From the NCBI GenBank assembly GCA_021799275.1, contig JAJZAT010000001.1, positions 161,431 to 225,430 of the forward strand: a stretch of 64,000 bases of DNA, given 5' to 3'. Under the pieces are notes generated by a model that had not been told where the DNA came from, did no database searches, and was given only the letters and a program-made list of their open reading frames with translations. The DNA is from Bacillota bacterium. GTDB lineage: Bacteria > Bacillota > Sulfobacillia > JAJZYS01 > JAJYTV01. Shown here piece after piece: positions 1-64,000 of this stretch. Positions within the stretch are counted from its first letter, which is position 1. Each line of letters opens with the position of its first letter. The translations under genes and the position numbers were made by a program.

Positions 1-660
1 GAGGGCCTCCGCCCAGGTCGCGCCCGCCTTCGCTCCCTGCGCTCGAAGCTGCTCCTCGAGACGTGCGAGGTAGGGATCCTCGGGGCCGAACTGCGAGCGG
101 TGGCAGGCGATCGCCCGGCTGCGCGCCGCGTGGGCCGCGGGCTCGAGGGGGCTCAGGACGTCCGCCCGGTCGGGAAAGTAGAAGAGCACCCCTTGGACCG
201 TCCAGGGTGCGAAGGTGCCGGGCGCATAGTGGACGAGCCCCGAAAGCAGAGCTGCCTCGGCCACCGCAAGGCCGACGGCGCGGTGGTCCGAGTGCGCTTC
301 GTAGCGCAGCCAGGGGTCGCAGACCAGCACGAAGTCGGGGCGGCAGCGCCGGATCTCCTGGACCGCCTGGTCGCGCAGATCGTAGGGCTCGTGGGGGCCT
401 CCGTCGGGCAGGCCGAGCAGATGAAGGCGTGCGCCGAGCACGTCCGTCGCGGCCTGGGCCTCGCCGCTCCTCAGATGGGCGACCTCCTCCGGGGAGGTGC
501 TCCTGTCGCGCGTGCCCAGCCTGCCGTCGGTCACGACGGTCAGGTGCACCTCGGCACCACCCTCGGCAAGGCGCCAGAGCGTGCCGCCGCAGCCGAGCTC
601 GGCGTCGTCCGGATGCGGCGAGAACGCGAGGTAGCGCTGCGCCGTCTGCCAGTCCTGCAA
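1..660 (-). CDS. PIG-L/LmbE family deacetylase; the C-terminus runs off the window start
   Basis: Own minus-strand translation from TTG at 658-660, with GGAGAGGGG just upstream: LQDWQTAQRYLAFSPHPDDAELGCGGTLWRLAEGGAEVHLTVVTDG...LRYEAHSDHRAVG. The PHPDD-x-E and H-x-DH motifs are PIG-L hallmarks. It is not in the ORF track because there is no stop inside the window. The + ORFs 63..680 and 100..690 are its antisense shadows. Confidence 0.8.
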   Translation of the reverse strand, partial: MQDWQTAQRYLAFSPHPDDAELGCGGTLWRLAEGGAEVHLTVVTDGRLGTRDRSTSPEEVAHLRSGEAQAATDVLGARLHLLGLPDGGPHEPYDLRDQAVQEIRRCRPDFVLVCDPWLRYEAHSDHRAVGLAVAEAALLSGLVHYAPGTFAPWTVQGVLFYFPDRADVLSPLEPAAHAARSRAIACHRSQFGPEDPYLARLEEQLRAQGAKAGATWAEAL

Positions 661-686
661 GGTCCCCTCTCCAGTCCTGAACGCGG

Positions 687-1025
687 CTAAAGGCTCAGGG
701 ACGCCTCGATGGGCAGCACGAACACGACCGTGCCGCTCTCCCAGTCGCCGTAGGCGTAAGGTTGCGCCGGACCCGCGCTCTGGCGCAGGTCCTGCACGAT
801 GCCGTCCACTTCGTCCTCGGGCGCCACCAGCACGAGCACCGCGCTGCCGCGTCTGAGAAAGCCTCCCTGGGCCAAGAGGCGCGTGAAGCGGCGCTGACGG
901 TGGCGCAGGAACGTCTCCACCTTGCCCAGCCGCGGCTCAGGCACCACAGCGATCACCTGACGCAGTTCGCCGCCGTGGCTCTCGTCCGGCACGGGTCGTC
1001 CCCCTCCGCTCTGGTCTCGTCTCAT
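687..1025 (-). CDS. PII-like cyclic-di-AMP receptor family protein (DarA/PstA, DUF970-like)
   Basis: QVIAVVPEPRLGKVETFLRHRQRRFTRLLAQGGFLRRGSAVLVLVAPEDEVDGIV...SGTVVFVLPIEA matches, from memory, the DarA/PstA pattern (IVAVV..F-x-TKLATTGGFL-x-GNTT..GGATVFV-PVD). The ATG at 1025 overlaps the dnaE2 stop (ATGA). An alternative GTG at 992 follows a GGAGGGG SD by about 8 nt. Confidence 0.65.
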   Translation of the reverse strand: MRRDQSGGGRPVPDESHGGELRQVIAVVPEPRLGKVETFLRHRQRRFTRLLAQGGFLRRGSAVLVLVAPEDEVDGIVQDLRQSAGPAQPYAYGDWESGTVVFVLPIEASLSL

Positions 1026-4000
1026 TCTACGCGCAGACCGAGGTCGGGCTCAAAGAGTTCCTCCGCACGCACCGTGATGCCCCGCCCGCGCCGCTGCACC
1101 CTGCCCAGGACGCCCAGGAGGGGCGGTCGCCGGCCGAAGAGCAGGTCGCCCTGACGATGGTAGACGTCCTCCATCGCGACGAGGTCGAGAAGGCCGGTCT
1201 CGTCCTCGAGCATAAAGAACGCCACCACGGCGCCGCTGCGCGTCGGCGGCCGGTGCGGCCGGTAGGGCACGCCCGCGACGCGGACCGTCTCCCCGTGGCG
1301 CAGATGCTTGACGAGCCTGACGCTCTCGATGCCCTGGCCCTTCAGGGCCGGCCTGGCCGCGGCCGCAAGGTGGCTGGGTCCGCGCAGGCCGAGCACGGCC
1401 TCCTGACGCCAGAAGCGCTGCCAAGGCTCGAAGTCCGGCATGTCCCGCGGCACCGGGCGGAAGAGGCCGTCTTCATCGGGCGGCGCCCCGATCTGGAAAA
1501 GCAGTCGGCGCCGGTTGCGGTCGAAGCAGTCGAGGGCTCCCCCGTCGCAGAGCGCCGAGAGTTCATCCGCCTTGAGCCCCGTGCGCGCGACAAGGTCCTC
1601 TAGACTCCGGAACGGCCTCTCCCGCCGCGCCGCGAGGATGCGCTCGCGCTGCGCCGCGCCGAGGCCGCGCACGGCGCAGAGCCCCACGCGCACGGCGCCG
1701 CCCTCCACCGTATAGGAAGACTCGGATCGCCGGATGTCGAGCGGCTTGAAGCGCACCCCGCGCCGCATGGCCTCGCCCACCAGGATGTGCGGCGGGTAGT
1801 AGCCCATCGGCTGCTGCGACAGAAGCCCCGCGAAGAGCGCCTCGGGGCGGCGTGCGGAGAGCTGCGCGGTGCGCAGGGCGGTATGCGCGAAGGCGGCGGC
1901 ATGCGCCTCGGGAAAGCCGTAGCTCGCATAGCCCTGCAGCATGGTGAAGATCTCCCGCGCCACGATGGGATCGGTGCCGCTTTCGGCCGCCTTCCGGCAG
2001 AAGAGCTCACCCAGGCTTTCCATCTCGGCGACCGAGCGCGCATGCGTCATCACGCGGCGGAGCTGGTCGGACTCGCCCGGCGTGAAGCCGCCGATCGCGG
2101 TCGCGATCTCGATCACCTGCTCCTGGAAGAGCACGACGCCGTAGGTCTTCTCGAGGATCGGCCGCAGGCGCGGATCGAGGTAGGTGACGCTCTCCTTGCC
2201 GGCACGCCGCCTGAGATACGGGGTGACCATGTTGCCCTTGATCGGCCCCGGCCGGATGATCGCGAGCGCATGCACGATGTCCTCGAACCCATGCGCGCCC
2301 ATCTGCCCCTGCAGGGCCCGCTGCGCCGGACTCTCGAGCTGGAAGAGGCCGATCGTCTCGCCCGAGGCCACGAGCGCCATCGCCGCGGGATCCTCGGCCG
2401 CCCTGGCCTCCGCGAGCTCGGGGGCGGCCCGGTACGCCTCGTCCAGCACGGCGAGCGTGCGCAGGCTGAGGAGGTCGAACTTGAGGAAGCCGAGATCCTC
2501 GACATCCACCTTGTCGAACGGCACGATCGCCACGCCCTTGGCCGACAGCTGGCGCGGCGCCACCTCGCTCACAGGCTGCCGGCTCACAATGAGCCCGCCG
2601 AGATGCGTGCCGAGATGGCGCGGCAGCCCGGCCACGGCCGCCGCCGCGCGCAACAGCAGGGCCAGGCGCTCGGAGGCCCCGGACGCCGCCTTGAGCTCGG
2701 GGAAGAGATCCCAGCGCCGCAGGATCGCGTCGGCGGGCATGTGCGGCAGGCGGCGCTGCAGTTCCGCCACCTCCGCGGCGGGAAAGCCGAGGGCCCTGCC
2801 GAGATCGCGCACGGCCGAGCGTCCCTGGAAGGTCTGGTAGGTGGCGACGCCGGCGACATGCTCTTCGCCGTAGCGCCGGAAGAGATAGGCCGCGACGCGG
2901 TCGCGCGCCCGGTGGTCGAAGTCGAGGTCGATGTCGGGCCGCTCGGCCCGCTCGCGGTTCAGAAAGCGCTCGAACAGAAGGTGGCGCGCGATCGGGTCGA
3001 CCTCCGTCAGGCCGAGGCAGTAGGCGACGGCGGAGTCCGCGGCGGAGCCGCGTCCCGCGACGCGGATCCCCTCCGACCGCGCGAAGCGGACGACATCCCA
3101 GACCAGCAGGAAATACTCGGCGAAGCCGAGTTCCGCGATCGTGCCGAGTTCGTGCCGCAGTCGCCTCCCCACCTCCCCCCGCAGATCGCCGTAGCGGCGG
3201 ACGGCCCCGTCGTGCACCAGTTGTTCCAGCACGCCCTGCGCCGTGTGGCCGGGCGGCAGCGGATAGGCCGGGTAGAGCCGCACGCCAGGGGTGATCGGCA
3301 CGTCGCAGCGCGCCGCAATCTCGTCGGTGACCGCGAGGAGGTCCGGCCGATCGGCGAAGCGCTCCCGCATCTCCTGCGCCGAGAGCAGATAGCGCTCGCC
3401 GTTCAACGGGCGCTCGGGGCGCACCTCGTCGACACTGCAGCCGATCCGCACGCACGTCAGCAGGTCATGCACCCAGAAGTCCTCGCGCCGCAGGTGGTGC
3501 ACCGCCGCGGTTGCCACCTGCGGCAGGTCCAGGCGACGCGCCAGTTCGCCTAGCCCCGCCTCGAGGGCCAGGTCGCCCGGCAGGGCGCCGCGTTGCACCT
3601 CCACATAGAGCCGGCCGGGAAAGAGTTCACGCAGTCGGCGCAGCATCTCCTCGGCCTCCTGCGGGCGCCTTGCGAGCAGGGCTCTCGAGACCGGTCCCGT
3701 GCGGCCGCCGGTGAGCGCGATCAGTCCCTCTTCGCCGGCAAGGGCGCGATAGGGCAGGCGCGGCTCGCCCCGCGGGGAGCCGAGGTGGGCCGCCGTCAGC
3801 AGGCGGCAGAGCCCCGCGTAGCCTTCGGCCCCCGTAGCGAGCAGGGTCAGGCGCGCGCCGTCCGCGAGCGTCACCTCGCTGCCGGCGATCGGCCGGATGC
3901 CGAGCCGCCGCGCCGCGCGGCAGAAGGACGGCACGCCGCTCACGCTGTCATGGTCGGTGAGGGCCATGGCCGTCTGCCCGAGTTCGGCCGCGCGCGCGGC

Positions 4001-4066
4001 CAGGGCCTCGGGCATCGCGGTCCCATCCAGAAGCGAGAAGGCGGAGTGCACATGCAGGTGCACCAT
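1022..4066 (-). CDS. dnaE2: error-prone DNA polymerase III alpha subunit DnaE2
   Basis: PHP domain start MVHLHVHSAFSLLDGTAMPEAL...ALTDHDSVSG. About 1015 aa with Pol III alpha core and an OB-fold tail. ORF track 1022..4324. I prefer the internal ATG at 4066 (AGGAAGGA about 10 nt upstream), because the 86-aa extension is R/S-rich junk. Confidence 0.9.
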   Translation of the reverse strand: MVHLHVHSAFSLLDGTAMPEALAARAAELGQTAMALTDHDSVSGVPSFCRAARRLGIRPIAGSEVTLADGARLTLLATGAEGYAGLCRLLTAAHLGSPRGEPRLPYRALAGEEGLIALTGGRTGPVSRALLARRPQEAEEMLRRLRELFPGRLYVEVQRGALPGDLALEAGLGELARRLDLPQVATAAVHHLRREDFWVHDLLTCVRIGCSVDEVRPERPLNGERYLLSAQEMRERFADRPDLLAVTDEIAARCDVPITPGVRLYPAYPLPPGHTAQGVLEQLVHDGAVRRYGDLRGEVGRRLRHELGTIAELGFAEYFLLVWDVVRFARSEGIRVAGRGSAADSAVAYCLGLTEVDPIARHLLFERFLNRERAERPDIDLDFDHRARDRVAAYLFRRYGEEHVAGVATYQTFQGRSAVRDLGRALGFPAAEVAELQRRLPHMPADAILRRWDLFPELKAASGASERLALLLRAAAAVAGLPRHLGTHLGGLIVSRQPVSEVAPRQLSAKGVAIVPFDKVDVEDLGFLKFDLLSLRTLAVLDEAYRAAPELAEARAAEDPAAMALVASGETIGLFQLESPAQRALQGQMGAHGFEDIVHALAIIRPGPIKGNMVTPYLRRRAGKESVTYLDPRLRPILEKTYGVVLFQEQVIEIATAIGGFTPGESDQLRRVMTHARSVAEMESLGELFCRKAAESGTDPIVAREIFTMLQGYASYGFPEAHAAAFAHTALRTAQLSARRPEALFAGLLSQQPMGYYPPHILVGEAMRRGVRFKPLDIRRSESSYTVEGGAVRVGLCAVRGLGAAQRERILAARRERPFRSLEDLVARTGLKADELSALCDGGALDCFDRNRRRLLFQIGAPPDEDGLFRPVPRDMPDFEPWQRFWRQEAVLGLRGPSHLAAAARPALKGQGIESVRLVKHLRHGETVRVAGVPYRPHRPPTRSGAVVAFFMLEDETGLLDLVAMEDVYHRQGDLLFGRRPPLLGVLGRVQRRGRGITVRAEELFEPDLGLRVE

Positions 4067-4092
4067 GCTGCACACGTCCTTCCTGGGGGTGG

Positions 4093-4119
4093 AAAAGCCT
4101 CCCGCCATGCGACGGGAGG
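4093..4119 (-). terminator. terminator-like GC hairpin plus T4 just upstream of the dnaE2 RBS
   Basis: Minus strand reads CCTCCCG-tcgcatgg-CGGGAGG followed by CTTTTCC. It lies between the GNAT start and the dnaE2 start. Confidence 0.3.
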
Positions 4120-4157
4120 CGGTCGGCAGGAACTGTCCGGGCTGGAGGCAAAGGTCC

Positions 4158-4697
4158 TTGGCCACAGGAGGCGGCGCCACGCGCGAACTGACCTTCCGGC
4201 GTCTCGAGGCGGACGATCTGCCGCTCCTCGGCTCCTGGCTCGCCGAGGAGCCCGCCCTGCGCTGGTACCAAAGCGGCAGGGCGCCGACGGCGGAGGAGCT
4301 CAAGGCGAAATACCTGCCGCGCATCCGCGGCGAAGTGCCGGTCGCCTGCTGGATCCTGCTGCGGGAGGGTCGGCCGGCCGGCTTCTTCCAGACCTACCTG
4401 CTGCGGGACTTCCCCGATCATCCGGCCGGTCCCCGCCCCCATGCCGCCGGCATCGACTACCTGCTCGCGCCGGCCGAGACCGGCCACGGCCTCGCGGCCC
4501 CGGCCCTGCTCGAGTTCCTGCGCCAGGTGGTGTTCCTGGCGCCGGATGTCGTGCGCTGCTACGCGGATCCCGATCCGGCCAACCTCGCCTCGGTGCTCTC
4601 CCTGCGCCGCGCGGGTTTCCGCAGGAGTCCCGGGCCTTGGGTCGAGGGCGTCATGCTGCTCTCCTGCACGCGCCGCCGGGCCTTCCTTCAATCGTAG
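4158..4697 (+). CDS. GNAT N-acetyltransferase (Acetyltransf_8 / aminoglycoside-6'-like)
   Basis: LTFRRLEADDLPLLGSWLAEEPALRWYQSGRAPTAEELKAKYLPRI...GIDYLLAPAETGHGLAAPALLEFL...DPDPANLASVLSLRRAGFR. TTG at 4158 with GGAGG 9 nt upstream. This is the in-frame part of ORF 3897..4697. Confidence 0.75.
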   Translation: MATGGGATRELTFRRLEADDLPLLGSWLAEEPALRWYQSGRAPTAEELKAKYLPRIRGEVPVACWILLREGRPAGFFQTYLLRDFPDHPAGPRPHAAGIDYLLAPAETGHGLAAPALLEFLRQVVFLAPDVVRCYADPDPANLASVLSLRRAGFRRSPGPWVEGVMLLSCTRRRAFLQS

Positions 4698-4933
4698 TTG
4701 CGGGTCAGGGTCCAGTCGCGCCGGTCGAGATCGAAGAGGAGCTCGAACACACCGCCGCCCTCGGTCTCGACGCGGTAGACCTGCCGCTCGCCGTGCCCCT
4801 CCCACCATTCGCCGGCCTCCCGCCAGGCCTCGAGCACCCGCGCGACGCGGTGCCGGCCGCGGAAGGAAAAGGCGAGCGGCGCTCCATCCCTGCGTGCCGC
4901 CACCGGCACAGGCCGGTTCACCAGTCTCGACAT
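4688..4933 (-). CDS. small W-rich protein downstream of imuB-like gene (DUF6504-like, from memory)
   Basis: 81 aa: ...RVLEAWREAGEWWEGHGERQVYRVETEGGGVFELLFDLDRRDWTLTRNYD. GAGGGG SD upstream, and a 22-nt gap after the imuB-like stop. The 3' end overlaps the convergent GNAT gene by 10 nt. Confidence 0.55.
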   Translation of the reverse strand: MSRLVNRPVPVAARRDGAPLAFSFRGRHRVARVLEAWREAGEWWEGHGERQVYRVETEGGGVFELLFDLDRRDWTLTRNYD

Positions 4934-4955
4934 CGCATTCCCCTCGCTCTTTCGT

Positions 4956-6089
4956 CTATTGCCGCAGCTCGATCTCGCCGTGCCGGTAGGGGTCGTAGTA
5001 GGTCAGGCGCTGTTCCCGCCCAGGCAGGCGCTCGAGCGGCGGCGGTCCTGTCCTGCGCCGCTGCGGCGCCCGCGCGACCGGATAAAAGAGGCCGCGCTCC
5101 TGGCTGGACGTTGCCTCCTCGGTCGCCGGCAGCAGGCGCAGGCAGATCTCGCGCACGCCATCCCCGGCGGCCGCGAAGGCCATGCCGAGCAGGGCCGCCT
5201 CCAGCCGGTGCCGCTCGCGCGTCGGCCGAAGCAGGGCGCGGCGCGTCGTCCTGCGGCAGGACGCGAGATCCTCGACCACCAGCTCGAGCGCCCCGATCGA
5301 TGGCAGGCGCCGCGGCCCGGCGGTCAGGGTCGAGAGCGCGTCCGTCACCGCCCGGGCGATCTCGAGACGGTTCGTGCAGGCAGCCTCGGGATAGCTGCGC
5401 CGCCACGAAAGGTCCTGCGGCGGCTGCAACGGCCTAAAGCCGACCGGCTCCTCGCCCTGCGCAAACTGCCAGAGTTCGCGCCCGACCGGCCCCACTTGCT
5501 GCCACAGGGCGCCAGCGCCGAGCGGCAGCACGTCTTGGACCGTCCTCAGCCCGAGAGCGGCAAGGCGGCGCTGCGCCGACGGCGGCAGCCAATCGAGCGC
5601 CGCGAGCGGCAGGTCGCCCCGCTCGCCCGCGTAGACGAGGTCACCCTCCGCCTCCCTGGGCAGGCCGCCCCGCACCCGGGCTCTGGCAAGGCGCAGACTT
5701 TCGCCCGCCGCGGCGCGCACCCGCCAGCCGATACCCCGGCAGGCCGCGATTGCGGCCGGGACATCCCCGAGCGACCAGAGTTCGATCGCCATCTCGCCGA
5801 TGCCGCCCTCCATCACGCCGCGGGCCACGGTGAACAGGCCTTGGCGCAGTTCCGCCTGCAGCTCCGCGCAGGCGGAATCCCCGGGATCCCGGCGCCAGAG
5901 CAGGCCCAAGGCGATCAGCGCGGCGGGAGACATCTCCTGTCCCAGGACGAGGCCGCTGCCCGCCGCCCGCGCCGAAAGATCGCGCAGACGCCGGCCCGAG
6001 AGCACGGCAAGGGGCTTGTCGGCGAGCCCGGGCTCGTGCTGCTGCAGAGCCTGGGCCCGCATGCCGTCGATCTCCATGTACAGCAGCAT
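4956..6089 (-). CDS. imuB: ImuB-like Y-family polymerase homolog (probably non-catalytic)
   Basis: MLLYMEIDGMRAQALQQHEPGLADKPLAVL aligns to the Y-family N-terminus, but the D-x-D-x-FF/Y motif is degenerate (E-I-D-G-M-R). ATG at 6089 with GGAG upstream. The longer track ORF (to 6227) would run across the LexA box. Confidence 0.8.
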   Translation of the reverse strand: MLLYMEIDGMRAQALQQHEPGLADKPLAVLSGRRLRDLSARAAGSGLVLGQEMSPAALIALGLLWRRDPGDSACAELQAELRQGLFTVARGVMEGGIGEMAIELWSLGDVPAAIAACRGIGWRVRAAAGESLRLARARVRGGLPREAEGDLVYAGERGDLPLAALDWLPPSAQRRLAALGLRTVQDVLPLGAGALWQQVGPVGRELWQFAQGEEPVGFRPLQPPQDLSWRRSYPEAACTNRLEIARAVTDALSTLTAGPRRLPSIGALELVVEDLASCRRTTRRALLRPTRERHRLEAALLGMAFAAAGDGVREICLRLLPATEEATSSQERGLFYPVARAPQRRRTGPPPLERLPGREQRLTYYDPYRHGEIELRQ

Positions 6090-6108
6090 GTCGTGTCGCT
6101 CCGTTTCA

Positions 6109-6120
6109 GAACATTTGTTC
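6109..6120. promoter_or_regulatory. LexA (SOS/Cheo-type) box GAACATTTGTTC
   Basis: Perfect palindromic GAAC-N4-GTTC located 20 nt upstream of the imuB-like ATG, in an AT-richer spacer. Confidence 0.7.
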
Positions 6121-6182
6121 TTATTCAGAGTATAGGCGGCCCCGAGCCGACCGTCAAGCCAAGCTAGGTGGCAATGCATGCA

Positions 6183-6224
6183 TAAAAAGACACCGCTCCC
6201 CTGCACACTGCAGAGGGAGCGGTG
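6183..6224 (-). terminator. rho-independent terminator
   Basis: CACCGCTCCC(CTGCA-cac-TGCAG)aGGGAGCGGTG long hairpin, followed on the minus strand by TCTTTTTAT. It sits just after the stop at 6240. Confidence 0.7.
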
Positions 6225-6239
6225 CAACCGGGAGGCGGT

Positions 6240-6461
6240 TCAGGAGATCAAGCTGTAAATCCAAAAGAAGACGGCGAGCGTGATGACGCCGACGAGCACG
6301 GCATCCATGTCCACCACGGCCCCCTGCACGGCGCTCCCGGCAGCGAGGGCGACTTGTCCGAGCATCATCGCGCCGGAGAACACGCCAAGGAACAACCAAC
6401 GACGCAAGCTTCGCCACCCCCCATGCGGCGTACGACGCACATTGTAGCAGAATTGCGCCAT
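6240..6461 (-). CDS. small two-TM membrane protein
   Basis: MAQFCYNVRRTPHGGWRSLRRWLFLGVFSGAMMLGQVALAAGSAVQGAVVDMDAVLVGVITLAVFFWIYSLIS. It has two hydrophobic helices and is followed by a strong terminator. The start is chosen at the internal ATG. Confidence 0.45.
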   Translation of the reverse strand: MAQFCYNVRRTPHGGWRSLRRWLFLGVFSGAMMLGQVALAAGSAVQGAVVDMDAVLVGVITLAVFFWIYSLIS

Positions 6462-6688
6462 ATGCTCATGGTCATTTAGCCGTTGACCCGGCCAGAGGGA
6501 CCAGCACCGCGTCGCTGCGCGCCTGAACGCGCCCAAATCGCACCAAGGCTCCCTAGCGGCAGGAGCGACCAACAGAGCCAGAGAATTCACCTGTACGGAT
6601 CTCCACGGCATTTAGTAAAATGCACGGAAAGGATCGTCGGCCCAGTGCCGACGACCCGAGATCCGCGGCGGAGTGGGAGGTGTTCCGC

Positions 6689-7141
6689 ATGGCCCACCGG
6701 TTGTTCACGGTGTCCGAAGCGAACGCTCTCGTGCCATTCCTGGAAGGCCATCTTCGACGCCTTCAGGAACTGCAGCGGCAGGCACAGTCCCACTTCGAGG
6801 AGATGGAGCGGATCAAGGCAGTCGGCTACAAGCCTGACGGCAAGCTGATCTTGCAGCGGGACTTCCAGGACACCCGCGACGCCTTCGACCGCTCGGTTGC
6901 GGAGGCCAACGCCCGGATCGCCGACATCAACCGCACCGGTTGCCAGCTCAAGAGCGTCGAGTCGGGGCTCGTGGACTTCCCGAGCGTGCTCGAGGACCGC
7001 GAGGTCCTGCTCTGCTGGAAGCTCGGCGAAGACGCCCTGCGCCATTTCCACTCACCACTGGAGGGCTTCGACGGACGCCGCGAACTGCCCGACTGGGCCT
7101 TGCCCCAGGAGTCCAGCGATCCCAACGCCAACGCAAGCTGA
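6689..7141 (+). CDS. DUF2203 family protein
   Basis: MAHRLFTVSEANALVPFLEGHLRRLQEL...GCQLKSVESGLVDFPSVLEDREVLLCWKLGEDALRHFH matches the DUF2203 pattern from memory. GGGAGGTG lies 7 nt upstream of the ATG at 6689. Confidence 0.75.
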   Translation: MAHRLFTVSEANALVPFLEGHLRRLQELQRQAQSHFEEMERIKAVGYKPDGKLILQRDFQDTRDAFDRSVAEANARIADINRTGCQLKSVESGLVDFPSVLEDREVLLCWKLGEDALRHFHSPLEGFDGRRELPDWALPQESSDPNANAS

Positions 7142-7153
7142 CAAGACCATTGA

Positions 7154-7187
7154 GAACGGCGGGCCGCCCTCGGACGGCCCGCCGTTC
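7154..7187. terminator. bidirectional terminator hairpin between convergent genes
   Basis: GAACGGCGGGCCG-ccctcgga-CGGCCCGCCGTTC, a 13-bp perfect stem. Confidence 0.6.
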
Positions 7188-7209
7188 TGCTTCCCCTAGA
7201 TGACGAAGT

Positions 7210-7755
7210 TCAGCGGGACGCCTTGGCCACCTTGTCGGCGATCGCTCGACAACAGGCGGCCGGATCCATAGCCGTCGTATCGACCACGACATCGTAGTCG
7301 ACGCCCTGGTGGACGATGAGCGCCTGCGCTCTGGCCATGCCGGCGATCCGATCCCCGCGCGCCGCTTCGCGCGCTTCGGCGACCTCCGGGTCGCAGCGCA
7401 CGCCCACCCACAGCACCTCGAGGTCCCTGAGTGCCGCGCGCCATCGCTCCTGACCCTCGCGGCCCCCGAGGAAGACGTCGTCGACGATGATGCGGGCCCC
7501 GGCCCGGGCCATGGCGGCGATCCCCTCCATCCACGCGGTCTCCAGTTCCCGGAACGTAGGTCCCGGCGTGACGGTCCCACCCGGATCGAACCGGATGCCA
7601 TCCTCGGTCGACTCGAGCGAAGGCGGCAGCGCCGAGACGAACGTGTCGATGCTGAAGGAGAGCCAAGGTTCCCGCAGATCGTTCTGCAGGCTATGCGCGA
7701 GGGTGGATTTGCCGGAACTCGATCCGCCGTTCAGGACGATCACGCTCGCCGCCAA
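7210..7755 (-). CDS. chloramphenicol phosphotransferase-like (CPT family) P-loop kinase
   Basis: [20 protein letters not shown]...WLSFSIDTF...[10 protein letters not shown] is typical of the CPT family. Confidence 0.8.
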
Positions 7756-7845
7756 ACCGAATCCCCCTTGCCCGCGCTGTCCAGACCGCTACCGTGCGCC
7801 AGCGCCAGCGGCAGACATGCGAAAGTGGCCCCAGGAGCAGTGTCT

Positions 7846-8394
7846 ATGCATACCGTCATCCTCGTGGAGGGACTGAGCGACCGTCTCGCCCTCGAACGAC
7901 TCGCCGGACGCCTTGGCTACGACCTGCATAGGGCCGGCGTACGCATCGTCGACGTCGGCGGCGTAACCAACTTTCAATCGAACCTCGTCCTTTACGGCCC
8001 GCACGGCCGGAACCTGAAGGTCTGCGGCCTTTGCGACCAGGGCGAGCGGCACATCGTTCTGCGAGCCCTCGAGGCCGCCGGGATCGGCAAGGGCCTCACG
8101 CAGCAGTCCCTTGAGGGCCTCGGCTTCTTCTCCTGCGACGGGGAGCTCGAGGACGAGCTGCTGCGCGCCGTCGGGGCCTCGGCCGTGCTGCGCATCATCG
8201 AGGAACAAGGCGATCTCCGGCGCTTCCGCACCATGCAGCGCCAGCTCGCTTACCGCTCGGCGCCCCTCGAAACCCAGGTCCGCTACCTCATGACGCAGCG
8301 CAAGATCGCGTACGCGCCGAGCCTGATCGAAGCGCTGGACCTTGGGAGAGTGCCGCAATCGCTCTCTCGCGTTCTCGACTTCGCCATGCACTGA
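7846..8394 (+). CDS. stand-alone TOPRIM (OLD-nuclease-like) domain protein
   Basis: MHTVILVEGLSDRLALERLAGRLGYDLHRAGVRIVDVGGVTNF...KVCGLCDQGE. AGGAG lies 8 nt upstream of the ATG at 7846. The rest of track ORF 7309..8394 is antisense to the CPT gene. Confidence 0.75.
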   Translation: MHTVILVEGLSDRLALERLAGRLGYDLHRAGVRIVDVGGVTNFQSNLVLYGPHGRNLKVCGLCDQGERHIVLRALEAAGIGKGLTQQSLEGLGFFSCDGELEDELLRAVGASAVLRIIEEQGDLRRFRTMQRQLAYRSAPLETQVRYLMTQRKIAYAPSLIEALDLGRVPQSLSRVLDFAMH

Positions 8395-8460
8395 GCGGCG
8401 AGGCCTTCCAGGGATGTGGGACGCAACGCCAAGACAGGCCGAGGGCGTGAAGTCGCTTGC

Positions 8461-9291
8461 CTATGCCTCGCGATCGCTTGGCGTCGCGGCGAAAAGAATG
8501 TGGGCGCCGGCGTCGGGATTTCGCCTGCAGGCGTCCGCCTCCGCCTGCAGGAGCGCCGCGAACATGTCTGACCGGCTCCTCAGGGCCGCAAGCTGGGTCT
8601 GCGGCAGGGAGAGCAGGCAATCGGTCCCGGAGAGATCGAGAACGCGCAGGCCGCTTCTCCCGAGCAGTGCCCGCAGCTCTTCCGCGTGCAGCATCTTCGC
8701 CTGGTGCTCCGAGAAGTGCTCGGTCAGGCGCCCGGTGCGGTAGACGCCGAGCAGTTCTTCGCCGCCGATCCCGGCCTCGGGCAGCCACCCCACATGAAGC
8801 GCCATGCCGAGAGCGCCGACGGTGCTCATGACGCTGCCGACCAGGCGCCCGCCGGGCTTGAGGCGACCCGCGAGCAGCCTGAGGCCGTCCTCCATGTCGT
8901 CCGGAAAGTAGTTCAGGGCGCCGCCGAGGCAGAGGACGACGTCGAACGTCCCGAGCTCGAGGTCGCCGAGATCGAAGAGACTCTGGTGCAGAAAACCTTC
9001 CGCGGCCAGGTCGTGCGCCGCGAACTGTTCCTTCGCGGCTTCGAGCATCGCACCGGAGATGTCGAGCAACGTGACCTCGGCACCCCGCTGCGCCAGCCAG
9101 AGCGCGAAGCGGCCTGGACCGGAGCCGACATCGAGCGTCCGCCCGGCGGGCAGGGCCCAGCGGTCGAGGAACGCCGTGATCACCGCGAGCTGCACCTCGC
9201 CGAGCGGCGACTCGAAGCGGCCCCACTCCCGCTCCTTCCCATACCCGTCGTAGAAGGCCTCGATTCGATCCTCGCGGTCGTGGAGGTCCAT
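8461..9291 (-). CDS. class I SAM-dependent methyltransferase
   Basis: Motif I TLDVGSGPGRFALWLAQRGAEVTLLDIS, and post-I/II FDVVLCLGGALNY. Confidence 0.85.
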   Translation of the reverse strand: MDLHDREDRIEAFYDGYGKEREWGRFESPLGEVQLAVITAFLDRWALPAGRTLDVGSGPGRFALWLAQRGAEVTLLDISGAMLEAAKEQFAAHDLAAEGFLHQSLFDLGDLELGTFDVVLCLGGALNYFPDDMEDGLRLLAGRLKPGGRLVGSVMSTVGALGMALHVGWLPEAGIGGEELLGVYRTGRLTEHFSEHQAKMLHAEELRALLGRSGLRVLDLSGTDCLLSLPQTQLAALRSRSDMFAALLQAEADACRRNPDAGAHILFAATPSDREA

Positions 9292-9376
9292 GCGTATCGC
9301 CCCCGGTCAACCGTCGGTCGCGAACCTGTTGTCCGACAATACGGTGTTGGATCTTACGCCATCCATGCGCTTCCGG

Positions 9377-9931
9377 CTAGAGTCCAAGTTCGGACCTGGC
9401 CTCCTGCAGCGCCGCGATGACGTTGCCGATGTGCTCGTCGAGCGGCACGCCGAGTTCCTCCGCGCCCTGCACGATGTCGTCACGGTTGACGCCGCGCGCG
9501 AAGGCCTTGTCCTTCATCTTCTTGCGCACCGACTTCGCCTCGAGGTTGTCGAGCTTCTCCGGCCGCACCAGCGCCACCGCCACCACGAGACCCGAGAGCT
9601 CGTCCACCGCAAAGAGCGTCTTCGCCATGTCGGTCGTGCGGGCGACCCCCGTGTGGTTGCCATGCCCGAGGATGGCCTGCAGCATGTCCTCGGGATAGCC
9701 CTGCTGGCGCAGGATCTCGACGCCCTTGTAGGGATGGTCCTCGAGGCTCGGATAGATCTCGTAGTCCATGTCGTGCAAAAGTCCCGTCATGCCCCAGCGC
9801 TCGGGGTCCTCGCCACGCAGCGCGGCGTAGTGTCGCATCGCGGCCTCCACCGCCAGGGCGTGCTTCAGGAGCTGCGGCGACTTCGTGTATTCGCTCAGGA
9901 GCGCAAACGCTTCGGCGCGGGTCTTCTCCAA
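9377..9931 (-). CDS. HD domain hydrolase (HDIG-like)
   Basis: LLKHALAVEAAMRHYA...GLLHDMDYE...GHGNHTG. TTG at 9931 with AAGGGGGAG 7 nt upstream, directly after the thioesterase stop. Confidence 0.8.
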   Translation of the reverse strand: MEKTRAEAFALLSEYTKSPQLLKHALAVEAAMRHYAALRGEDPERWGMTGLLHDMDYEIYPSLEDHPYKGVEILRQQGYPEDMLQAILGHGNHTGVARTTDMAKTLFAVDELSGLVVAVALVRPEKLDNLEAKSVRKKMKDKAFARGVNRDDIVQGAEELGVPLDEHIGNVIAALQEARSELGL

Positions 9932-9935
9932 CTCG

Positions 9936-10364
9936 TTACTCCCCCTTGAACTCGATGTCGGACGGCACCGGCAGGAACGTAGCCTCCGCCTCCGCCACGA
10001 CTTCCCCGGCGACACGGATCACGGCCACCGTCTTCGCGAAGCGGCGCGTCGAGCGCAGGCGCTTCGCCTCCACCTCGAAGGTTTCGTCGGTCGGTAGCGG
10101 CCTCCGGTAGCGCACGGAGATCTCGGCTGTCGCCACCTGGGGCATGCCGCCCAGGGCGACGGCGTAATACATCGCCTCATCCAGCACGGCCGCGACGATC
10201 CCGCCGTGGCTGCGGCCGACAAAGCCTTGCAGATGCGCCGGTACGACGCCCTCGGCGCGGGCGCCGTCCTGGGTCCGCTCGAACGTGAGGTGCAGCCCGT
10301 GCTCGTTCTCGGCGCCGCAGACGAGGCAGCCGCCGTCGTCACGCCAGAGCGATGCCCCGCTCAA
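9936..10364 (-). CDS. PaaI-family hotdog thioesterase
   Basis: CLVCGAENEHGLHLTF...GFVGRSHGGIVAAVLDEAMYYA. The start overlaps the upstream stop by 4 nt. Confidence 0.85.
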   Translation of the reverse strand: MSGASLWRDDGGCLVCGAENEHGLHLTFERTQDGARAEGVVPAHLQGFVGRSHGGIVAAVLDEAMYYAVALGGMPQVATAEISVRYRRPLPTDETFEVEAKRLRSTRRFAKTVAVIRVAGEVVAEAEATFLPVPSDIEFKGE

Positions 10365-11419
10365 TGGGTTCCGCCCCGCCAGAAGCCGGAGTAGACACGC
10401 GGGAAATACCGCTCGTAGAGCGCGGGGTTGAGCTGCAGCGGCTGCTCCTCGCGCAGGCGGCGCAGCGCCGTCACGTCGAGGTCCGCCAGCACGATGGCCT
10501 CTCCCTCGGGGCGGTCCGACACCGCCAGGCGACCGTCGCCATGCTCCGTGAGCGCAAGCGGCGCGTAGATCCCGGCATGTCCCGTCAGCCGCATGCCCAG
10601 GGCCTCCCCCACCAGCGCGCCCTGCACGCCGAACACCTGCGACTCCTGCACCCGCGGCCAGATGCCGCGCAGGGCCTTCCAGGGGCTGTATGGATACTCG
10701 GGATCCGCCATCGGCAGCACGACGATCTCGGCGCCGAGCTGGCGCAGGATGCGGAACGTCTCGAAGAACGTCGCGTCCATGCAGACCGGCAGCCCGATCC
10801 TGCCGAGCGCCGTGTCAAACACCTCGAGGTCCTCGCCGGCCGCCAGCCCCCACTCCTCTTCGAGCGGCATGAGGTGGCACTTGGTCTGGCGCAGGATGCG
10901 ACCTTCCGGCGTGAAGAGATGGCCGATGTTGAGCACACGCTGGTCGGCGATCGGCAGGACGGCGGAGCCCGCCGCGATGTGGACGCCGTAGCCGTGCGCG
11001 AGCGTCGAGAAGGTGGTCTCGTAGATGCGCCTGGTCGCGCGGCCGAGCAGGCGGAAGAGGTCCGCCACCTGCACGTCGTCGCCGACCTGGCGCAGGGCTT
11101 CATCCACCGTCGCCCTGCGCAGCATCGGACCGAGGCCCGGCATGACCCCGACGAGCAGGCTGGCCGTGTCCTCCGGGAAGGCGATCAGCTCGGCCCCCTC
11201 GGCGACGGCGGCCCGCACCGTGTCGTAGACGAGGTCCACGAATTCCTCCGCGGTCTCGCACAGCCTCCACTCAAGCTGCACGGCCGCCGCGCGCACCACG
11301 CCCACCTCCGGCGTCCGTACCTTGTGGCGGAAGCCGCGGCGGCGCAGCCGGCCAGCGATGCGGCCGGGACGCGAGCGCATCTGCAGCATGAACTGCAGGG
11401 TGAAATCGCGCACGTTCAT
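10361..11419 (-). CDS. carbon-nitrogen hydrolase (nitrilase superfamily), catalytic triad intact
   Basis: E in LIAFPED, K in RQTKCHL, C in GLPVCMDATFFE. Confidence 0.85.
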   Translation of the reverse strand: MNVRDFTLQFMLQMRSRPGRIAGRLRRRGFRHKVRTPEVGVVRAAAVQLEWRLCETAEEFVDLVYDTVRAAVAEGAELIAFPEDTASLLVGVMPGLGPMLRRATVDEALRQVGDDVQVADLFRLLGRATRRIYETTFSTLAHGYGVHIAAGSAVLPIADQRVLNIGHLFTPEGRILRQTKCHLMPLEEEWGLAAGEDLEVFDTALGRIGLPVCMDATFFETFRILRQLGAEIVVLPMADPEYPYSPWKALRGIWPRVQESQVFGVQGALVGEALGMRLTGHAGIYAPLALTEHGDGRLAVSDRPEGEAIVLADLDVTALRRLREEQPLQLNPALYERYFPRVYSGFWRGGTH

Positions 11420-12267
11420 GGCAGTCTCCTGTATACGAGCGGCAGATACTTGCGGTAGAGACCCGGGTTCAGGTGCCGGAGCAGGGGGTAATCACGACGG
11501 ACCTTCTGGATGTCGTCGACGCGCAGCGTCGCAACCTGCGCGCCCGTACCCACGAAGTAGCCTGGGCGTGGCAGGAACCCGCTGTCGTCCTCGGTCATCT
11601 CGCAGGGGGCGACGATCGCTGCCCGGCCGGCGTAGGCAAGGTCGCCGAGCATGCCGAAGAGGCCTGCCTCCACCCCGAACACCTGGTTCTGCTGCACCTC
11701 CTGCCAGAGGCCCCAGAGCGCCTCCTCGGAGGGGTAGGGAGCCGGCGGCGCCAGGGGCGCCAGGAGAATGTCCGCCCCTTGCAGCGTCAGGATTCTGCTC
11801 ACTTCGGGGTACCAGGCATCGCGGCCGACGAGCAGTCCGACCTTGACGCCGGCATCGACCGCGACCGGGGAGATCTCGTCCGACACCGCCTGTACAACCG
11901 CATCGCGATGCGTCTGCAACTGCTCTCCGACCAGGTTGCCCTGGCGGTCGAACACGGCGGCGTACTGCTGCAGGCGTCCCTGCGGCGTCACGAGATAGAC
12001 CGTACCGGGAATCACGACGGCTCCGAGGGTACGCGCGGCGTAGCTGCCGGCAGCGAGATAGGCGTCCTTGAGCGATGCGTCCGCAAGGGCCGAGCCCTCC
12101 GGGTCGGCAAGATCGAACTGCGGCAGAAGACCCAGCGCCAGCAGGCCTGGGAAAAGGTAGAGGTCGGCCGGATTGCGCTGGGCTGTGGACTCCGCGGCCT
12201 GCACCAGGGCGCGGCCAAAGGATGCTGCGTCAGGTGCGGCGAACGGTGGGAGGCGAAACGTCGCCAC
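11416..12267 (-). CDS. nitrilase-superfamily paralog lacking the Glu-Lys-Cys triad (pseudoenzyme candidate)
   Basis: Equivalent positions read LYLFPGL (E->G), LQTHRD (K->H) and GLLVGRDAWYPE (C->G). It shares the C-terminal LNPxLYxxYxPxVY tail with the downstream paralog. ATGA overlap at 11416-11419. Confidence 0.75.
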   Translation of the reverse strand: MATFRLPPFAAPDAASFGRALVQAAESTAQRNPADLYLFPGLLALGLLPQFDLADPEGSALADASLKDAYLAAGSYAARTLGAVVIPGTVYLVTPQGRLQQYAAVFDRQGNLVGEQLQTHRDAVVQAVSDEISPVAVDAGVKVGLLVGRDAWYPEVSRILTLQGADILLAPLAPPAPYPSEEALWGLWQEVQQNQVFGVEAGLFGMLGDLAYAGRAAIVAPCEMTEDDSGFLPRPGYFVGTGAQVATLRVDDIQKVRRDYPLLRHLNPGLYRKYLPLVYRRLP

Positions 12268-12317
12268 GGTGAAGTCGCGCTCCAGCGTTGCCCCTCCTCA
12301 CATAGCTACAAGCCCAA

Positions 12318-13709
12318 TTGACGCATTTCCGACATATCTCGGCAAACTCCTGCAGAGAGGGATGCAGCATCATCGAAGACTCATCCACGAGCAGCCTCGC
12401 GGCTTGGGAGCAGGCGTTCCCGGCGGGGGCCTGGGCGTCCGGCGAGGACTATGTCCTCGGCGAACGCGTCCAGGAGCTGAGGCGCGACGGCGCCACGCTG
12501 GCCGGCCGCGTCCAAGGGACCCACGGCGACTACTGGGTGCGACTCGAACTGAGGCTGCCGGTGGCTTCGGCCTGCGATTGCGGCAGGCCGCGCTGCAGGC
12601 ATGCCGCCGCTCTCGTCCAGGCCTATCTTGCCCGCCGATGGCCGGTGACCGATGTCGGGCTGCTGGTGGACGAGTTCCCCCGCCGTCCGCGCAGGGAGCC
12701 GCTTACCGCCGCGGCCATGGGCGCGGATTTCGTATCCGCGCTCGAGCTGCCGCTCATGGACTTCGAGGACATCTGGGCCCTGCAGGGCGAGCGGCGCCTG
12801 CTTGCCCTCGACGCGGCCCTGAGGGTCGCGCCCGACCCCTATCGCCTGCTCCTGCGTGCCCTGCCGGAGGCGGAGCACGACCGGGGCCTGCAGGTGCTGC
12901 TGGCAAGCGCGTTCTCGAGCCGCCCGCCCGCCGCCGCAATCTGGCCGAGCCTCCTTGGCGCGGCCCCACCCGCGCTCGCGCCGCTCATTTCGGACCTGCG
13001 ACCGGAGGACCTCAAGCCCGAGGCTGTCCTCGCTGCGCTCTGGCAGGCCGCCGCGGACAAGGACAGACAGGCCCTCCTGCGCCTCGCGCCGCACGTCGCG
13101 GCGCTTGCGCCGAAGGAGGCCGCGGACGCGCTCGAGCACCTCAGCCGCGAAGCGCCCGGGCTGATCCCTGCCCTGGTGACGGCGGCCAAGGGTGCACGTC
13201 GTCTGCAGCGCGTCGCCGCAAGGCTCCTCGGCTGGGCAGACTCCTTGCCGGCGGACGAGACCGCGGCCGTGGAGCGGGCCCTCGGCGCGCAGGAAGATCT
13301 GCCCCCGCGACTAAGGCTGCTGCTGCGGGTGCGTGAGGCGGCCGCGGCGGGCGGCGCCGCGCAAATCCTGGCCGCACGGCGGGCCGCCCTGTCGGCGGGC
13401 GCCTGGCCGGGCCTACGGCCCGTGATGCTGCGGCGCATACGCCAGCGAAGCGACGGCCCCATCCTCGAAACGCAGCTTCTGATCGCGGAAGGTGATCTCG
13501 GCGCCGCGGCGCGCACCGCCGAACGCTGCCGCTCCTCGCCCTTGCCGGAGCGCCTGGTCGCCGAAGCACTGCGCAGCGTCGACCCGGCCGAGGCGAGGCG
13601 CCACGAACTCCGGGCGCAGGCCCTCGCCGCGCAGCTGCAAGGCGGCGAAGAGCGGCCCAGGAGCAGGTTCGGCGATCGGCCAGGAAGAAATCCTAGGCCA
13701 CGGAGGTGA
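12318..13709 (+). CDS. SWIM zinc-finger domain protein with Ala/Leu-rich helical C-terminal region
   Basis: CDCGRPRCRHAAALV is a C-x-C-x(n)-C-x-H SWIM motif. The TTG start is taken from the ORF track and the 5' end is uncertain. Confidence 0.65.
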   Translation: MTHFRHISANSCREGCSIIEDSSTSSLAAWEQAFPAGAWASGEDYVLGERVQELRRDGATLAGRVQGTHGDYWVRLELRLPVASACDCGRPRCRHAAALVQAYLARRWPVTDVGLLVDEFPRRPRREPLTAAAMGADFVSALELPLMDFEDIWALQGERRLLALDAALRVAPDPYRLLLRALPEAEHDRGLQVLLASAFSSRPPAAAIWPSLLGAAPPALAPLISDLRPEDLKPEAVLAALWQAAADKDRQALLRLAPHVAALAPKEAADALEHLSREAPGLIPALVTAAKGARRLQRVAARLLGWADSLPADETAAVERALGAQEDLPPRLRLLLRVREAAAAGGAAQILAARRAALSAGAWPGLRPVMLRRIRQRSDGPILETQLLIAEGDLGAAARTAERCRSSPLPERLVAEALRSVDPAEARRHELRAQALAAQLQGGEERPRSRFGDRPGRNPRPRR

Positions 13710-13713
13710 GGCG

Positions 13714-14175
13714 GTGAACCGGCTTCAGCGGCTGCGACAGGCCCTGAGCGAGGAGGAATGGCTCGAACTGTGGCGGCTCGTCCCGGAAGGTGGGACACTG
13801 CCTTTCGACCACCCGGAACAGCTCGACGGGCTCATCGCGAGCGCCGACGACGGGGCCATGGAACTTCTGATCAAGTGCCAGGCCCTGCTCGAAGCCGATC
13901 TGCAGCCCGCCGTCCCCCCGACCCGCAGCAACGCGACGCTCGTGTTCGCGTTCGAGCCGGCTTCGAAGGAGCTTGACCACTTTCTCGGCTCCCTGCGCCG
14001 CAACGGCTTCCAGGCGACGACGCTCGAGGGGGTCGAGGCGACGGTGCACGTCTACCTGGACGGCGTCACGGACCAGGAGTTCTTCCACCTGAAGGAGACG
14101 GTCCGCTCGCTCTACGAGTTCACGCGCATGGCGGCCGGCCGCAACCCGAAGGGGCGGCGGTTGCACACACCTTGA
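13714..14175 (+). CDS. hypothetical protein
   Basis: GTG at 13714 lies 7 nt after GGAGG and right after the SWIM gene stop. The composition is protein-like (VNRLQRLRQALSEEEWLELW...FHLKETVRSLYEF). Confidence 0.5.
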   Translation: MNRLQRLRQALSEEEWLELWRLVPEGGTLPFDHPEQLDGLIASADDGAMELLIKCQALLEADLQPAVPPTRSNATLVFAFEPASKELDHFLGSLRRNGFQATTLEGVEATVHVYLDGVTDQEFFHLKETVRSLYEFTRMAAGRNPKGRRLHTP

Positions 14176-14242
14176 GAGGTTGACCGGTCTGGCGCAGAAT
14201 ACCTTGTGCCAAGTGCACTGAACGCGAGCAGGGGGGATCGCC

Positions 14243-15142
14243 GTGCGGCGACTGCGTCCGGACTTCGGTTTGAATCTGCGCATGCTGTTCTCGCTGCTGC
14301 TTCTGGCGGCGCTCTACACGCTGTTCGTCTGGGTGCTCGCCCAGGCAGGGGTGGGCTTCCTCGGCATCGTGGTGTTCGCGGGCGGGCTCCTGCTGGTGCA
14401 GTACTACTTCTCGGACCAGCTCATCCTCGCGACGATGGGCGCGCGCATCCTGCGTCCCGGCGAGGATCCCGAGCTCGAGCAGATGGTGGCGCGACTCGCC
14501 CAACTCGCCGACATCCCCACGCCAAAGATCGCCCTGGTGCGCACGGACATGCCGAACGCCTTCGCCACCGGACGCTCGCCGCGCCATGCGGTGGTCGCCG
14601 TGACGACGGGGCTCCTGCAGCGCCTGACGCCGGGTGAGGTCGAGGCGGTGCTTGCGCACGAGATCACGCATGTCCACAACCGCGACATGGCGCTCATCAC
14701 CATGGCGAGCTTCTTCGCCACGATCGCGTCGTACATCGTGCAGCTGGCCTTCTGGTTCATGCCGCTCGGCGGGTTCGGCGGAGGCTTCGGCGGCAACCGG
14801 CGCGACGGTGGCAACGCGGCGCTCGTCTACCTCGCCTCGTTCATCGTCTGGATCGTCTCGTTCTTCCTGATCCGCGCCTTCTCGCGCTACCGCGAGTACG
14901 CGGCGGACCGCGGGTCCGCCATCCTGACCGGGCAGCCGTCGCAGCTCATGTCGGCGCTCGTCAAGCTGCACCAGTCCAGCCGCATCCCGCGCAAGGACCT
15001 GCGGCACGCCGAGACGCTGCAGGCGCTCTTCATCATGCCCGCGGCCACGCAGAGCGCGATCTACGAGCTCTTCCAGACGCACCCGACGCTGGAGCACCGC
15101 CTCGACCACCTGCGCCGGCTCGAGCAGGAGATCAACAAGTGA
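14243..15142 (+). CDS. htpX: zinc metalloprotease HtpX (M48)
   Basis: HEITHVHNRD motif, 4 TM segments, and a C-terminal THPTLEHR. Confidence 0.9.
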   Translation: MRRLRPDFGLNLRMLFSLLLLAALYTLFVWVLAQAGVGFLGIVVFAGGLLLVQYYFSDQLILATMGARILRPGEDPELEQMVARLAQLADIPTPKIALVRTDMPNAFATGRSPRHAVVAVTTGLLQRLTPGEVEAVLAHEITHVHNRDMALITMASFFATIASYIVQLAFWFMPLGGFGGGFGGNRRDGGNAALVYLASFIVWIVSFFLIRAFSRYREYAADRGSAILTGQPSQLMSALVKLHQSSRIPRKDLRHAETLQALFIMPAATQSAIYELFQTHPTLEHRLDHLRRLEQEINK

Positions 15143-15708
15143 GCTTCTTCGACGCCCTCTTCGGGCGCACGCGCCTCAAGAAGCCGCAGTTCGACCCGTT
15201 CTTCCGCCTGAGCACCGCCGTCACCGATCTCGAAGCGAAGGGCCTGACCTTCGCGGGAGCCGGCGCCGTCTGCTGCCGCCCGAGCGAGGAGATGGCGTTC
15301 GCCGACGCCTTGCGCCAGGCGGAGGATGTGACGCGGCTCTATGCCGACGAGCACAAGCTCCCTATCGAGTGCAGCGACGACAAGGAGAACTTCCGCTGGA
15401 TCGTCCTGCGCGGGCCCGCGGAGGATGTCATCACCGGCCTGCACGCGCTGGGCGACACGCTGTCGGACCAGGGCTACGGCGGGGCGCTGCTTGCGGCGCT
15501 CTTCCCCTTCCGGGACAGGAACGCGACGTCCTTCCTCGTGTACAACTACAAGCGTGGCCGCTTCTACCCGTTCCGGCCGACCGCACGCGAGGACCGCGAC
15601 GAGGCGCGCGAGATCCAGCTCCAGACACTGCTCTCCCCGCTTCTGCCGATGGAAGCGGAACTCGAGCGCTGGTACCCGATCTGGGACAATCCGCTCAGCG
15701 ACAGCTGA
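15139..15708 (+). CDS. PspA-associated protein PspAB-like
   Basis: MSFFDALFGRTRLKKPQFDPFF...YNYKRGRFYPFRPT...ELERWYPIWDNPL matches the PspAB pattern from memory. 4-nt overlap with htpX. Confidence 0.6.
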   Translation: MSFFDALFGRTRLKKPQFDPFFRLSTAVTDLEAKGLTFAGAGAVCCRPSEEMAFADALRQAEDVTRLYADEHKLPIECSDDKENFRWIVLRGPAEDVITGLHALGDTLSDQGYGGALLAALFPFRDRNATSFLVYNYKRGRFYPFRPTAREDRDEAREIQLQTLLSPLLPMEAELERWYPIWDNPLSDS

Positions 15709-15727
15709 CCCGCATCGTCGGCGAAAA

Positions 15728-15757
15728 GGCGGCCCGCGCATCTTCGCGCGGGCCGCC
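15728..15757 (+). terminator. terminator hairpin after htpX-pspAB
   Basis: GGCGGCCCGCGC-atcttc-GCGCGGGCCGCC, a 12-bp stem with a weak T tail. Confidence 0.55.
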
Positions 15758-15860
15758 CTTCGCGCCCTGCCGGACCGTGGGCATGGCGGCCGGACCATAA
15801 GGGAAGGCTACTTGCTCGATGGCACTTTTAGCCGGTTCTCAGGCTATCTGCGGCGCCCCT

Positions 15861-15869
15861 TGCTAGAAT
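15861..15869 (+). promoter_or_regulatory. putative extended -10 promoter element TGcTAGAAT
   Basis: Lies 31 nt upstream of the GT2 start. No convincing -35 was seen. Confidence 0.3.
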
Positions 15870-15899
15870 GAGCCCTGGATCGTAGTGAGGAGGGCTTAT

Positions 15900-17027
15900 G
15901 TGCTCTCGTTGATCATTCCGACGTTCAACGAACGCGACAACATCCAGCCCCTTTATGAGCGGGTTCGCAATGCTCTGGGCGCTGAGGAATACGAAATCAT
16001 CTTCGTCGACGACAGCGTCGACGAGACCACACGCGAGATCGCCCGCCTTGCGGCGGAGGACCCCCGCGTGCGGCTTCTGCACCGTCGCGAGCGCGGTCTC
16101 TCGACCGCCGTCATCGCAGGCTTCGGTGCCGCCCAGGGCGACCTCGTCGCGGTGATGGACGCCGATCTCCAGCACCCGCCAGAGATCCTGCCGCGGATGC
16201 TCGAGGCGCAGCGCCAGCGCACGGCCGATCTCGTGGTGCCGTCCCGTTACATCGACGGCGGCAATCCCGGCGGTCTCGACGGGCCGATCCGGCGCATGCT
16301 TTCGCTCGGCGGCAGGGCACTCGCTCATGTCATGCTGCGTGAGAGCCGCTCCACCACCGATCCGATGTCCGGCTTCTTCCTGGCCACGCGTGAGGCCGTC
16401 CTGCCGCTGCTCGGCGCGAAGCCCAAGGGCTTCAAGATCCTGCTGGAGCTGCTCGTGCGCGGGCGTGTGCGCCGCACGGTGGAGGTGCCGTACACCTTCG
16501 CCGCGCGCTCGGCCAACCAGTCCAAGCTCGGCTGGAAAACGCAGGTGGACTACCTGCGGCAACTCCTGGACCTTGTGCCGGTCCATCCGGAGAACACGCG
16601 GTTTTTCCTGTTCGCGCTCGTAGGCGCCACAGGCGTCGCCGTCAACGCCGCGCTCTTCGCGCTCCTCACAAGCGACCTCCTGACCGGCGTGGAATACGCG
16701 GCCCTGCTCGCCTCGCCGATTGCCTCGAATGCGGCGATCATCTGGAACTTCGCCTGGAACACGACGATCACCTGGCGTGACCGCTACCGCTCCGAGCACC
16801 TCTGGCGGCACGCGATCCGCTACGTGCTGGTCTCCGAAATGGGCACCCTGCTCACTTGGCTCGTGCTCGTCATCCTGCGGTCCATGGGCCTCCACTTCGA
16901 CCTGCTGGACCAGTTGATCGGCATTGGCGTGGCGGTGCTCGCCACCTACCGTCTGAACGATCGCTGGACCTATCTGCCCGCCGGCGAACCGATCCTCGAG
17001 CCCGAGCGCAGCGCCTCGCGCCGCTAA
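15900..17027 (+). CDS. GT2 polyprenol-phosphate glycosyltransferase (Dpm1/Ppm-like) fused to a GtrA-like membrane domain
   Basis: LSLIIPTFNERDNI...IIFVDDSVDET...VMDADLQHPP, then a 4-TM GtrA-like tail (FFLFALVGATGVAVN...NFAWNTTITW). GTG at 15900 lies 5 nt after GAGGAGGG. The track start is 15885. Confidence 0.85.
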   Translation: MLSLIIPTFNERDNIQPLYERVRNALGAEEYEIIFVDDSVDETTREIARLAAEDPRVRLLHRRERGLSTAVIAGFGAAQGDLVAVMDADLQHPPEILPRMLEAQRQRTADLVVPSRYIDGGNPGGLDGPIRRMLSLGGRALAHVMLRESRSTTDPMSGFFLATREAVLPLLGAKPKGFKILLELLVRGRVRRTVEVPYTFAARSANQSKLGWKTQVDYLRQLLDLVPVHPENTRFFLFALVGATGVAVNAALFALLTSDLLTGVEYAALLASPIASNAAIIWNFAWNTTITWRDRYRSEHLWRHAIRYVLVSEMGTLLTWLVLVILRSMGLHFDLLDQLIGIGVAVLATYRLNDRWTYLPAGEPILEPERSASRR

Positions 17028-17030
17028 GGC

Positions 17031-18179
17031 ATGGTAACTGCCCAAACCCCGGCGCGCCGGCGCGAGCCCCATTGGCGCGAGCGTATGCCGCTCGCGCTGA
17101 GAGGCTTTCTGTTCACGCTGATCCCGATCTGGCTCATCGGCCTCCTGGGCCTGTGGCTGGTACCGATCCATGCGCATCACTGGATGCCTCCCGTGACGCG
17201 TTGGCTCGGGCTCTTCGCGCGCTGGGACTCGGCATGGTACTTCCACATCGCCGAAATCGGCTACTGGCGCACCGCGGCCTATGCCTTCTCCCCGCTCTAC
17301 CCCGTGCTCATGCGGGGCCTGCACGTCGTTACCGGGTTGCCTCTGGTACTGAGCGGCGAACTGATCGGATGGGCGTCGGACCTCGTGGCACTCTTCTTCC
17401 TCGTCCGGCTCTGGCGCGAGGAGGCGGGGGCGGAGGTGGCGCGCCGGGCCCTCTGGCTGCTCCTCGCGTACCCTGCCGCCTTCTTCCTCCTCGCGATGTA
17501 CCCCGAATCGCTCTACCTCCTGCTCTCCGTCGTCACCTACCTGCTGCTGCGGCGCAGCCGCTATCTCTGGGCCGCCGTCGCGATGGCCTTCGCCGCGCTC
17601 TCGCGCGCCAACGGCATTCTGCTGATCCTGCCGTACCTCGCGTTCGCGTGGGAAAGCTCCGGTCGCAGACTCGACCGCCTGTTCTGGCGGCGGGCCGCGC
17701 TCTCCCTGATCGGCGTCGCCGGGCTGTCGATCTACCTCGGCTACAGCTGGGCAACGACCGGCAACCCGCTGCAGTTCCTGGCGCAGCAGGCCACCTGGCA
17801 CCGCCATTTCACAGGCGGCGCCTTCGCGCTCGCCTACGCCCTGATCCACATCTTCTACGGCCAGGGACTGCCCCTGACCATCACCGACTTCCTGGCGCCC
17901 CTCGCGTTTCTTGGCCTGATCGCCTTCGATCGCGGCCGTCTGACCCTTGGCGACAAGCTCTACGTCTTTTTCGGCGTGCTGTCGATCCTGGTCGACCCAT
18001 CGATTCCAAACGGCTTCGTCCTGATGAGCGCGACACGTCTCGTCATGCCGTACTTCCCCGTCTACCGCGTAGCGGCCGAATGGCTGACCGAGCGTCAGTG
18101 GCGCATAGCCTTGGGGGTGATGGGCTTCTTGCAGCTCTGGTTCTGGTTCACGTATACGCACTGGTGGTTTTCCGGGTAG
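17031..18179 (+). CDS. GT-C fold membrane glycosyltransferase (PIG-V / mannosyltransferase-like)
   Basis: Polytopic, and FARWDSAWYFHIAEIGY resembles the PIG-V family motif. Confidence 0.7.
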   Translation: MVTAQTPARRREPHWRERMPLALRGFLFTLIPIWLIGLLGLWLVPIHAHHWMPPVTRWLGLFARWDSAWYFHIAEIGYWRTAAYAFSPLYPVLMRGLHVVTGLPLVLSGELIGWASDLVALFFLVRLWREEAGAEVARRALWLLLAYPAAFFLLAMYPESLYLLLSVVTYLLLRRSRYLWAAVAMAFAALSRANGILLILPYLAFAWESSGRRLDRLFWRRAALSLIGVAGLSIYLGYSWATTGNPLQFLAQQATWHRHFTGGAFALAYALIHIFYGQGLPLTITDFLAPLAFLGLIAFDRGRLTLGDKLYVFFGVLSILVDPSIPNGFVLMSATRLVMPYFPVYRVAAEWLTERQWRIALGVMGFLQLWFWFTYTHWWFSG

Positions 18180-18330
18180 GCCTCGGCCTACTCTTGGCTC
18201 ACTCTAAGTTTGTTCCGTTACGGTCCTAGAAGGCTCCGCGTCCCCGAATTCTATGCTACCGTAGTTGCGGTTGTATCGGGCACAGAACGCAAATCGACGC
18301 CTCGCGTCGGTACGTCGAAGGAGGATCTTC

Positions 18331-19506
18331 TTGCGCATACTGATCATCGGCGGCGACGGTTACCTGGGCTGGCCCACGGCCATGCATTTCGCCCAGCGCG
18401 GGCATGAGGTCGCGGTGCTCGACAACATGGTCAAACGGCGCTGGGAGAGCGAGCTCGGAGTGGCACCTCTCTGGCCGATCGCCAGCCTGACCGAGCGCGC
18501 GCAAGCCCTGCGCGAGACCACCGATCGCGAGGTCGAGGTGTTCGTCGGGGACGTCGGCGACAAGTCGGTGATCCGCGGCGTCCTGTCGCGCTTCATGCCG
18601 GACGCGATCGTGCACTACGGCGAGCAGCCGTCGGCGCCGTTCTCGATGATCGACGTCGAGCACGCCATCCTCTCGCAGCAGAACAACGTGCTCGGCACCC
18701 TGCAGCTCGCCTTCGCCATGCACGACATCGTACCGGACGCGCACCTCATCAAGCTGGGCACGATGGGCGAGTACGGCACGCCGAACATCGACATCGAGGA
18801 AGGCTACATCGAGATCGAGCACAACGGCCGCCGCGACCGCCTGCCCTTCCCGAAGAGCCCGGGCTCCTTCTACCACCTCTCGAAGGTGCACGACTCGCAC
18901 AACCTGATGTTCGCCGCGAAGCTCTGGAACATGCGCATCACGGACCTGAACCAGGGCGTCGTCTACGGCACCACGACCGACGAGACCGCGATCGATCCGC
19001 GGCTTGCGACGAGCTTCCACTATGACGAGTACTTCGGCACCGTGATCAACCGCTTCGTCGCCCAGGCCGTGGCCGGTATGCCGCTCACCGTGTACGGCAA
19101 GGGCGGCCAGAAGCGCGGCTACCTCAACATCCGGGACACGTTGCAGTGCGTGGAGATCGCCGCGACGAATCCGGCGTCACCCGGCGAGTTCCGGGTGTTC
19201 AACCAGTTCACCGAGCAGTTCACGATCGACGAGCTCGCCGATCTCGTCGTGGAGGCTGCCGCAAGGCAGGGCATCCACGCGGAGAAGAAGTCGATCCAGA
19301 ACCCGCGCATGGAGCTCGAAAGCCACCACTACAACGCGCGCAACAGCGGCCTCATGGGCCTCGGCCTCCAGCCGCACCGCCTCACCGTCGACGTGCTCGC
19401 CGGCATGATCGCCTGGGCCGCGGAGCACCCGGAGCGCATCGATCGCAACGTCATCATCCCGACCGTCCAGTGGCGCAAGGAGCCTCAGGGCGTCCGCGAG
19501 TCCTGA
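18331..19506 (+). CDS. sqdB: UDP-sulfoquinovose synthase (SQD1/SqdB/Agl3 family)
   Basis: [74 protein letters not shown] and [10 protein letters not shown] are SQD1-type signatures. TTG at 18331 follows GAAGGAGGA. Confidence 0.9.
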   Translation: [391 protein letters not shown]

Positions 19507-19545
19507 TCAGCATCCGGCCGATGTGGCCAGAAGGGGGGTGGACAC

Positions 19546-20472
19546 ATGCGCCAGAGGTTTTGGACGTGGGGCATCCCGGCGGTCTTTTCGCTCGCCGGGA
19601 TCTACGCCGTCGTGAAGAGCCTCGGTTCGCTCAACATGCTCTGGCGCGTCCACCCCTACTGGCCGGACCTTCTGCTGGTCCTCGTCGTCTATCCCGTCTT
19701 CGCCGCGGGGCGGGGGCTGCGCTTCCGCCAGCTGCTGCGTGACGAAGCCAACTGGCAGAGGACGGTCGGGCTCGGCTGGCTCTACTCCGCCGCCTGCAGC
19801 GTGCTGCCCGGCGGTATCGGCGAGGTATCCCTGCCGCTCATCTACCGGAGCGCCCCCGGCGGTCCGGCGCATGCGACGGCCGCCATGGCGGTGGCCAGGG
19901 TGCAGGACCTCCTGTCCTGGCTCGTGATCCTGGTCATCGCGGGCTTTGCCGTCTCCAACCTGCCCACGGACTCCATGGCGCTCCTCGGCATCTCGCTCGT
20001 CGTGACGGCCTTGGGCACGCTCATGGTGTTCGTGCCGCCGGCGCGGCGCTTCCTCTTCCGTCTGGCGGGCCTGATTCCCTGGCCGAAGCTGCACCGCTTC
20101 CTCGCGCAGATCGACGAGCGGCTCGGCGGGATGGTCTACAATGTACCCAGCTGGGTGGTCACCTTCGGGCTGCGCCTCCTCAGCATCCTTTCCTACTACC
20201 TCGCGCTGCGGGCCTTCGGTGCGCCGGTCACGTTCGCCGAAGCCTCCGTCGGCGGCGCGCTCGCGGCCCTGCTGCTGGTGCTGCCCGTCCAGGGCGTCGC
20301 CGGGCTCGGCACGGTCGAGGTGTGGTGGATCATGATCCTGCGCCTTTTCGGCACGCCCTGGTCGGTCGCCGCCGTGGCGGCCATCGGTGTGCACATGACC
20401 CTGCTCGTCCTGTCGGTGGCCGTCGGCGGCCTGTCGTTCAAGACGGCCCCGGGCCTTCTATCCACTACGTGA
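19546..20472 (+). CDS. LPG-synthase-TM / flippase-like membrane protein (UPF0104)
   Basis: About 8 TM segments. Its pattern and its position beside GT2 genes are typical of the family. Confidence 0.65.
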   Translation: MRQRFWTWGIPAVFSLAGIYAVVKSLGSLNMLWRVHPYWPDLLLVLVVYPVFAAGRGLRFRQLLRDEANWQRTVGLGWLYSAACSVLPGGIGEVSLPLIYRSAPGGPAHATAAMAVARVQDLLSWLVILVIAGFAVSNLPTDSMALLGISLVVTALGTLMVFVPPARRFLFRLAGLIPWPKLHRFLAQIDERLGGMVYNVPSWVVTFGLRLLSILSYYLALRAFGAPVTFAEASVGGALAALLLVLPVQGVAGLGTVEVWWIMILRLFGTPWSVAAVAAIGVHMTLLVLSVAVGGLSFKTAPGLLSTT

Positions 20473-20488
20473 ACGGAGGAGCGACACC

Positions 20489-21526
20489 ATGAGCGCCCTA
20501 CGCCTAGGCGGCATCCTGGTTGCACTGGTCCTCGGCTTCATGGTCCTGCGCGGGCTCTCGAGGCGCGCGCCGACCTCCGCCGACGGCCTCGGCTTCCTCG
20601 CCGCCCTCATCCTTCTCGCGGTCTCCCTCTTCCCCGGGCTCGTCAACGTCCCGACGGATCTCCTGCTGCTCGGTCGCGCGCCGCGCGGCCGCCTTCTCGC
20701 ACTCATCCTGTTTTCGAACATCGTGCTCTGGTTCTACACCTTCTGGTCCGCGGGCCTGCACCGCCGCAGCCATGAGCGGGCGGACGGCCAGCGCGAGGCC
20801 CTGGTGGCCCGGATCGCGTCGCAGGGCGCCTCGCCGGACCTGGACGGCGTCGTCATCGTGATGCCGGCCTACAACGAGGAGGGGTCGGTCGGGCAGGTGG
20901 TGCGCGGGCTGCCGGCTGAGATCCTCGGCCAGAAGGTCTACCCGGTCGTGGTCGCCGACGGCTGCAGCGACCAGACGGCCGCCGTGGCGCGCAGCGCCGG
21001 GGCGCTGGTGCTAGACCTGCCCATCAACATGGGCGGCGGCGCCGCCATCCGCATCGGCTACAACTTTGCCGCCCAGAACGGCGCCCGCGTCATCGTGACG
21101 ATGGACGCGGACGGGCAGCATCTCGCCTCCGACATCGAGGGGCTCGTCGCACCCATTTTGCGCGGCGACACCGACTTCGTGATCGGATCGCGGCGCCTGG
21201 GCTCGTTCGAGAAGGTAAGCTCCCTGCGCAGCGCGGGGCTCTCGTTCTTCAACCTTTTCCTCAACCTTCTGCTGCAGACACGGCTCACCGACTGCTCCTC
21301 CGGCTTCCGCGCCTTCGACGCGCACAAGCTGACGCACCTCGAGACGTCGGAAAGCCAGTACCACACCTCCGAGACCATCATGCTGGTACGTCGACTCGGT
21401 CTGCGCATCGCGGAGCGCCCGATCACGGTCCAGCGCCGCATCGCCGGCCAGAGCAAGAAGGGCAACGACCTGGTGTACGGCTATCGGTTCGCGCGCACCA
21501 TGCTCACCCGCTGGCTGCGCGGGTAA
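20489..21526 (+). CDS. GT2 glycosyltransferase with N-terminal DUF2304-like membrane domain
   Basis: VVIVMPAYNEEGSVG...VVVADGCSDQT...VTMDADGQH, preceded by 3-4 TM helices. Confidence 0.85.
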   Translation: MSALRLGGILVALVLGFMVLRGLSRRAPTSADGLGFLAALILLAVSLFPGLVNVPTDLLLLGRAPRGRLLALILFSNIVLWFYTFWSAGLHRRSHERADGQREALVARIASQGASPDLDGVVIVMPAYNEEGSVGQVVRGLPAEILGQKVYPVVVADGCSDQTAAVARSAGALVLDLPINMGGGAAIRIGYNFAAQNGARVIVTMDADGQHLASDIEGLVAPILRGDTDFVIGSRRLGSFEKVSSLRSAGLSFFNLFLNLLLQTRLTDCSSGFRAFDAHKLTHLETSESQYHTSETIMLVRRLGLRIAERPITVQRRIAGQSKKGNDLVYGYRFARTMLTRWLRG

Positions 21527-21532
21527 GGCGAA

Positions 21533-23380
21533 GTGGCAAAGGCGGACGCGGTCGCTCCGCAGCGCAAGGGCCTCGGCGAAGTGCTGAGGCCCGCTCTGCA
21601 TGCCGTCGGCGGCCTGATTCCGCCAAGGCGCCGCAGGGAACTTGAACGGAGGGGGACGACGCCTTACGGCTTCGGCCTCGGCCTCGCCGTCTACCTCGCG
21701 CTGACCCTCGCCGTTCTGGGACCCTCGCTCGTGCATCCCGGCGGGAGCTTCCCGGGCTATGGCGGTGACGCCGAACAGTACATGTGGTACCTCGGCTGGT
21801 TCTGGCACGCCATCGGCGCGGGCCGGAACCCGTTCGTCACGTCCCTGATCAACTACCCGCACGGCATGAACCTGATGTGGAACACGTCGATCCTGGCGGA
21901 ATCGGCCCTGCTGGGTCCGATCGCCGTCCTGATCGGCACCGCCGCCACCTACAATCTCTGGTTTCTCCTGAACTACGTGCTGGCCGGCGTCCTGGGCCAG
22001 GCGATCTGCGCCCGCCTGGGCGCCCGCCAGTGGCTCAGCATTCTCGGAGGGCTCCTCGCGGTGACCCTGCCCTACATGACGACGCAGTCGCTCTCGCACA
22101 TCAGCCTGATCACGATCGAGCTGCTGCTCGGGATCCTGCTGATCCTCGTGAAGATCGTGCAGGACCGGCCGCGGCGCGCGTGGCTCTGGGGCGTTCTAGC
22201 GGGGGCTTTGCTCGCCATGCAGTTCTACACCCTGCTCGAGGTACTTGTGAGCGCCGTCCTCACGTTCGCGCTCACGCTGGTCGTCGCCTGGTTTGTGGCC
22301 CGCCCCGATCTCGTCCGGCTGGCGCGGCGCATCCCGCTCGGGTTCTGGGTCGCGGCGGCGATCACGGCCGCGGCGCTTGCCCTGCCCGGCCTATACGAGA
22401 TGCTGTTCGGTCCGTTCCGCGTCTTCCACTCGGTGCAGCCGGAGAACGTCTACGTCGTGGACCTCGTCAACCTCATCCTGCCGACCCACGCCTTCCTCGT
22501 GCACTTCCCCGGCACCGACCCCGCCGCGTGGTTCACGGGCAACTACGCCGAGGATAACGGCTACCTCGGCGTCCCGGCCCTGCTCCTGCTCAACTGGGCC
22601 ATACGCCGGCTGTGGCACCGCCCTCTGGTGCGCGTGCTCGCGATCGTTGCAGGCATCGTCACGCTGCTCGGACTCGGTCACTCGCTGCACCTGATCGGCT
22701 GGACGTCTCCACTGCCGCTGCCCTGGGCGGCCGCTTCCCTGCTGCCCTTCATCAAGGACCTGCTGCCGACGCGCCTCATGCTCTACACCGACCTCGCCGT
22801 CGTGGCCATCTCGGTGCTGGCGATCGAGGACTACCTGCGCAGCGGCAACGCCACCGCCGGTCGCAGACCGTACTGGCTGTTCGGCCTGATGATCGCCACA
22901 TGGCTGCCGGTCCTGCCCTACCCCAACACCACCCTGCCGCAGGCCACCGTCGACATGGCGCCGCAGACCGCAGTGGCGAAGGCGCTGCGGGGACAGCCCA
23001 CGTACGTGCTCACCCGGGCGTTCCCGGAGACCATGCAGATGCTGCAAGAGGCCGATTACAGCTTTCCGGTCGCCAATGTCTACGGGCACAACGACAACAG
23101 TCTGAGCCGCCAGCAGCAGTTGCAAGGGGTGCAGGTGCTCCTGAACCCGAACCTCGCGCCGGAGATCTACCAGACGATCCTGGTCGACGATCTGATGCGG
23201 CTGCGCGTCACGCGGCTCTACTACCTGCCGCGCCCGGTCTACGGTTCCACGACGATTCCGCAGGAGGCCCTGCGACAGATCAACGCGACGCTGGGGCCGC
23301 CGATCGCCGCCTCACCCACAGGCAGCATCGTCTGGCGCGTCCCCAGGACGCCGGCGTTCGAGCAGAGCCCACAACCTTGA
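21533..23380 (+). CDS. large polytopic membrane protein, candidate GT-C-type glycosyltransferase with C-terminal extracytoplasmic domain
   Basis: 615 aa with more than 10 predicted TM helices. Early loop motif GYGGDAEQYMWYLGWFWHA, and a soluble C-terminal region of about 170 aa. Confidence 0.6.
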   Translation: MAKADAVAPQRKGLGEVLRPALHAVGGLIPPRRRRELERRGTTPYGFGLGLAVYLALTLAVLGPSLVHPGGSFPGYGGDAEQYMWYLGWFWHAIGAGRNPFVTSLINYPHGMNLMWNTSILAESALLGPIAVLIGTAATYNLWFLLNYVLAGVLGQAICARLGARQWLSILGGLLAVTLPYMTTQSLSHISLITIELLLGILLILVKIVQDRPRRAWLWGVLAGALLAMQFYTLLEVLVSAVLTFALTLVVAWFVARPDLVRLARRIPLGFWVAAAITAAALALPGLYEMLFGPFRVFHSVQPENVYVVDLVNLILPTHAFLVHFPGTDPAAWFTGNYAEDNGYLGVPALLLLNWAIRRLWHRPLVRVLAIVAGIVTLLGLGHSLHLIGWTSPLPLPWAAASLLPFIKDLLPTRLMLYTDLAVVAISVLAIEDYLRSGNATAGRRPYWLFGLMIATWLPVLPYPNTTLPQATVDMAPQTAVAKALRGQPTYVLTRAFPETMQMLQEADYSFPVANVYGHNDNSLSRQQQLQGVQVLLNPNLAPEIYQTILVDDLMRLRVTRLYYLPRPVYGSTTIPQEALRQINATLGPPIAASPTGSIVWRVPRTPAFEQSPQP

Positions 23381-23414
23381 AGCGGCTGGCCATCCTGCGA
23401 TGGCCAGCCGCTTC
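23379..23414. terminator. bidirectional terminator hairpin
   Basis: GAAGCGGCTGGCCAT-cctgcg-ATGGCCAGCCGCTTC, a 15-bp perfect stem between convergent genes. Confidence 0.65.
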
Positions 23415-23415
23415 C

Positions 23416-24546
23416 TCAACTTCGGCTCCGCATGTCCTGGAAATCCCGCACGCGCTCGACGAGCCCTGGCGGCCAATCGTTCAGGACCTGATCCACGTGC
23501 AGCGGGGTGCCTCGCAGGTCGAGCTCCTGGCGGCCGATCGGCTCGTCGCGATCGTCCGCGACCACGGTCACCAGCGGCTGCAGGGGGTTACCGGGATTGA
23601 GCCCGGTCACGAGGCCAAGGAGGCCGTTCGTCAGGCGTACGATCTCGCCGACGGGGATGATCGCCACGTGCTCCAGAAGTGCCTGCACGGCCGAGGCGTC
23701 GAGCTTCGGACCGGCCTCCTCCTGCATGATCTGCAGCACCTTCCGAGGTGCGTAGCGCATCCTGTAGTTGCGCTCCGCCCGGATGGCGTCGAACACGTCG
23801 GCCGCGGCGACGATGCGCGAGAAGACGTAGATCTCGTCGCCCTTGAGGTGCGATGGATATCCCGACCCGTCCAGGCGCTCGTGGTGCTGGAGCACGACGA
23901 TCGACGACGTCGGCATGATGTTCTGGAACCCTTCGTGGACCAGATCCCAGCCAAGCCTCGGGTGCTGCCTCACGATCTCGAATTCCTCGGTCGTCAACGA
24001 TGCCGGCTTCTGCAGGATCTCCTGCGGCACCGTCACCTTGCCGATGTCATGCAGGATGGCTCCCGTCCCCAGCCGCACGAGCTGGTCCTCCGTCATCAGA
24101 AGGTGCTTGCCCACCAGCACCGACAAAAGGGCGACCTGGACCGAATGCTCGAAGGTGTAGTTGTCCCAGGTCCTGAGATGGGCAACGTTGGCGACGACGT
24201 CGTCGTTCTGCAGGATGTCTTCGACCATGCTGCGCAGGGCCGTGGCGAGGCGGAGCGCCTGCGCCTGGCTCGGCGGCTCGCTATCCTTGGCGCTGCGGAA
24301 GATGTCGTCGAGGCAGCGCCTGGTGACCGCGATCGTCTCGTCGCGTACGACCGTCTGCACCTCAAGATCGGGAAAGAGCTCGTCGGTCACCCAGATCGCG
24401 TGGATGCCCCGGCGCCGCAAGGCTCCGACCATCGAGGGCCGGATTTGGGTGCCACGCCGCAGCAGCGGCGTCCGCCCCGTTCGGTTGAAGACGGTCTTCG
24501 CGGAAAACTTGCCGACGATCTCCTCGTCGACCTGTACCCTTCGCAA
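23416..24546 (-). CDS. HD-GYP domain c-di-GMP phosphodiesterase (canonical motifs)
   Basis: ILHDIGKVTVP, QHHERLDGSGYP, AAADVFDA. DUF3391-like N-terminus. TTG at 24546 lies 7 nt after GGAGG. The track ORF extends to 24684. Confidence 0.85.
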   Translation of the reverse strand: MRRVQVDEEIVGKFSAKTVFNRTGRTPLLRRGTQIRPSMVGALRRRGIHAIWVTDELFPDLEVQTVVRDETIAVTRRCLDDIFRSAKDSEPPSQAQALRLATALRSMVEDILQNDDVVANVAHLRTWDNYTFEHSVQVALLSVLVGKHLLMTEDQLVRLGTGAILHDIGKVTVPQEILQKPASLTTEEFEIVRQHPRLGWDLVHEGFQNIMPTSSIVVLQHHERLDGSGYPSHLKGDEIYVFSRIVAAADVFDAIRAERNYRMRYAPRKVLQIMQEEAGPKLDASAVQALLEHVAIIPVGEIVRLTNGLLGLVTGLNPGNPLQPLVTVVADDRDEPIGRQELDLRGTPLHVDQVLNDWPPGLVERVRDFQDMRSRS

Positions 24547-24646
24547 GTGGCGACCTCCGTTTGCAAATACCAAACAAGGTCGGCATATTCGACGGGCTGG
24601 TGCCGCATCCCTCTGAGGAAGTGGCCATGCAAAACCAGGCGGACGC

Positions 24647-25142
24647 TTATGCGTGCTCCTGGTTTCCGCAATCTGGCAAGCCAATTGGGGGTTCGTGCAA
24701 CATGAAGCTGTTCATATCCCCCCCTTGACGAAAGCCACTGGCGGCATAGAACGCCTCGGCTCCCGTGTTGTCCTCGAGTGTGCGATGCCCCCCGGATGGC
24801 GTTCGCCGCCATCGGACCCCTCCGTTCTCCGCTGACCGACCCCGCCCAACGCCAGCGCCGCCTCTGGTGCGCCTCGACCTCGTAGAGGAGCACCTCCCTT
24901 CCTCGTCCCGTCGCCGCGGCAGCACGAGGCAGAAAGGAATCCCATCGGCTCGTCGCTCTCATGCGCGGCCCCAGCGCAGGACCCCACCGCCGGCGAGAAA
25001 GGTCTCGGACTCCTGTCGGCCAAACGGTTGCGGCGCCCATCGAGAACGAACTGCGGGTCCCTCGACGCAGGTCCGACAGCCCCTGCTCGTCACCCACGCC
25101 GAGCCTGCGGGTCTCCTGCCAGCCGCCACGTTCTTCGCACAT
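24647..25142 (-). pseudogene. putative frameshifted GNAT acetyltransferase remnant
   Basis: GNAT-like pieces lie in three frames: ESDEPMGFLSA / RGRGAPEAALAL / EDNTGAEAFYAASGF. G-homopolymer runs occur at the junctions. The first ATG overlaps the upstream ABC gene stop (TGATG). Confidence 0.35.
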
Positions 25143-26011
25143 CAGGCTTCGACGTAGCTCCAGAAGAGGTCCTCGAGCGACAGTCCTTCCGCCTGCACGG
25201 CCCTGACCCCGGAGACCCGCCGCACCTGGTCGGGCAAGGCCGTGCCCGTGACGAGGAACCCGTGCGAGCCATCGCGCACCCGACGCACCCCGGGCAGGGA
25301 GCGCAGAGCGTCTCCCGTCGCGGGCGGGGCCTGGACGACCATGCGCCGCTGCGATTCGAGAATCTCCGTAATCGGCCCCGCTACCTGGATGCGCCGATCA
25401 TGGATGAGGGCGAAGTGGTCGCAGGTCTGTTCCACAAGGCCGAGGTCCTGCGACGTCAGGAGCACCGTTCGGTCAGGCTGCGCGCTCGCTTCGAGCAATA
25501 CCTGCAGGTAGCGCCGACGGTGGACGGGGTCGAGACCGGAAGCCGGTTCGTCCAGGATCAGCAGCTCGGGCTGCGTCGAGAGAGCCAGCGCCAGGCTGAA
25601 CTGCGTGCGCATGCCTGTGCTGAGCGCCCCGATCTTGCGCTCGCGCGGCAGCTCGAAGACGTCCACGTAGCGCCTGGCGGCGCTCGCATCCCAGCGCGGA
25701 TGCAGGGCGCCCACGAAGCGCAGGAGATCTCCGACGCGCATGTTCTCGTAGAACACGGGCCGGTCCGGCACGTAGGCGATGCGGGCACGGTCCCCGGCTG
25801 TCAGCTTGCCGAGGGGGCGGCCGAGGATGGTGCCCTCGCCACCGCCCGGGTGCAGAAAGCCCATGAGGATGCGCAGGAGTGTGGTCTTGCCCGCCCCGTT
25901 GAGGCCCAAGATGCCGTAGATGCTTCCCTCCGGCAGCTCGAGGTCGATGCCGTCCAGGACAGTAAGGCGGCCGAAGCGCTTCGTGAGGTTCCTGAGACTA
26001 ACGGCCGGCAT
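25142..26011 (-). CDS. ABC transporter ATP-binding protein
   Basis: GLNGAGKTT, LSTGMRTQ, LLILDEP. Confidence 0.9.
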   Translation of the reverse strand: MPAVSLRNLTKRFGRLTVLDGIDLELPEGSIYGILGLNGAGKTTLLRILMGFLHPGGGEGTILGRPLGKLTAGDRARIAYVPDRPVFYENMRVGDLLRFVGALHPRWDASAARRYVDVFELPRERKIGALSTGMRTQFSLALALSTQPELLILDEPASGLDPVHRRRYLQVLLEASAQPDRTVLLTSQDLGLVEQTCDHFALIHDRRIQVAGPITEILESQRRMVVQAPPATGDALRSLPGVRRVRDGSHGFLVTGTALPDQVRRVSGVRAVQAEGLSLEDLFWSYVEA

Positions 26012-26417
26012 GATCTTCCGCCTCCCCGTCCGCGCGCTCCGTATCGCCGGCCCCGGCGGCCGCCCGTTCCAGTTCCCGAAGGGCTTCGGACACGGTGAAG
26101 CCCAGACGCTCCGCCTCTCCGAGGAACGCCACGGCGGCGGCCTCGAGCCTTTCGCGCCGCTCCCGATCGTCGAGTCTCGGTCGTCCCAGGACGAATGTGC
26201 CGCGCCCGCGCGGCTGCTCGATCACGCCGATCTGCTCAAGTTCGTCGTACGCCTTGACCACGGTGGCCGGATTGACCGCCAGGTCCACCGCAAGCTCGCG
26301 CACCCCGGGCAGCTTGTCGCCGCTCTCGAGCACGCCGGCCAGCACCGCCTGCTCGATCTGGGCGGCGATCTGTCGGTAGATGGCCACACCGCTGTGGCTG
26401 TCGATCCGGATCCACAT
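25998..26417 (-). CDS. GntR-family transcriptional regulator, YtrA subfamily (short C-terminal domain)
   Basis: MWIRIDSHSGVAIYRQIAAQIEQAVLAGVLESGDKLPGVRELAVDLAVNPATVVKAYDELEQIGVIEQPRGRGTFV. About 139 aa. Confidence 0.85.
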   Translation of the reverse strand: MWIRIDSHSGVAIYRQIAAQIEQAVLAGVLESGDKLPGVRELAVDLAVNPATVVKAYDELEQIGVIEQPRGRGTFVLGRPRLDDRERRERLEAAAVAFLGEAERLGFTVSEALRELERAAAGAGDTERADGEAEDHAGR

Positions 26418-26419
26418 CG

Positions 26420-27217
26420 CTACAGTTCTCTCCTGGCGAAGACTGCCCAGGCGGCCAGGAACGCGACGGCCGCCCAGAGCGCGGCGACCACGACCTGACC
26501 GGCCGGGTAGGTGCCGTGCACCATCAGCGAGCCGGCCGCATCGTAGTCGAAGGGGGTGAGCCGGCGCAGGAACGCGAGGGGCGCGTTCGCCTCCACGAAC
26601 ACCGGGATGAAGATGAAGACGGCCGCGACCGTGACGGTCGTCAGCACGGCATAGGTCTGGTCGCGCAGGAAGAGCGAGATCAGCACGAGCGTACCCGCCA
26701 GGGCTGCCTGGTCGAGCAGCAGCGCGCCCAGGGCCTCGGCGACGCGCAGGTCGCTGACGCTCCGGCCCATGAGGGCTACCGCGACGACCACGGCGACGAA
26801 GATGCCGATGTAGATCAGCGCGAGCTGCAGCACGAGCGAAAGCGAGCGTTCCCAGAGCAGGCGGCCCCGGCGCACCGGCATGGCGAGCAGGAACTCCAGC
26901 GTCCCCTGGTCCACGTCGCGCACCACTACGCTGACGGAGGCCAAGGCGACCCAGATGCCGACGATCAGGGTGATCCAGCCCGAGAGATCGATCGTGCCGA
27001 TCCAGCCCGAAACGCTGAAGACGTTCAAGGCGCCCCCTACGAACTGCAAGAACTGTGGCGGCAGGTTGTGCCATACGGACGTCATCCCGGCGGCGAGCGC
27101 CGGCGTCTGCAGCACGCTGAAGAGGCTGGTCTGCAACACCACGAGCGCGATCACGGCCACGGCCCAGCCGATCAGGGCGGACGCCTCGCGGCGCATGTGG
27201 TGCCGGAAGATCACCAT
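26420..27217 (-). CDS. ABC-2 type permease
   Basis: 6-TM pattern. ATG at 27217 lies 9 nt after GGAGGGAGG and 2 nt after the upstream stop. Confidence 0.7.
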   Translation of the reverse strand: MVIFRHHMRREASALIGWAVAVIALVVLQTSLFSVLQTPALAAGMTSVWHNLPPQFLQFVGGALNVFSVSGWIGTIDLSGWITLIVGIWVALASVSVVVRDVDQGTLEFLLAMPVRRGRLLWERSLSLVLQLALIYIGIFVAVVVAVALMGRSVSDLRVAEALGALLLDQAALAGTLVLISLFLRDQTYAVLTTVTVAAVFIFIPVFVEANAPLAFLRRLTPFDYDAAGSLMVHGTYPAGQVVVAALWAAVAFLAAWAVFARREL

Positions 27218-27219
27218 GC

Positions 27220-28008
27220 TCAGACCTCCCTCCTCTCGAATGTGCGTACCGCGCCATACGTCAGGATGACCGACGCCGCCAGCAGCACCACCGTCGACAG
27301 CCACGGGAAGGCATGCGTCAGCAGGAGGTGGGGCGGATCATAGTAGCCGTACGGCAGGATGTACCGCCAGCCGGGCGCCGCCGTCGCGATGCGCACCGCG
27401 AGGTCGTAGACGAAGGGGATCGCGGCGATGCCGAGCCCGTAGCGGGCCGCCGCCGGGTAGTCCCGCGCCGCGGCACTCGCCCAGAGCGCTCCCGTCGCGG
27501 TGGTCAACGTGACGAGGAAACCGCTGTAGCCGACCAGCACATAGCCCGCGACATCGGGCCGCGTCCCCTCTTGCCCCAGGAAGAAGATCAGGGCCAGCAC
27601 GGTCACGAGCCACATCGCGGCCTGCGACGTGATGAGACCGCTGAGACGCACGAGCAGCAGCCTGCGCCGCGTGACGGGGAGCCCCAGCAGGAAGTCGAAG
27701 CGGCGGTGGTCCAGCTCGCGCGCCAGGAGGGATGAGGCCTGGTACCCGGAGAAGATGCCGATCAGCAGCGGCAGGTACATGAGAAGTTTGATGTAGAGAT
27801 AGCCTTCGAGCGGCCGCTTCGCCATGAGCTCTCCGCCCATCACGGCGCGCAGCGAAGCCGGGAGACTCCCAAGCAGGGTGACGAGGGCGTGGGAGTCCGC
27901 GACGGCGGGCGCCGCCGAGACGACCGTCGCCACGCCCAGCACGACAACGAGGGTCCAGACAAGCCAGGAGACGAGCTGCTGGCGCAAGGCCATGCGATAG
28001 AGGGTCAT
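27220..28008 (-). CDS. ABC-2 type permease
   Basis: 6-TM pattern, with a 4-nt overlap with the upstream ATPase gene. Confidence 0.7.
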   Translation of the reverse strand: MTLYRMALRQQLVSWLVWTLVVVLGVATVVSAAPAVADSHALVTLLGSLPASLRAVMGGELMAKRPLEGYLYIKLLMYLPLLIGIFSGYQASSLLARELDHRRFDFLLGLPVTRRRLLLVRLSGLITSQAAMWLVTVLALIFFLGQEGTRPDVAGYVLVGYSGFLVTLTTATGALWASAAARDYPAAARYGLGIAAIPFVYDLAVRIATAAPGWRYILPYGYYDPPHLLLTHAFPWLSTVVLLAASVILTYGAVRTFERREV

Positions 28009-28892
28009 GACGCGCCGCCTCCGTAGTAGGTCCGGAAGACCTCCTCGAGACTCGGCTCGGCGATCGCGATGTCCAGAGGGGGGTGCTCCGCGAGCAGCCG
28101 GAAGAGTGCCCCGGTATTCCCCGCGATGTGGAACGTCACGGCCCCGTTCTTCACCTCGAGGCCGCGCACCCCTGGCACGCGGGAGAAGTCGGGCGGATCC
28201 CCCCCGTAGCGGAGCTGAACCGCCTTGAGGCGACTGCGCCGCAGGGCCTCGACGGTGTCGACGGCGACCAGGCGACCGTCGCGGATGATCCCGACCCGAT
28301 CGCTGAGGGCCTCCACCTCGGGCAGGACGTGGCTGCTGAAGAAGATCGTCTTGCCACGCCCCTGCTCTTCGCGCAGGAGATCCCTGAAGGCGTCCTGCAC
28401 CAGAGGGTCGAGTCCGCTCGTCGGTTCGTCAAGGAGCAACACCTGCGGATCGTGGGCCATCGCCAGCAGGATGGCCACCTTCTGCCTGTTGCCCCGCGAC
28501 AGCTGACGGATCTTGCGGTCGAGCTCGATATCGAGGCGCATCGCGATCTCCTGCGCGTGGCCGCGCTCGCGGATGCTGCGCAGTTGGAGAGCCAGTTCCA
28601 GGTGCTGGCGTCCCGTCATGTTCTCGTAGAGCGCCGGATCACCCGGCAGGTACCCGGTGACACGGCGCACCTCGACGCTTTCGCGCACGACGTCCCTGCC
28701 CGCGATGCTGGCCCTGCCGCCCGTCGGGTGCGTGAGTCCCAGGAGAGACCGGATCGTCGTCGTCTTGCCTGCCCCATTAGGCCCGAGAAAACCGAAGATC
28801 TCGCCCTCGCCGATGCGGAAGTCGATGCCAAGCACGCCGCGGCCATTCCTGTAGACCTTCTGGAGATTCTCGGCCGCGATCGCCGAGGTCAT
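28005..28892 (-). CDS. ABC transporter ATP-binding protein
   Basis: GPNGAGKTT, LSRGNRQK, VLLLDEP. Start at the internal ATG (MTSAIAAENLQKVY). Confidence 0.9.
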   Translation of the reverse strand: MTSAIAAENLQKVYRNGRGVLGIDFRIGEGEIFGFLGPNGAGKTTTIRSLLGLTHPTGGRASIAGRDVVRESVEVRRVTGYLPGDPALYENMTGRQHLELALQLRSIRERGHAQEIAMRLDIELDRKIRQLSRGNRQKVAILLAMAHDPQVLLLDEPTSGLDPLVQDAFRDLLREEQGRGKTIFFSSHVLPEVEALSDRVGIIRDGRLVAVDTVEALRRSRLKAVQLRYGGDPPDFSRVPGVRGLEVKNGAVTFHIAGNTGALFRLLAEHPPLDIAIAEPSLEEVFRTYYGGGAS

Positions 28893-28918
28893 GACCCCAC
28901 CCCCTGCCTGGTTGCCTT

Positions 28919-28942
28919 GGTGTACTAGCACACTAATACACC
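28919..28942. promoter_or_regulatory. YtrA-type operator candidate GGTGTA-N12-TACACC overlapping a putative promoter
   Basis: Inverted repeat lying 27-50 nt upstream of the first ABC gene. The minus strand shows TTGCGT-17nt-TATTAG overlapping it. It resembles the B. subtilis YtrA site AGTGTA-N13-TACACT (recalled from the literature). Confidence 0.5.
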
Positions 28943-29135
28943 TGTATGGCCTACGACGCAATACGTCCACCCGGCCGCTCTCGACGCAGCCGGACGGGCC
29001 ATGGCCAAAACGGCGCCGATACTGCGCACCTACGCCCGATTCGCGGACGTCCACGGAATGCTACGCTAAACACCGGCCGTTAGCCGCGGGGCGCGACGGC
29101 CCCTACGTTTCTGCCCATGCTGCAGGAGGTAGCCC

Positions 29136-30326
29136 GTGCGCCAGCGGATACCGGGCATCGTCTGGCTGCTCATCGCGGGGGACGGCTTCGCGTCGGCGTT
29201 CCGCTTCCTGGTGATGCCGTTCCTTGCGCTCTACATGCATGCCGTGACCGGCGCGACACCTGCCGTCGTGGGCCTCGTGATCGGCCTGGGAGCCGCGTCG
29301 AACCTCATCGCGAGCTTTCTCCTCGGTCCGCTCTCGGACCGCATCGGCCGCAAGCCCTCGCTGATCTGGGCTACGGCCCTGCAGGTGGCGACCCTGGCCG
29401 GCTTCGCCGTTGCCCACGCCCTCGTGTCCTTCGCGGTGCTGCAGGTCATCTCCGGCATGGTCTGGGCCCTGCAGGGTCCGGCGTACATGGCCCTCCTGAC
29501 CGACCTAACACCGGAGCGCTACCGCACCCGCGTCTTCGGCTTCAACTACTGGGCGGCGAACATCGGCGCGGCGGTCGGGCCGCTCGCCGGCGCCATGATC
29601 GGCGCCGGCCACGCCGCCATGCCCTTCCTTCTGGCGGCAGCGTCGCAGGTGGTGCTCGCCGTGGCGCTCATCCTCTACATCCCATCGGAGGTCGGAGAAC
29701 GGCCGACCGGCGCCAGCGGCCGCGAGAGCCTGCGCTACATGGCGCAAGGCCTGCGTCATCAGGTCCTCCTCTGGGTGTTCCTGGGCACATTCCTCACGAG
29801 TCTCGCCTACAGCCAGATCGAAACGAACCTGGCGCAGTACCTCGGCATGCACTATCCGAACGGCGCGCAGCTCTTTGCCTACGTGATCGCTGCGAACGCC
29901 ATCACCGTCGTGCTGCTCCAGCCGTTCCTCAGCCGCTGGCAGGAAGACCGTCCGATGGTCCTGGGCTTCGCCGTCGGTGCGATCGTCTACGCCATCGCCA
30001 ACGCGCTCTTCATCTTCGCCGTCGCCCCCTGGGCCTGGGTCGGCATCAACGCGTTCTTCACGATCGGCGAGGTGCTGCTGGCGCCGGTCGGGCAGGCCGT
30101 CATCGCGCGCTACGCCCCCGCCGACCAGCGCGCCACCTACTTCGCGTTGCAGAACGTCGTCTTCGGCCTCGCGTTCGCGATCGGTCCGTCGCTCGGCGGC
30201 CTCATCCTCTCCGCAGCCGGCAAGGTGGGCCTCTTCGGCAGCATGGCCCTCGTCAACGTGCTGGCGCTGCTTACGTTCCTCGTCGCCTTCCGCCCGTCGG
30301 GCACAGGACGGGCCCAGGCGATATGA
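29136..30326 (+). CDS. MFS transporter
   Basis: 12-TM pattern, motif A GPLSDRIGRKP. GTG follows AGGAGG. Confidence 0.85.
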   Translation: MRQRIPGIVWLLIAGDGFASAFRFLVMPFLALYMHAVTGATPAVVGLVIGLGAASNLIASFLLGPLSDRIGRKPSLIWATALQVATLAGFAVAHALVSFAVLQVISGMVWALQGPAYMALLTDLTPERYRTRVFGFNYWAANIGAAVGPLAGAMIGAGHAAMPFLLAAASQVVLAVALILYIPSEVGERPTGASGRESLRYMAQGLRHQVLLWVFLGTFLTSLAYSQIETNLAQYLGMHYPNGAQLFAYVIAANAITVVLLQPFLSRWQEDRPMVLGFAVGAIVYAIANALFIFAVAPWAWVGINAFFTIGEVLLAPVGQAVIARYAPADQRATYFALQNVVFGLAFAIGPSLGGLILSAAGKVGLFGSMALVNVLALLTFLVAFRPSGTGRAQAI

Positions 30327-30327
30327 G

Positions 30328-31461
30328 CTAGAGGATGCGGCCGCGACGCGCCCGCTCGAGGACGGCCTGCGGCCAGTCGTCCAGGATTTCGCGCACGTAG
30401 ACGCGCGAGCCGCGGAGTTGGACCTGCCGGCGCTGAATGTCACCGCCGCTGTCCGCCAGCACGACGCAGAGCGGTTGCAGCGGTGCACTGGGGCTGTGCG
30501 CAACCACCTTGGCGAGGGCGCCGTCGGTCAGCCGGACGATTGCGCCATGCGGCACGATCGCCACGTGACGCAGCACGATGGCGCAGGACTTGTTGTCGAG
30601 CGCCACGCCCGCCTCCTCCTGCAAGAGGCCCACGATCTGAGCGGGGCGGAACCGCCGGCGGTGCGGCCGGTCCGAGCGGACGGCCGTCAGGACGTCCGCC
30701 ACGGCGGCGATGCGGGCGAAAAGATAGATGTCGGGTCCCTGGCGGCCTTTGGGGTAACCCGAGCCGTCGAGCCGCTCATGGTGCTGCAGAACGACGCTCG
30801 CGGCCGTGGGCGCCACCGAGGGCAGCCAGCGATGGATGATCTGCCAGCCGGCCCTGGGGTGCCCGAGCATGGCCGTGACGCCGTCGGCGTCAAGGAGTCC
30901 CGGCTGCGAAAGGATGCTCTCCGGCATCCGGCCGAGCCCGACGTCCATCAGCAGGGTGCCGAGGCACAAGCGCAGGAGCTGGTCGCGCGCGAGCGGGTAA
31001 TGCCTGCCGATCTGCACCGCGATCGCCGCCGCCTCGACGGCATGCGCGGCGCGGTCGGTACCGCCGGCGTCCCAGGGCCCGAGGTCCGAGACCTCCGCCT
31101 CCGCCGCCAGTACCTCCTCGACCAGTTTGCGCGCCGCCTGCAGCAGGCGCCGCAGTTCCGCGACCGGCCGTTCCTGGCGAGGGCGGGACAGGGCGGCGGT
31201 GATGTCGGACACGGCCGCGGCGGCTTCGAGGCGAACGTGGACCGGCACCGTGTCAAGCACCGGGAAATCCGGAAAGAGCTCGTCCCTGAGAAAGACATGC
31301 TGGACGCCGCGCGAAAGCAGGGCCGCCACGTCGCGCCGGTCCAGACGCACGCCTGCTGCCACCAGCAGTCCCGTGCCGTCCGGTCCGGCGATGTCGACGG
31401 CGACCTCGCGTCCGACCATGGCTTCCGTCAGGAGGTAACGCTGCACGTCATGCCCTCCCAT
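30328..31461 (-). CDS. HD-GYP paralog with degenerate HD dyad
   Basis: LLMDVGLGRMP replaces LHDIGK. HHERLDGSGYP is retained. AVADVLTA replaces AAADVFDA. The start is either ATG at 31461 or GTG at 31446 (GGGAGGG 8 nt upstream). Confidence 0.8.
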   Translation of the reverse strand: MGGHDVQRYLLTEAMVGREVAVDIAGPDGTGLLVAAGVRLDRRDVAALLSRGVQHVFLRDELFPDFPVLDTVPVHVRLEAAAAVSDITAALSRPRQERPVAELRRLLQAARKLVEEVLAAEAEVSDLGPWDAGGTDRAAHAVEAAAIAVQIGRHYPLARDQLLRLCLGTLLMDVGLGRMPESILSQPGLLDADGVTAMLGHPRAGWQIIHRWLPSVAPTAASVVLQHHERLDGSGYPKGRQGPDIYLFARIAAVADVLTAVRSDRPHRRRFRPAQIVGLLQEEAGVALDNKSCAIVLRHVAIVPHGAIVRLTDGALAKVVAHSPSAPLQPLCVVLADSGGDIQRRQVQLRGSRVYVREILDDWPQAVLERARRGRIL

Positions 31462-31534
31462 CGCATGGTAACGTCCTTGGCCACCGTGTGAATATGGCGC
31501 TGGCGTCAATATCGGAAGGGCCGTGCCAAGCCAG

Positions 31535-31568
31535 GCGCCGACCCTGCCGGGTATGGCCGGGTCGGCGC
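31535..31568 (-). terminator. terminator-like hairpin after pspAA
   Basis: GCGCCGACCC-14nt-GGGTCGGCGC, a 10-bp stem with no clear T tail. Confidence 0.45.
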
Positions 31569-31591
31569 GTATGTTCAGGAGAAGGCCGGGG

Positions 31592-31858
31592 TCAGGCGTG
31601 CTGCGTGAAGTAGGCGCGCGCCTCCTCGAGCGTGATGTCGGCTGGCGGCAGGACAAGGTCCGACTCGCGCAGCACCTCAGCCGGGAGCATCCGGCCCTCC
31701 GCGCGCACCAGCGCGAGCAGCGCATCCCGCCGCTGCGCGAAGCCCTGCTCGTCACCGGCCGTCAGCCGCTCCATCAGCTCGTCGTCGAGCCTGCGCAGAT
31801 CCGTGAGCGCCGAGGGCGGTAGCTCGTACTGCCCTTCGTGCAGGATGCGGGCGATCAC
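31592..31858 (-). CDS. PspA-associated protein PspAA-like
   Basis: MIARILHEGQYELPPSALTDLRRLDDELMERLTAGDEQGF...LVLPPADITLEEARAYF matches the PspAA pattern from memory. 4-nt overlap with pspA. Confidence 0.65.
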   Translation of the reverse strand: MIARILHEGQYELPPSALTDLRRLDDELMERLTAGDEQGFAQRRDALLALVRAEGRMLPAEVLRESDLVLPPADITLEEARAYFTQHA

Positions 31859-32571
31859 TTGGGGTCACCCGCCGCGATCTTGGCCTTGAGGGCCTCCAGG
31901 TCGTCCTCGACCTGCGACGCCTGCTGCGTCTTGCGCAGCTCCTTTTCCACAGGGTCCTCGCCCGGCGTCGCCAGGGCGTCCTCCAAGACACCCTTGTCCG
32001 TAAGCTCGTCGATGGCCTGCGCCCTCGCCCGCATGCGCTCGGTCTTGTCCTGGGCGCGCTGGACCGAGAGCCCTACATCCGCCAGCTCCTCGGAAAGTCC
32101 TGTCGAGGCCTCGCCCATCTTGACCTGCGCCTGCGCCGTCGTGTACTGGGCCTTGATGACCTCCTTCTGGGCGCGGAACGCCGCGATCTTCGTCTCGAGG
32201 CGCCGCGCGTTCTCTTCCATCTTGTCTTCCTGCGACTTGAGCTCGGCGATCTGGGCGTCGAGGCCGCCCGACTGCGTCGCAAGCGCGGCCTTGCGCTCCA
32301 GGGCCTGGCGCGCCAGGTCCTCGCGCCCCGCCTTGAGCGCCGCCTCGGCCTCGCTCTGGTACTTGTCCATGTCGGCCTGCAGCCGGACCTTCTGCAGTTC
32401 GATCTGCTTGCGTGCGGTCACGGCGTCGGCGAGGCTGCGCTTCACCTGCTGCAGCATCTCCATCTGACGCTCGTAGGAGTAGTCGAGGGTCTGGCGGGGG
32501 TCCTCCGCGGCGTCAAGCGCGGCGGAAACCTTGGACTTGAAAATCGTTGACATGCGAGACATCAGCCCCAT
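31855..32571 (-). CDS. pspA: PspA/IM30 family protein
   Basis: SKVSAALDAAEDPRQTLDYSYERQMEMLQQVKRSLADAVTARKQIE... is a long coiled-coil typical of PspA. Confidence 0.9.
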   Translation of the reverse strand: MGLMSRMSTIFKSKVSAALDAAEDPRQTLDYSYERQMEMLQQVKRSLADAVTARKQIELQKVRLQADMDKYQSEAEAALKAGREDLARQALERKAALATQSGGLDAQIAELKSQEDKMEENARRLETKIAAFRAQKEVIKAQYTTAQAQVKMGEASTGLSEELADVGLSVQRAQDKTERMRARAQAIDELTDKGVLEDALATPGEDPVEKELRKTQQASQVEDDLEALKAKIAAGDPK

Positions 32572-32613
32572 GTCTGCTCCCTTCCTCTCCCAGTCCCACT
32601 TCGATCCGCATCC

Positions 32614-32622
32614 AATATAGCA
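32614..32622 (-). promoter_or_regulatory. putative extended -10 element TGcTATATT for pspA
   Basis: Read on the minus strand, about 43 nt upstream of the pspA ATG. Confidence 0.3.
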
Positions 32623-32690
32623 CGCGCCGGAAGGGCGACGCGGCTCACGCGGGCGTCGCCCGGGAACACTTCGGCCTGGAGGCGGTGGCG

Positions 32691-33935
32691 TTGTTCGAAC
32701 TCTTGCGGGGGGCGGAGTGCTTCTGCCCCAAACCGCTGGGGCGGCAGGACGTGCTGATCGCGGACGACACCATCGTCCGCATCGCGCCGAACATCGAGCC
32801 CGACCGCGGCATCCTCCCGGATCTCAGGGTGCACGATCTGCGCGGCCGCCTGCTCGTACCCGGGTTCATCGACATGCATGTGCACATCGCCGGTGGCGGT
32901 GGCGAGGGCGGCTTCCAGCACCGTACTCCGCCGATCGATCCGAAGGCCCTGGGACCGCATGGCACGACCGGCGTCGTGGGACTCCTCGGTACGGACGGCG
33001 TCACCCGCTCGGTGGCGGACCTTCTGGCGGAGGCCCGCCGCCTGACGGCGCTCGGCCTCACGGCCCACATCCTCACAGGCGCCTATCAGCTGCCGACGCG
33101 CACGCTCACGGGCAGCGTTCGCTCGGACATCCTCTTTCTCCCGGAAGTGCTCGGCGCCGGCGAGATCGCCGTCGCCGACGACCGCGGCAGCCACCCGTCC
33201 GGCCAAGATCTCGTGTCGATCGGAGCGGAAGTCCGGGTCGGGGCCCTGCTCGCGGGCAAGAAGGGCATCCTCCACATCCATGTGGGCGACGGGGAACGGC
33301 GCCTTGAGGCGGTGCGCGACGCCCTGCGCCGCACCGCCCTGCCGGAGGATCTCTTTTCCGCGACCCATCTCAATCGCAACCCGGACCTGTTCGCGGAGGC
33401 CGCGGACCTGACGCGCATGGGCGCCTACGCCGACGTCACGGCAGGCATCTTCCCCGCGCCCGGAGACCGGCGCCCTGTCGACCCGGGCGAAGCCCTGGCC
33501 GAACTCCTGCATCGCGGGCACCCCGAGCGCGTCACCATGAGCTCGGACGGCCAGGGCTCGTCGCCCGTCTTCGACCAAGAGGGCAAGCTGGTGGGCCTCG
33601 GCATCGGACAGGCCTCGCGACTGCACTGGGCCCTGCGGCGCGCCGTGCTGAAGTACGGCGCGCCCTTCGAACTCGCACTCTCGACCATCACGTCGCACGC
33701 GGCCGCCGCGCTCGGACTGCCCAGGCGTGGCGGCATCGAGTCCGGCTGGCAGGCGGACCTCGTCGCGCTGGACGACGACCTCCAGGTGCGCGAGGTGTTC
33801 GCCCGCGGGCGGCTGTGCGCCAGGGACGGTCACTGGCTGCTGCCCGACCCCTTCCAGACCCCGGACTCGGCAAAGGGCCTGAGGAGACTCGCGAAGACCA
33901 AGAGCCGGTCACCCGAGGGCGCGTACGGCAGCTGA
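32691..33935 (+). CDS. iadA: isoaspartyl dipeptidase (beta-aspartyl peptidase)
   Basis: FELLRGAECFCP...LVPGFIDMHVHIAGGGGEGG...GAGEIAVADDR...LHIHVGDG. TTG at 32691 lies 8 nt after GGAGG. Confidence 0.85.
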   Translation: MFELLRGAECFCPKPLGRQDVLIADDTIVRIAPNIEPDRGILPDLRVHDLRGRLLVPGFIDMHVHIAGGGGEGGFQHRTPPIDPKALGPHGTTGVVGLLGTDGVTRSVADLLAEARRLTALGLTAHILTGAYQLPTRTLTGSVRSDILFLPEVLGAGEIAVADDRGSHPSGQDLVSIGAEVRVGALLAGKKGILHIHVGDGERRLEAVRDALRRTALPEDLFSATHLNRNPDLFAEAADLTRMGAYADVTAGIFPAPGDRRPVDPGEALAELLHRGHPERVTMSSDGQGSSPVFDQEGKLVGLGIGQASRLHWALRRAVLKYGAPFELALSTITSHAAAALGLPRRGGIESGWQADLVALDDDLQVREVFARGRLCARDGHWLLPDPFQTPDSAKGLRRLAKTKSRSPEGAYGS

Positions 33936-34585
33936 ACGTCGCCCCTGCCCCCGGCCTGCCCGATGACGGCGGCCGGCCTGGGCCCGCGCACGTCGCTCTC
34001 GAGCGGACCGCGCACGGCGACAGGTGTCGCCCTGAAGGCGTCCAGCACCGCGCCGAGGCGCGGATCGCCCAGTGGCGGCAGGTCCAGGAGTAGGTAGTTC
34101 GGCCTCCCCCAGACGACGTCCTCGCGAAAGCGCCGGAGCACCGTCTCGAGTCCCTGTCCCTGCCAGGGCAAAGGTCCCTCGTCCGGCCAGAAGGTGGCGA
34201 GCGACTGCACCCGGACGCCCTGCCAGGGCATGGTCAGCACAAGATTCTGCACCAGAAGCGGCGGCTGGTCGAGCAAAAGTCTGCGACGCAGGGCCGGCGC
34301 GCCGAGATCGGCGTCGAGAATCGCGACGGAGTGGCCGAGACCCTGCAGCGCGAGCGCCAGGGCCAGAACGGCCGTGGTCCGCCCGCTGCCCGCTCCCCCG
34401 TAAAGCCCCAGCACCTCGACGTCGCCGAGCCCGCCCACCTCCCGTCGCAGCGCGCCGACAAGCGCCGCAGGGTCGCGAGCCGCCTCGACCGTGAACGCTT
34501 CGCCGCACTCCTCGCGGCAGGCGTCGAGAAACGCCGCGTGCCATGGACTCTGAGGTTCGGGCAGCTCAAGGACGTCATCGTGCAC
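33830..34585 (-). CDS. Mrp/MinD/ParA-like P-loop protein with degenerate Walker A
   Basis: LGLYGGAGSGRTTAVLALALALQGLGHSVAILDADLGAPAL aligns to SGKGGVGKST...LDAD-x-GPS, but both lysines are replaced (G and R). Confidence 0.6.
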   Translation of the reverse strand: MHDDVLELPEPQSPWHAAFLDACREECGEAFTVEAARDPAALVGALRREVGGLGDVEVLGLYGGAGSGRTTAVLALALALQGLGHSVAILDADLGAPALRRRLLLDQPPLLVQNLVLTMPWQGVRVQSLATFWPDEGPLPWQGQGLETVLRRFREDVVWGRPNYLLLDLPPLGDPRLGAVLDAFRATPVAVRGPLESDVRGPRPAAVIGQAGGRGDVQLPYAPSGDRLLVFASLLRPFAESGVWKGSGSSQ

Positions 34586-34780
34586 CAGACCGAGCCGGTC
34601 CGGCGACGCCAGCAGGAGCGGGTGGCGGGGCCAGTTGCGGTCGATCGCGATCGCCTCCCATCAGCTCCGTGCAGACTTCCCGCAGCGAGGCGCGGCATCC
34701 TGCAGCGACGCCTGGTTTCGGCATGTCCATATGGACGCACGCCATAGGTCTGATCGGGCCTCTACTGGTGACGTTTTCAC

Positions 34781-34809
34781 TTGGCATTTGGCCACATATT
34801 CGGTATCCT
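34781..34809 (+). promoter_or_regulatory. putative sigmaA-type promoter of the cta operon (TTGGCA-17-TATCCT)
   Basis: Located in an AT-richer spacer about 115 nt upstream of the ctaC TTG. Confidence 0.3.
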
Positions 34810-34923
34810 TGCGGAGACATGATTGGGCCACATGGTCCTGCTCCAAGTGGCGGGCGTCGTCGCCTGCTCTGGAGCGAAGGCTCCGGTGGCCGCCCATCGC
34901 GCAAGATCGGAGGGCGGAGATCT

Positions 34924-35943
34924 TTGAGAAGGCATCGTCGGCCCGGCTTCAAGGCGTCGCTGCCTCTGGTCGTGACCCTTGCGGCGCTCCTGCTCGGCGG
35001 ATGCGGGCTCGGCAAGCAGTCGGCGCTCTCACCGGCCGGGCCGGTCGCACAGGCCCAGCTCAGCATGCTCTGGCAGAGCCTAGCGATCATGACCGTGATC
35101 TTCATCGTGGTCCTTGCCGTGTTCGTCTACTCGCTGATCCGATTCCGCGCGCGCAAGACGGATACCGAACTGCCGAAGCAGGTCCACGGCAGCACGGCGC
35201 TCGAGATCGTCTGGACGATCATCCCGATCATCATCATCGTCGCTCTGTCGATCTCCACGGTGCACTACGCATTCGTCTTGGAGACCCCGCAGACCGGCAA
35301 GAACGCGGTGCAGGTCCAGGTGATTGGGCATCAGTTCTGGTGGGAGTTCCGTTACCCCGGCACCGGCGTCGTGACGGCCAACCAGGTGCACATTCCGGTC
35401 GGCAAGAAGGTCAACTTCACCTTGCAGTCCGCCGATGTTGTGCACTCGTTCTGGGTGCCCCGCCTAGGCGGCAAGACCGATCTGATTCCCGGCCGCACCA
35501 ACACGCTTTGGCTCGAGGCATCGAAGGCCGGCGTCTACTACGGCCAGTGCGCGCAGCTTTGCGGCGCGGGCCACGCCTACATGAAGTTCACGGTCCTGGC
35601 GCAGTCGCCCGCGGCGTACACGGCCTGGCTTCACCACATGCAGACCGACACGGTGTCCGTGACGACTCCAGAGGAGAAGGCCGGTCTCGCCCTGTTCAAG
35701 CAGAACTGCTCGACCTGTCACACGATCCAGGGCACGCCCTTCCACGGCAATATCGGCCCGAACCTGACCGCACTCGCGACGCGCCCGACGATTGCCGCGG
35801 GCACGCTGCCCAATACGGCGCAGGGTCTCGCCACGTGGCTCAAGAACCCGCCGGCCGCCAAGCCCGGCGCCAAGATGCCTGATCTGGGTCTGTCGCAAAG
35901 CCAGATCCAGTCGCTCGTCGCCTTCCTGCAGACCCTGAAGTAA
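34924..35943 (+). CDS. ctaC: cytochrome c oxidase subunit II with fused cytochrome c domain (caa3-type), lipoprotein
   Basis: Lipobox LLLGGC. CuA site HSFWVP...CAQLCGAGHAYM. Heme c site CSTCH. TTG at 34924 lies 9 nt after GGAGGG. The track ORF starts at 34543. Confidence 0.9.
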   Translation: MRRHRRPGFKASLPLVVTLAALLLGGCGLGKQSALSPAGPVAQAQLSMLWQSLAIMTVIFIVVLAVFVYSLIRFRARKTDTELPKQVHGSTALEIVWTIIPIIIIVALSISTVHYAFVLETPQTGKNAVQVQVIGHQFWWEFRYPGTGVVTANQVHIPVGKKVNFTLQSADVVHSFWVPRLGGKTDLIPGRTNTLWLEASKAGVYYGQCAQLCGAGHAYMKFTVLAQSPAAYTAWLHHMQTDTVSVTTPEEKAGLALFKQNCSTCHTIQGTPFHGNIGPNLTALATRPTIAAGTLPNTAQGLATWLKNPPAAKPGAKMPDLGLSQSQIQSLVAFLQTLK

Positions 35944-35968
35944 ACCCGCGCAAGAGGAGGTACGGACC

Positions 35969-37834
35969 ATGGCGGCGATCACCGAGCGCGTAGCCATCGC
36001 GCATGCGCAGGAGCGCAACTACCGCGGCATCTGGGCCTGGCTTGCGACGGTCGACCACAAGAAGATCGGCATCATGTACATCTACGCGGCGCTCTTCTTC
36101 ATGGCCTTCGGCGGCGCCGAGGCGCTCCTCGTTCGCATCCAGCTCTGGCAGCCGAACAATCACCTCGTCTCCGCCGAGACCTTCAATCAGCTCTTCACCA
36201 TGCACGGTGTGACGATGATCTTTCTCGTCGCCATGCCCATCCTGATCGGCTACATCAACGCGATCGTGCCGCTACAGATCGGCGCGCGCGACGTCGCCTT
36301 CCCGCGCATGAACGCGCTCTCGCTTTGGCTCTTCGTGCTAGGTGGGATCTTCCTCTACACCAGCTGGTTCATGGGCGGCGCCCCTGACGCCGGGTGGTTC
36401 AACTACGTGCCCCTCTCCGGGGCCCACTACAGCCCAGGCGCCGGCGTCGACTTCTACGACATCGGCCTGCAGATCACCGGTATCGGCACCTTGATGACGG
36501 CCATCAACTTCCTTGTGACGATCCTCAACATGCGGGCGCCGGGAATGCGACTTTTGCGCATGCCGATGTTCACCTGGTCGGCGCTGATCACGATGCTGCT
36601 GATCCTGTTCGCCTTCCCGCCCATCACGGTGAACCTCATCCTGCAGATGATGGATCGCCTGTTCCACGCCACCTTCTTCAACATCCCGCTCGGCGGCAAC
36701 GCGCTGCTGTGGCAGAACCTCTTCTGGATCTTCGGCCATCCCGAGGTGTACATCGTGATCCTGCCGGCGTTCGGCATCATCTCGGAGATCATCCCGACCT
36801 TCAGCCGCAAGCCTCTCTTCGGCTACGAGTCGATGGCGCTCGCCCTCTCGGTGATCGCGTTCCTCTCCTTCATGGTCTGGACGCACCACATGTTCGCCGA
36901 CGGGCTCGGTCCGATCGTCAACTCGATCTTCGCGATCACGTCGATGTTGATCGCGGTACCGACAGGCATCAAGATCTTCAACTGGCTCGCGACCCTCTGG
37001 GGAGGCCAGATCCGCTTCACCACGGCGAACCTCTACGCGCTGGCGTTCATCCCGCTCTTTGTGATCGGCGGCATCAGCGGCGTCATGCTCGCCATGGCCC
37101 CTGCGGACCTGCAGTACAACGACAGCTACTTCGTCGTGGCGCACTTCCACTACGTCCTGTTCGGCGGCACCCTGATGGGCGCCCTTGCGGGCCTCTACTA
37201 CTGGTTCCCGAAGATCTGGGGACGCCTTCTGAACGAGAAGCTCGGCCGCCTCAACTTCTGGCTCGTGTTCATCGGCTTCAACGTGACCTTCTTCCCGATG
37301 CACATCCTCGGGCTGGAAGGCATGCCGCGCCGCATCTCGACCTACGCGCCGGGTTACGGCTGGACGACACCGAACCAGATCGCGACCGTGGGCGCGTTCA
37401 TCCTCCTCGCCGGTATGCTGGTGCTGCTCTACAACCTGATCAGCACCTTCATGAAGCAGCCGGACCTCGTGCAGGACCCGTGGGACGCCCGCTCGCTCGA
37501 GTGGTCGATCCCTTCGCCGACACCGGAGTACAACTTCGCGCAGATCCCGCTGGTCGAGGATCGCGACGCCTACTGGGTGGCGAAGCGCGAAGGGAGCGGC
37601 GAGTTGCCGAAGGCCGAGCCGGTGGGACCGATCCACATGCCGTCGCCCAGCCTGTCGCCGTTCTTCCTTGCCGTGACCATCGTCATCGCGGGCTACGCGG
37701 CTCTCCTGCACGCCGACTGGCTGGCGCTCATCGCCCTGCTCGCGGCCTTCTGGCAGATCGGCCTGCAGCTCGTGCATGAGGACCACGGCTACCACGTGCA
37801 TCCCGACGTCCCGACGGGAGGTGCGACCGAGTGA
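35969..37834 (+). CDS. ctaD: cytochrome c oxidase subunit I
   Basis: WFFGHPEVYIVILPAFG-type motif (IFGHPEVYIVILPAFGIISE). 621 aa, as in Bacillus CtaD. Confidence 0.95.
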   Translation: MAAITERVAIAHAQERNYRGIWAWLATVDHKKIGIMYIYAALFFMAFGGAEALLVRIQLWQPNNHLVSAETFNQLFTMHGVTMIFLVAMPILIGYINAIVPLQIGARDVAFPRMNALSLWLFVLGGIFLYTSWFMGGAPDAGWFNYVPLSGAHYSPGAGVDFYDIGLQITGIGTLMTAINFLVTILNMRAPGMRLLRMPMFTWSALITMLLILFAFPPITVNLILQMMDRLFHATFFNIPLGGNALLWQNLFWIFGHPEVYIVILPAFGIISEIIPTFSRKPLFGYESMALALSVIAFLSFMVWTHHMFADGLGPIVNSIFAITSMLIAVPTGIKIFNWLATLWGGQIRFTTANLYALAFIPLFVIGGISGVMLAMAPADLQYNDSYFVVAHFHYVLFGGTLMGALAGLYYWFPKIWGRLLNEKLGRLNFWLVFIGFNVTFFPMHILGLEGMPRRISTYAPGYGWTTPNQIATVGAFILLAGMLVLLYNLISTFMKQPDLVQDPWDARSLEWSIPSPTPEYNFAQIPLVEDRDAYWVAKREGSGELPKAEPVGPIHMPSPSLSPFFLAVTIVIAGYAALLHADWLALIALLAAFWQIGLQLVHEDHGYHVHPDVPTGGATE

Positions 37835-38454
37835 GCGCGCAGAGCGAGACCACGCGCATCGCCTTGGAGCACGAGACCTCGCAGGAACTCGGGCTGCCCA
37901 AGGACCATCGCATCCTCGGACTCTGGATCTTCCTCGCCGGCGAGTGCGCGTTCTTCGCGTCGCTGATCGGCGCCTACCTGGGCCTGCACACGGGCGTCGC
38001 CCACGGACCGACCGGAGCGCAGATCTTCGACCTGCCGCTCACCACCGTCGCCACGCTGATCCTGCTTTCGAGCAGCCTCACGGTGGTGCTCGGCGTCGCC
38101 GCGATGCAGCGGCGCGACGTGCGCGGCATGCAGATCTGGCTCTGGCTGACGGCGCTCCTTGGCATCTTCTTCCTCGAATTCCAGGGCTACGAGTTCTACA
38201 CGTTCTATCACCACGGACTCACGCTGCAGACCAGCGCCTTCGGCTCCGCGTTCTACACGCTCACCGGCTTCCATGGTCTGCACGTGGCGTTCGGAGTGTT
38301 CTGGATCCTGCTGCTCCTCTTCCAGTCGCTCAAGCACGGCATCAACGAGGAGCGCACCACGAAGGTCTTCATCATGAGCCTCTACTGGCACTTCGTGGAC
38401 GTCGTCTGGGTCGTGATCTTCACCCTCGTCTACCTCGCAGGAAAGGTGAGCTGA
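37831..38454 (+). CDS. ctaE: cytochrome c oxidase subunit III
   Basis: Five-TM subunit III pattern (FYTLTGFHGLHVAFGV). GTGA overlap with ctaD. Confidence 0.9.
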   Translation: MSAQSETTRIALEHETSQELGLPKDHRILGLWIFLAGECAFFASLIGAYLGLHTGVAHGPTGAQIFDLPLTTVATLILLSSSLTVVLGVAAMQRRDVRGMQIWLWLTALLGIFFLEFQGYEFYTFYHHGLTLQTSAFGSAFYTLTGFHGLHVAFGVFWILLLLFQSLKHGINEERTTKVFIMSLYWHFVDVVWVVIFTLVYLAGKVS

Positions 38455-38458
38455 AGCG

Positions 38459-38767
38459 ATGAGCCAGGAGACACCGCTGATGCCCCAGGGGGCTGAGCGC
38501 TCGCAGAAGGCGCTCTACATCACGATCGGGGTCCTGAGTCTCGTGCTGACGCTCGTGGCCGTCTTCCTCGTGGAGATCGGCCTGCAGCGCCCCGTGGTGC
38601 TTCCCATCCTCATAGCGCTGGCCATCGTGCAGGTTCTGATGCAGGCCTTCCTGTTCATGCACCTGCGCGGCAGCAGGCACGTCTACACCTACTTCTTCCT
38701 CGCGGGTCTCTCGCTCGCGGTGCTGATCGGGACCTGCCTCATGGTCCTGATCCAACAGTGGGCATGA
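38459..38767 (+). CDS. ctaF: cytochrome c oxidase subunit IV (CtaF-like)
   Basis: 102 aa and 3 TM segments, in the position immediately after ctaE. Confidence 0.8.
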   Translation: MSQETPLMPQGAERSQKALYITIGVLSLVLTLVAVFLVEIGLQRPVVLPILIALAIVQVLMQAFLFMHLRGSRHVYTYFFLAGLSLAVLIGTCLMVLIQQWA

Positions 38768-38797
38768 CGGCATCCGGCCGCTCGTCCCCTCCCCCAG

Positions 38798-39736
38798 GTG
38801 CCAATCTGCGTTAGGGAGATGGCCCCCTTGGCAAATCCGCTTGAACTCGACGTCGCCCGCGGCCGGGCCGGCGTAGCCAGCCTCGGCGACTACGTCCAGC
38901 TCCTCAAGCCGCGCATCATCCTGCTGCTCATCATCACGTCCTACTGCGCCATGGTCGTCGCGTCGCATGGGCTGCCGGCCTTCTGGCCGTCGCTCCTCGG
39001 CACGCTGGGTCTCGCGCTCTCGGCCGGCGGCGCCCACGCCGTCAACATGTGGTACGACCGCGACATCGACGCCCTGATGGCACGCACCAACGACCGTCCT
39101 GTCCCGTCGGGCCGCATTCCGGCCACCCGCTCGCTGATGATCGGCATCGTCCTCGAGGTGGTGTCCTTCGCCCTCCTGCTCGATCTCAACCTAATCACCG
39201 CGCTCCTGTCGCTCGGCGGCTTCGTCTACTACGTCGGCATCTACACGATGTGGCTCAAGCGCCGCACGCCGCAGAACATCGTCATTGGCGGCGGAGCGGG
39301 GGCATTCCCCCCGCTGATCGGCTGGGCCGCGGTGACCGGCCACCTCTCGCTCGCCGCCTTCTGGATGTTCCTGATCATCTTCCTCTGGACGCCGGCCCAC
39401 TTCTGGTCTCTGGCGCTCTTCCGCCAGGACGACTACCGCCGCGCCAACGTGCCGATGATGCCCGTGGCGCGCGGAGAGCGCGTGACCAAGGTACAGTCGC
39501 TGATGTACACGCTGATGCTGCTCGCCGCGACGCTCGGCCTCTACCTCACCGGGGTCGTAGGCGGCCTCTACCTCGCCGCGGCCGCCGTGCTCGGCGTCGG
39601 CTTCGTCGCCATGTGCCTCGGGCTCTTGCGCGAGCACGCGCCGGAGGTGCGCTGGGCCAAGGCCACGTTTGGCTACTCCCTCGTCTACCTGACCCTGCTC
39701 TTCGCCGCGATGGTCTTGAATGTGCACGCGATCTAG
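38798..39736 (+). CDS. ctaB: protoheme IX farnesyltransferase (heme O synthase)
   Basis: UbiA motif NMWYDRDIDALMARTNDRP. The start is uncertain (GTG 38798 versus ATG 38819). Confidence 0.9.
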   Translation: MPICVREMAPLANPLELDVARGRAGVASLGDYVQLLKPRIILLLIITSYCAMVVASHGLPAFWPSLLGTLGLALSAGGAHAVNMWYDRDIDALMARTNDRPVPSGRIPATRSLMIGIVLEVVSFALLLDLNLITALLSLGGFVYYVGIYTMWLKRRTPQNIVIGGGAGAFPPLIGWAAVTGHLSLAAFWMFLIIFLWTPAHFWSLALFRQDDYRRANVPMMPVARGERVTKVQSLMYTLMLLAATLGLYLTGVVGGLYLAAAAVLGVGFVAMCLGLLREHAPEVRWAKATFGYSLVYLTLLFAAMVLNVHAI

Positions 39737-39778
39737 GGGAACCTCATAACGGGATCCGTTGGAAGCGGAGGCGGGCCC

Positions 39779-40231
39779 GTGTTTCTCGCGTACCTCAACG
39801 AAGCCTTCATGCTGCTTTCGGCCCTGGCGGTCGCCCTCGGCTGGCGCGCGATCCGTAAGGGCAGGCGCGACGTTCACCGGCGCTACATGCTCACGGGCAG
39901 CACCTTGGCCGTCCTCTTCTTTGTCAGCTACGTGCTGAAGTCTTTCCTCGTGGGGGATACGAACTTCGGCGGCCCGCAGAGCTGGGCCGTTCCGTATCTC
40001 GTGTTCTTGCAGATCCACACGGTGCTCGCCACCGTGGCTGCGGTCCTCGGCATCATCACGCTCAGGCTGGCCCTGCTGGGCCGGTTCGGCCGGCACAGGC
40101 GCATCGCCCCCTGGACGGCGACGTCCTGGTTTGTCGCCGCGGCGATGGGGCTCGGCGTCTTCCTGATGCTCTACATCGTCTTCCCGCCTGGAGCCACCAC
40201 CAACATGCTGCGCGCCATCCTCGGCCGCTAG
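39779..40231 (+). CDS. ctaM: DUF420 membrane protein (CtaM-like oxidase assembly factor)
   Basis: MFLAYLNEAFMLLSALAVALGWRAIRKGRRDVHRRYML... is a 4-TM DUF420 pattern. The cta context supports the call. Confidence 0.75.
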   Translation: MFLAYLNEAFMLLSALAVALGWRAIRKGRRDVHRRYMLTGSTLAVLFFVSYVLKSFLVGDTNFGGPQSWAVPYLVFLQIHTVLATVAAVLGIITLRLALLGRFGRHRRIAPWTATSWFVAAAMGLGVFLMLYIVFPPGATTNMLRAILGR

Positions 40232-40315
40232 CTACTGGAGGTCCTACGCACGCAACGCCCGTCGACGACCCCATCCTGGGGGCTCCTATGGCTGGCCCGC
40301 ATCACCAACATCCTG

Positions 40316-41197
40316 ATGTTCGTCGTCCTGATCGCCGGCTTCCTCGTGACCGAGACCGGCTCGGCCCAGGGCTGCGGCCGGCACTGGCCGCTCTGTGACG
40401 GCCACTTCACGCCGCCCTTCGATCTGCACGGCTTCGTGGAGTATGGGCACCGCTTCATCTCGGGGATCGTCGGCATCCTCGTGCTGTGGCTGGCGATCTG
40501 GGCCTGGACGCGCTGGGGACGACGCGTCGAGGTCCGTGTGCTCGCCCTGCTTATGCTGGTCTTCACCTACGTCCAGGCGCTCCTGGGCGCCGAGGCGGTC
40601 CTCTTTCCCACGTCGCCGGAGGTCCTGGCATCGCACTTCGGCATCTCGCTCCTGGCGTTCGCCGGCACCTTCGGCCTCGACCTGCGCCTGCACGAGGCGG
40701 CCGCTGCGGCCCGGACCGGCGGCCGGCAAGCGGCGATCCAGCCGCTTGCCAAAGGATTGCGGCGATCGATCTACCTCTTCGCCGTCTACATCTTCCTCCT
40801 CGTCTACCTCGGCGCCTACGTCGCCCATACAGGCACCGGCATGCTTTGCGGCACGAGCTGGCCGCTCTGCCTCGGGCAGGCGTTGCCTAGCCTGCAGGGC
40901 GCTGTCTGGATTCCCTATCTTCATCGCGTCGCGGCATTCATCGGCGTCGTCTGGGCCGCCTGGCTCTACTTCGCCGCGCGAAGGCACGCCTCGGCCCAGC
41001 CCAAGGCGGCACGGGGCGCCGGCGCCGTCCTCGTCCTGATCGTGCTGCAGGCCTTCTCCGGCTGGTACCTCGTGGCGAGCGGCGTCACGCTTGGCGCGAT
41101 CATGCTGCACGTCACCCTGATGACCCTGCTCTTCGGCGCCCTCACCTACCTCGTACTCGAGATTCAGCCACGAGCTGCCGGGCCGGCGGGCGGCTGA
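40316..41197 (+). CDS. ctaA: heme A synthase (CtaA/COX15); the true 5' end is probably upstream of the listed ATG
   Basis: Paired-Cys loops GCGRHWPLC and CGTSWPLC, with conserved His residues in the TM helices. The in-frame upstream peptide LLWLARITNIL completes TM1 but has no ATG/GTG/TTG (see finding). Confidence 0.85.
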   Translation: MFVVLIAGFLVTETGSAQGCGRHWPLCDGHFTPPFDLHGFVEYGHRFISGIVGILVLWLAIWAWTRWGRRVEVRVLALLMLVFTYVQALLGAEAVLFPTSPEVLASHFGISLLAFAGTFGLDLRLHEAAAAARTGGRQAAIQPLAKGLRRSIYLFAVYIFLLVYLGAYVAHTGTGMLCGTSWPLCLGQALPSLQGAVWIPYLHRVAAFIGVVWAAWLYFAARRHASAQPKAARGAGAVLVLIVLQAFSGWYLVASGVTLGAIMLHVTLMTLLFGALTYLVLEIQPRAAGPAGG

Positions 41198-41199
41198 TG

Positions 41200-41545
41200 G
41201 CACTCTGGCAGCGCCGCGCTCCGCGGCGCTGCGCGCGGGTATGCGAGCAGAGGAAGCGGCGGGCTGCCCAAGCGAGCGGACCGCCGCTTCTTGGCGGTTC
41301 AGGCGAGCGGGGCGCGAGCCTGTCGTAGGCCGGCTGCAGGCCCCGTGGGCCGCGCCAGGGCTCGAGGCGCCTCGGATCCGCCCACATGGAGCGCGCACGG
41401 CGGCGGCTGCCACACGGCTGGTGGCGCATGGGACGTGCGCCGCGAACTCCGTGACGGTGGCTTCCCGCGTCGCGAGAAGCTGCAGCATGCAGCGCGTGGG
41501 ATCGGCCAGCCCCGAGAACACTGAGCCCAGTTGAGCTTCCGTCAT
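41200..41545 (-). pseudogene. ArsR/SmtB-family HTH regulator remnant (frameshifted or decayed)
   Basis: ATG at 41545 gives MTEAQLGSVFSGLADPTRCMLQLLATREATVTEFAAHV, a good ArsR helix-turn start. The recognition helix and wing are then lost. Only fragments (PPAVWQ..ALHVGG) appear in another frame, and this frame runs open for 1.2 kb antisense to ctaA. Confidence 0.4.
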
Positions 41546-41698
41546 TCCACCCTACCCCCGCTTTATGCAACCGCTCGGCTCGTCCCGCCCCTCATCGCCA
41601 ATCCGCCGCCCTTACGACTTGACACCGGTGATTATTTCGACGATCATCTAACTGTTCAGTCGGCCGATTCACGCTGGCCTTTCGGAGGTGCGTTTCCC

Positions 41699-42466
41699 AT
41701 GACGTCCGCTACCCGCGCCGTGAGGCTGCTCGTCCCGCTCCTGCTCGCCGCGACGCTCGCCGGATGCGGCAGCTCGGCGCCGCAGCACCAGAAGAGCGGG
41801 AATGCGTCCAAAGGTTCTTCCCAGAGCACGTCCAACAACCTCACGAACGGCTTCCCGCTCGCCTCGGCCAGCCTGCCGTCCTACACCGCGAACTACCAGA
41901 TCAGCGGCGCGGCGCAAGGCACGATGACCTGGACCGTGACCCAGCAGGGACAGAACGAGACGCTCGTCACCATCCACCAGCAGGTGGGGAGCCAAGTCGA
42001 GGCCGACAGCATCGTGCTGACGCGCAAGGGCCTCAACTTCGTGTCGGCCCAGGAGGACGCGTCTGCGCCAGGCCATCACCTGACGATCTCCGCGAAGCTC
42101 AAGGGCAAGAAGATCGTGGAGAGCGCCACGGTCGACGGCAAGGCGGAGTCCGTGAGCTACCCCGTCTCGGGCGCAACGATGGTCAACGTGTCGATGCTGG
42201 CCGTGCTGGCCGGCCTCAACGTGCAGCCCGGACAGCTCCAGGTGGCTCAGGACGTCATCCTGAAGCACGGGGTGGCCGTGCCGATCGGCTTCACCGCCAA
42301 CGACCGGACCAAGCTGACGACGCCCGCGGGCACGTTCTCCGTGGTGCCGGTGACGCTCTCCGGGTCCGGCCCGAACCAGAAGGTCTACGTCGACACGCAG
42401 CACCACGTCGTGGTCAAGTACCTGAACAGCCAGACGACGATCACGCTGACGAAGCTCAGCCAATGA
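41699..42466 (+). CDS. lipoprotein, function unknown
   Basis: MTSATRAVRLLVPLLLAATLAGCGSS lipobox, with GGAGGTG 8 nt upstream. The mature part is Ser/Thr/Gln-rich and beta-rich. Confidence 0.7.
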   Translation: MTSATRAVRLLVPLLLAATLAGCGSSAPQHQKSGNASKGSSQSTSNNLTNGFPLASASLPSYTANYQISGAAQGTMTWTVTQQGQNETLVTIHQQVGSQVEADSIVLTRKGLNFVSAQEDASAPGHHLTISAKLKGKKIVESATVDGKAESVSYPVSGATMVNVSMLAVLAGLNVQPGQLQVAQDVILKHGVAVPIGFTANDRTKLTTPAGTFSVVPVTLSGSGPNQKVYVDTQHHVVVKYLNSQTTITLTKLSQ

Positions 42467-43191
42467 TCCCCCTGCCCGACGGCTTCGCTCTGAGGCCCGT
42501 CGCGGGCCTGATCGCCCTCGTGCTGGCGGGCCTGGCATTCGGGGGCCATCTCGCGGGCCGCCGGGCATCCCCTTACCGTGCGGTGCTGGCCGCCGCGCTC
42601 GGCATGGCTCTCTTCCTCGTCGCGGTGTTCTTGGTGCAGGTGCCGCTGCAGGGCTTCGCCTACCGCCTGGTCGGCAGTTCCATCTCGCCATTCTGGCTCG
42701 GCGGCCATCCCTGGTTCGTGCCCCTCGCGCTCGCCTTCCTGGCGGGGCTCTGCCAGGAGACCGCGCGGCTCCTGGCGATTGTCGCCGCCGGGCGCGGCCT
42801 CTCACGGGCATCGCTGCCGCTGCTCGGCGCCGTGGTCGGCGCGGCGGTCGGCGGCATCGAGGCGGCCATGGTGCTCGGCGCCGTCCCGCCCACGGGGCTC
42901 CATCTCGTTTCGCTCGCCGTGCTCGAACGGATCGGCGCCGTCGCCTTCCACACCGGGGCGGGTGCCCTGATCGGCCTCGGGCTCGGCCGCGGCAGGACGG
43001 GGGTCGCCTTCGCTCTTGCGCTGCTGCTCCACGTCGCCATCGACTTCTTCGCCGCGGCCCTCTCCTACGGCATCGGCGGTCTCTATCTCACCGAGACGAT
43101 CACCCTCGTGGTCGGGCTCGGCCTCTACCTCGCGACGCTGCTCGGCTCGCGCCGGACCCTCAGCAGACCCCCTGCGACCTTCCCGGCGTAG
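42463..43191 (+). CDS. polytopic membrane protein, possible CPBP/YhfC-like intramembrane protease
   Basis: ATGA overlap with the lipoprotein gene. Motif-like CQETARLL, ERIGAVAFHTG and LLLHVAIDF. The function call is weak. Confidence 0.5.
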   Translation: MIPLPDGFALRPVAGLIALVLAGLAFGGHLAGRRASPYRAVLAAALGMALFLVAVFLVQVPLQGFAYRLVGSSISPFWLGGHPWFVPLALAFLAGLCQETARLLAIVAAGRGLSRASLPLLGAVVGAAVGGIEAAMVLGAVPPTGLHLVSLAVLERIGAVAFHTGAGALIGLGLGRGRTGVAFALALLLHVAIDFFAAALSYGIGGLYLTETITLVVGLGLYLATLLGSRRTLSRPPATFPA

Positions 43192-43312
43192 GTCCCGCCT
43201 TTGGCCCTACGGCCCCCAAGGGACCGCAGGGCCTTTGCTCGCCCCGGCAGGAGTCCGCCTGACGCGGGGCGTAGACCGGAAGACGGAGATCGGACCTGTA
43301 AGGGGGTTTCCC

Positions 43313-43942
43313 GTGGCCGACTTCTTTCTTGTGCGCCATGGCGAAAGTCTCGCAAACCTCGATCGCCGCTTCGACGCCACGCTTCCCGGCGCGCCGCTCA
43401 GTCCGCGCGGTCTGAGACAGGCTGAACTCGTCGCCGACTGGTTCGACGCGCGGGATCTTAGGCCGAGCCTCGTCATCGCGAGCCCCTTCACGCGCACGCG
43501 GCAGACGGCCAGGCCCCTGCAGCGCCAGGCGGGCAGCCGCCTCTTTCTCGCCGACCTCCTCCGGGAAACGGCCGTCGGCGAGTGGGACGGCCGATCGTCG
43601 CTGGACATGATGGACGACCCCGCCTACCTCGCCTGGCGCGATGATCCCGAACATGCGCCGCCTGGCGGCGGCGAACGCCTCTCGGACGTCGCGGCACGGC
43701 TCACCATGCTGCTCGAACGGCTACGTCGGCTCGCGCCGGACGCCCAGCTCGCGCTCTTCACCCATCAGCACGGCCTGCGCGCGGCCCTCAGCATGACGGC
43801 GGGCCTGCGCGACGAGACCGGCCATCTGAGGCCCGTGCCGAACTGCGCTATCGTGCATCTGCGCTGGCAGGACGACGGCCCGCGGCTGATCGACCTCGAC
43901 CAGAGCATCCATCAGATGACGCGCGCGGCGGCGGCGGGATGA
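43313..43942 (+). CDS. histidine phosphatase family protein (phosphoglycerate mutase-like)
   Basis: FFLVRHGESLANL...ASPFTRTRQTA...THQHGLRA. GTG at 43313 follows GGGGG. Confidence 0.85.
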   Translation: MADFFLVRHGESLANLDRRFDATLPGAPLSPRGLRQAELVADWFDARDLRPSLVIASPFTRTRQTARPLQRQAGSRLFLADLLRETAVGEWDGRSSLDMMDDPAYLAWRDDPEHAPPGGGERLSDVAARLTMLLERLRRLAPDAQLALFTHQHGLRAALSMTAGLRDETGHLRPVPNCAIVHLRWQDDGPRLIDLDQSIHQMTRAAAAG

Positions 43943-44493
43943 CCGCCAAGCCGCCGCGCGGCTGGCTTCGCGACGACGCCCTGCGGGCGGATCTCGCGGC
44001 GCTTTACACCGCCAGGACCGGCCAGCGGCTCGAGGCAGAGGTCTGGCTCTCGCCGCGCATGGCGGGACGCACGGCCGGCGTCTTCCAGGCCGGGCGGCCG
44101 CCGCGCATCGCGCTCAGCCAGGCATATCTCTCGCGCTGCAGCCCGCTCGAGCGCCAGGACCTCATGCTGCACGAGCTCGCGCACTACCACCTCTGGCGGC
44201 TCGGCCTCCCCCGGGCGGGCCATGGCGCTCAGTTCCGAGCCCTGATGCGGGCGTGGCAATTCAGCCGCTATCCTAACGCCAAAATCCTGCGGGGCCTGCG
44301 GCCGCAAGACAGTTCGCCGCGACTCCTCTACGTCTGCCCCACCGGCCACCAGCACTGGTTGCGCCGGCCACCAAGGGCGCGGGAGGTCTCCTGCGGCCTC
44401 TGCTGCCGCTCCTTCGACCGCCGCTTCCTGTTGCGCGACACCGGCATTCGGGGCATGCCTACGCAGGAGCGGCCCGCCAAAAGCAGAAGCTAG
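43939..44493 (+). CDS. SprT-like zinc metalloprotease domain protein
   Basis: LMLHELAHYHLW plus a C-terminal Cys/His cluster (CPTGHQH...CGLCC). 4-nt overlap with the upstream gene. Confidence 0.8.
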   Translation: MTAKPPRGWLRDDALRADLAALYTARTGQRLEAEVWLSPRMAGRTAGVFQAGRPPRIALSQAYLSRCSPLERQDLMLHELAHYHLWRLGLPRAGHGAQFRALMRAWQFSRYPNAKILRGLRPQDSSPRLLYVCPTGHQHWLRRPPRAREVSCGLCCRSFDRRFLLRDTGIRGMPTQERPAKSRS

Positions 44494-44517
44494 CGGCAGG
44501 ACGAAGGAGGTGCGATC

Positions 44518-45345
44518 ATGGCCAAGGGCACCAAGGCCGGCGCGCTCGGGCCCGCCGACGACGAACTGTCGCTCAAGAAGATTTCACCCTCGGACACGGG
44601 GGGGCTCGACGAGGGCGGCGCCAGGGACCTTCTCAACAAGGACGTCGAGCGCCTCGCGGAGCTCCACGACCTTCTCTACGCCGCGCGCAGCCACGCCCTG
44701 CTCATCGTGCTGCAGGGCATGGACACGAGCGGCAAGGACGGCACCGTTCGCCACGTGCTGCAGGGCCTGTCGCCGCTCGGCACGTCGGTCCACTCCTTCA
44801 AGCAGCCGACCGCGGAGGAACTCCGCCACGACTTCCTCTGGCGGGTGCATCGGGTGGTGCCGGAACTCGGCGCGATCGGCATCTTCAACCGCTCCCACTA
44901 CGAGGACGTCCTGGTGACGCGCGTGCACGGGCTGATCAGCTCGCGCAAGGCGCACGACCGGATGCGCTCCATCCGCCACTTCGAGCGTCATCTCTCGGAT
45001 GAGGGCGTCGTCGTCAGGAAGTTCTTCCTGCACATCTCCGAGGACGAGCAGGCGGAGCGCATCGAGGAGCGCCTCAAGGACCCGCGCAAGCGCTGGAAGT
45101 ACAGCGCGTCGGACCTCGAGGAGCGCAGCTACTGGGACGACTACCAGGCCGCGTACGAGGACGTCATTCGCCGCACCAGCACCGCGGAGTGCCCCTGGTA
45201 TGTGATTCCGGCGGATCACAAGTGGTATCGCAACCTGGCCATCGCACGGATCCTGGTGGAGACGCTCGAGGACCTCCAGCTCGAGTGGCCGGAGCCGGAA
45301 GTTCCCTCGCTCAAGTCCGTCGAGCAGAAGCTCGAGGAGACGTAG
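44518..45345 (+). CDS. polyphosphate kinase 2 family (polyphosphate:nucleotide phosphotransferase)
   Basis: LLIVLQGMDTSGKDGTVRHV...FNRSHYEDVLVTRVH...WYVIPADHKWYRN. Confidence 0.9.
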   Translation: MAKGTKAGALGPADDELSLKKISPSDTGGLDEGGARDLLNKDVERLAELHDLLYAARSHALLIVLQGMDTSGKDGTVRHVLQGLSPLGTSVHSFKQPTAEELRHDFLWRVHRVVPELGAIGIFNRSHYEDVLVTRVHGLISSRKAHDRMRSIRHFERHLSDEGVVVRKFFLHISEDEQAERIEERLKDPRKRWKYSASDLEERSYWDDYQAAYEDVIRRTSTAECPWYVIPADHKWYRNLAIARILVETLEDLQLEWPEPEVPSLKSVEQKLEET

Positions 45346-45415
45346 CCGACAGCGCAGCCAAAGCACCCGGGCCAGGAAGTCAGGCTTTCGCGGCGACCGG
45401 TTGGACTTTGCGCTG

Positions 45416-45459
45416 GCGCAGAGAGGCGGGCCGCCCGATGGGCGCCCGCCTCTCTGCGC
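45416..45459. terminator. bidirectional terminator hairpin
   Basis: GCGCAGAGAGGCGGGC-12nt-GCCCGCCTCTCTGCGC, a 16-bp stem between convergent genes. Confidence 0.65.
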
Positions 45460-45468
45460 TGCGATACG

Positions 45469-45933
45469 CTACTTGAGGATGTGGGCCGTGACGTGCTGGA
45501 TGCCAAAGTTCGAGACGGTCTGCTCCGAGGCGTTGATGAAGAGGTCGATGCGCTGACCCTTGATCGCGTCCCCCTCGTCGACCGCACGTGCCATGAAGCC
45601 ACCCTTCGGCAGGATCTGCGAGGAGTACCCCGTAACCCAGAGGCGCGTGCCGAGCGGGATGACGCGCGGATCGACGGCGACGTCGCCAGGGATCAGCGGC
45701 CGCCCGAAATAGTCGGTCGCACCGTAGGGGTAGTTGTCTTGCAGACTCGGGCCGTAGGCCGTTGCGGTGAGTCCCACCGTACCGACGACCGTGAGCCCGT
45801 CGATGGTCTGCGGAGTCCGCCAGGCCGCGGCGGCAATCGCAGGACGCGCCGGATGCGGCTTGGCCGCAAGGGTCATACCAGGCAGCGCGAGACCGATCAT
45901 GGCCGTTCCGACAAATGCAAGAAGCTTGTGCAT
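45469..45933 (-). CDS. secreted 3D-domain protein (RlpA/MltA-like double-psi beta-barrel, cell-wall associated)
   Basis: Signal peptide MHKLLAFVGTAMIGLALPGMTLA. TATAYGP...YGATDYFGRPLIPGDVAVDPRVIPLGTRLWV...ARAVDEGDAIKGQRIDLF. GGAGG lies 9 nt upstream of the ATG. Confidence 0.85.
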   Translation of the reverse strand: MHKLLAFVGTAMIGLALPGMTLAAKPHPARPAIAAAAWRTPQTIDGLTVVGTVGLTATAYGPSLQDNYPYGATDYFGRPLIPGDVAVDPRVIPLGTRLWVTGYSSQILPKGGFMARAVDEGDAIKGQRIDLFINASEQTVSNFGIQHVTAHILK

Positions 45934-46352
45934 TCGGTATTACCTCCAACTTTATTCCGAGATCGCGTTGTCTGTGAGAGTGTAACTTGAAGATAAGCAT
46001 GAGGTCACGTCCGTTCCATAAGCGCATGCCTGCGCCATATAGCTTTGGCGGACACCTTCTCTTCGATCCTGCCATTTGTTTAGAAGTCCGTATGACTTCC
46101 ATCTCATCTCTCAAGTCCAAGCGCATGCCAAGCGACAACGCTGCATCCACAGCTGGCAACATCCCGTACGGACGCGACGCAACCGGCGGATCGCCGTCAC
46201 CCGCACCGTGGTCGCCTCGCTCCGATGGTTTCTCAAGCAAAGAAGTTCGATCCTTAAACGAAGGCTTGGTTCAGATATGCGGACCTAGGCGTTGCTGCTT
46301 CTCCCCGAAACCTAACCCCGTCAAACAAAGGTGGTTCCAAAGCGAGCCTCCG

Positions 46353-47140
46353 CTATCTCACCTGGACTGTGAAGTCTGCTACGACGCTTCCGTTCAAAAA
46401 GCCCGGTGTCAGGTGCTTCACGAGATTTGCGGGCAAGGGCGCAAGGAGGTAGGTGCCGCTCGGAATGGTTCGCGGAAATGCTAACGTGTAAACCTTCATG
46501 TTGTAGGCCGTGTTCTCAGCCAGTGAGACAGGGAACACTGCCACAACGCTCCGTTGCGGAACCGCATACCAGTTTAACGGCGAAGTGCCGTCAGATTTCT
46601 GCTGAAAGAGCGCGTCCTGATAGCTGCCCTGCAGCACCAACACGGTGATGGTCCCGCCTGGTTGCACCGCAGTCGGAGCAATACCGTACACGCCCTCCGC
46701 CAGAAGATCTGCGCGCTTCGCGACGGCGCCTGGGGTCGGCGAAAGCTTCAACACCTTTACCTCATCCCATGAGGTAAAGCAGACGCTTGCAGAGACCACG
46801 TTCGAACCGTTGCGTTGCATGGCGAATCTCTTGACCTTGATTCCAGCCTGCGCACTTAGCGAAAGATCGCGAACAGTCCAGCCGACGGCGGCTGGAATCA
46901 CCGCTTCAAAAGACTGCGGATCGGATTCAGGTTCACGGAAAGGCCGAGCCATGTGGAGCTTTCCGTCAAGGGCGCGATTCCGACGCTTTCGACTAGATAG
47001 ACGGTCCTCGGGGACTGACAACTCACCGTGTGGGCTATCGCCACATGCGATTTCGCTGTAGGCGGCGCCGAGGTGGAACCGCAACCTGTCGTCAAGGTAG
47101 CGGTGGCAACAAGGCAGGGTATGAGCCAAGTCAATTTCAA
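46353..47140 (-). pseudogene. lipoprotein gene split by an apparent 1-nt frameshift (or two overlapping ORFs)
   Basis: TTG at 47140 (GAGGGAAG SD) gives MKLTWLIPCLVATATLTTGCGSTS..., and this frame stops at 46898. A protein-like sequence (EAVIPAAVGWTVRDLSLSAQ...VADFTVQVR) continues in the frame of track ORF 46353..47177. The span is 788 nt, not a multiple of 3, and a T4 run sits at the junction. Confidence 0.5.
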
Positions 47141-47384
47141 CGTTCGATCTTCCCTCTTCCACTCCAGAATACTCCATCAGGTGGCGCGTGCGGGCTCTCT
47201 GTATTTCCGCGCACTCTTTGAACTGTCCACGAAACGCGGGGCCGCTCCTTTGAGCGCCCGCCGCGTCACGCGTGTCAGCCGCCTAACCAACTGCTCAGCG
47301 TCCTTGGCTGGCGCCTGCGGACACGAGCGCGGACGCTCGGCGCTCCTCGCACATTCCAAGGTCCTCTATAAGGGTTCAACAGCG

Positions 47385-47418
47385 TGGGCCCGTACGGCGA
47401 AAACCACCGTACAGGCCC
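47385..47418 (-). terminator. terminator-like hairpin downstream of ppx
   Basis: GGGCCCGTACGG-loop-CCGTACaGGCCC, a 12-bp stem with 1 mismatch and no T tail. Confidence 0.35.
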
Positions 47419-47474
47419 CACAATTGATTATCATCCGCCCTCTGGTGCGCCAAAACCCCCTCTGGCCACTCTCG

Positions 47475-48980
47475 CTAGTTGTAGCGGGGAACCAGCTTTC
47501 GCCCGAAAACCTTGGGAAACTGGAGGGCAAGCCGCTCCGTCTCGCCGAACGGCAGTTGCGGTGGTGGCGTCAGGCCGGCAATGCCGAGCGTGATCACCGA
47601 CGGTGTGATGTCGACCGCGATCTCGGCCTCCATCCCCGGCGCGCTGCGCGCCAATGCCTCCGCGAAGGCGCAGATCAGGCCGAGACGCTGGCCGAGCACC
47701 ATATCGCCGCGCTCCAGAAGGTCCAGATAGGGCGAAAGCAGGTCCCGCATGCGCCTTGGCCCCTCGTATGCCGCCGCCGCCGCCAGGAGCACCTGCTCGC
47801 GGTGGCTTACCCCGAAGAGCCGGGCTCCTATGATCATCGCGAATGTATGACGGTGGCGATCGTAGAAGTTCACCCTGCGGCCGATGCCCCTGAGCCGCGC
47901 GGCGGCCCGCCCGAGCCGCAAGGCTCCGCTTTGGGGCAGGAGCGGCTCGAGCACGTTCAGCAGGCTGTCGGACAGGGCGACCTGCGCCGGATCCGGCTCC
48001 TCCCCCACCTGGAACAGAAGGTTCTCGCAACTGCGGCCCACAAGGTCTTCGGCCGGTGGTGGCAGCGGGCCGCGCAGACGGCGATAGAGCATGCCTTCGC
48101 GCAGGCCGGCGCCGCTGATCACGATCTCGCTCGGCCTGAGATGCTCCACGATCGCCCCTGCGATCAGGAGGGCACTCGGCACAAGTTCCGCGCGGTGGAT
48201 CGCAAGGCCCGGCACCTTGCGGCGCTCGCGCAGGGGCATGCGGGCGAGGCGCCTGCCCAGTTGGGCGATCGCGTCGGGCGGCATGCGGTAGTTGTGCAAC
48301 GAGGGGAACGGGTAGCGCATCGACGCCTGATGCAGCTTCGCGATGCTGCGGAAGCTGCCGCCGAGCACCACGAGCGGCAGACCTGGCTCGGGCTCGGGCA
48401 CGCTCGCGACAAGCAACGTGCGCACGTGCTCCACCGCCGCCTCGGTCTGCGACTGCGTCGCTAGATCCTCGCGCAGGAACTGCTGGTGCAGTGTCACGGC
48501 GCCAAACGGCGCACTGTCGGCAGCGACGAGCCGCCGATCCCTGAAACGGCTCAGCTCCGTGCTGGCGCCACCGAGGTCGCAGAGGTAGCCGTGCTGGACC
48601 GCCAAGGTGGTGACCGCGCCAAGGAAGCCGAGCTTCGCCTCCTCTTCCCCGCTCAACACCTGCAGCGGCACACCGGCGCTGCGCGCGAGCTGCGCCGCGA
48701 AGGCGGCGCCGTCGCGCGCGGCCCGCAGCGCGGCCGTGCCCACGGCCTCGCTGTCGTGCGCCCCCAGGTGGCGGGCGCGCTCGCAAAGCGTCTGGTAGAC
48801 GGCCTGGGCGCGCTCGATCTCTCCCACGAGCCTACCTTCACTGGCCAAGGCGTCACCGAGCCGCAGGATAGCGCGCTCCTCGTCGACGACGCGCCACCGC
48901 TTGCGGTCGTCCACGTCGACGACGAGGAGGCGCGCGGAGTGCGAACCTATATCGAGAAAGCCGTACCGCCCACGCCTCAC
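47475..48980 (-). CDS. ppx: exopolyphosphatase / Ppx-GppA family phosphatase
   Basis: YGFLDIGSHSARLLVV...AVGTAALRAA...SGEEEAKLGFLG...CDLGGASTEL. GTG at 48980 forms a GTGA overlap with the upstream stop. The track start is 49016. Confidence 0.85.
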   Translation of the reverse strand: MRRGRYGFLDIGSHSARLLVVDVDDRKRWRVVDEERAILRLGDALASEGRLVGEIERAQAVYQTLCERARHLGAHDSEAVGTAALRAARDGAAFAAQLARSAGVPLQVLSGEEEAKLGFLGAVTTLAVQHGYLCDLGGASTELSRFRDRRLVAADSAPFGAVTLHQQFLREDLATQSQTEAAVEHVRTLLVASVPEPEPGLPLVVLGGSFRSIAKLHQASMRYPFPSLHNYRMPPDAIAQLGRRLARMPLRERRKVPGLAIHRAELVPSALLIAGAIVEHLRPSEIVISGAGLREGMLYRRLRGPLPPPAEDLVGRSCENLLFQVGEEPDPAQVALSDSLLNVLEPLLPQSGALRLGRAAARLRGIGRRVNFYDRHRHTFAMIIGARLFGVSHREQVLLAAAAAYEGPRRMRDLLSPYLDLLERGDMVLGQRLGLICAFAEALARSAPGMEAEIAVDITPSVITLGIAGLTPPPQLPFGETERLALQFPKVFGRKLVPRYN

Positions 48981-49567
48981 CGCGGCGCACCCGTAAAGCG
49001 GACCGAACCGCCGCATAGGCTCTCGAGAAGGTCGGCCTTGTCGGCCAGGCGCATCGCGAACGGTCTCGGATCGAAACCCCGCACGACGATCTCGAAGCCC
49101 CCCGCCCGGGACACGACCTGCGCGATGCCGGCGGCCTCATTGTGCTCGTAGTCGAGCGAATCGGCGACCCGCAGGAGGGCTGAAAGCCACAGAAGAGCCT
49201 GCTTGCGCTCTTTCGGCCAATCCTTCGGAGCCGGCCGCGGCCGCTTGCGATGATTGCGCACGATGCCCGCCAGCAGCTCGCGATCCCCTAGGGGATAGTC
49301 CCGCATCTCCTGGTCGTACAGGACGAGGTAGGCGCCATGCCGGTGATGTCCCTTGGCGGCGACGAAGTAGCCGATGTCGTGCAGCAGGGCGGCGTGCACC
49401 AGGATGCGCTCGTACTGCTCGTCCAGCATGTGCAGCGGCGAGAACGCCTCGAAGATCTGACGGGCGAGCATCGCGACGTGGTCGCCATGCCGCCGGTCGC
49501 TGCCGTATTTGGCGCAGGTCGCGGCAACGGCCGCGTCCGCGGTGATCGAGCCCGAGTCACCCGCCAT
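48977..49567 (-). CDS. stand-alone HD domain protein (Ppx/GppA C-terminal-domain-like)
   Basis: HGDHVAMLARQIFE...LVHAALLHDIGYFV...HHRHGAYLV...LLRVADSLD. Confidence 0.8.
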   Translation of the reverse strand: MAGDSGSITADAAVAATCAKYGSDRRHGDHVAMLARQIFEAFSPLHMLDEQYERILVHAALLHDIGYFVAAKGHHRHGAYLVLYDQEMRDYPLGDRELLAGIVRNHRKRPRPAPKDWPKERKQALLWLSALLRVADSLDYEHNEAAGIAQVVSRAGGFEIVVRGFDPRPFAMRLADKADLLESLCGGSVRFTGAPR

Positions 49568-50226
49568 CAGGCGCCACCTCCCCTAACCCCCCGCAACACG
49601 GCACGCACGAGCGCCAGGGTTTCGTCCGCCACGAGCGCGAGATCGCGCACCGCGTCCACCCCCCGGACCTTGCGCCCATCGACGCGCTCGTGAAAGAGGG
49701 CGTCCAACTGACGCTGGTAGCGGACCAGCATGGCTTGCGGGTCGCGGCGGAACGTCGCTCCGAAGCCGGATTCCCTGGGCGTCAGGAAGCGGCGCCGCGT
49801 CAGCATGCGCCGCAGGCGCAGCCGCGCGTCCGCTTCGAGCACCACCGTCAGGTCGGGGCGCGGCAGGAAGGACAGGACGTCCTCGCCCCAGGTGGGATCG
49901 ACGCCGCGCGCTTCGAGGCGCACCACCGGTGTCAGCGTGTAGCGGTCGCAAAGCACCACGGCTCCCGCCGCAAGGCCCGGCGCGATCGCGTGACGCCAAA
50001 CGTCCGAAAGGTCTGCGGCATAGAGCAGGAAGAGTGCGCGCTCGGAGATGTCCGCCTGCCGCTGCAGCGTTCGCAGCGGAGCGCGCATGCCTTCCGAGCC
50101 CCGAAGCCGCACGTAGACGACCTCCAGGCCCTGCGCCTCCAAGGCGGCGCGCACGCGGCGCACGACGCTCGTGCGTCCGACGCCGTCCGGACCCTCGATC
50201 ACGATAAGGCGCCCCTTGCCGCTCAT
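49567..50226 (-). CDS. thymidylate-kinase-like protein with Lys->Arg P-loop
   Basis: RLIVIEGPDGVGRTSVV (GxxGxGR instead of GK), LYAADLSD, LCDRYTLT. ATG at 50226 follows GGAGGG, with an ATGA overlap with the upstream gene. Confidence 0.7.
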   Translation of the reverse strand: MSGKGRLIVIEGPDGVGRTSVVRRVRAALEAQGLEVVYVRLRGSEGMRAPLRTLQRQADISERALFLLYAADLSDVWRHAIAPGLAAGAVVLCDRYTLTPVVRLEARGVDPTWGEDVLSFLPRPDLTVVLEADARLRLRRMLTRRRFLTPRESGFGATFRRDPQAMLVRYQRQLDALFHERVDGRKVRGVDAVRDLALVADETLALVRAVLRGVRGGGA

Positions 50227-50909
50227 CTCGGACCCTCCGCGAGCAGCCGGCGCACCTGCGCCCGCACGATCCGCTGCTGCAGTCGCATCGGCAAGGTGGC
50301 GTCGATCACGTTGTAGCCCTGCCCCTCGGCGATCGCCGCGTAATGCGCCGCCACCCGGCTCTGAAAGCGCAGGAAGCTCTCGTACGGATCGTCCGCAAGC
50401 TCGAGGTCGAGGCCGGCCTCGTAGTGGGAGAAGGCTGGACGGCCCCGCAAGATGCGGGCGGCTGCCACCTCGGGCGGCACGCGGAAGTAGAACGTCAGGT
50501 CGGCCGGGCGGGCAAAGCCGTAAAGCTTGTCGATCCATTCGCGCGGAAGGCCGCGCGCTCCGTCGCGCGCCAGGGCCGTGCCCACGTAGCGGTCGCAGAG
50601 CACGTGGATGCCGAGGCGCAGCCGCGGCAGGATCTCGCGCTCGTAGCGGTCCGCGAAATCCGCGGCGTGGACGAGGGCAAAGGCATGCGGAGTTAGCCGG
50701 CGCTCGGCCTTGAGCCTGCGGATCAGCGGATGGACCGCGGGACTCGAGTTCCAGTTGCTGCGGTGGACCGCCAGCCCCTGCTGCGTGAGATGGCGCAGAA
50801 GAAGCTCGATCTGCGTGCTCTTCCCCGACCCGTCAAGTCCTTCGACGGCAATCAGAAGACCACTGTCCTGCGATCTGCGCCGCCTTGCCACCTCGCCACC
50901 CCCATCCAA
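50223..50909 (-). CDS. thymidylate-kinase-like protein (canonical P-loop)
   Basis: LLIAVEGLDGSGKSTQIELL, VHAADFADR, LCDRYVGTALA, PADLTFYFRVPPEVA. Confidence 0.8.
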   Translation of the reverse strand: MDGGGEVARRRRSQDSGLLIAVEGLDGSGKSTQIELLLRHLTQQGLAVHRSNWNSSPAVHPLIRRLKAERRLTPHAFALVHAADFADRYEREILPRLRLGIHVLCDRYVGTALARDGARGLPREWIDKLYGFARPADLTFYFRVPPEVAAARILRGRPAFSHYEAGLDLELADDPYESFLRFQSRVAAHYAAIAEGQGYNVIDATLPMRLQQRIVRAQVRRLLAEGPR

Positions 50910-50940
50910 CCCTTGTCACGGCCACCTCATGCCGCGGCGG

Positions 50941-52251
50941 CTACGACGCCTCGCTCGCCTGCCGCGAGGCGGCCCGCACGTCTGGCACCAGCAGGAACAC
51001 GACGATGCCCACCACCGAGATCAGCGCCACGGCGGAGAACATGCCCGTAAAGCGGTGCCAGGTCATCGCCAGGGTGAGCAGCACGGGGCCCGCGGCGATG
51101 CCCACCGAACGGAAGACCGCCACGTTCGCGAGCGCCTCCCCGGTCTGCTCCTCGTGGTAGAGCCCGATCGCCAGCCGGTTCAACGGCCCGCCCATCGTGA
51201 ACGTCGTGCCGACGCCGAGCGCGAGCATCGCCACAATGAAGCGCAGCAGGGTGAGGCCGGGCAGGGCGAGCAGCACACCGCCAAGGGCCGCGAACAGCAG
51301 TCCCACCTGCACCACGCCACGGCCCCCCAGGCGATCGGAGATCACGCCGGCAACCGGCGAAAGGATGGCGGCGGAGAACGCGGCCGGCATCATCGAAACA
51401 CCGGAGCCGAGCACGCTGAGTCCGAGGTTCTGCTGCGCCAGGGTCGGCACGAAGATCGCCGCCGACATGTCGACGCCGACCACCGCCGCCCCCGCGACCA
51501 GCGCCGCGCCGGAGACACCGCGCATCGCGTGCGGGTCGAGGAACGGCCTGCCTTCCGGTCGACGCTCGCGCCAGATGAACGCGGCCAGCAGCACGAAAGC
51601 CGCGAGAACCGTCACGACGCGCACGAGGCCGGCGTCGTCGAGCGAGACAAGCGCCAGAGCCAGCATAAGGGCGAAGACGATGCCCGCCAGGAAGTCCGGC
51701 GCAGGGCGGCGCGACGGCTCCGATTCAGGCAGCCCCAGGCCCAGGAGCAGTACCACGGCGGCAATGGGGATGTTGATCAGGAAGATCCAGGGCCAGCCGA
51801 AGTATTGCGCCAGGGCACCGCCGAGGTTCGGTCCGACGATGCTCGCCACGCCGAAGACCGCGCCGAAGATGCCGAGCGCCATGCCGCGGCGCTCCGGCGG
51901 GAAGAGCCGCATGCCCTCCGCCTGGGCGTTCGGGTAGACGGCGCCCGCCCCGAGACCCTGCACCGCACGCGCGAGCAGAAAGACCCAGAAGACGTGCGAG
52001 AGCGCCGCAATCGTCGACGCCACCGCGAAGGCCACGATGCCGACGAGAAACATGCGTTTGCGGCCGTGCCGATCGCCGGCGGAACCGGCGAGTACGGTGG
52101 CCGCGACATAGGTCACGCTGTAGGTGGTCACGGACCAGGCCATCCAGGCGAGCGAAACATGAAAGCTGCGCGCGATCAGCGGAAACGCCGGTCCAAGGAT
52201 GCCCGTGTCGAGGGCGCCGACAAAGACACCGAGGAGATAGACGGTGAGCAC
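50941..52251 (-). CDS. MFS transporter (drug/H+ antiporter-like)
   Basis: GSAGDRHGRKRMF motif A and a 12-TM pattern. The listed GTG start lacks an SD. An in-frame CTG-CTG lies 4 nt after GGAGGAGGG at about 52270. Confidence 0.85.
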   Translation of the reverse strand: MLTVYLLGVFVGALDTGILGPAFPLIARSFHVSLAWMAWSVTTYSVTYVAATVLAGSAGDRHGRKRMFLVGIVAFAVASTIAALSHVFWVFLLARAVQGLGAGAVYPNAQAEGMRLFPPERRGMALGIFGAVFGVASIVGPNLGGALAQYFGWPWIFLINIPIAAVVLLLGLGLPESEPSRRPAPDFLAGIVFALMLALALVSLDDAGLVRVVTVLAAFVLLAAFIWRERRPEGRPFLDPHAMRGVSGAALVAGAAVVGVDMSAAIFVPTLAQQNLGLSVLGSGVSMMPAAFSAAILSPVAGVISDRLGGRGVVQVGLLFAALGGVLLALPGLTLLRFIVAMLALGVGTTFTMGGPLNRLAIGLYHEEQTGEALANVAVFRSVGIAAGPVLLTLAMTWHRFTGMFSAVALISVVGIVVFLLVPDVRAASRQASEAS

Positions 52252-52662
52252 GCGGAAATTCGGGCGCAGCAGGGGTCCCTCCTCCGCTTGGCATCAGCAT
52301 GTCGGCGGCATCAGGGCCGTGCCCGCAGGGGCTACAGCGGAGCCCGCAGGCAGCGGTTGGGACGCTCGGACTTCCCGGCAAGGCCGCTTGCAAGGATCCC
52401 ATGGAAACACCGAGGAAACGCACCGGCCGCACGGGGACGTCCGAGCACGGGTTGGGCGATCGGACGGCATCGGACCGGTCTGCGCCAGGGGGCAGTTCTG
52501 CAAAGGCTCGCGGCTTGCGGATCGTGTCCACTCGGGACCATTGTAAACCATGACCAGCCGTCGCGCCCGGGTTGCGGCGAACACCTGCCGCACCTCTTCA
52601 CCCCAGGCGCCGACCCGCCAAGCGGGGCGCTGGGGAGGCACCTTCTTCCGTAGACCTCCCGG

Positions 52663-53130
52663 TCAAGCGCGCGGCGCCCGCAAAAGACGCAGCACGTCCC
52701 TGCGCCCGTGCACGCCGACAAGCGCCGCCTGGATGCGCCCGTCGGCACCGATCAGCACGGCGGTCGGCAGGTCCGTCACCTGATAGGCGTCCGCCACTTC
52801 GCCGTAGCGATCGAGGTAGAGCGCCGCTGGGTTCTTCAGCCGCTGCCAGAGCCGCTCCGCGTCCCCGGGCAGTTCCGACGGCAGGAGGTCGATCGGCACG
52901 AGCTCGACGCCTGTCTTGCGCACGGCCCCGTCGCGCGCCAGGTAGCTGAGGTACGGCGGACAGTTCCGGCACCAGCTCGCGAAGAAGACGAGAAGGTGAC
53001 GGTGCCCCTTGAGCGACAGCGTCTGCGTTTCGCCGCCAAGGCGCTGCACCACGACGGGCGGCGCGGGACTGCCGGGTCGCAGCGCCGGTTCTGCCAGGAC
53101 GAGACGGAGCAGGATCGGAAGATAAAGCAT
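52663..53130 (-). CDS. TlpA/ResA-like thiol-disulfide oxidoreductase (redoxin)
   Basis: LLVFFASWCRNCP CxxC motif, with an N-terminal signal/anchor. Confidence 0.85.
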   Translation of the reverse strand: MLYLPILLRLVLAEPALRPGSPAPPVVVQRLGGETQTLSLKGHRHLLVFFASWCRNCPPYLSYLARDGAVRKTGVELVPIDLLPSELPGDAERLWQRLKNPAALYLDRYGEVADAYQVTDLPTAVLIGADGRIQAALVGVHGRRDVLRLLRAPRA

Positions 53131-53315
53131 TTCGTATCCCTTCTTGCAGGGTCCGCGCGACCGATCGAGAAGCAGCTAGAGGACCGTTCCGCGCGTCCAA
53201 GTGCAAGTCTTCCCCTGCCTGCCGCGGCCTACTGCCGACGGGGGCGATTTCACATGCCAGGGAGGTAGACGCCATCCGGCAGTTCCTGAAGATCCGTGAC
53301 CTAGTAAGGCCGGAG

Positions 53316-55037
53316 TTGCGCTTTTACATCTTCGGTCTGACCGCCCTGGTACTGGCCGACCTGCTTCAGCTGATCACGCCGCAGATCCTGCGCCTGTTCG
53401 TCAACACGGTGACAGGGCCCGACGCGACCATGCCGAAGCTGCTTCCCTATGCGATCGCGATGGTGGTTGCCGGCCTCCTCATTCTGGTGCTGCGCTTTTT
53501 CTGGCGCACGAACTGCTTTGGTGCGTCGAGGCGCATCGAGTACCGGCTGCGGCGCAAGCTGTTCGTGCACCTGACCGGACTCTCCGCGAACTTCTACAAC
53601 CACCACAAGGTGGGTGACCTGATGGCGCACGCCACGAACGACGTGCAGTCCGTGCGCATGTCGTTCGCCATGGGCGTGGTGGCCTCCGTGGACTCGTCCT
53701 TCCTGATCATCTCGACGATCATCATCATGTTCAGCGCCATCTCCCCCTCCCTCGCGCTCTTCGCCCTGCTGCCGCTGCCGCTCTCGGGCATCGTCGCCGG
53801 CAGCCTCGGCAAGGTGATCCACCGCCGTTTCATCAAGGTGCAGGCGGCGTTCGCCGACATGACCGACGACGTGCAGGAGAACTTCTCCGGCATCCGGGTC
53901 GTCAAGGGCTTCGCGCAGGAGGAGCCGGAACGCGGCAAGTTTATCGCGAGAAGCCAGGCCTACGTCCGCCGCAACATGGAACTCGTGCGCGTCTGGGGCC
54001 TCTTCGACCCTCTTGTCGACGCCATCGGCGGCATCTCCTTCGCCATCGCCACCGCCTACGGCGGCTACCTGGTGCTGCTCGGCCATCTCCAGCTCGGCGA
54101 GTACGTCGCGTTTCTCTACTACCTGGGTCTCTTGCGCGGGCCGATGGCCGGCGCCGGCTGGGTGATCAACGTCCTGCAGCGCGGGGCAGCCTCCATGGAG
54201 CGCCTCAACCGAATCTTCGCGGTCACGTCGGACATCAGGGAGCGGGAGGATGCCATCGCCCTGCCCAGGCCGCGTGGCCAGGTCTCCGTGCGCAACCTCA
54301 CCTTCCGCTACGCCGAGGGACTGGCCCCGGCGCTCGAAGGCGTGAGTTTCGACCTTCAGCCGGGTCAGACGCTCGGCGTGATCGGACCGATCGGCAGCGG
54401 CAAGTCCACCCTGGCCAACATCCTGATGCGCATGTACGAAGCGCCTGCCGGTAGCGTCCTGCTGGACGGACAAGACATCCAAAACCTGCGCATCGAGGAT
54501 CTCAGGGCCGCGTACGGCTACGCATCGCAGGACGCCTTCCTGTTCTCCGAGACCATCGCCGACAACATCGCTTTCGCGAAGCCCGACGCCAGACGCGGCG
54601 AGATCGTGCGCGCAGCGGAGGAGGCGGCGGTGCACGACAACATCGTCGAGTTCCCGCAGGGCTACGACACGCTCGTGGGCGAGCGCGGCGTCACCCTCTC
54701 CGGCGGCCAGAAGCAGCGCGTCGCCATCGCTCGCGCCCTTGTCCAGGATCCGCCCGTGCTGCTCCTGGACGACAGCCTCTCGGCGGTCGACACCCAGACC
54801 GAGGCGGAAATCCTGGCCGCCCTGCGCCGGGAGCGCCAGGGACGCACGAACATCATCATCGCCCACCGCATCTCCGCCATCTCGCACGCCGACCTGATCT
54901 TGTTCCTCGAGGGCGGCAGGGTCGTCGAGCGCGGCCGCCACCAGGATCTCCTGCGCCTTGGCGGACGCTACAAGGAGCTCTACGACCGCCAGCTCCTCGA
55001 GGAGCGCATCCAGCACCGCGCAGAGGAGGGAGCCTAG
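53316..55037 (+). CDS. ABC exporter, fused permease/ATPase (YheI/MdlA-like); the 5' end is probably upstream
   Basis: GPIGSGKST, LSGGQKQR, VLLLDD and a 6-TM domain. TTG at 53316 is the first canonical start, but homology-like sequence continues upstream (see finding). Confidence 0.9.
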   Translation: MRFYIFGLTALVLADLLQLITPQILRLFVNTVTGPDATMPKLLPYAIAMVVAGLLILVLRFFWRTNCFGASRRIEYRLRRKLFVHLTGLSANFYNHHKVGDLMAHATNDVQSVRMSFAMGVVASVDSSFLIISTIIIMFSAISPSLALFALLPLPLSGIVAGSLGKVIHRRFIKVQAAFADMTDDVQENFSGIRVVKGFAQEEPERGKFIARSQAYVRRNMELVRVWGLFDPLVDAIGGISFAIATAYGGYLVLLGHLQLGEYVAFLYYLGLLRGPMAGAGWVINVLQRGAASMERLNRIFAVTSDIREREDAIALPRPRGQVSVRNLTFRYAEGLAPALEGVSFDLQPGQTLGVIGPIGSGKSTLANILMRMYEAPAGSVLLDGQDIQNLRIEDLRAAYGYASQDAFLFSETIADNIAFAKPDARRGEIVRAAEEAAVHDNIVEFPQGYDTLVGERGVTLSGGQKQRVAIARALVQDPPVLLLDDSLSAVDTQTEAEILAALRRERQGRTNIIIAHRISAISHADLILFLEGGRVVERGRHQDLLRLGGRYKELYDRQLLEERIQHRAEEGA

Positions 55038-57125
55038 GTGTCCGTTCAGGACTTCCGCGAGGAGAACGCGATCGGCAAGGCCTACGACGGGCGCCTGGTG
55101 CGGCGCCTCCTGCGCTACACGAGGCCCTACTGGGTCGCCATCGTGGCCTCGGCGCTGCTGATCGGCTTCGTGACCTCCGCGGATCTGGCGCCGCCGTACC
55201 TCTCCGCGATTGCGATCGACAGCTACATCGGCGGCCTCTCGCAGCCGATGGCGGCCTTCAGCCCCCAGGCGGCACCCAAGGGCGCCGTGATCTACGACGG
55301 GCAGGCCTACGTGCGGCTGGCAAACCTCCATCAGGCGTATCACGGCACGCTCTACAACATCGACAAGGCGCCGAACGGCACCGAGTATCTCGTCCAGGGC
55401 ATCGTGCAGGGCAAGACACCCAATTGGCGCCATGGCGCCTGGACGCTCGGCGGACGGACGCTCAGGGCCACCCCGCTCTCGACCGCGGCCCTCAGCCGCT
55501 TCCGCCAGCAGGACGTGCACGGCCTCCTGATGCTGGGCCTGATCTACGCCCTGGTCGTGATCGTGGCGTTCGCGGCCAACTACCTCCAGACGTACATCCT
55601 GCAGTGGACCGGCCAGATGATCGTGTTCGACATCCGCAAGCAGCTCTTCAGCCACATCGAAGGCATGCACCTGCAATACTTCGACCGCAACCCCATCGGA
55701 CGCCTCGTCACTCGCTGCACGAACGACACCGAGGCCCTCAACGACGTCTACACGTCCGTCATCGTCAACATCTTCAAGGATCTCTTCCTGCTCGTCGGGG
55801 CGATGGTGATCATGTGGGAGATGAACCACTTCCTCGCCCTCGTCGGCTACGCCATCATCCCGCTCCTGATCGTCGCTACGATCATCTACACGAACTACGC
55901 CCGCGACGCCTACCGCACGGTCCGCATCTACCTGGCGCGCCTGAACGCCTTCCTCTCGGAGAACTTCTCCGGCATGCGCGTGGTGCAGGCCATGCGCCAG
56001 GAGCTGCGCCAGCAGCGCCGCTTCGACCAGGACAACACGGGCTACCTGCGCGCTGGCATCCGCGAACTGACGATTTTCGCCGTCTTCCGCCCGACGATGA
56101 ACTTCTTCTACAACCTGACGGCGGCGGCCCTGATCTGGTGGGGCGGCGGCACCGTAATCGAGCATATCGTCGCGTTCGGTGTGCTCTACGCCTTCATCGG
56201 CTACGCGCAGCAGTTCTACCAGCCGATCAACGACATGGCCGACAAATACCAGATCATGCAGGCGGCCATGGCCGCGTCCGAACGCATCTTCCAGGTGCTC
56301 GACACGCCGCAGGAGGTCCTGGACACCAAGGAGCCGGTCGCCCTCGAGCGGCCTCTCAAAGGCGAGATCCGCTTCGAGCACGTCTGGTTCGCCTATAGCG
56401 GCGAGGAGTGGGTCCTGAGGGACGTGGACTTCGCGGTGGAGCCTGGACAGACCGTGGCATTCGTAGGCGCCACGGGCGCGGGCAAGTCCAGCATCGTCAA
56501 CCTGATCGGCCGCTTCTACGACGTGCAGCGCGGCCGGGTGCTGGTCGACGGCCGGAATGTGCGCGAAGTGGGGCAGAAGGAACTCAGGCGCACGATCGGC
56601 ATGGTCCTGCAGGACGTCTTCCTGTTCGCCGGCAACGTGCGGGACAACATCCGCCTCGGTGACGACATCCCTGCGGACATGGTCGAGCAGGCGGCACAGC
56701 ACGTCCACGCCGACACCTTCATCGACCGGCTGCCAGGGCGCTATGACGAGGAAGTGCGGGAGCGCGGCGCGACCTTCTCGGCCGGCCAGCGCCAGCTGAT
56801 CGCCTTCGCCCGCGTCCTGGCGCACGACCCGGAGGTGCTGGTGCTGGACGAGGCGACCGCCAGCATCGACACCGAGACGGAAGCGCTGATCCAATCCGCG
56901 CTGGAACGGGTCTCCGAAGGACGCACGACGCTCATCGTCGCCCACCGTCTTTCGACGATCCGCCACTGCGACCAGATCTTCGTCCTGAACCATGGCCGCA
57001 TCGTGGAGCGCGGCACGCACGAGGAGCTCCTCGCCCGGCGCGGCCTCTACTGGGACCTCTACCGCCTGCAGTACCGGGGCGGGCCGGAGGAAGGCCAGTT
57101 GGCGGACGGCGCCGCAAGCGACTGA
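55038..57125 (+). CDS. ABC exporter, fused permease/ATPase (YheH/MdlB-like) with a long first extracytoplasmic loop
   Basis: GATGAGKSS, FSAGQRQL, VLVLDEA. GTG follows GGAGGGAG. About 100 extra residues lie between TM1 and TM2. Confidence 0.9.
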   Translation: MSVQDFREENAIGKAYDGRLVRRLLRYTRPYWVAIVASALLIGFVTSADLAPPYLSAIAIDSYIGGLSQPMAAFSPQAAPKGAVIYDGQAYVRLANLHQAYHGTLYNIDKAPNGTEYLVQGIVQGKTPNWRHGAWTLGGRTLRATPLSTAALSRFRQQDVHGLLMLGLIYALVVIVAFAANYLQTYILQWTGQMIVFDIRKQLFSHIEGMHLQYFDRNPIGRLVTRCTNDTEALNDVYTSVIVNIFKDLFLLVGAMVIMWEMNHFLALVGYAIIPLLIVATIIYTNYARDAYRTVRIYLARLNAFLSENFSGMRVVQAMRQELRQQRRFDQDNTGYLRAGIRELTIFAVFRPTMNFFYNLTAAALIWWGGGTVIEHIVAFGVLYAFIGYAQQFYQPINDMADKYQIMQAAMAASERIFQVLDTPQEVLDTKEPVALERPLKGEIRFEHVWFAYSGEEWVLRDVDFAVEPGQTVAFVGATGAGKSSIVNLIGRFYDVQRGRVLVDGRNVREVGQKELRRTIGMVLQDVFLFAGNVRDNIRLGDDIPADMVEQAAQHVHADTFIDRLPGRYDEEVRERGATFSAGQRQLIAFARVLAHDPEVLVLDEATASIDTETEALIQSALERVSEGRTTLIVAHRLSTIRHCDQIFVLNHGRIVERGTHEELLARRGLYWDLYRLQYRGGPEEGQLADGAASD

Positions 57126-57766
57126 TGCGCGTCGAGACGGGCCGCATCCTCCGCATCCTGGCCGAGACCTACCCGGACGCCGAGTGCGCCCTCTTGCACA
57201 CGACGCCTTTCGAACTGCTGGTCGCGACGATCCTCTCCGCCCAGTGCACCGACGAGCGCGTCAACATGATCACGCCGCGCCTCTTCCCCCGCTACTCTGG
57301 CCCCGAGAAGATGCTCGCCCTGTCGGAGGACGAACTCTCGGACCTCATCCACGACTGCGGCCTCTTCCGCGCGAAGGCGAAGAACATCCTCGCCACCAGC
57401 GAGGCGCTCCTGGCCCGTCACGGCGGGGAGGTGCCCGCCCGCATGGAGGACCTCGTCGCGTTGCCCGGCGTCGGGCGCAAGACCGCGAACGTCGTCCTGG
57501 CGAACGCCTTTGCCGTACCTGCGATCGCCGTCGACACCCACGTCTTCCGCGTCGCGCGCCGGCTCGGTCTTGCCAAGGGCGACACGCCGGAAAAGGTGGA
57601 ACTGGAGCTTCGTCGCCGCATCCCGCGCAGGAACTGGTCCCAGGCGCACCACTGGCTAATCTGGCATGGACGCCGGATCTGCCACGCCAGGTGGCCGGAA
57701 TGCCCTCGCTGCCCCTTGCGGGACTGCTGTCTCGCCTACCGCACCGGTGCGGTGGAGTACAGATAG
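57125..57766 (+). CDS. nth: endonuclease III
   Basis: HhH-GPD LVALPGVGRKTANVVL, catalytic K/D context, and a 4Fe-4S cluster C-x6-C-x2-C-x5-C (CHARWPECPRCPLRDCC). Confidence 0.9.
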   Translation: MRVETGRILRILAETYPDAECALLHTTPFELLVATILSAQCTDERVNMITPRLFPRYSGPEKMLALSEDELSDLIHDCGLFRAKAKNILATSEALLARHGGEVPARMEDLVALPGVGRKTANVVLANAFAVPAIAVDTHVFRVARRLGLAKGDTPEKVELELRRRIPRRNWSQAHHWLIWHGRRICHARWPECPRCPLRDCCLAYRTGAVEYR

Positions 57767-57779
57767 GGAGGATTCAGAC

Positions 57780-59003
57780 ATGGCGTTCGACCCCCGTGCG
57801 TTCAGAAGCCTCTTCCCCGCCCTCTCTCTCACCGTGAACGGTCATCCCGCCGCGTTCTTCGACGGCCCCGGCGGCAGCCAGGTGCCCGAGGCCGTGATCG
57901 CGGCGCACCGCGACTACTATGTCTCGCGCAACGCCAATACGCACGGCCAGTTCGAGACGAGCCGCCTCGCCGACGAAACGGTGGAGGAGGCAAGGCGCGC
58001 GGCAGCCGCCCTGCTCGGGGCCGAAGGACCCGAGGCGATCTCCTTCGGGCAGAACATGACGACCCTGAACTTCGCCCTGGCGCGGGCGATCGGCCGCACC
58101 CTCAAGCCGGGCGACGAAGTCGTCGTCACGGAACTCGACCACGATGCCAACGTGGCCCCGTGGCTCAGTCTCGAAGAGCGCGGCATAAGCATCCGCTGGT
58201 GCCCGGTGCGGCTCGACAGCTGCACCCTCGACATGGACGCCATGCGGACCCTGATCGGGCCAAAGACGCGGCATATCGCCGTCGGCTACGCCTCGAACGC
58301 GATCGGCACGGTGAACGATGTCGCGGAAGTGGTGCGGCTAGGCCACGCGGCAGGGGCCACGGTCTCGATCGACGCGGTGCACTTCGCGCCGCACGCCCTG
58401 ATCGACGTGCAAAAACTCGGTTGCGATTTCCTGCTCTGCTCCGCCTACAAGTTCTTCGGCCCGCACGTCGGCATCCTCTACTCGCGCCCCGGCCTGCTCG
58501 ACGAACTGCCGACGGACCGCGTCCGGCCTCAGGACCCCACCGCCCCCACCCGCATCGAGACCGGCACCTTGAACCACGCGGCGCTCGCAGGCACGACGGC
58601 GGCGATCGAGACGATCGCCGCGCAAGGGGAAGGACCGGATCTGCGGGCCTGCATCGCGTCCGCCTTCGCCGCCATCTACCCCTATGAGCATGGTCTCGCG
58701 GGCAGGCTCTGGCGCGGTCTTGGCGGTATTCCCGGCGTCGCCCTGTACGGCCCGGAGGTCTCGGATGGGCTGCGGGCGCCCACGGTCTCCTTCCGCATCC
58801 AGGGCCAGGACCCGGCCACGGTGGCCAGGCGGCTTGGCGAGCGGGGCTTCTTCGTCTGGGACGGCGACTTCTACGCCGTCACCCTGATCGAGCGCCTCGG
58901 TCTCGCGGACCGGGGCGGCGTCGTGCGCGTCGGCATGGCGCCCTATATCCTTGCGGAAGAAGTCGACGCCCTGCTCGGCGCGGTGCGGGAGATCGCGGGC
59001 TAG
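57780..59003 (+). CDS. class V aminotransferase / cysteine desulfurase family protein
   Basis: FFDGPGGSQVP...HDANVAPW...SIDAVHFAPH...CSAYKFFGPHVG (PLP-Lys). GGGAGGA lies 7 nt upstream. Confidence 0.85.
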   Translation: MAFDPRAFRSLFPALSLTVNGHPAAFFDGPGGSQVPEAVIAAHRDYYVSRNANTHGQFETSRLADETVEEARRAAAALLGAEGPEAISFGQNMTTLNFALARAIGRTLKPGDEVVVTELDHDANVAPWLSLEERGISIRWCPVRLDSCTLDMDAMRTLIGPKTRHIAVGYASNAIGTVNDVAEVVRLGHAAGATVSIDAVHFAPHALIDVQKLGCDFLLCSAYKFFGPHVGILYSRPGLLDELPTDRVRPQDPTAPTRIETGTLNHAALAGTTAAIETIAAQGEGPDLRACIASAFAAIYPYEHGLAGRLWRGLGGIPGVALYGPEVSDGLRAPTVSFRIQGQDPATVARRLGERGFFVWDGDFYAVTLIERLGLADRGGVVRVGMAPYILAEEVDALLGAVREIAG

Positions 59004-59017
59004 ACCCGCAGGGGCCA

Positions 59018-59049
59018 GGGCCCTTCCCGCCCGCCGGCGGGAAGGGCCC
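59018..59049 (+). terminator. rho-independent terminator
   Basis: GGGCCCTTCCCGCC-cgcc-GGCGGGAAGGGCCC, a 14-bp stem followed by TTCGTATT. Confidence 0.7.
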
Positions 59050-59055
59050 TTCGTA

Positions 59056-59085
59056 TTGCTCGGCTTGCGGGATCCATGGTAGGAT
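59056..59085 (+). promoter_or_regulatory. putative promoter TTGCTC-18-TGgTAGGAT (extended -10)
   Basis: Located 25-55 nt upstream of the ABC ATPase start at 59110. Confidence 0.4.
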
Positions 59086-59109
59086 CGGCGCTACATCTAT
59101 AGGGAGGTC

Positions 59110-60063
59110 TTGGCCATGCTGGCAGTGCGTACGGAGGGCCTTCGCAAGGTCTTCGAGCAGCGCAGGGGACGCGAGCGGTCGAGCCACGTCGCCGTGGCCG
59201 GCATCGACCTCCAGATCGAGCAGGGCGAGGCCGTCGCCTTTATCGGCCCGAACGGAGCGGGGAAATCCACCACGATCAAGATGCTGACGGGCATCCTGCA
59301 CCCGAGCTCCGGCTCGGCCGAGGTGCTCGGCCTCGTGCCCTGGCAGCAGCGCCAGCGCCTCGCGCTGCAGATCGGGACCGTATTCGGCCAGCGCTCACAG
59401 CTCTGGTTCCACCTCCCGGCCGGTGACACGCTGCGCCTCCTCGGTGCCATCTACGAACTGCCCACCGACGTCGCGCGCTGGCGCAGCGAGGAGCTGGCCG
59501 AGCGCTTCGCCCTCAGGGAGCTTCTCACGGTGCCGGTGCGCAAGCTCTCGCTCGGCCAGCGCATGCGCTTCGAGATCGCCGCGAGCCTCCTGCACCAACC
59601 CCAGGTGCTCTTCCTCGACGAGCCGACCGTCGGGCTCGACGTCATCGCCAAGGCGGAAGTGCGCGAAGTGATCCGCGAGGCCAACCAGGGCGGCGCCACC
59701 GTCTTTCTCACGAGCCACGACGCCGGCGACATCGAGTCGATCGCGCGCCGCGCCATCGTCATCGACCATGGCGCCATCGTCTTCGACGGCAAGGTGTCGA
59801 GCCTAAGGCGCCAGTGGCTGACGGACAAGGTGGTGGAGCTGCGCTCGGAGGAGGAGGTGACGCCGCCCGAGATGCCGGGCGTCGTCGTCGAGAAGGCCTC
59901 GCGCTACGGCCTGCGGCTGCGCTTCTCGGCGCAGGATCTGCCGGTGCGGCAGGTGGTCGCGGACCTCTTGGAGCGCTACCCCGTCTACGACATCACGATC
60001 TCGGACCCGCCGCTCGAGTCGGTGATCGCGGCGATCTACCAGCGGGAGGCGACGAGGCCATGA
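59110..60063 (+). CDS. ABC transporter ATP-binding protein (ABC-2 system)
   Basis: GPNGAGKST, LSLGQRMR, VLFLDEP. Confidence 0.9.
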   Translation: MAMLAVRTEGLRKVFEQRRGRERSSHVAVAGIDLQIEQGEAVAFIGPNGAGKSTTIKMLTGILHPSSGSAEVLGLVPWQQRQRLALQIGTVFGQRSQLWFHLPAGDTLRLLGAIYELPTDVARWRSEELAERFALRELLTVPVRKLSLGQRMRFEIAASLLHQPQVLFLDEPTVGLDVIAKAEVREVIREANQGGATVFLTSHDAGDIESIARRAIVIDHGAIVFDGKVSSLRRQWLTDKVVELRSEEEVTPPEMPGVVVEKASRYGLRLRFSAQDLPVRQVVADLLERYPVYDITISDPPLESVIAAIYQREATRP

Positions 60064-60854
60064 GGGCGGGACGCAAGGTCTGGGCCGTAGCCTCCGCCTA
60101 CGCCCGCAGCATCTGGGCCTATCCGGCGGCGGAGGCGCTGCGCACCATCTTCCTGGTCGTGATCCTGATCGTCTTCCTCGAGCTCTGGCGCACCACGTAC
60201 AGCACCATGGGCACCGGTGTCCTGGGGGGCCTGAGGCTGCCGCAGATGCTTGAGTACCTCGCCGGCACCGAGGCGATCGTGCTCTCGGCCCCGGCCTTCG
60301 CCGACCGCATCGGCGACGACGTCCGCACAGGAGGCCTCGCGGTGCAGCTGACGCGCCCGGTCTCCTACGTCGCCTTCCAGTTCGCGGTGGCCGCGGGCGA
60401 GAGCTGGCCCCGCCTCCTCTTGAACCTGGCCGTCGGCACTCTGGTCGTCGCTCTCGCCACCGGCTCCATGCCGGTAGGACCGGCGGGGATCCTCGCCTAC
60501 CTCGTCGCCTACGTGCCCGCCTTCCTGCTCTATGCGTCCCTCTTCCTGGCGCTCGCCTTGACGAGCTTCTGGCTCGAGGACGCCTGGGCGGTCACCTTCC
60601 TCGCCTCCCGGTCCGTGATGATCCTCGGCGGCATGCTGGTACCGCTATCGCTCTTCCCGCCCGTGCTCGCGAGAATCGCGCGGATCCTGCCGCTCCAGCT
60701 CATGGTCTACGGCCCCGCGCAGCAGCTCGCGCATCCGTTCCAGGGCTTCGCGTCCCTCATGCTGCAGGAGGCCCTGTGGCTCCTCGTCCTCTTCTCGCTG
60801 CTCGCCTTCGTCTACCGGAAGGGGGTGTCGGCGCTCCATGTCCACGGCGGATAG
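60060..60854 (+). CDS. ABC-2 family permease (DUF990-like)
   Basis: ATGA overlap with the ATPase gene, and a 6-TM pattern (MRAGRKVWAVASAYARSIWAYPAAE...). Confidence 0.75.
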   Translation: MRAGRKVWAVASAYARSIWAYPAAEALRTIFLVVILIVFLELWRTTYSTMGTGVLGGLRLPQMLEYLAGTEAIVLSAPAFADRIGDDVRTGGLAVQLTRPVSYVAFQFAVAAGESWPRLLLNLAVGTLVVALATGSMPVGPAGILAYLVAYVPAFLLYASLFLALALTSFWLEDAWAVTFLASRSVMILGGMLVPLSLFPPVLARIARILPLQLMVYGPAQQLAHPFQGFASLMLQEALWLLVLFSLLAFVYRKGVSALHVHGG

Positions 60855-61629
60855 GCGCCGCTTCTGGCCCAGGCTGATGCTCACGGCCATGCGGGCCCAG
60901 CTCGCGTACCCCACCGCCTTCTGGCTCACCGTCCTCGCGATGGTGCTGAACGACGGCGTCTGGCTCGCCTTCTGGTGGCTCTACTTCTCGCGCTTCCCGG
61001 TGATCCACGGCTGGCGCCTCGAGGACGTCGCGGCGCTCTGGGCGATCAGCGCCTCCGCGCTCGGCATCGTCCAAGGCTTCGGCGGCAACCTCACCCGTCT
61101 CGCGCGGCTGATCATGCAGGGAGAGCTCGACGTCTACCTCTCGCTGCCGAAGCCCGCCCTGCCGCATCTGCTGCTGAGCCGCGTCAATGTCGCGAGCCTG
61201 GGCGACGTCCTCTTCGGACCGCTCGTCTTCCTCGCCTTCCTGCACCCTTCGCTCGCGCGCCTGGGGCTCTTCCTGCTCGCCGTGGTGCTCGCGGGGGCCA
61301 TCTTCCTCGCCTTTCTCCTGCTGCTGCACACCATGGCGTTCTTCCTCGGCCGCGCCGACCTGCTGGCGGACCAGGTGACAATCAGCATGATCACGTTCAG
61401 CACCTATCCGAGTCCGATTTTCCAGGGCGGGTTGCGCCTCGTCCTCTTTACCCTGCTGCCCGCAGGCTTCATCAACACCATGCCGGTCTCGATCCTGCGC
61501 TCGCCGGACCCGCGCTTCATCGCGGGCGCCGCAGCGTTCGCGCTACTTCTCGGCCTCCTCGCGCTCCTCGCCTGGCGTCAGGGCCTCAGGCGCTACGCCT
61601 CGGGCAACCTCTTCCAGGCACGGCTGTGA
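60838..61629 (+). CDS. ABC-2 family permease (DUF990-like)
   Basis: 6-TM pattern, paralogous in layout to the preceding gene. Confidence 0.75.
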   Translation: MSTADRRRFWPRLMLTAMRAQLAYPTAFWLTVLAMVLNDGVWLAFWWLYFSRFPVIHGWRLEDVAALWAISASALGIVQGFGGNLTRLARLIMQGELDVYLSLPKPALPHLLLSRVNVASLGDVLFGPLVFLAFLHPSLARLGLFLLAVVLAGAIFLAFLLLLHTMAFFLGRADLLADQVTISMITFSTYPSPIFQGGLRLVLFTLLPAGFINTMPVSILRSPDPRFIAGAAAFALLLGLLALLAWRQGLRRYASGNLFQARL

Positions 61630-61690
61630 CGTGCCGCCTCGCCGCCGCATAACCTGACTACAGTACCTGGCGTCGGGGAGGCGGCATCGC

Positions 61691-62122
61691 ATGTGGCCAA
61701 GGCATGATGCGTCCGCCAACGTCCGGCCTTTCTACCTGCACCGCATCGTCGACGCTTCTGGCGTGAGCGGCACCGGGATCGTCGCGGTGGGGGCGGTGCT
61801 GCCCTCAGGCAAGGCCGTGCTCGAATGGCGCTCGCGCTGGAAGACCATCACCGTGTTCGAGTCGGTCGATCAGATCGTGCGCATCCACGGCCACGGCGGC
61901 AGGACGCAGTTGCACTGGGGCGACCCGCCGCAGGAGTCTCGGCTGCCCGCCTGGGTGTTGGCCTGGCAGGCGCTCGCCGCCTCCCGGGCACTCCCGCCCG
62001 CTCCACAACTGCCTTGCCCCACACCTGAACGTCCCAGCGCCGGGCAGGGGTCCAAGGCGAGGGATCTCTACGCCGCGGTGCGTATGCGCCTCGTCGACAG
62101 CGTGCAGCGGCGGCTCGGGTGA
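61691..62122 (+). CDS. hypothetical protein (conserved-looking N-terminal ~80 aa, Pro/Ala-rich tail)
   Basis: FYLHRIVDASGVSGTGIVAVGAVLPSGKAVLEWRSRWKTITVFESVDQIVRIHGHGGRTQLHW resembles small actinobacterial/phage-associated proteins from memory. GGGGAGG SD. Confidence 0.5.
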   Translation: MWPRHDASANVRPFYLHRIVDASGVSGTGIVAVGAVLPSGKAVLEWRSRWKTITVFESVDQIVRIHGHGGRTQLHWGDPPQESRLPAWVLAWQALAASRALPPAPQLPCPTPERPSAGQGSKARDLYAAVRMRLVDSVQRRLG

Positions 62123-62338
62123 TCGCCACCCAACCCTTCGCGGATCAGGATACCGCGGCAGGCTGCTCACGCCACAACCGTGCGGCGCCCTCCACGTTGA
62201 CGAGGAGCGCCGTGATTCGTCTTTCGGATGCAGGGCCAACCGGCTCCCTCGCAAATCTAAACGGATTTCAAGCGTCCGCATCCTTATGGGCTTCATGTGA
62301 AACCCACCGCGCGCGAGGTGTCTCCTGCACCGGATGCT

Positions 62339-62626
62339 TCAGCCGGCCCTGCTGAGCAGCAGTATCCCTCCGATCAGGACGAAGGCGACGCCGGCACCCT
62401 TCTGGATGTAGCGCAGAGGGATGACCCTTGTCAGCGCGTCGCCGAAGACGACACCGATCAACGAGGACAGCACAAGTGCGAGACCGGCGGCGATGAAGAT
62501 CAGCAGCGGCGCACGCGTGCGCGCGGCGAGCACCATCGTCGTGAGCTGGGTCTTGTCGCCGAGCTCAGCCAAAAACACAAGGCCAAAGGTGACGGCGAAG
62601 GCCTTGAGGTCCAAGAACGTCCCCAC
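62339..62626 (-). CDS. UPF0016 (GDT1/TMEM165) family half-size cation transporter
   Basis: FLAELGDKTQL, a single E-x-G-D-K-T repeat. 95 aa and 3 TM segments. Confidence 0.85.
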   Translation of the reverse strand: MGTFLDLKAFAVTFGLVFLAELGDKTQLTTMVLAARTRAPLLIFIAAGLALVLSSLIGVVFGDALTRVIPLRYIQKGAGVAFVLIGGILLLSRAG

Positions 62627-62817
62627 CTTCCGGGTGCAGACTATGCCGCCGAATGGTGTTGGTAGAAGAAGGTGGTCCCAGGCGTTCAGAGCAGGTCAGC
62701 GCTCGGCGAGTTGCACGGCCGGCCGAGACATGCCGGACGCCTAGTCGGCGAAGGCCATGGATGGACGAGCCTTCGAGGAGTAGCCTGTGCGTGGAGACAT
62801 TTCCTGGGGGTGACGCC

Positions 62818-63297
62818 ATGCCTGCCGGCAGGATCGTGGAGATTGTGATCCGGTGCATCGCCGTGTACGCCATCATTCCGTTGGTCAACAGCCTCGCCGA
62901 TTGGCTCACGATCGTCTTCCAAACAGGCGTCCCCGTATCGGTCCAGTTACCTCTACTTGTCGCGACCCTCGTGCGTCTAGGGCTTGTCCTTCTGCTCTGG
63001 CTCCTGGCGCCAGCGATCGGGCGCAGGATGGCCCTGCCAGGCGAAACACTGCCTACCGCCTTGGGACTAGGCAACGCCACGTCGCTCGGTTTCGGCCTCG
63101 TGGGCCTCACTCTGGCCGTCCTCGCCCTTGGCAACATCGCCGTCGGCGCCACGGACCTGCTTTCGCTGCCTCGCGGGATCCCACCGTTGGGTGCGGGCGC
63201 CCTCTGGGGCGGTGTCGTGCAACTGATTGTCGGCCTCGGCGTCTTCGTCGGCGGCAGAGCCATCAGCCATGCCTTTCTGGCCGTGCGTCGTGCCTGA
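62818..63297 (+). CDS. small polytopic membrane protein, unknown function
   Basis: ATG at 62818 follows GGGGGTGA. Four hydrophobic helices (MPAGRIVEIVIRCIAVYAIIPLV...). Confidence 0.5.
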   Translation: MPAGRIVEIVIRCIAVYAIIPLVNSLADWLTIVFQTGVPVSVQLPLLVATLVRLGLVLLLWLLAPAIGRRMALPGETLPTALGLGNATSLGFGLVGLTLAVLALGNIAVGATDLLSLPRGIPPLGAGALWGGVVQLIVGLGVFVGGRAISHAFLAVRRA

Positions 63298-63357
63298 TGC
63301 AAGCCCAGCGCCCGCGCGTGCTGCAGCGGTCCGCACCGTGTTGAACTCCGGTCCTGC

Positions 63358-63876
63358 CTATCGCGAACGCTCAGCGCCGAAGAAGGGGCCGTAGCCAATC
63401 TTGCCGGTTTGGCCGTTCACGATCGCCCCGTACCATTCTTCGATCTCCTCCCGGACCTTCGGCCACGCGCCGAGCCAATATTCGGTGCAGCCGTGGAGGC
63501 ACGGCGGGAACCTGCCGGAGAGGTCCCTGCCCGCAAACAGGACAACGTACGAGCACGTACCGCTGCTGGTGCCTAGGTCGCCGAGAAGGCCGGTGCGCTG
63601 CACATAGACACTTTGCGGAGCCTGCCACCTGACGGGCGGAATCTTCTGATAGAGGTTCGTGACCGCGCTGAGCGCTTGCCGGGCGCTGACCCGGCACCGC
63701 CCGGGGGCTACATTCTTCCACTGGACGAACGTCCCGCCGTGCGGCAACGGCTCGTTCCACCCGACCTCGTGCACGAGAACCCGCGAACGACGCTCGTCGC
63801 CATGACCGCCTGTGGCACAGCTGGCGAGCGCCAAACCAAGCAGCGCGCAGACGGCCAGAACCTGTCGATGGATCAT
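63358..63876 (-). CDS. lipoprotein, unknown function
   Basis: MIHRQVLAVCALLGLALASCATGG lipobox, with Cys-containing mature domain. Confidence 0.65.
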   Translation of the reverse strand: MIHRQVLAVCALLGLALASCATGGHGDERRSRVLVHEVGWNEPLPHGGTFVQWKNVAPGRCRVSARQALSAVTNLYQKIPPVRWQAPQSVYVQRTGLLGDLGTSSGTCSYVVLFAGRDLSGRFPPCLHGCTEYWLGAWPKVREEIEEWYGAIVNGQTGKIGYGPFFGAERSR

Positions 63877-64000
63877 CGCGTATCTCCCTTGAGACGCTGT
63901 CCGGAGGTGTGCCCGCCACCTTGATGGAGGGCGCGCCCCAAGGGCCTCGCCTTCCGACCTACGGCTTCACCCTGCGGCGACTAGGTGCCACCCTCGACCC

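Follow-up and report, generated by a model that had tools for sequence, protein, structure and literature searches.

A divergent PstA/DarA-type gene closes an SOS mutasome cassette in thermophilic Bacillota and hints at control of mutagenic repair by c-di-AMP

A gene for a DarA-like protein was found to be fixed as the last member of a mutasome cassette in a narrow, Thermaerobacter-related clade of thermophilic Bacillota, at every informative locus. As judged from its sequence and a structural model, the 101-amino-acid (aa) product is a divergent, short-B′-loop member of the PstA/DarA family of PII-like proteins (PF06153). Taken as a whole, the data are best explained by a DarA-like c-di-AMP receptor that acts on the co-encoded mutasome, a reading in which we place moderate confidence, and the placement of the gene hints at direct control of mutagenic repair by c-di-AMP. 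The features concerned lie at the start of the 64,000-nucleotide (nt) stretch of DNA that was analysed, here called the window, and are as follows.

1 to 660, minus strand: PIG-L/LmbE-type deacetylase gene with a TTG start at 660, 26 nt past the stop of the DarA-like gene, running off the window (Pfam PIG-L, E 1.4e-28)
687 to 992, minus strand: DarA/PstA-like PII-type gene, 101 aa, GTG start at 992 and TAG stop at 689-687
999 to 1007, minus strand: Shine-Dalgarno sequence GGAGGGGGA, read from the sequence, 6 to 10 nt ahead of the GTG start
1024 to 1053, minus strand: promoter-like site in the last 10 dnaE2 codons, with -35 TTGAGC (1053-1048), an 18-nt spacer and -10 TAGAAT (1029-1024)
1022 to 4066, minus strand: DnaE2-type (ImuC-like) C-family DNA polymerase gene, 1,014 aa, ATG start at 4066 (Pfam PHP, DNA_pol3_alpha, finger and HHH_6)
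4158 to 4697, plus strand: GNAT acetyltransferase gene between the ImuB-C gene and dnaE2, start approximate (TTG near 4158 or ATG at 4107; Pfam Acetyltransf_8, E 2.4e-17)
4688 to 4933, minus strand: gene for a stand-alone ImuB-C domain protein (DUF6504), 81 aa (Pfam DUF6504, 49.2 bits; gathering threshold [GA], 24.2)
4956 to 6089, minus strand: gene for a degenerate, ImuB-like Y-family polymerase (PolY), 377 aa
6109 to 6120, read on the minus strand: LexA (Cheo-type) box GAACAAATGTTC, 19 nt ahead of the PolY start
6129 to 6157, minus strand: operon promoter TTGACG-17-TATACT, immediately upstream of the LexA box

Four genes thus follow the LexA box, in the order degenerate Y-family polymerase, ImuB-C (DUF6504), DnaE2 and DarA-like. 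For the C-family polymerase, the best NCBIfam model was "error-prone DNA polymerase" PRK05672 (813 bits, below the cut-off of 939), while the DnaE model PRK05673 gave 730 bits (below the cut-off of 1002), and the context favours DnaE2 over a replicative DnaE. PolY resembles DinB only in the thumb and little finger, and weakly there (NCBIfam Pol IV, E 7e-5; PDB Pol IV, E 0.018); it gave no match to the Pfam IMS palm, and its N terminus, read by eye rather than from a structural alignment, is MEIDGMRAQ where DinB-type enzymes carry DxD. To judge by its sequence, this polymerase is probably catalytically dead. That the DUF6504 protein is ImuB-C we infer from its position in the cassette and from the description in PMC6511836. 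The motif GAAC-N4-GTTC occurs once in the 64-kb window and once, in the corresponding place, in every one of eight related loci, and the hexamers of the operon promoter are identical in seven of the related loci, which carry L numbers here (L001, L003, L007, L008 and L047 to L049). A single predicted box directly downstream of the promoter places the cassette under putative SOS (LexA) control. The GNAT gene is present in L001, L002, L006, L007, L008 and L054 as well, and is missing from L003, L047 to L049 and L052. Anti-phage defence was considered as a role for the locus and rejected, PADLOC returning zero matches for the four cassette proteins.

The arrangement recalls the Kyrpidia tusciae-type mutasome, which comprises an inactive Y-family polymerase, a stand-alone ImuB-C and DnaE2 and has no ImuA (Timinskas and Venclovas 2019, PMC6511836). 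The same three genes occur here in the same order, again in Bacillota; imuA is missing from the loci, and the regulation is of the SOS type. The consulted part of that description mentions no fourth, PII-like gene, whereas at the loci analysed here a DarA-like gene is the constant fourth.

Between the dnaE2 stop and the start of the DarA-like gene there is a spacer of 21 to 29 nt with its own ribosome-binding site. A terminator does not fit into this spacer, so transcripts from the SOS promoter that cover dnaE2 should run on through the DarA-like gene; in L052, the DarA-like gene is immediately followed by a hairpin. Within 7.3 kb of the window there are only two sigma-70-like sites (0.2 expected), one of them being the site inside the end of dnaE2, and the divergent locus L047 has the same two sites and no others in 5.7 kb. 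The internal hexamers are written in rare codons (TTT, 12% of Phe; GTA, 4% of Val; GAA, 20% of Glu), and the GTA of the -10 hexamer is the sole GTA among the 73 Val codons of dnaE2. Among relatives, the residues at this -10 vary (V/L/I and E/Q) while the codons stay xTA-(G/C)AA, and TA(G/C)AAT is therefore retained despite the changes of residue. Probably, then, the final part of dnaE2 contains a weak promoter that serves the DarA-like gene, and the conservation of this predicted promoter suggests that the gene can be expressed independently of SOS.

The full gene order was seen in the window and in L001/L006, L002, L003/L009, L007, L008, L047 to L049, L052 and L054, and the shorter L004, L005, L010 and L011 show DnaE2 followed by the DarA-like gene. 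Adjacency to dnaE2 was found at seven of the eight Bacillota loci from GTDB species representatives, the eighth being broken by an insertion sequence at a contig end, and also on contigs from ENA, Logan and JGI; it is therefore no peculiarity of one strain. Gene order is kept down to 56% identity of the DarA-like protein and 49% identity of PolY. In contrast, the flanks vary, both upstream (HD/MFS/GerA versus an ABC exporter) and downstream, where PIG-L, confined to the subclade of the window (L001), is exchanged for Peptidase_M29 or a convergent Polysacc_deac_1 gene.

Outside this clade the picture is different. The DarA-like subfamily forms a single 50%-identity cluster among 1.84 billion representatives, so the conserved order may partly reflect shared descent. 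Its closest outside relatives are short-loop "YaaQ" proteins from Chloroflexota, the nearest, and other phyla (34 to 41% identity; 87 to 100 aa, or two-domain fusions of about 220 aa), which share the short B′-loop and a GGFMRRG motif with the window protein. Their genes stand in tandem pairs, as fusions or directly downstream of ruvX, and at the loci examined they were never beside dnaE2 or ImuB-C. In a metagenome scan of the broad family, 34 of 80 loci had the ruvX placement and one had the cassette (L054, from the same clade); at four others a dnaE1-like gene lies some 3 kb off, with genes on the opposite strand in between, an arrangement that does not amount to an operon. For gene finding, filtering by GC3 was uninformative in these metagenome loci of 62% GC. 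A search for DUF6504 homologues gave four matches, of which three are on contigs above 2.3 kb (75 to 98% identity), and all three belong to the Thermaerobacter-related clade.

The distribution bears on the alternative that survives best, namely that the gene is a mutasome neighbour by descent: a genuine c-di-AMP receptor with its own promoter and an output unrelated to the mutasome, for instance on a metabolic or transcriptional target, in an arrangement that goes back to a single origin in the ancestor of this narrow clade. We regard this as possible but unlikely. Its own promoter-like site and Shine-Dalgarno sequence, the confinement to one cluster and the other contexts of the Chloroflexota relatives are what such a history would leave, and in Bacillus the canonical darA itself sits among replication genes without a shown role in replication. 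PstA, in addition, has been reported to act with GlnR/GlnA (preprint PMC13484208). However, the four-gene block has stayed intact while both flanks were reshuffled, despite the insertion of the GNAT gene within it, and with a 21- to 29-nt spacer and no terminator, any SOS transcript that reaches the end of dnaE2 must include the DarA-like gene.

As to the family, the 101-aa form reached the Pfam CdAMP_rec threshold marginally (PF06153; 27.2 bits versus GA 27), with profile positions 3 to 60 of 109 aligned, and an open reading frame (ORF) of 112 aa that extends it upstream gave 26.6 bits (GA 27). Each of the 36 relatives in the alignment matches PF06153 at E <= 0.01, and a PDB sequence search retrieved PstA at E 1.1e-5. 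The AlphaFold2 (AF2) model (pLDDT 83.6, pTM 0.75) has the beta-alpha-beta-beta-alpha-beta topology of a PII-like fold, and its nine best Foldseek matches, among them 4d3h, 4wk1 and 4rww (PstA), 3m05 (PEPE_1480, PstA-type) and 4rle (DarA), are all of the PstA/DarA family (TMq 0.69 to 0.75, E 3.5e-7 to 1.2e-5), with classical PII proteins ranking below. Sequence and predicted fold thus bear out the assignment to DarA/PstA that had been proposed from a pattern in the ORF. A classical PII protein (GlnB/GlnK, PF00543) is not indicated: there was no P-II Pfam match, the T′-loop is short (GGFL) and TGxxGDGKI is absent. The DarA equivalog model NCBIfam NF058593 failed as well (29.3 bits versus a cut-off of 140), and DarA in the strict sense is therefore the wrong name. 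The canonical firmicute darA stands in the context tmk-darA-yaaR-holB, beside tmk and holB in Bacillus. This context is not matched by the window gene, which sits behind dnaE2 in an SOS mutasome operon, and the thymidylate-kinase-like gene of the window (50226-50909) has no DarA-family neighbour.

Like PstA (Staphylococcus aureus and Listeria monocytogenes) and DarA/YaaQ (Bacillus subtilis), with which it shares the predicted fold, the short T′-loop with GGFL and the equivalents of R26, T28 and F99, the window protein is small and stands alone without an enzymatic domain. It differs from them in an identity of only about 26 to 28%, in a 9-residue N-terminal extension and in the B′-loop that is thought to carry the output. 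The long B′-loop of PstA comprises residues of about 66 to 90, from helix 2 to the last strand; here, 15 residues separate helix 2, which ends at residue 73, from the strand at 89 to 94, compared with about 30 in PstA, so that the loop is about 15 residues shorter. Since PstA lacking B′-loop residues 71 to 87 still bound c-di-AMP in lysates (PMC4316997), a naturally short B′-loop is compatible with binding. DNA binding by way of overall charge was also considered and dropped, as the net charge of about 0 and a pI ranging from 5.6 to 11 across the family are uninformative.

The c-di-AMP contacts of PstA have been defined by structure and mutagenesis: mutating T28 or GGFL abolished binding, F36, F99 and R26 are the stacking and cation-pi residues, and N41 is a ribose contact whose replacement by Ala raised the Kd from 0.37 to 9.6 µM, about 25-fold (PMC4316997). 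In a HMMER alignment (4d3g), R26, T28, G34-G35-F36-L37, G40 and F99 of PstA correspond to R35, T37, G43-G44-F45-L46, G49 and F91 of the window protein. T37, G43-G44-F45 and G49 are invariant over 36 family members, R35 and F91 are nearly so, and position 46 is L or M. The full motif TKLxxxGGFLxxGNTT is not matched, the window protein reading TRLLAQGGFLRRGSAV; relative to PstA, N41 is replaced by Ser (Asn or Thr in a few relatives), TT by AV, G47 by Val and Q108 by Ser.

These replacements raise the alternative of a changed or lost ligand, in which the PII-like fold was kept and the protein binds another nucleotide, or works as a ligand-independent mutasome subunit in the slot of ImuA/ImuA′ or UmuD. 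Agreeing with it are the four substitutions, the Pfam score at threshold with the failed equivalog model and a cassette type that lacks imuA (PMC6511836). The surroundings fit as well: the 64-kb window and four related loci contained no c-di-AMP riboswitch in an Rfam scan (no family at gathering scores), the window contained no c-di-AMP cyclase, phosphodiesterase or second DarA gene (Pfam, 40 ORFs), and tblastn of the 64-kb window with family members and with PstA, DarA and CdaA sequences revealed no c-di-AMP gene; the four related loci likewise had none. We nevertheless judge a changed or lost ligand to be improbable. The equivalents of T28 and GGFL are invariant and those of F36, F99 and R26 invariant or nearly so, position 41 retains a hydrogen-bond donor whether it is Ser, Asn or Thr, and the absence of c-di-AMP genes covers about 137 kb rather than a whole genome. 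UmuD/UmuD′, ImuA/ImuA′ and YolD are likewise small proteins whose genes accompany that of an SOS-induced translesion polymerase and which gate its activity (PMC6511836), but none has any sequence or fold relation to the window protein, and none is a receptor for a nucleotide messenger.

The DarA-like ORF is a real gene under purifying selection. Its close homologues form 18 clusters at 90% identity, its GC3 is 0.81, and its dN/dS is 0.10 to 0.18 against relatives of 80 to 94% identity (0.5 to 0.6 against distant relatives, where it is saturated). The original prediction started from the longer, 112-aa minus-strand ORF at 687-1025, whose ATG (1025-1023) overlaps the TGA (1024-1022) of the 1,014-aa DnaE2-type gene. 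Both this overlap and the motif TRLLAQGGFLRRGSAVLVLV...SGTVVFVLPIE in the ORF product are present as described, the ATGA arising because dnaE2 ends ...GTA GAA TGA. As a functional start, in contrast, the ATGA is not conserved. All homologues are 99 to 103 aa long, with GTG or TTG starts equivalent to position 992, the database record of the window's own product is the 101-aa form (P0194), and a purine-rich, GGAGG-type block occupies the Shine-Dalgarno position in L001, L003, L005, L007, L008, L047, L049 and L052. Translational coupling to dnaE2 through the ATGA, with termination-reinitiation fixing the stoichiometry with DnaE2, is accordingly very improbable, for although the window and its close relatives L001, L005 and L007 have the ATG in frame, in L008, L003 and L047 the sole ATG ahead of the start codon overlaps the dnaE2 stop out of frame, in L052, where dnaE2 ends in TAA, it is absent, the Shine-Dalgarno sequence is itself encoded by the 11 extra codons, and the ATG would lie upstream of the start of any transcript from the internal promoter.

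How a c-di-AMP receptor could act on the mutasome may be pictured as follows. The DarA-like gene would be transcribed from the SOS promoter with dnaE2, and probably also from its own weak promoter. The protein would assemble as a trimer, with c-di-AMP bound between subunits by the conserved R-x-T...GGF(L/M)RRG...F residues, and its ligand-free form would bind a partner, as apo-DarB does and apo-PstA and apo-DarA appear to do. This partner could be a component of the mutasome, namely DnaE2, ImuB-C or the probably dead PolY, or else the clamp or RecA that these contact, and the level of c-di-AMP would then license or brake error-prone synthesis, as a post-translational gate on top of LexA control. 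DisA lowers c-di-AMP synthesis at damaged DNA. The proposal starts from what the analysis supports directly, namely the reality of the gene, its family and fold, the ligand-contact residues, the gene order, the LexA box and the gene's own start signals; from these we infer that the protein forms a trimer and binds c-di-AMP, as well as its partner, an effect on translesion synthesis and which way that effect runs. Apo forms of DarA/PstA have been found to be the detrimental or active ones (PMC10636490; PMC12802241). Thermaerobacter marianensis, the named relative of the clade, has a CdaA-type cyclase (PMC6741144). Several points count against the mechanism: Ser at the predicted N41 position, Val at G47 and Ser at Q108, with the marginal Pfam score and the failed equivalog model; the antisense GNAT gene, which in the subclade of the window separates dnaE2 and the DarA-like gene from the SOS promoter; and the conserved promoter, the one-cluster confinement and the Chloroflexota relatives that are not beside dnaE2.

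A relation between c-di-AMP, SOS and dnaE2, of which the original prediction knew no earlier description, is already published for Mycobacterium smegmatis, in which the c-di-AMP level is linked to the induction of SOS, the expression of dnaE2 and mutagenesis by UV (PMC11653572). In that species, c-di-AMP targets RecA and LexA cleavage directly, with neither a PII-like receptor nor an operonic link to a mutasome. In the literature searched, no receptor gene inside a mutasome operon and no DarA-type receptor acting on a mutasome was found, and searches for DUF970, YaaQ or PF06153 returned almost only unrelated papers. The output of PstA/DarA is, moreover, no longer as poorly defined as had been stated: for canonical PstA it has been connected to thymineless death (PMC12802241), and in S. 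aureus a first target complex, with GlnR/GlnA, has recently been proposed (preprint PMC13484208). The partner of DarA was not known as of PMC10636490, which in 2023 named the targets of DarA/PstA and the contribution of DisA to DNA integrity as open questions. Here, a family member has a fixed place in an operon of four genes, and as the remaining three encode the parts of a defined complex, the list of candidate partners is short.

Should no interaction exist, the locus still stands as a record of a DarA subfamily with a short loop, of a mutasome cassette in thermophilic Bacillota that has no ImuA and a conserved LexA box, and of a clear example in which rare codons preserve a predicted promoter within a coding region. 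If the interaction does exist, it would represent the first instance in which a machine for translesion synthesis or mutagenesis incorporates a receptor for a second messenger, and it would tie c-di-AMP to stress-induced mutagenesis by a route other than the mycobacterial RecA route. In its most far-reaching form, which we consider a long shot, the receptor would be a stoichiometric, ligand-gated subunit of the SOS mutasome, and the targets of the DarA family would extend to the C-family polymerase machinery; this would fit the recurring placement of family genes beside tmk/holB in Bacillus, ruvX in metagenomes and dnaE2 in this clade. A messenger from DNA-scanning or envelope-sensing cyclases would then decide directly on DnaE2-dependent, error-prone synthesis.

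The DarA-like gene closes a cassette that begins with a LexA box and encodes a degenerate Y-family polymerase, ImuB-C, and DnaE2, with the following features:

6157-6129, minus strand: operon promoter, TTGACG-17-TATACT
6120-6109 (core), minus-strand reading: LexA box, perfect Cheo-type, AGAACAAATGTTCT
Minus strand: Y-family-like protein, 377 aa, weak Pol IV similarity in thumb and little finger only
4688-4933, minus strand: DUF6504 protein (ImuB-C), 81 aa
~4158-4697, plus strand: GNAT acetyltransferase gene (Acetyltransf_8, E 2.4e-17), between ImuB-C and dnaE2
1022-4066, minus strand: dnaE2, 1014 aa, likely start 4066; PHP, Pol III alpha, finger, and HHH_6 domains
1053-1024, minus strand: promoter-like site TTGAGC-18-TAGAAT, within the last ten dnaE2 codons
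687-1025, minus strand: DarA-like ORF as first noted, 112 aa, its ATG overlapping the TGA of the large upstream ORF
687-992, minus strand: DarA-like gene, 101 aa
26 nt past the DarA-like gene, minus strand: PIG-L deacetylase gene

GAAC-N4-GTTC occurs only once in the 64 kb, as the LexA box of the cassette. No palm domain was recognisable in the 377-aa Y-family-like protein by Pfam, NCBIfam, and PDB comparison, and the best NCBIfam model for the dnaE2 product was "error-prone DNA polymerase" (813 bits, cut-off 939; DnaE model, 730). Timinskas and Venclovas (PMC6511836) describe a Kyrpidia tusciae-type ImuA-less mutasome, consisting of an inactive Y-family polymerase, a stand-alone ImuB-C, and DnaE2, and the window cassette appears to be of just this type. 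The text examined mentions no fourth gene, whereas the window cassette has the DarA-like one, and a term search of that paper and of a 2026 polymerase survey found neither PII nor c-di-AMP. The 3' end of the GNAT gene overlaps the ImuB-C stop by 10 nt; the gene is limited to this subclade, recurring in the related loci L001, L002, L006, L007, L008, and L054 (74-82% identity), and is missing from L003, L047-L049, and L052, where 20-30 nt separate ImuB-C from dnaE2. In its place, gene callers reported for L001 a 121-aa same-strand ORF with no Pfam match. The short region from which dnaE2 and the GNAT gene diverge contains a hairpin (GCCTCCCG-N8-CGGGAGGC, then TTTT; 4120-4091, minus strand), ~25 nt 5' of the first dnaE2 codon, that could be an attenuator, a terminator remnant, or a piece of the inserted segment. 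Upstream of the cassette lies a chloramphenicol-phosphotransferase-like kinase gene (CPT, E 2e-61; 7213-7755, minus strand; also ~6693-7136). In relatives, a DUF2203 gene diverges from the SOS promoter, and a small ORF of 56-76 aa with a hairpin terminator lies before that promoter (L047, 3398-3421).

The DarA-like ORF is a real gene with its own start signals. Its GC3 of 0.81 is similar to that of neighbouring genes (window G+C, 68%), and dN/dS values of 0.10-0.18 against relatives of 80-94% identity indicated purifying selection. A homologue search yielded 13 clusters at 90% identity, every one of 99-103 aa, and a profile search yielded 18 close clusters along with distant ones. The relatives start with GTG or TTG, matching window position 992, 33 nt downstream of the ATG, and this start is preceded by a purine-rich Shine-Dalgarno sequence (window copy GGAGGGGGA at 1007-999); the public-collection entry for the window's product (P0194) is likewise the 101-aa form. 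The original prediction had placed the start at the ATG of 687-1025 and proposed translational coupling to dnaE2 through an ATGA overlap. The ORF and the overlap are indeed present, but the start at the ATG did not stand, since homologues begin at the equivalent of 992. The ATG is in frame with the DarA-like gene only in the closest relatives (L001, L005, and L007) and out of frame in L008, L003, and L047, and in L052 the dnaE2 stop is TAA with no ATG at the overlap. As dnaE2 ends in ...GTA GAA TGA and the frame of the ATG is not kept, the ATGA is a by-product, and the coupling claim was dropped.

A scan of 7.3 kb yielded two sigma-70-like sites against 0.2 expected, one being the SOS promoter and the other the site at 1053-1024; the divergent locus L047 has the same two and none besides. 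The hexamers at 1053-1024 are formed by rare codons (TTT, 12% of Phe codons; GAA, 20% of Glu; GTA, 4% of Val), and the GTA is the sole one among the 73 Val codons of dnaE2. The -10-like hexamer occurs in coding sequence here and likewise in L001, L003, L005, L007, L008, L010, L011, L047, and L052. Among relatives the residues vary (V/L/I; E/Q), but the codons are GTA/TTA/ATA and GAA/CAA, although here 0.1% of Leu codons are TTA and 8% of Gln codons are CAA, so that TA(G/C)AAT is preserved. This is good comparative evidence for nucleotide-level selection, and the end of dnaE2 is clearly constrained both as coding and as regulatory sequence. The simplest reading is that TA(G/C)AAT would serve as a -10 element driving the DarA-like gene independently of LexA; the transcript would begin 3' of the ATG at 1025, in agreement with the GTG start. 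Because no terminator fits the spacer between the two genes, SOS transcripts reaching the end of dnaE2 must carry the DarA-like gene as well.

Synteny was scanned with one genome per GTDB species, giving 42 loci (8 from Bacillota MAGs and 34 from Chloroflexota). The adjacency to dnaE2 noted originally is conserved across related genomes: in 7/8 Bacillota species loci, a spacer of 21-29 nt separates the end of dnaE2 from the DarA-like start. The remaining locus, L012, has an IS607-like recombinase inserted ~20 nt ahead of the dnaE2 stop, on a contig that terminates within the element. This serine recombinase (MerR-type HTH plus resolvase; 434-1099, minus strand, and 1149-1550, plus strand), also found in L050, leaves the TACAAT element and the DarA-like gene intact. 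The LexA box and promoter occupy the same position in 8/8 loci examined. The four-gene block was also found on further ENA, Logan, and JGI contigs and is kept down to identities of 56% (DarA-like), 49% (Y-family), and 75% (DnaE2). Since the order is kept while the flanking genes on either side vary, the DarA-like gene is a constant terminal member in the clade, fixed in a cassette with a LexA box. Directly after the DarA-like stop, L052 has a 16-bp hairpin.

The clade carrying the linkage is narrow: when 1.84 billion representatives were searched exhaustively by profile, just one 50%-identity cluster reached E <= 1e-30. We consider it an even call that the protein is at once a family member, an operon member, a likely c-di-AMP binder, and functionally tied to the cassette. 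The evidence for such a tie is gene order within one uncultured clade, and the main rival reading, which we hold to be possible though doubtful, is that of an ordinary receptor with an unrelated target, standing beside dnaE2 by descent in that clade.

The nearest relatives outside the clade are short-loop "YaaQ" proteins (34-41% identity). Chloroflexota carry tandem pairs of DarA-like genes (52 loci, e.g., L018, 8974-9273 and 9298-9636), one member short-looped and the other with a canonical VEVEVGGA C terminus (L013-L046; P0046-P0065), and two-domain fusions of ~220 aa (about 210-260) exist. Campeotto et al. (PMC4316997) noted three PstA orthologues in Sphaerobacter and Thermomicrobium. In 34/80 metagenome loci (L054-L133), e.g., L115 (ruvX, 5397-5879; DarA-like, 6001-6270), ruvX is followed directly by a short DarA-like gene on the same strand; the ruvX (YqgF) identity is supported by Pfam RuvX (E 3e-41), with RuvX identities as low as 45% among these loci. 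RuvX adjacency gives the short-loop family a second nucleic-acid-enzyme context. In the loci examined, none of the tandem, fusion, or ruvX-linked relatives adjoins dnaE2 or ImuB-C. On four contigs a dnaE1-like gene lies ~3 kb away with opposite-strand folate genes between, and this linkage was rejected as an operon.

The DarA/PstA-type motif of the original prediction was found in the ORF, and family membership was borne out by HMM search and structure prediction, with the Pfam score at threshold: against a CdAMP_rec (PF06153) cut-off of 27 bits, the 101-aa form scored 27.2 and the 112-aa ORF 26.6, aligning over the first 60 profile positions only. The best PDB sequence matches were Staphylococcus aureus PstA (E 1.1e-5) and Bacillus subtilis DarA (4.6e-4). 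An AlphaFold2 model built from a 36-sequence alignment (pLDDT 83.6) has a beta-alpha-beta-beta-alpha-beta fold, whose top nine Foldseek matches in the PDB were PstA, the PstA-type PEPE_1480, and DarA (TMq 0.69-0.75), ahead of classical PII proteins. These data make the protein a PstA/DarA family member as Pfam broadly defines it. DarA equivalog identity was ruled out by NCBIfam (29 bits against a cut-off of 140).

In PstA, c-di-AMP is contacted by N24, R26, T28, G34-G35-F36-L37, N41, G47 (backbone), F99, and Q108; binding was lost in T28A and GGFL-to-AAAA mutants, weakened by N41A (Kd 9.6 uM against 0.37 uM), and retained in lysates when the B'-loop (residues 71-87) was deleted (PMC4316997). 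By HMMER alignment (101-aa numbering), R26, T28, G34-G35-F36-L37, G40, and F99 are kept as R35, T37, G43-G44-F45-L46, G49, and F91, whereas N24, N41, G47, and Q108 are replaced by Q, S, V, and S. Among 36 relatives, T37, G43-G44-F45, and G49 never vary, R35 and F91 hardly do, and L or M occupies position 46. The PstA/DarA fold and the core ligand contacts are both present. Helix 2 is separated from the last strand by ~15 residues, against ~30 in PstA, and the protein is a natural short-B'-loop variant. Binding of c-di-AMP is plausible; a changed or lost ligand, which would fit a functional tie or mere descent alike, is improbable.

In Bacillus, tmk adjoins darA, whereas the thymidylate-kinase-like gene of the window (50226-50909, minus strand; near PPK2, 44518-45342, and Ppx/GppA, 47478-49016) has no DarA-family gene beside it. 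Two HD-GYP-type (Pfam HD_5) proteins (23419-24684 and 30331-31755, minus strand) are putative cyclic-dinucleotide phosphodiesterases. A complete haem-copper oxidase cluster (35969-41194, plus strand; COX1, COX3, COX4_pro, UbiA/CtaB, DUF420, CtaA) points to an aerobic lifestyle, as would fit a Thermaerobacter-like organism, and NCBI labels one member of the clade "Thermaerobacter sp." Thermaerobacter marianensis CdaA serves as a reference sequence in PMC6741144, so at least that named genus has a cyclase.

Mycobacterium smegmatis cells lacking DisA show stronger SOS induction, more dnaE2 transcripts, and more UV mutagenesis, and the LexA cleavage mediated by RecA is inhibited by c-di-AMP (PMC11653572). 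A general link between c-di-AMP and SOS mutagenesis, originally thought undescribed, is therefore already published; the literature searched held no report of a PII-like receptor encoded inside a mutasome operon. In 2023, extensive efforts notwithstanding, what DarA binds and does was still described as unknown, and apo DarA and DarB were considered the active or detrimental forms (PMC10636490). Listeria PstA promotes thymineless death at low c-di-AMP (PMC12802241), and a 2026 preprint reports that PstA, together with GlnR and GlnA, acts on glnA transcription (PMC13484208).

We propose that the DarA-like protein would trimerise and bind c-di-AMP, and that one ligand state, for which apo is the best candidate given the analogy to DarB and PstA/DarA genetics, would bind a product of the same operon and so gate DnaE2-dependent synthesis. 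The independent promoter suggests that the sensor may be present before polymerase induction, which would suit a threshold-setting brake or a licensing factor. Our confidence in this specific gating mechanism is considerably lower than in the combined reading of family member, operon member, likely binder, and functional tie. The finding is of moderate interest because it supplies concrete and testable candidates for the partners of a receptor family with an elusive output.

Follow-up and report, generated by a model that had tools for sequence, protein, structure and literature searches.

A six-gene locus in a Bacillota genome probably encodes a pathway in which sulfoquinovose is passed from UDP-sulfoquinovose to polyprenyl phosphate, flipped across the membrane and transferred by a GT-C glycosyltransferase to an envelope acceptor, with a mannose-type module alongside. 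The locus spans positions 15885-23380 of the window, i.e., the whole 64-kb stretch of DNA that was analyzed. Its six ORFs all lie on the plus strand and are tightly spaced, as an earlier sequence-only reading had described. The gene families proposed in that reading either held or were strengthened, with g1 proving to be of the DPMS type and g6 a GT-C protein. The features are the following:

15885-17027, plus strand: g1, DPMS-type polyprenyl-phosphate hexose synthase, its GT2 catalytic domain preceding a GtrA-like TM domain
17031-18179, plus strand: g2, PIG-V-like GT-C glycosyltransferase (PF04188 match)
18295-18309, no strand assigned: palindrome CGACGCCTCGCGTCG, between g2 and g3, immediately 5' of the ribosome-binding site of sqdB
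18331-19506, plus strand: g3, SqdB, UDP-sulfoquinovose synthase of the SQD1 family (orthology to SQD1)
19546-20472, plus strand: g4, UPF0104/MprF-flippase-domain-like membrane protein (PF03706 match)
20489-21526, plus strand: g5, membrane-anchored GT2 of the type that glycosylates polyprenyl phosphate; its fused N-terminus of three helices resembles DUF2304
21533-23380, plus strand: g6, GT-C fold glycosyltransferase of the DUF6311 family, 615 aa (structure model; PF19830 match of orthologues)

The intergenic gaps measure 3 nt (g1 stop codon to g2 start), 151 nt (g2-g3), 39 nt (g3-g4), 16 nt (g4-g5) and 6 nt (g5-g6). The palindrome within the longest gap may mark the border between two modules, g1-g2 (module A) and g3-g6 (module B). 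Terminator-like sites in the region were not above chance (3 found vs. 3.0 expected). The genome is metagenome-assembled; its source is a thermophilic Bacillota bacterium of mine drainage that has not been cultured.

Judged by sequence, g3 is a bona fide SQD1/SqdB orthologue, in agreement with the earlier assignment. Translation starts at a TTG codon preceded by a GGAGG site, and the protein aligned over its full length (residues 2-383) with Arabidopsis SQD1 (1QRR; 491.5 bits, E 1.9e-146). The catalytic motifs GTMGEYG and SFYHLSKVHDSHN are retained, and the Thr and Tyr-His-x-x-Lys region is identical to that of SQD1. In the phylogeny, which the sequence-only reading had proposed as a check, g3 fell inside the SqdB family. 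It is very improbable that this SqdB-like enzyme makes another nucleotide sugar (e.g., a different 6-substituted or 4-keto sugar) that is then carried by the system. Specificity changes do occur among SDR enzymes, and g3 scored below the equivalog cut-off of NCBIfam NF041015 (466 vs. 575 bits). However, this cut-off is uninformative because bona fide sqdX-linked SqdBs from cyanobacterial and Alicyclobacillus loci fail it too, with similar scores (472-488 bits). Further, the full-length alignment with plant SQD1, the identical catalytic region, the 57-68% identity to SqdBs from other phyla and the scores of only about 42 bits reached by GalE and dehydratase models all argue against a different product.

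Regarding g5, which had been labeled a DUF2304-GT2 protein, the GT2 domain was confirmed by Pfam, while the match of the three N-terminal helices to DUF2304 was sub-threshold (18.3 bits, cut-off 25.5). The best NCBIfam matches were PpgS (112 bits, far below the equivalog cut-off of 370), AglJ (86 bits) and Dol-P-hexose transferase (62 bits). When the g5 family profile was compared with solved structures, the three best families were DPMS (108 bits), ArnC (83 bits) and GtrB (53 bits), all of them polyprenyl-phosphate glycosyltransferases, and the motifs DADGQH and R..G.SKK are common to these families and that of g5. In line with this, the structure model (pLDDT 88) had ArnC and DPMS as top structural matches (rmsd 2.7), the matches also including the soluble GpgS. 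To our knowledge, the donor specificity of a GT2 is not readable from its sequence; g5 is a candidate UDP-sulfoquinovose:polyprenyl-phosphate sulfoquinovosyltransferase.

The last gene product, g6, had been described as a 615-aa polytopic protein, and about nine hydrophobic segments were indeed found. A Pfam search with g6 itself returned no family match; its orthologues carry a precomputed match to PF19830 (DUF6311), and one relative is named RgtA/B/C/D-like. The AlphaFold model (pLDDT 87.7, pTM 0.86) showed a predicted GT-C fold: the top 31 Foldseek matches in the PDB were all GT-C proteins (AglB, PglB, STT3, AftD, ArnT, Pmt4, ALG3, EmbB), with probability 1.00 for the first 27. Residue D79, directly past the first transmembrane helix, is nearly invariant. 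This makes g6 a candidate extracytoplasmic sulfoquinovosyltransferase.

The flippase-like UPF0104 identity of g4 was borne out by a PF03706 (LPG_synthase_TM) match of 54 bits (cut-off 33.4), and the protein has about seven hydrophobic segments. Its position between sqdB and the GT2 gene is kept in loci L001 and L081-L090. UPF0104 genes also adjoin sqdB in five acidobacterial loci (L024, L029, L030, L049, L075). In loci L094 and L098, they adjoin g5 relatives. We regard g4 as a candidate translocase of lipid-linked sulfoquinovose.

The linkage of these genes was followed across genomes. The six-gene order recurs in two relatives (SqdB identity 92% and 76%). Bacillota MAGs with about 69% SqdB identity retain sqdB-UPF0104-GT2, flanked by proS rather than htpX and with YfhO plus a small PMT_2-like protein as GT-C, so that this core moves as a unit between differing genomic settings. 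An actinomycetotal locus (L068) combines sqdB and a g5-like gene with YfhO, and two acidobacterial loci (L046, L030) contain a PMT_2 GT-C, an ArnC-like GT2 (207 bits), UPF0104 and sqdB. Among 80 species-level sqdB loci, a g5-type GT2 was present within 6 kb in 14 and SqdX in 10. In the reverse search, sqdB was found in 15 of the 18 g5-family metagenome loci with at least 5 kb of flank on each side; the g5 family is therefore not strictly tied to sqdB, since three of these loci are without it. In g5-family metagenome loci, PMT_2 GT-Cs lie between or beside sqdB and the GT2 gene, and in five long representatives a PMT-like GT-C N-terminus is joined to a g5-type GT2. Many Solirubrobacterales loci have sqdB plus the GT2 alone, with no GT-C nearby. 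Overall, non-orthologous GT-Cs of three families recur beside the sqdB-GT2 pair, which was itself seen in three phyla. Both the recurring GT-C neighbors and the fusions are expected if the product of the GT2 is the donor of the GT-C. The proposal of the sequence-only reading that sulfoquinovose reaches an extracytoplasmic acceptor via a polyprenyl-phosphate carrier was thus supported, as a prediction, by the linkage in three phyla, the reverse search and the fusions.

SQDG synthesis employs SqdB/SqdX in cyanobacteria (SQD1/SQD2 in plants) and SqdB/SqdD/SqdC in Rhodobacter and Sinorhizobium, and its first enzyme is the same as here. It is improbable that g3 simply supplies an SqdX or SqdD whose gene lies in another part of the genome, with neighbors that add other sugars to the envelope and an adjacency due to coincidence or shared regulation. 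Such an arrangement has a precedent in some cyanobacteria, where sqdB and sqdX are unlinked (PMC13436972), and g1-g2 point to a second, non-sulfoquinovose sugar handled at the locus. Against it stand the mobility of the sqdB-UPF0104-GT2 core as a unit, the frequency of sqdB in well-flanked g5-family loci and the recurrence of the pair in three phyla. In addition, no SqdX-like GT4 was detected in the 64-kb window by tblastn (E<1e-8), which agrees with the earlier observation for this locus. With polyprenyl-phosphate-type GT2s and GT-Cs as the partners, a product other than a diacylglycerol lipid is predicted.

A glycolipid fate is somewhat less improbable, though still unlikely. Here, g5 would use a membrane glycerolipid or glycolipid as the direct acceptor of sulfoquinovose and g4 would flip the lipid outward, as proposed for Clostridioides difficile HexS/HexF, while the GT-Cs serve another sugar; the product would be an SQDG-like or sulfoquinovosyl-hexosyl-diradylglycerol lipid. 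HexF, an experimentally studied stand-alone UPF0104 relative, is part of a glycolipid pathway, and in HexSDF the gene of this MprF-flippase-like protein adjoins that of a membrane-lipid glycosyltransferase, as here (PMC10128005). UPF0104 also occurs beside sqdB together with an SqdX-like GT4 (L029), and the Solirubrobacterales loci without a GT-C fit this fate as well. However, HexS, which acts on a glycolipid, carries an MGDG-synthase-type annotation, unlike g5, and the HexSDF operon contains neither a GT-C nor SqdB. Moreover, polyprenyl-phosphate transferases account for all of the nearest characterized g5 relatives, the DADxQH and RxxGxSK motifs being shared, and neither the recurrence of three GT-C families nor the GT-C::g5-type fusions would favor a direct lipid transfer.

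Module A had been read as a Dpm1-like GT2 fused to GtrA followed by a PIG-V-like GT-C, and both assignments stood. In g1, Pfam detected Glycos_transf_2 (110.5 bits) and GtrA_DPMS_TM (71.8 bits), and residues 6-362 aligned over the full length with Pyrococcus furiosus DPMS (5MLZ; 226.7 bits, E 5e-66). Its orthologues share 88% (L081) and 67% (L085) identity, and the hexose is probably mannose. With at least six hydrophobic segments, g2 matched PF04188 (Mannosyl_trans2) with 34.8 bits (cut-off 22.4) and is presumed to use the g1 product, the two genes being adjacent in L081, L084 and L085 as well. Module A would supply an additional polyprenyl-phosphate-hexose synthase paired with a dedicated GT-C, and its target would be the acceptor of module B or a related one.

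The favored polyprenyl-phosphate route resembles known systems. GacI/GacJ/GacK/GacL of Streptococcus pyogenes build the GlcNAc side chain of the group A carbohydrate, and PpgS (Rv3631), Rv3632 and the GT-C Rv3779 are the mycobacterial counterpart. In both, as proposed here, a GT2 loads the sugar of a UDP-sugar onto polyprenyl phosphate, followed by flipping and GT-C transfer to a wall polymer outside. The GT2 is assisted by a separate small DUF2304 membrane partner, which in g5 is apparently fused N-terminally, with a sub-threshold match; for the link between GacJ, Rv3632 and DUF2304, see bioRxiv 10.1101/180810. Of the NCBIfam models, PpgS matches g5 best, yet far under its cut-off, and here the sugar would be sulfoquinovose, with SqdB in the operon, a DUF6311 GT-C, and an MprF-like UPF0104 rather than Wzx-like or GtrA flippase candidate. 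GtrA/GtrB/GtrC, CsbB/GtcA/YfhO and ArnC/ArnE-F/ArnT follow the same logic of GT2 synthase, flippase and GT-C; they include the closest solved relatives of g5 (ArnC and GtrB, besides DPMS), and YfhO and PMT_2 (ArnT-like) GT-Cs occupy the corresponding place at related sqdB loci. They differ from our locus in donor sugar and candidate flippase family, in the second module (g1-g2) present here and in that g5 is anchored by N-terminal, not C-terminal, helices. In the archaeal Agl3 pathway, a dolichol-pyrophosphate-linked oligosaccharide receives the sugar and is then transferred whole by AglB; unlike in our proposal, sulfoquinovose is not known to be delivered there to a GT-C as a monophosphate-linked single sugar. 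As proposed here, however, a surface glycoconjugate of an acidophile/thermophile receives sulfoquinovose, N-glycosylation in Sulfolobus acidocaldarius being a non-lipid fate of UDP-sulfoquinovose (PMC4388408).

Taken together, the locus would carry out a two-module, lipid-carrier-dependent glycosylation of something beyond the cytoplasmic membrane. [quoted passage not shown] Polyprenyl-phospho-sulfoquinovose may then be carried to the outer face by g4, the weakest step of the scheme, where g6 would pass the sugar to an envelope acceptor, possibly a cell-wall glycopolymer, a lipoglycan or teichoic-acid-like polymer, or a surface protein.

Our literature search found no paper on bacterial polyprenyl-phosphate sulfoquinovose and, if true, the pathway would represent a bacterial use of sulfoquinovose that we did not find described in the literature searched. 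The product is predicted to be a surface decoration that is sulfonated, lacks phosphate and remains anionic in acid, which is plausible for a mine-drainage bacterium.

The window has a G+C content of about 68% and comes from a genome that is a metagenome assembly; its DNA was also found in mine-drainage metagenome runs. The locus consists of six plus-strand open reading frames (ORFs) at 15885-23380, separated by intergenic gaps of 3, 151, 39, 16 and 6 nt. Six genes had also been described in the sequence-only reading, and this observation was borne out when ORFs and families were checked, save for the DUF2304 label on g5 discussed below. According to the gene calls in relatives, the locus is flanked by htpX and a PspAB-like gene upstream and by a convergent HD-GYP gene downstream.

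Genes of the locus at 15885-23380, listed in order
g1, 380 aa, plus strand: GT2 and GtrA_DPMS_TM domains
g2, 382 aa, plus strand: PIG-V mannosyltransferase family, above threshold
g3, 391 aa, plus strand: TTG start behind a GGAGG site; SQD1 match
g4, 308 aa, plus strand: LPG_synthase_TM/UPF0104
g5, 345 aa, plus strand: GT2 domain preceded by three N-terminal helices
g6, 615 aa, plus strand: GT-C fold predicted from a structure model

The 151-nt space between g2 and g3 is the sole sizeable gap of the locus and holds a perfect 15-nt palindrome, CGACGCCTCGCGTCG, without a T-run, at 18295-18309, approximately 20 nt before sqdB begins. An Rfam scan of the whole window returned zero matches, so no riboswitch is assigned to this gap, and a promoter and terminator scan yielded none beyond chance level. 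Elsewhere in the window, the large ORFs specify products such as cytochrome oxidase, UbiA and ABC transporters, and no additional glycan gene is among them. An ORF of 463 aa at 12318-13709, kept upstream of htpX in relatives, was considered as an acceptor protein and dropped, since its product looks cytoplasmic, has no Pfam match and carries a Cys/His-rich stretch (CDCGRPRCRH); it appears to be unconnected with the glycosylation locus.

The identity of g3 was analyzed by comparison with Arabidopsis SQD1 (1QRR), with which it aligned over residues 2-383 with a score of 491.5 bits, other structure families reaching at most 37 bits. GGDGYLG, GTMGEYG and SFYHLSKVHDSHN were identical to SQD1 in the alignment; in the SQD1 structure, the N-terminal GxxGxxG is the NAD site, and Thr and Tyr-His-x-x-Lys form the catalytic region. 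With the NCBIfam model NF041015, g3 scored 466 bits, below the equivalog cut-off of 575. However, control SqdB proteins encoded directly upstream of an SqdX-type GT4 in two cyanobacteria and Alicyclobacillus scored 472-488 bits and thus fell short as well; the cut-off is therefore not discriminating for bacterial SqdB, and the sub-threshold score was rejected as evidence against this identity. A tree calculated for 87 SqdB sequences, plant SQD1 among them, placed g3 inside the family, within a well-supported clade of seven Bacillota sequences. The sequence-only reading had named an sqdB-type synthase, which agrees with these results, and had allowed for an ordinary epimerase or dehydratase instead, which was rejected on the tree position and on the scores of only ~42 bits obtained with GalE and dTDP-glucose dehydratase models. 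Hence, g3 is, as judged from its sequence, an SQD1/SqdB UDP-sulfoquinovose synthase.

The same reading had found no SqdX-type GT4 at the locus. This was confirmed over the entire 64-kb window, where a tblastn search with the SqdX of an Alicyclobacillus sqdB-sqdX locus (L005) gave no hit at E<1e-8; the same query was positive in 10 other sqdB loci.

Next to sqdB, the locus encodes several putative glycosyltransferases. g1 aligned end to end with the structure of the dolichyl-phosphate mannose synthase (DPMS) of Pyrococcus furiosus (227 bits), and g2 matched PF04188 (PIG-V/GT76-like) with 34.8 bits against a cut-off of 22.4, a match that covers only profile positions 53-205 of 443. The best NCBIfam model for g5 was PpgS, the polyprenyl-phospho-GalNAc synthase, followed by AglJ and by a dolichyl-phosphate hexose transferase; the PpgS score of 112 bits against an equivalog cut-off of 370 rules out that g5 is PpgS itself and marks it as a relative rather than an orthologue. 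A profile built from 41 members of the g5 family matched DPMS with 108 bits, ArnC with 83 and GtrB with 53. Further, the motifs DADGQH and R..G.SKK were invariant among these 41 members and aligned with DADLQH and RARGESK of DPMS and with REFGESK of ArnC. In Foldseek comparisons, the g5 model (pLDDT 88) superposed best on ArnC and DPMS (rmsd 2.7 Å for DPMS), and the soluble GpgS gave a comparable fold-level score. Judged from sequence and model, the nearest characterised relatives of g5 are polyprenyl-phosphate transferases. The earlier description of g5 as a DUF2304-GT2 protein thus held for its GT2 part; its N-terminal 124 residues, modelled with three helices, matched DUF2304 (PF10066) only below threshold (18.3 bits against a cut-off of 25.5), and the orthologue in the actinomycetal locus L068 reached 17.5 bits.

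No family match was obtained for g6 in the copy of Pfam used, and the DUF6311 match on record for its orthologues was not reproduced there even at E 10. A model computed with 25 homologues (pLDDT 87.7, pTM 0.86) was compared with the PDB, and every one of the top 31 matches was a GT-C protein (among them AglB, PglB, STT3, AftD, ArnT, Pmt4, ALG3 and EmbB), with query-normalised TM-scores of 0.27-0.50 overall and 0.39-0.50 for the first 23. This model predicts a GT-C glycosyltransferase fold for g6. D79, within GDAEQY, is at least 90% conserved among the 25 homologues and follows the first hydrophobic segment (49-67); it represents the conserved acidic residue of the first extracytoplasmic loop, with a putative catalytic role. 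Given the assignments of g1, g2, g5 and g6, the locus encodes two GT2s of the polyprenyl-phosphate type and two GT-Cs.

The conservation of this arrangement was determined in other genomes and metagenomes; an exact search with the SqdB of the window matched no record, and relatives were used instead. Those closest to the window come from metagenome assemblies, of which one is labelled Thermaerobacter sp., and the six-gene order was intact in relatives with SqdB identities of 92% and 76%. In Bacillota metagenome-assembled genomes (MAGs) at ~69% SqdB identity, g1-g2 and the htpX setting were lost, while sqdB, the UPF0104 gene and the GT2 gene (product 52-55% identical to g5) were kept, now beside proS and with two genes behind them, for a small protein resembling PMT_2 and for a GT-C of the YfhO family. 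From this retention, sqdB, UPF0104 and g5 represent the constant core, to which an exchangeable GT-C and the g1-g2 module are added. Outside the Bacillota, an Actinomycetota MAG (L068) carries sqdB, a g5-like gene and YfhO, and a g5-like gene adjoins sqdB in many Solirubrobacterales. Two Acidobacteriota loci (L046, L030) combine a PMT_2 GT-C, an ArnC-like GT2 (207 bits to ArnC), UPF0104 and sqdB. Within 6 kb of sqdB in 80 species-level loci, SqdX was found in 10 and a g5-type GT2 in 14.

The reverse search, in which metagenome contigs were screened with the g5 alignment and loci were required to have at least 5 kb on each side, gave a similar association: sqdB (at least 45% identical to that of the window) was present in 15 of the 18 well-flanked g5-family loci, and PMT_2 GT-Cs lay between or beside sqdB and the g5-type gene. 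Five proteins of 749-788 aa (P0278, P0246, P0300, P0254 and P0287) carry, according to Pfam, a PMT-like GT-C N-terminus fused to a g5-type GT2. The long g5 relatives (734-788 aa) had also been considered as SqdB::GT2 fusions, a possibility rejected since BLASTP found no SqdB part in them and Pfam identified the N-termini as PMT-like GT-C. Gene identities, folds, conservation and linkage are what these comparisons show.

Other arrangements were also observed. In the three remaining well-flanked loci sqdB was absent; in one of them, L094 (8001-13670), the gene for the g5-family GT2 precedes genes for a sulfotransferase, UPF0104 and a large TPR protein. Like L094, L161 (8001-15991) is a low-GC marine locus with a g5-family GT2 and a large TPR protein but no sqdB, and the two may represent a parallel route to a sulfated, not sulfonated, lipid-linked sugar. 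In two Alphaproteobacteria MAGs (L002:8502-13212 and L023:8287-10013), sqdB adjoins a NeuB-type nonulosonic acid synthase gene, not sqdD, with a sulfotransferase-like gene, a CMP-sugar cytidylyltransferase and a radical SAM/SPASM protein as further neighbours, a context that may point to a further role for sulfoquinovose outside lipids, of the polysaccharide type. Finally, L008 (5461-6669) and ~30 acidobacterial loci (e.g., L037, L050 and L056) carry an HpnI-like hopanoid glycosyltransferase gene (283 bits, cut-off 310) a few kb from sqdB, together with a PMT_2 GT-C and asparagine synthase at similar range; the sulfoquinovose made there may go to hopanoids, to lipid A or to another target.

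The most economical reading of the locus is a pathway of the Gtr/Gac/Arn type that carries a new sugar. Here, UDP-sulfoquinovose made by SqdB (g3) would be used by g5 to transfer sulfoquinovose to polyprenyl phosphate, the lipid-linked product would be flipped by g4, and g6 would then attach sulfoquinovose to an acceptor outside the cytoplasm; what we infer in this scheme is which donor g5 uses, what g4 does, and both donor and acceptor of g6. g1 and g2 would form a parallel pathway for a hexose, probably mannose. The logic is the same as in the Gtr, Gac and Arn pathways, from which the locus would differ in its sugar, and we class it with the multi-component transmembrane glycosylation systems as a variant with sulfoquinovose as the new sugar.

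The assignment of g4 bears on the main rival explanation, namely that g5 makes a sulfoquinovose glycolipid which g4 then flips. By family, g4 is an MprF flippase-domain protein, and it is retained in the conserved core of relatives; no member of this family is known to flip polyprenyl-phosphate sugars. The literature retrieved on it concerns glycerolipids, and HexSDF of C. difficile, where an MprF-like flippase is encoded next to a lipid glycosyltransferase, provides a precedent for the glycolipid route (PMC10128005). In line with that route, UPF0104, sqdB and an SqdX-like GT4 occur together on an acidobacterial contig (L029:111-5000), from which the UPF0104 family may be associated with lipids of sulfoquinovose as a whole and not with polyprenyl carriers. 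However, the family membership of g5, the recurring GT-C neighbours and the GT-C::GT2 fusion proteins all count against a glycolipid product.

The sulfoquinovose known from bacteria is, in essence, that of the SQDG head group. A 2026 review gives SqdB-SqdX as the bacterial route, and estimates of global sulfoquinovose cycling presuppose SQDG as the source (PMC13436972). Full-text searches, whose incomplete coverage makes their outcome absence of evidence only, returned no paper that describes polyprenyl-phosphate sulfoquinovose in bacteria or bacterial wall polymers containing this sugar; nothing usable was found on Thermaerobacter lipids or on sulfoquinovose in bacterial polysaccharides and glycoproteins. 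We give an even chance to the proposal that polyprenyl-phospho-sulfoquinovose is a real, undescribed intermediate and that DUF6311, YfhO and PMT_2 GT-Cs place this charged sugar on envelope polymers or proteins of non-phototrophs in at least three phyla (Bacillota, Actinomycetota and Acidobacteriota). To this, the window contributes a Thermaerobacter-related case from the Bacillota, in which the GT-C is of the DUF6311 type and a mannose-type DPMS/PIG-V module is present as the second one.

If the proposal is true, bacterial glycobiology would gain a new activated donor, and the DUF6311 GT-C family and the stand-alone UPF0104 proteins of sqdB loci would obtain a first candidate function. Envelope-bound sulfoquinovose would represent a sizeable, uncounted pool of the sugar in mine waters and soils, which could serve sulfoglycolysis as a substrate. 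For the cells themselves, sulfonate decoration would be permanently charged and would offer a phosphate-free, acid-stable means of building an anionic surface, comparable in purpose to teichuronic acids.
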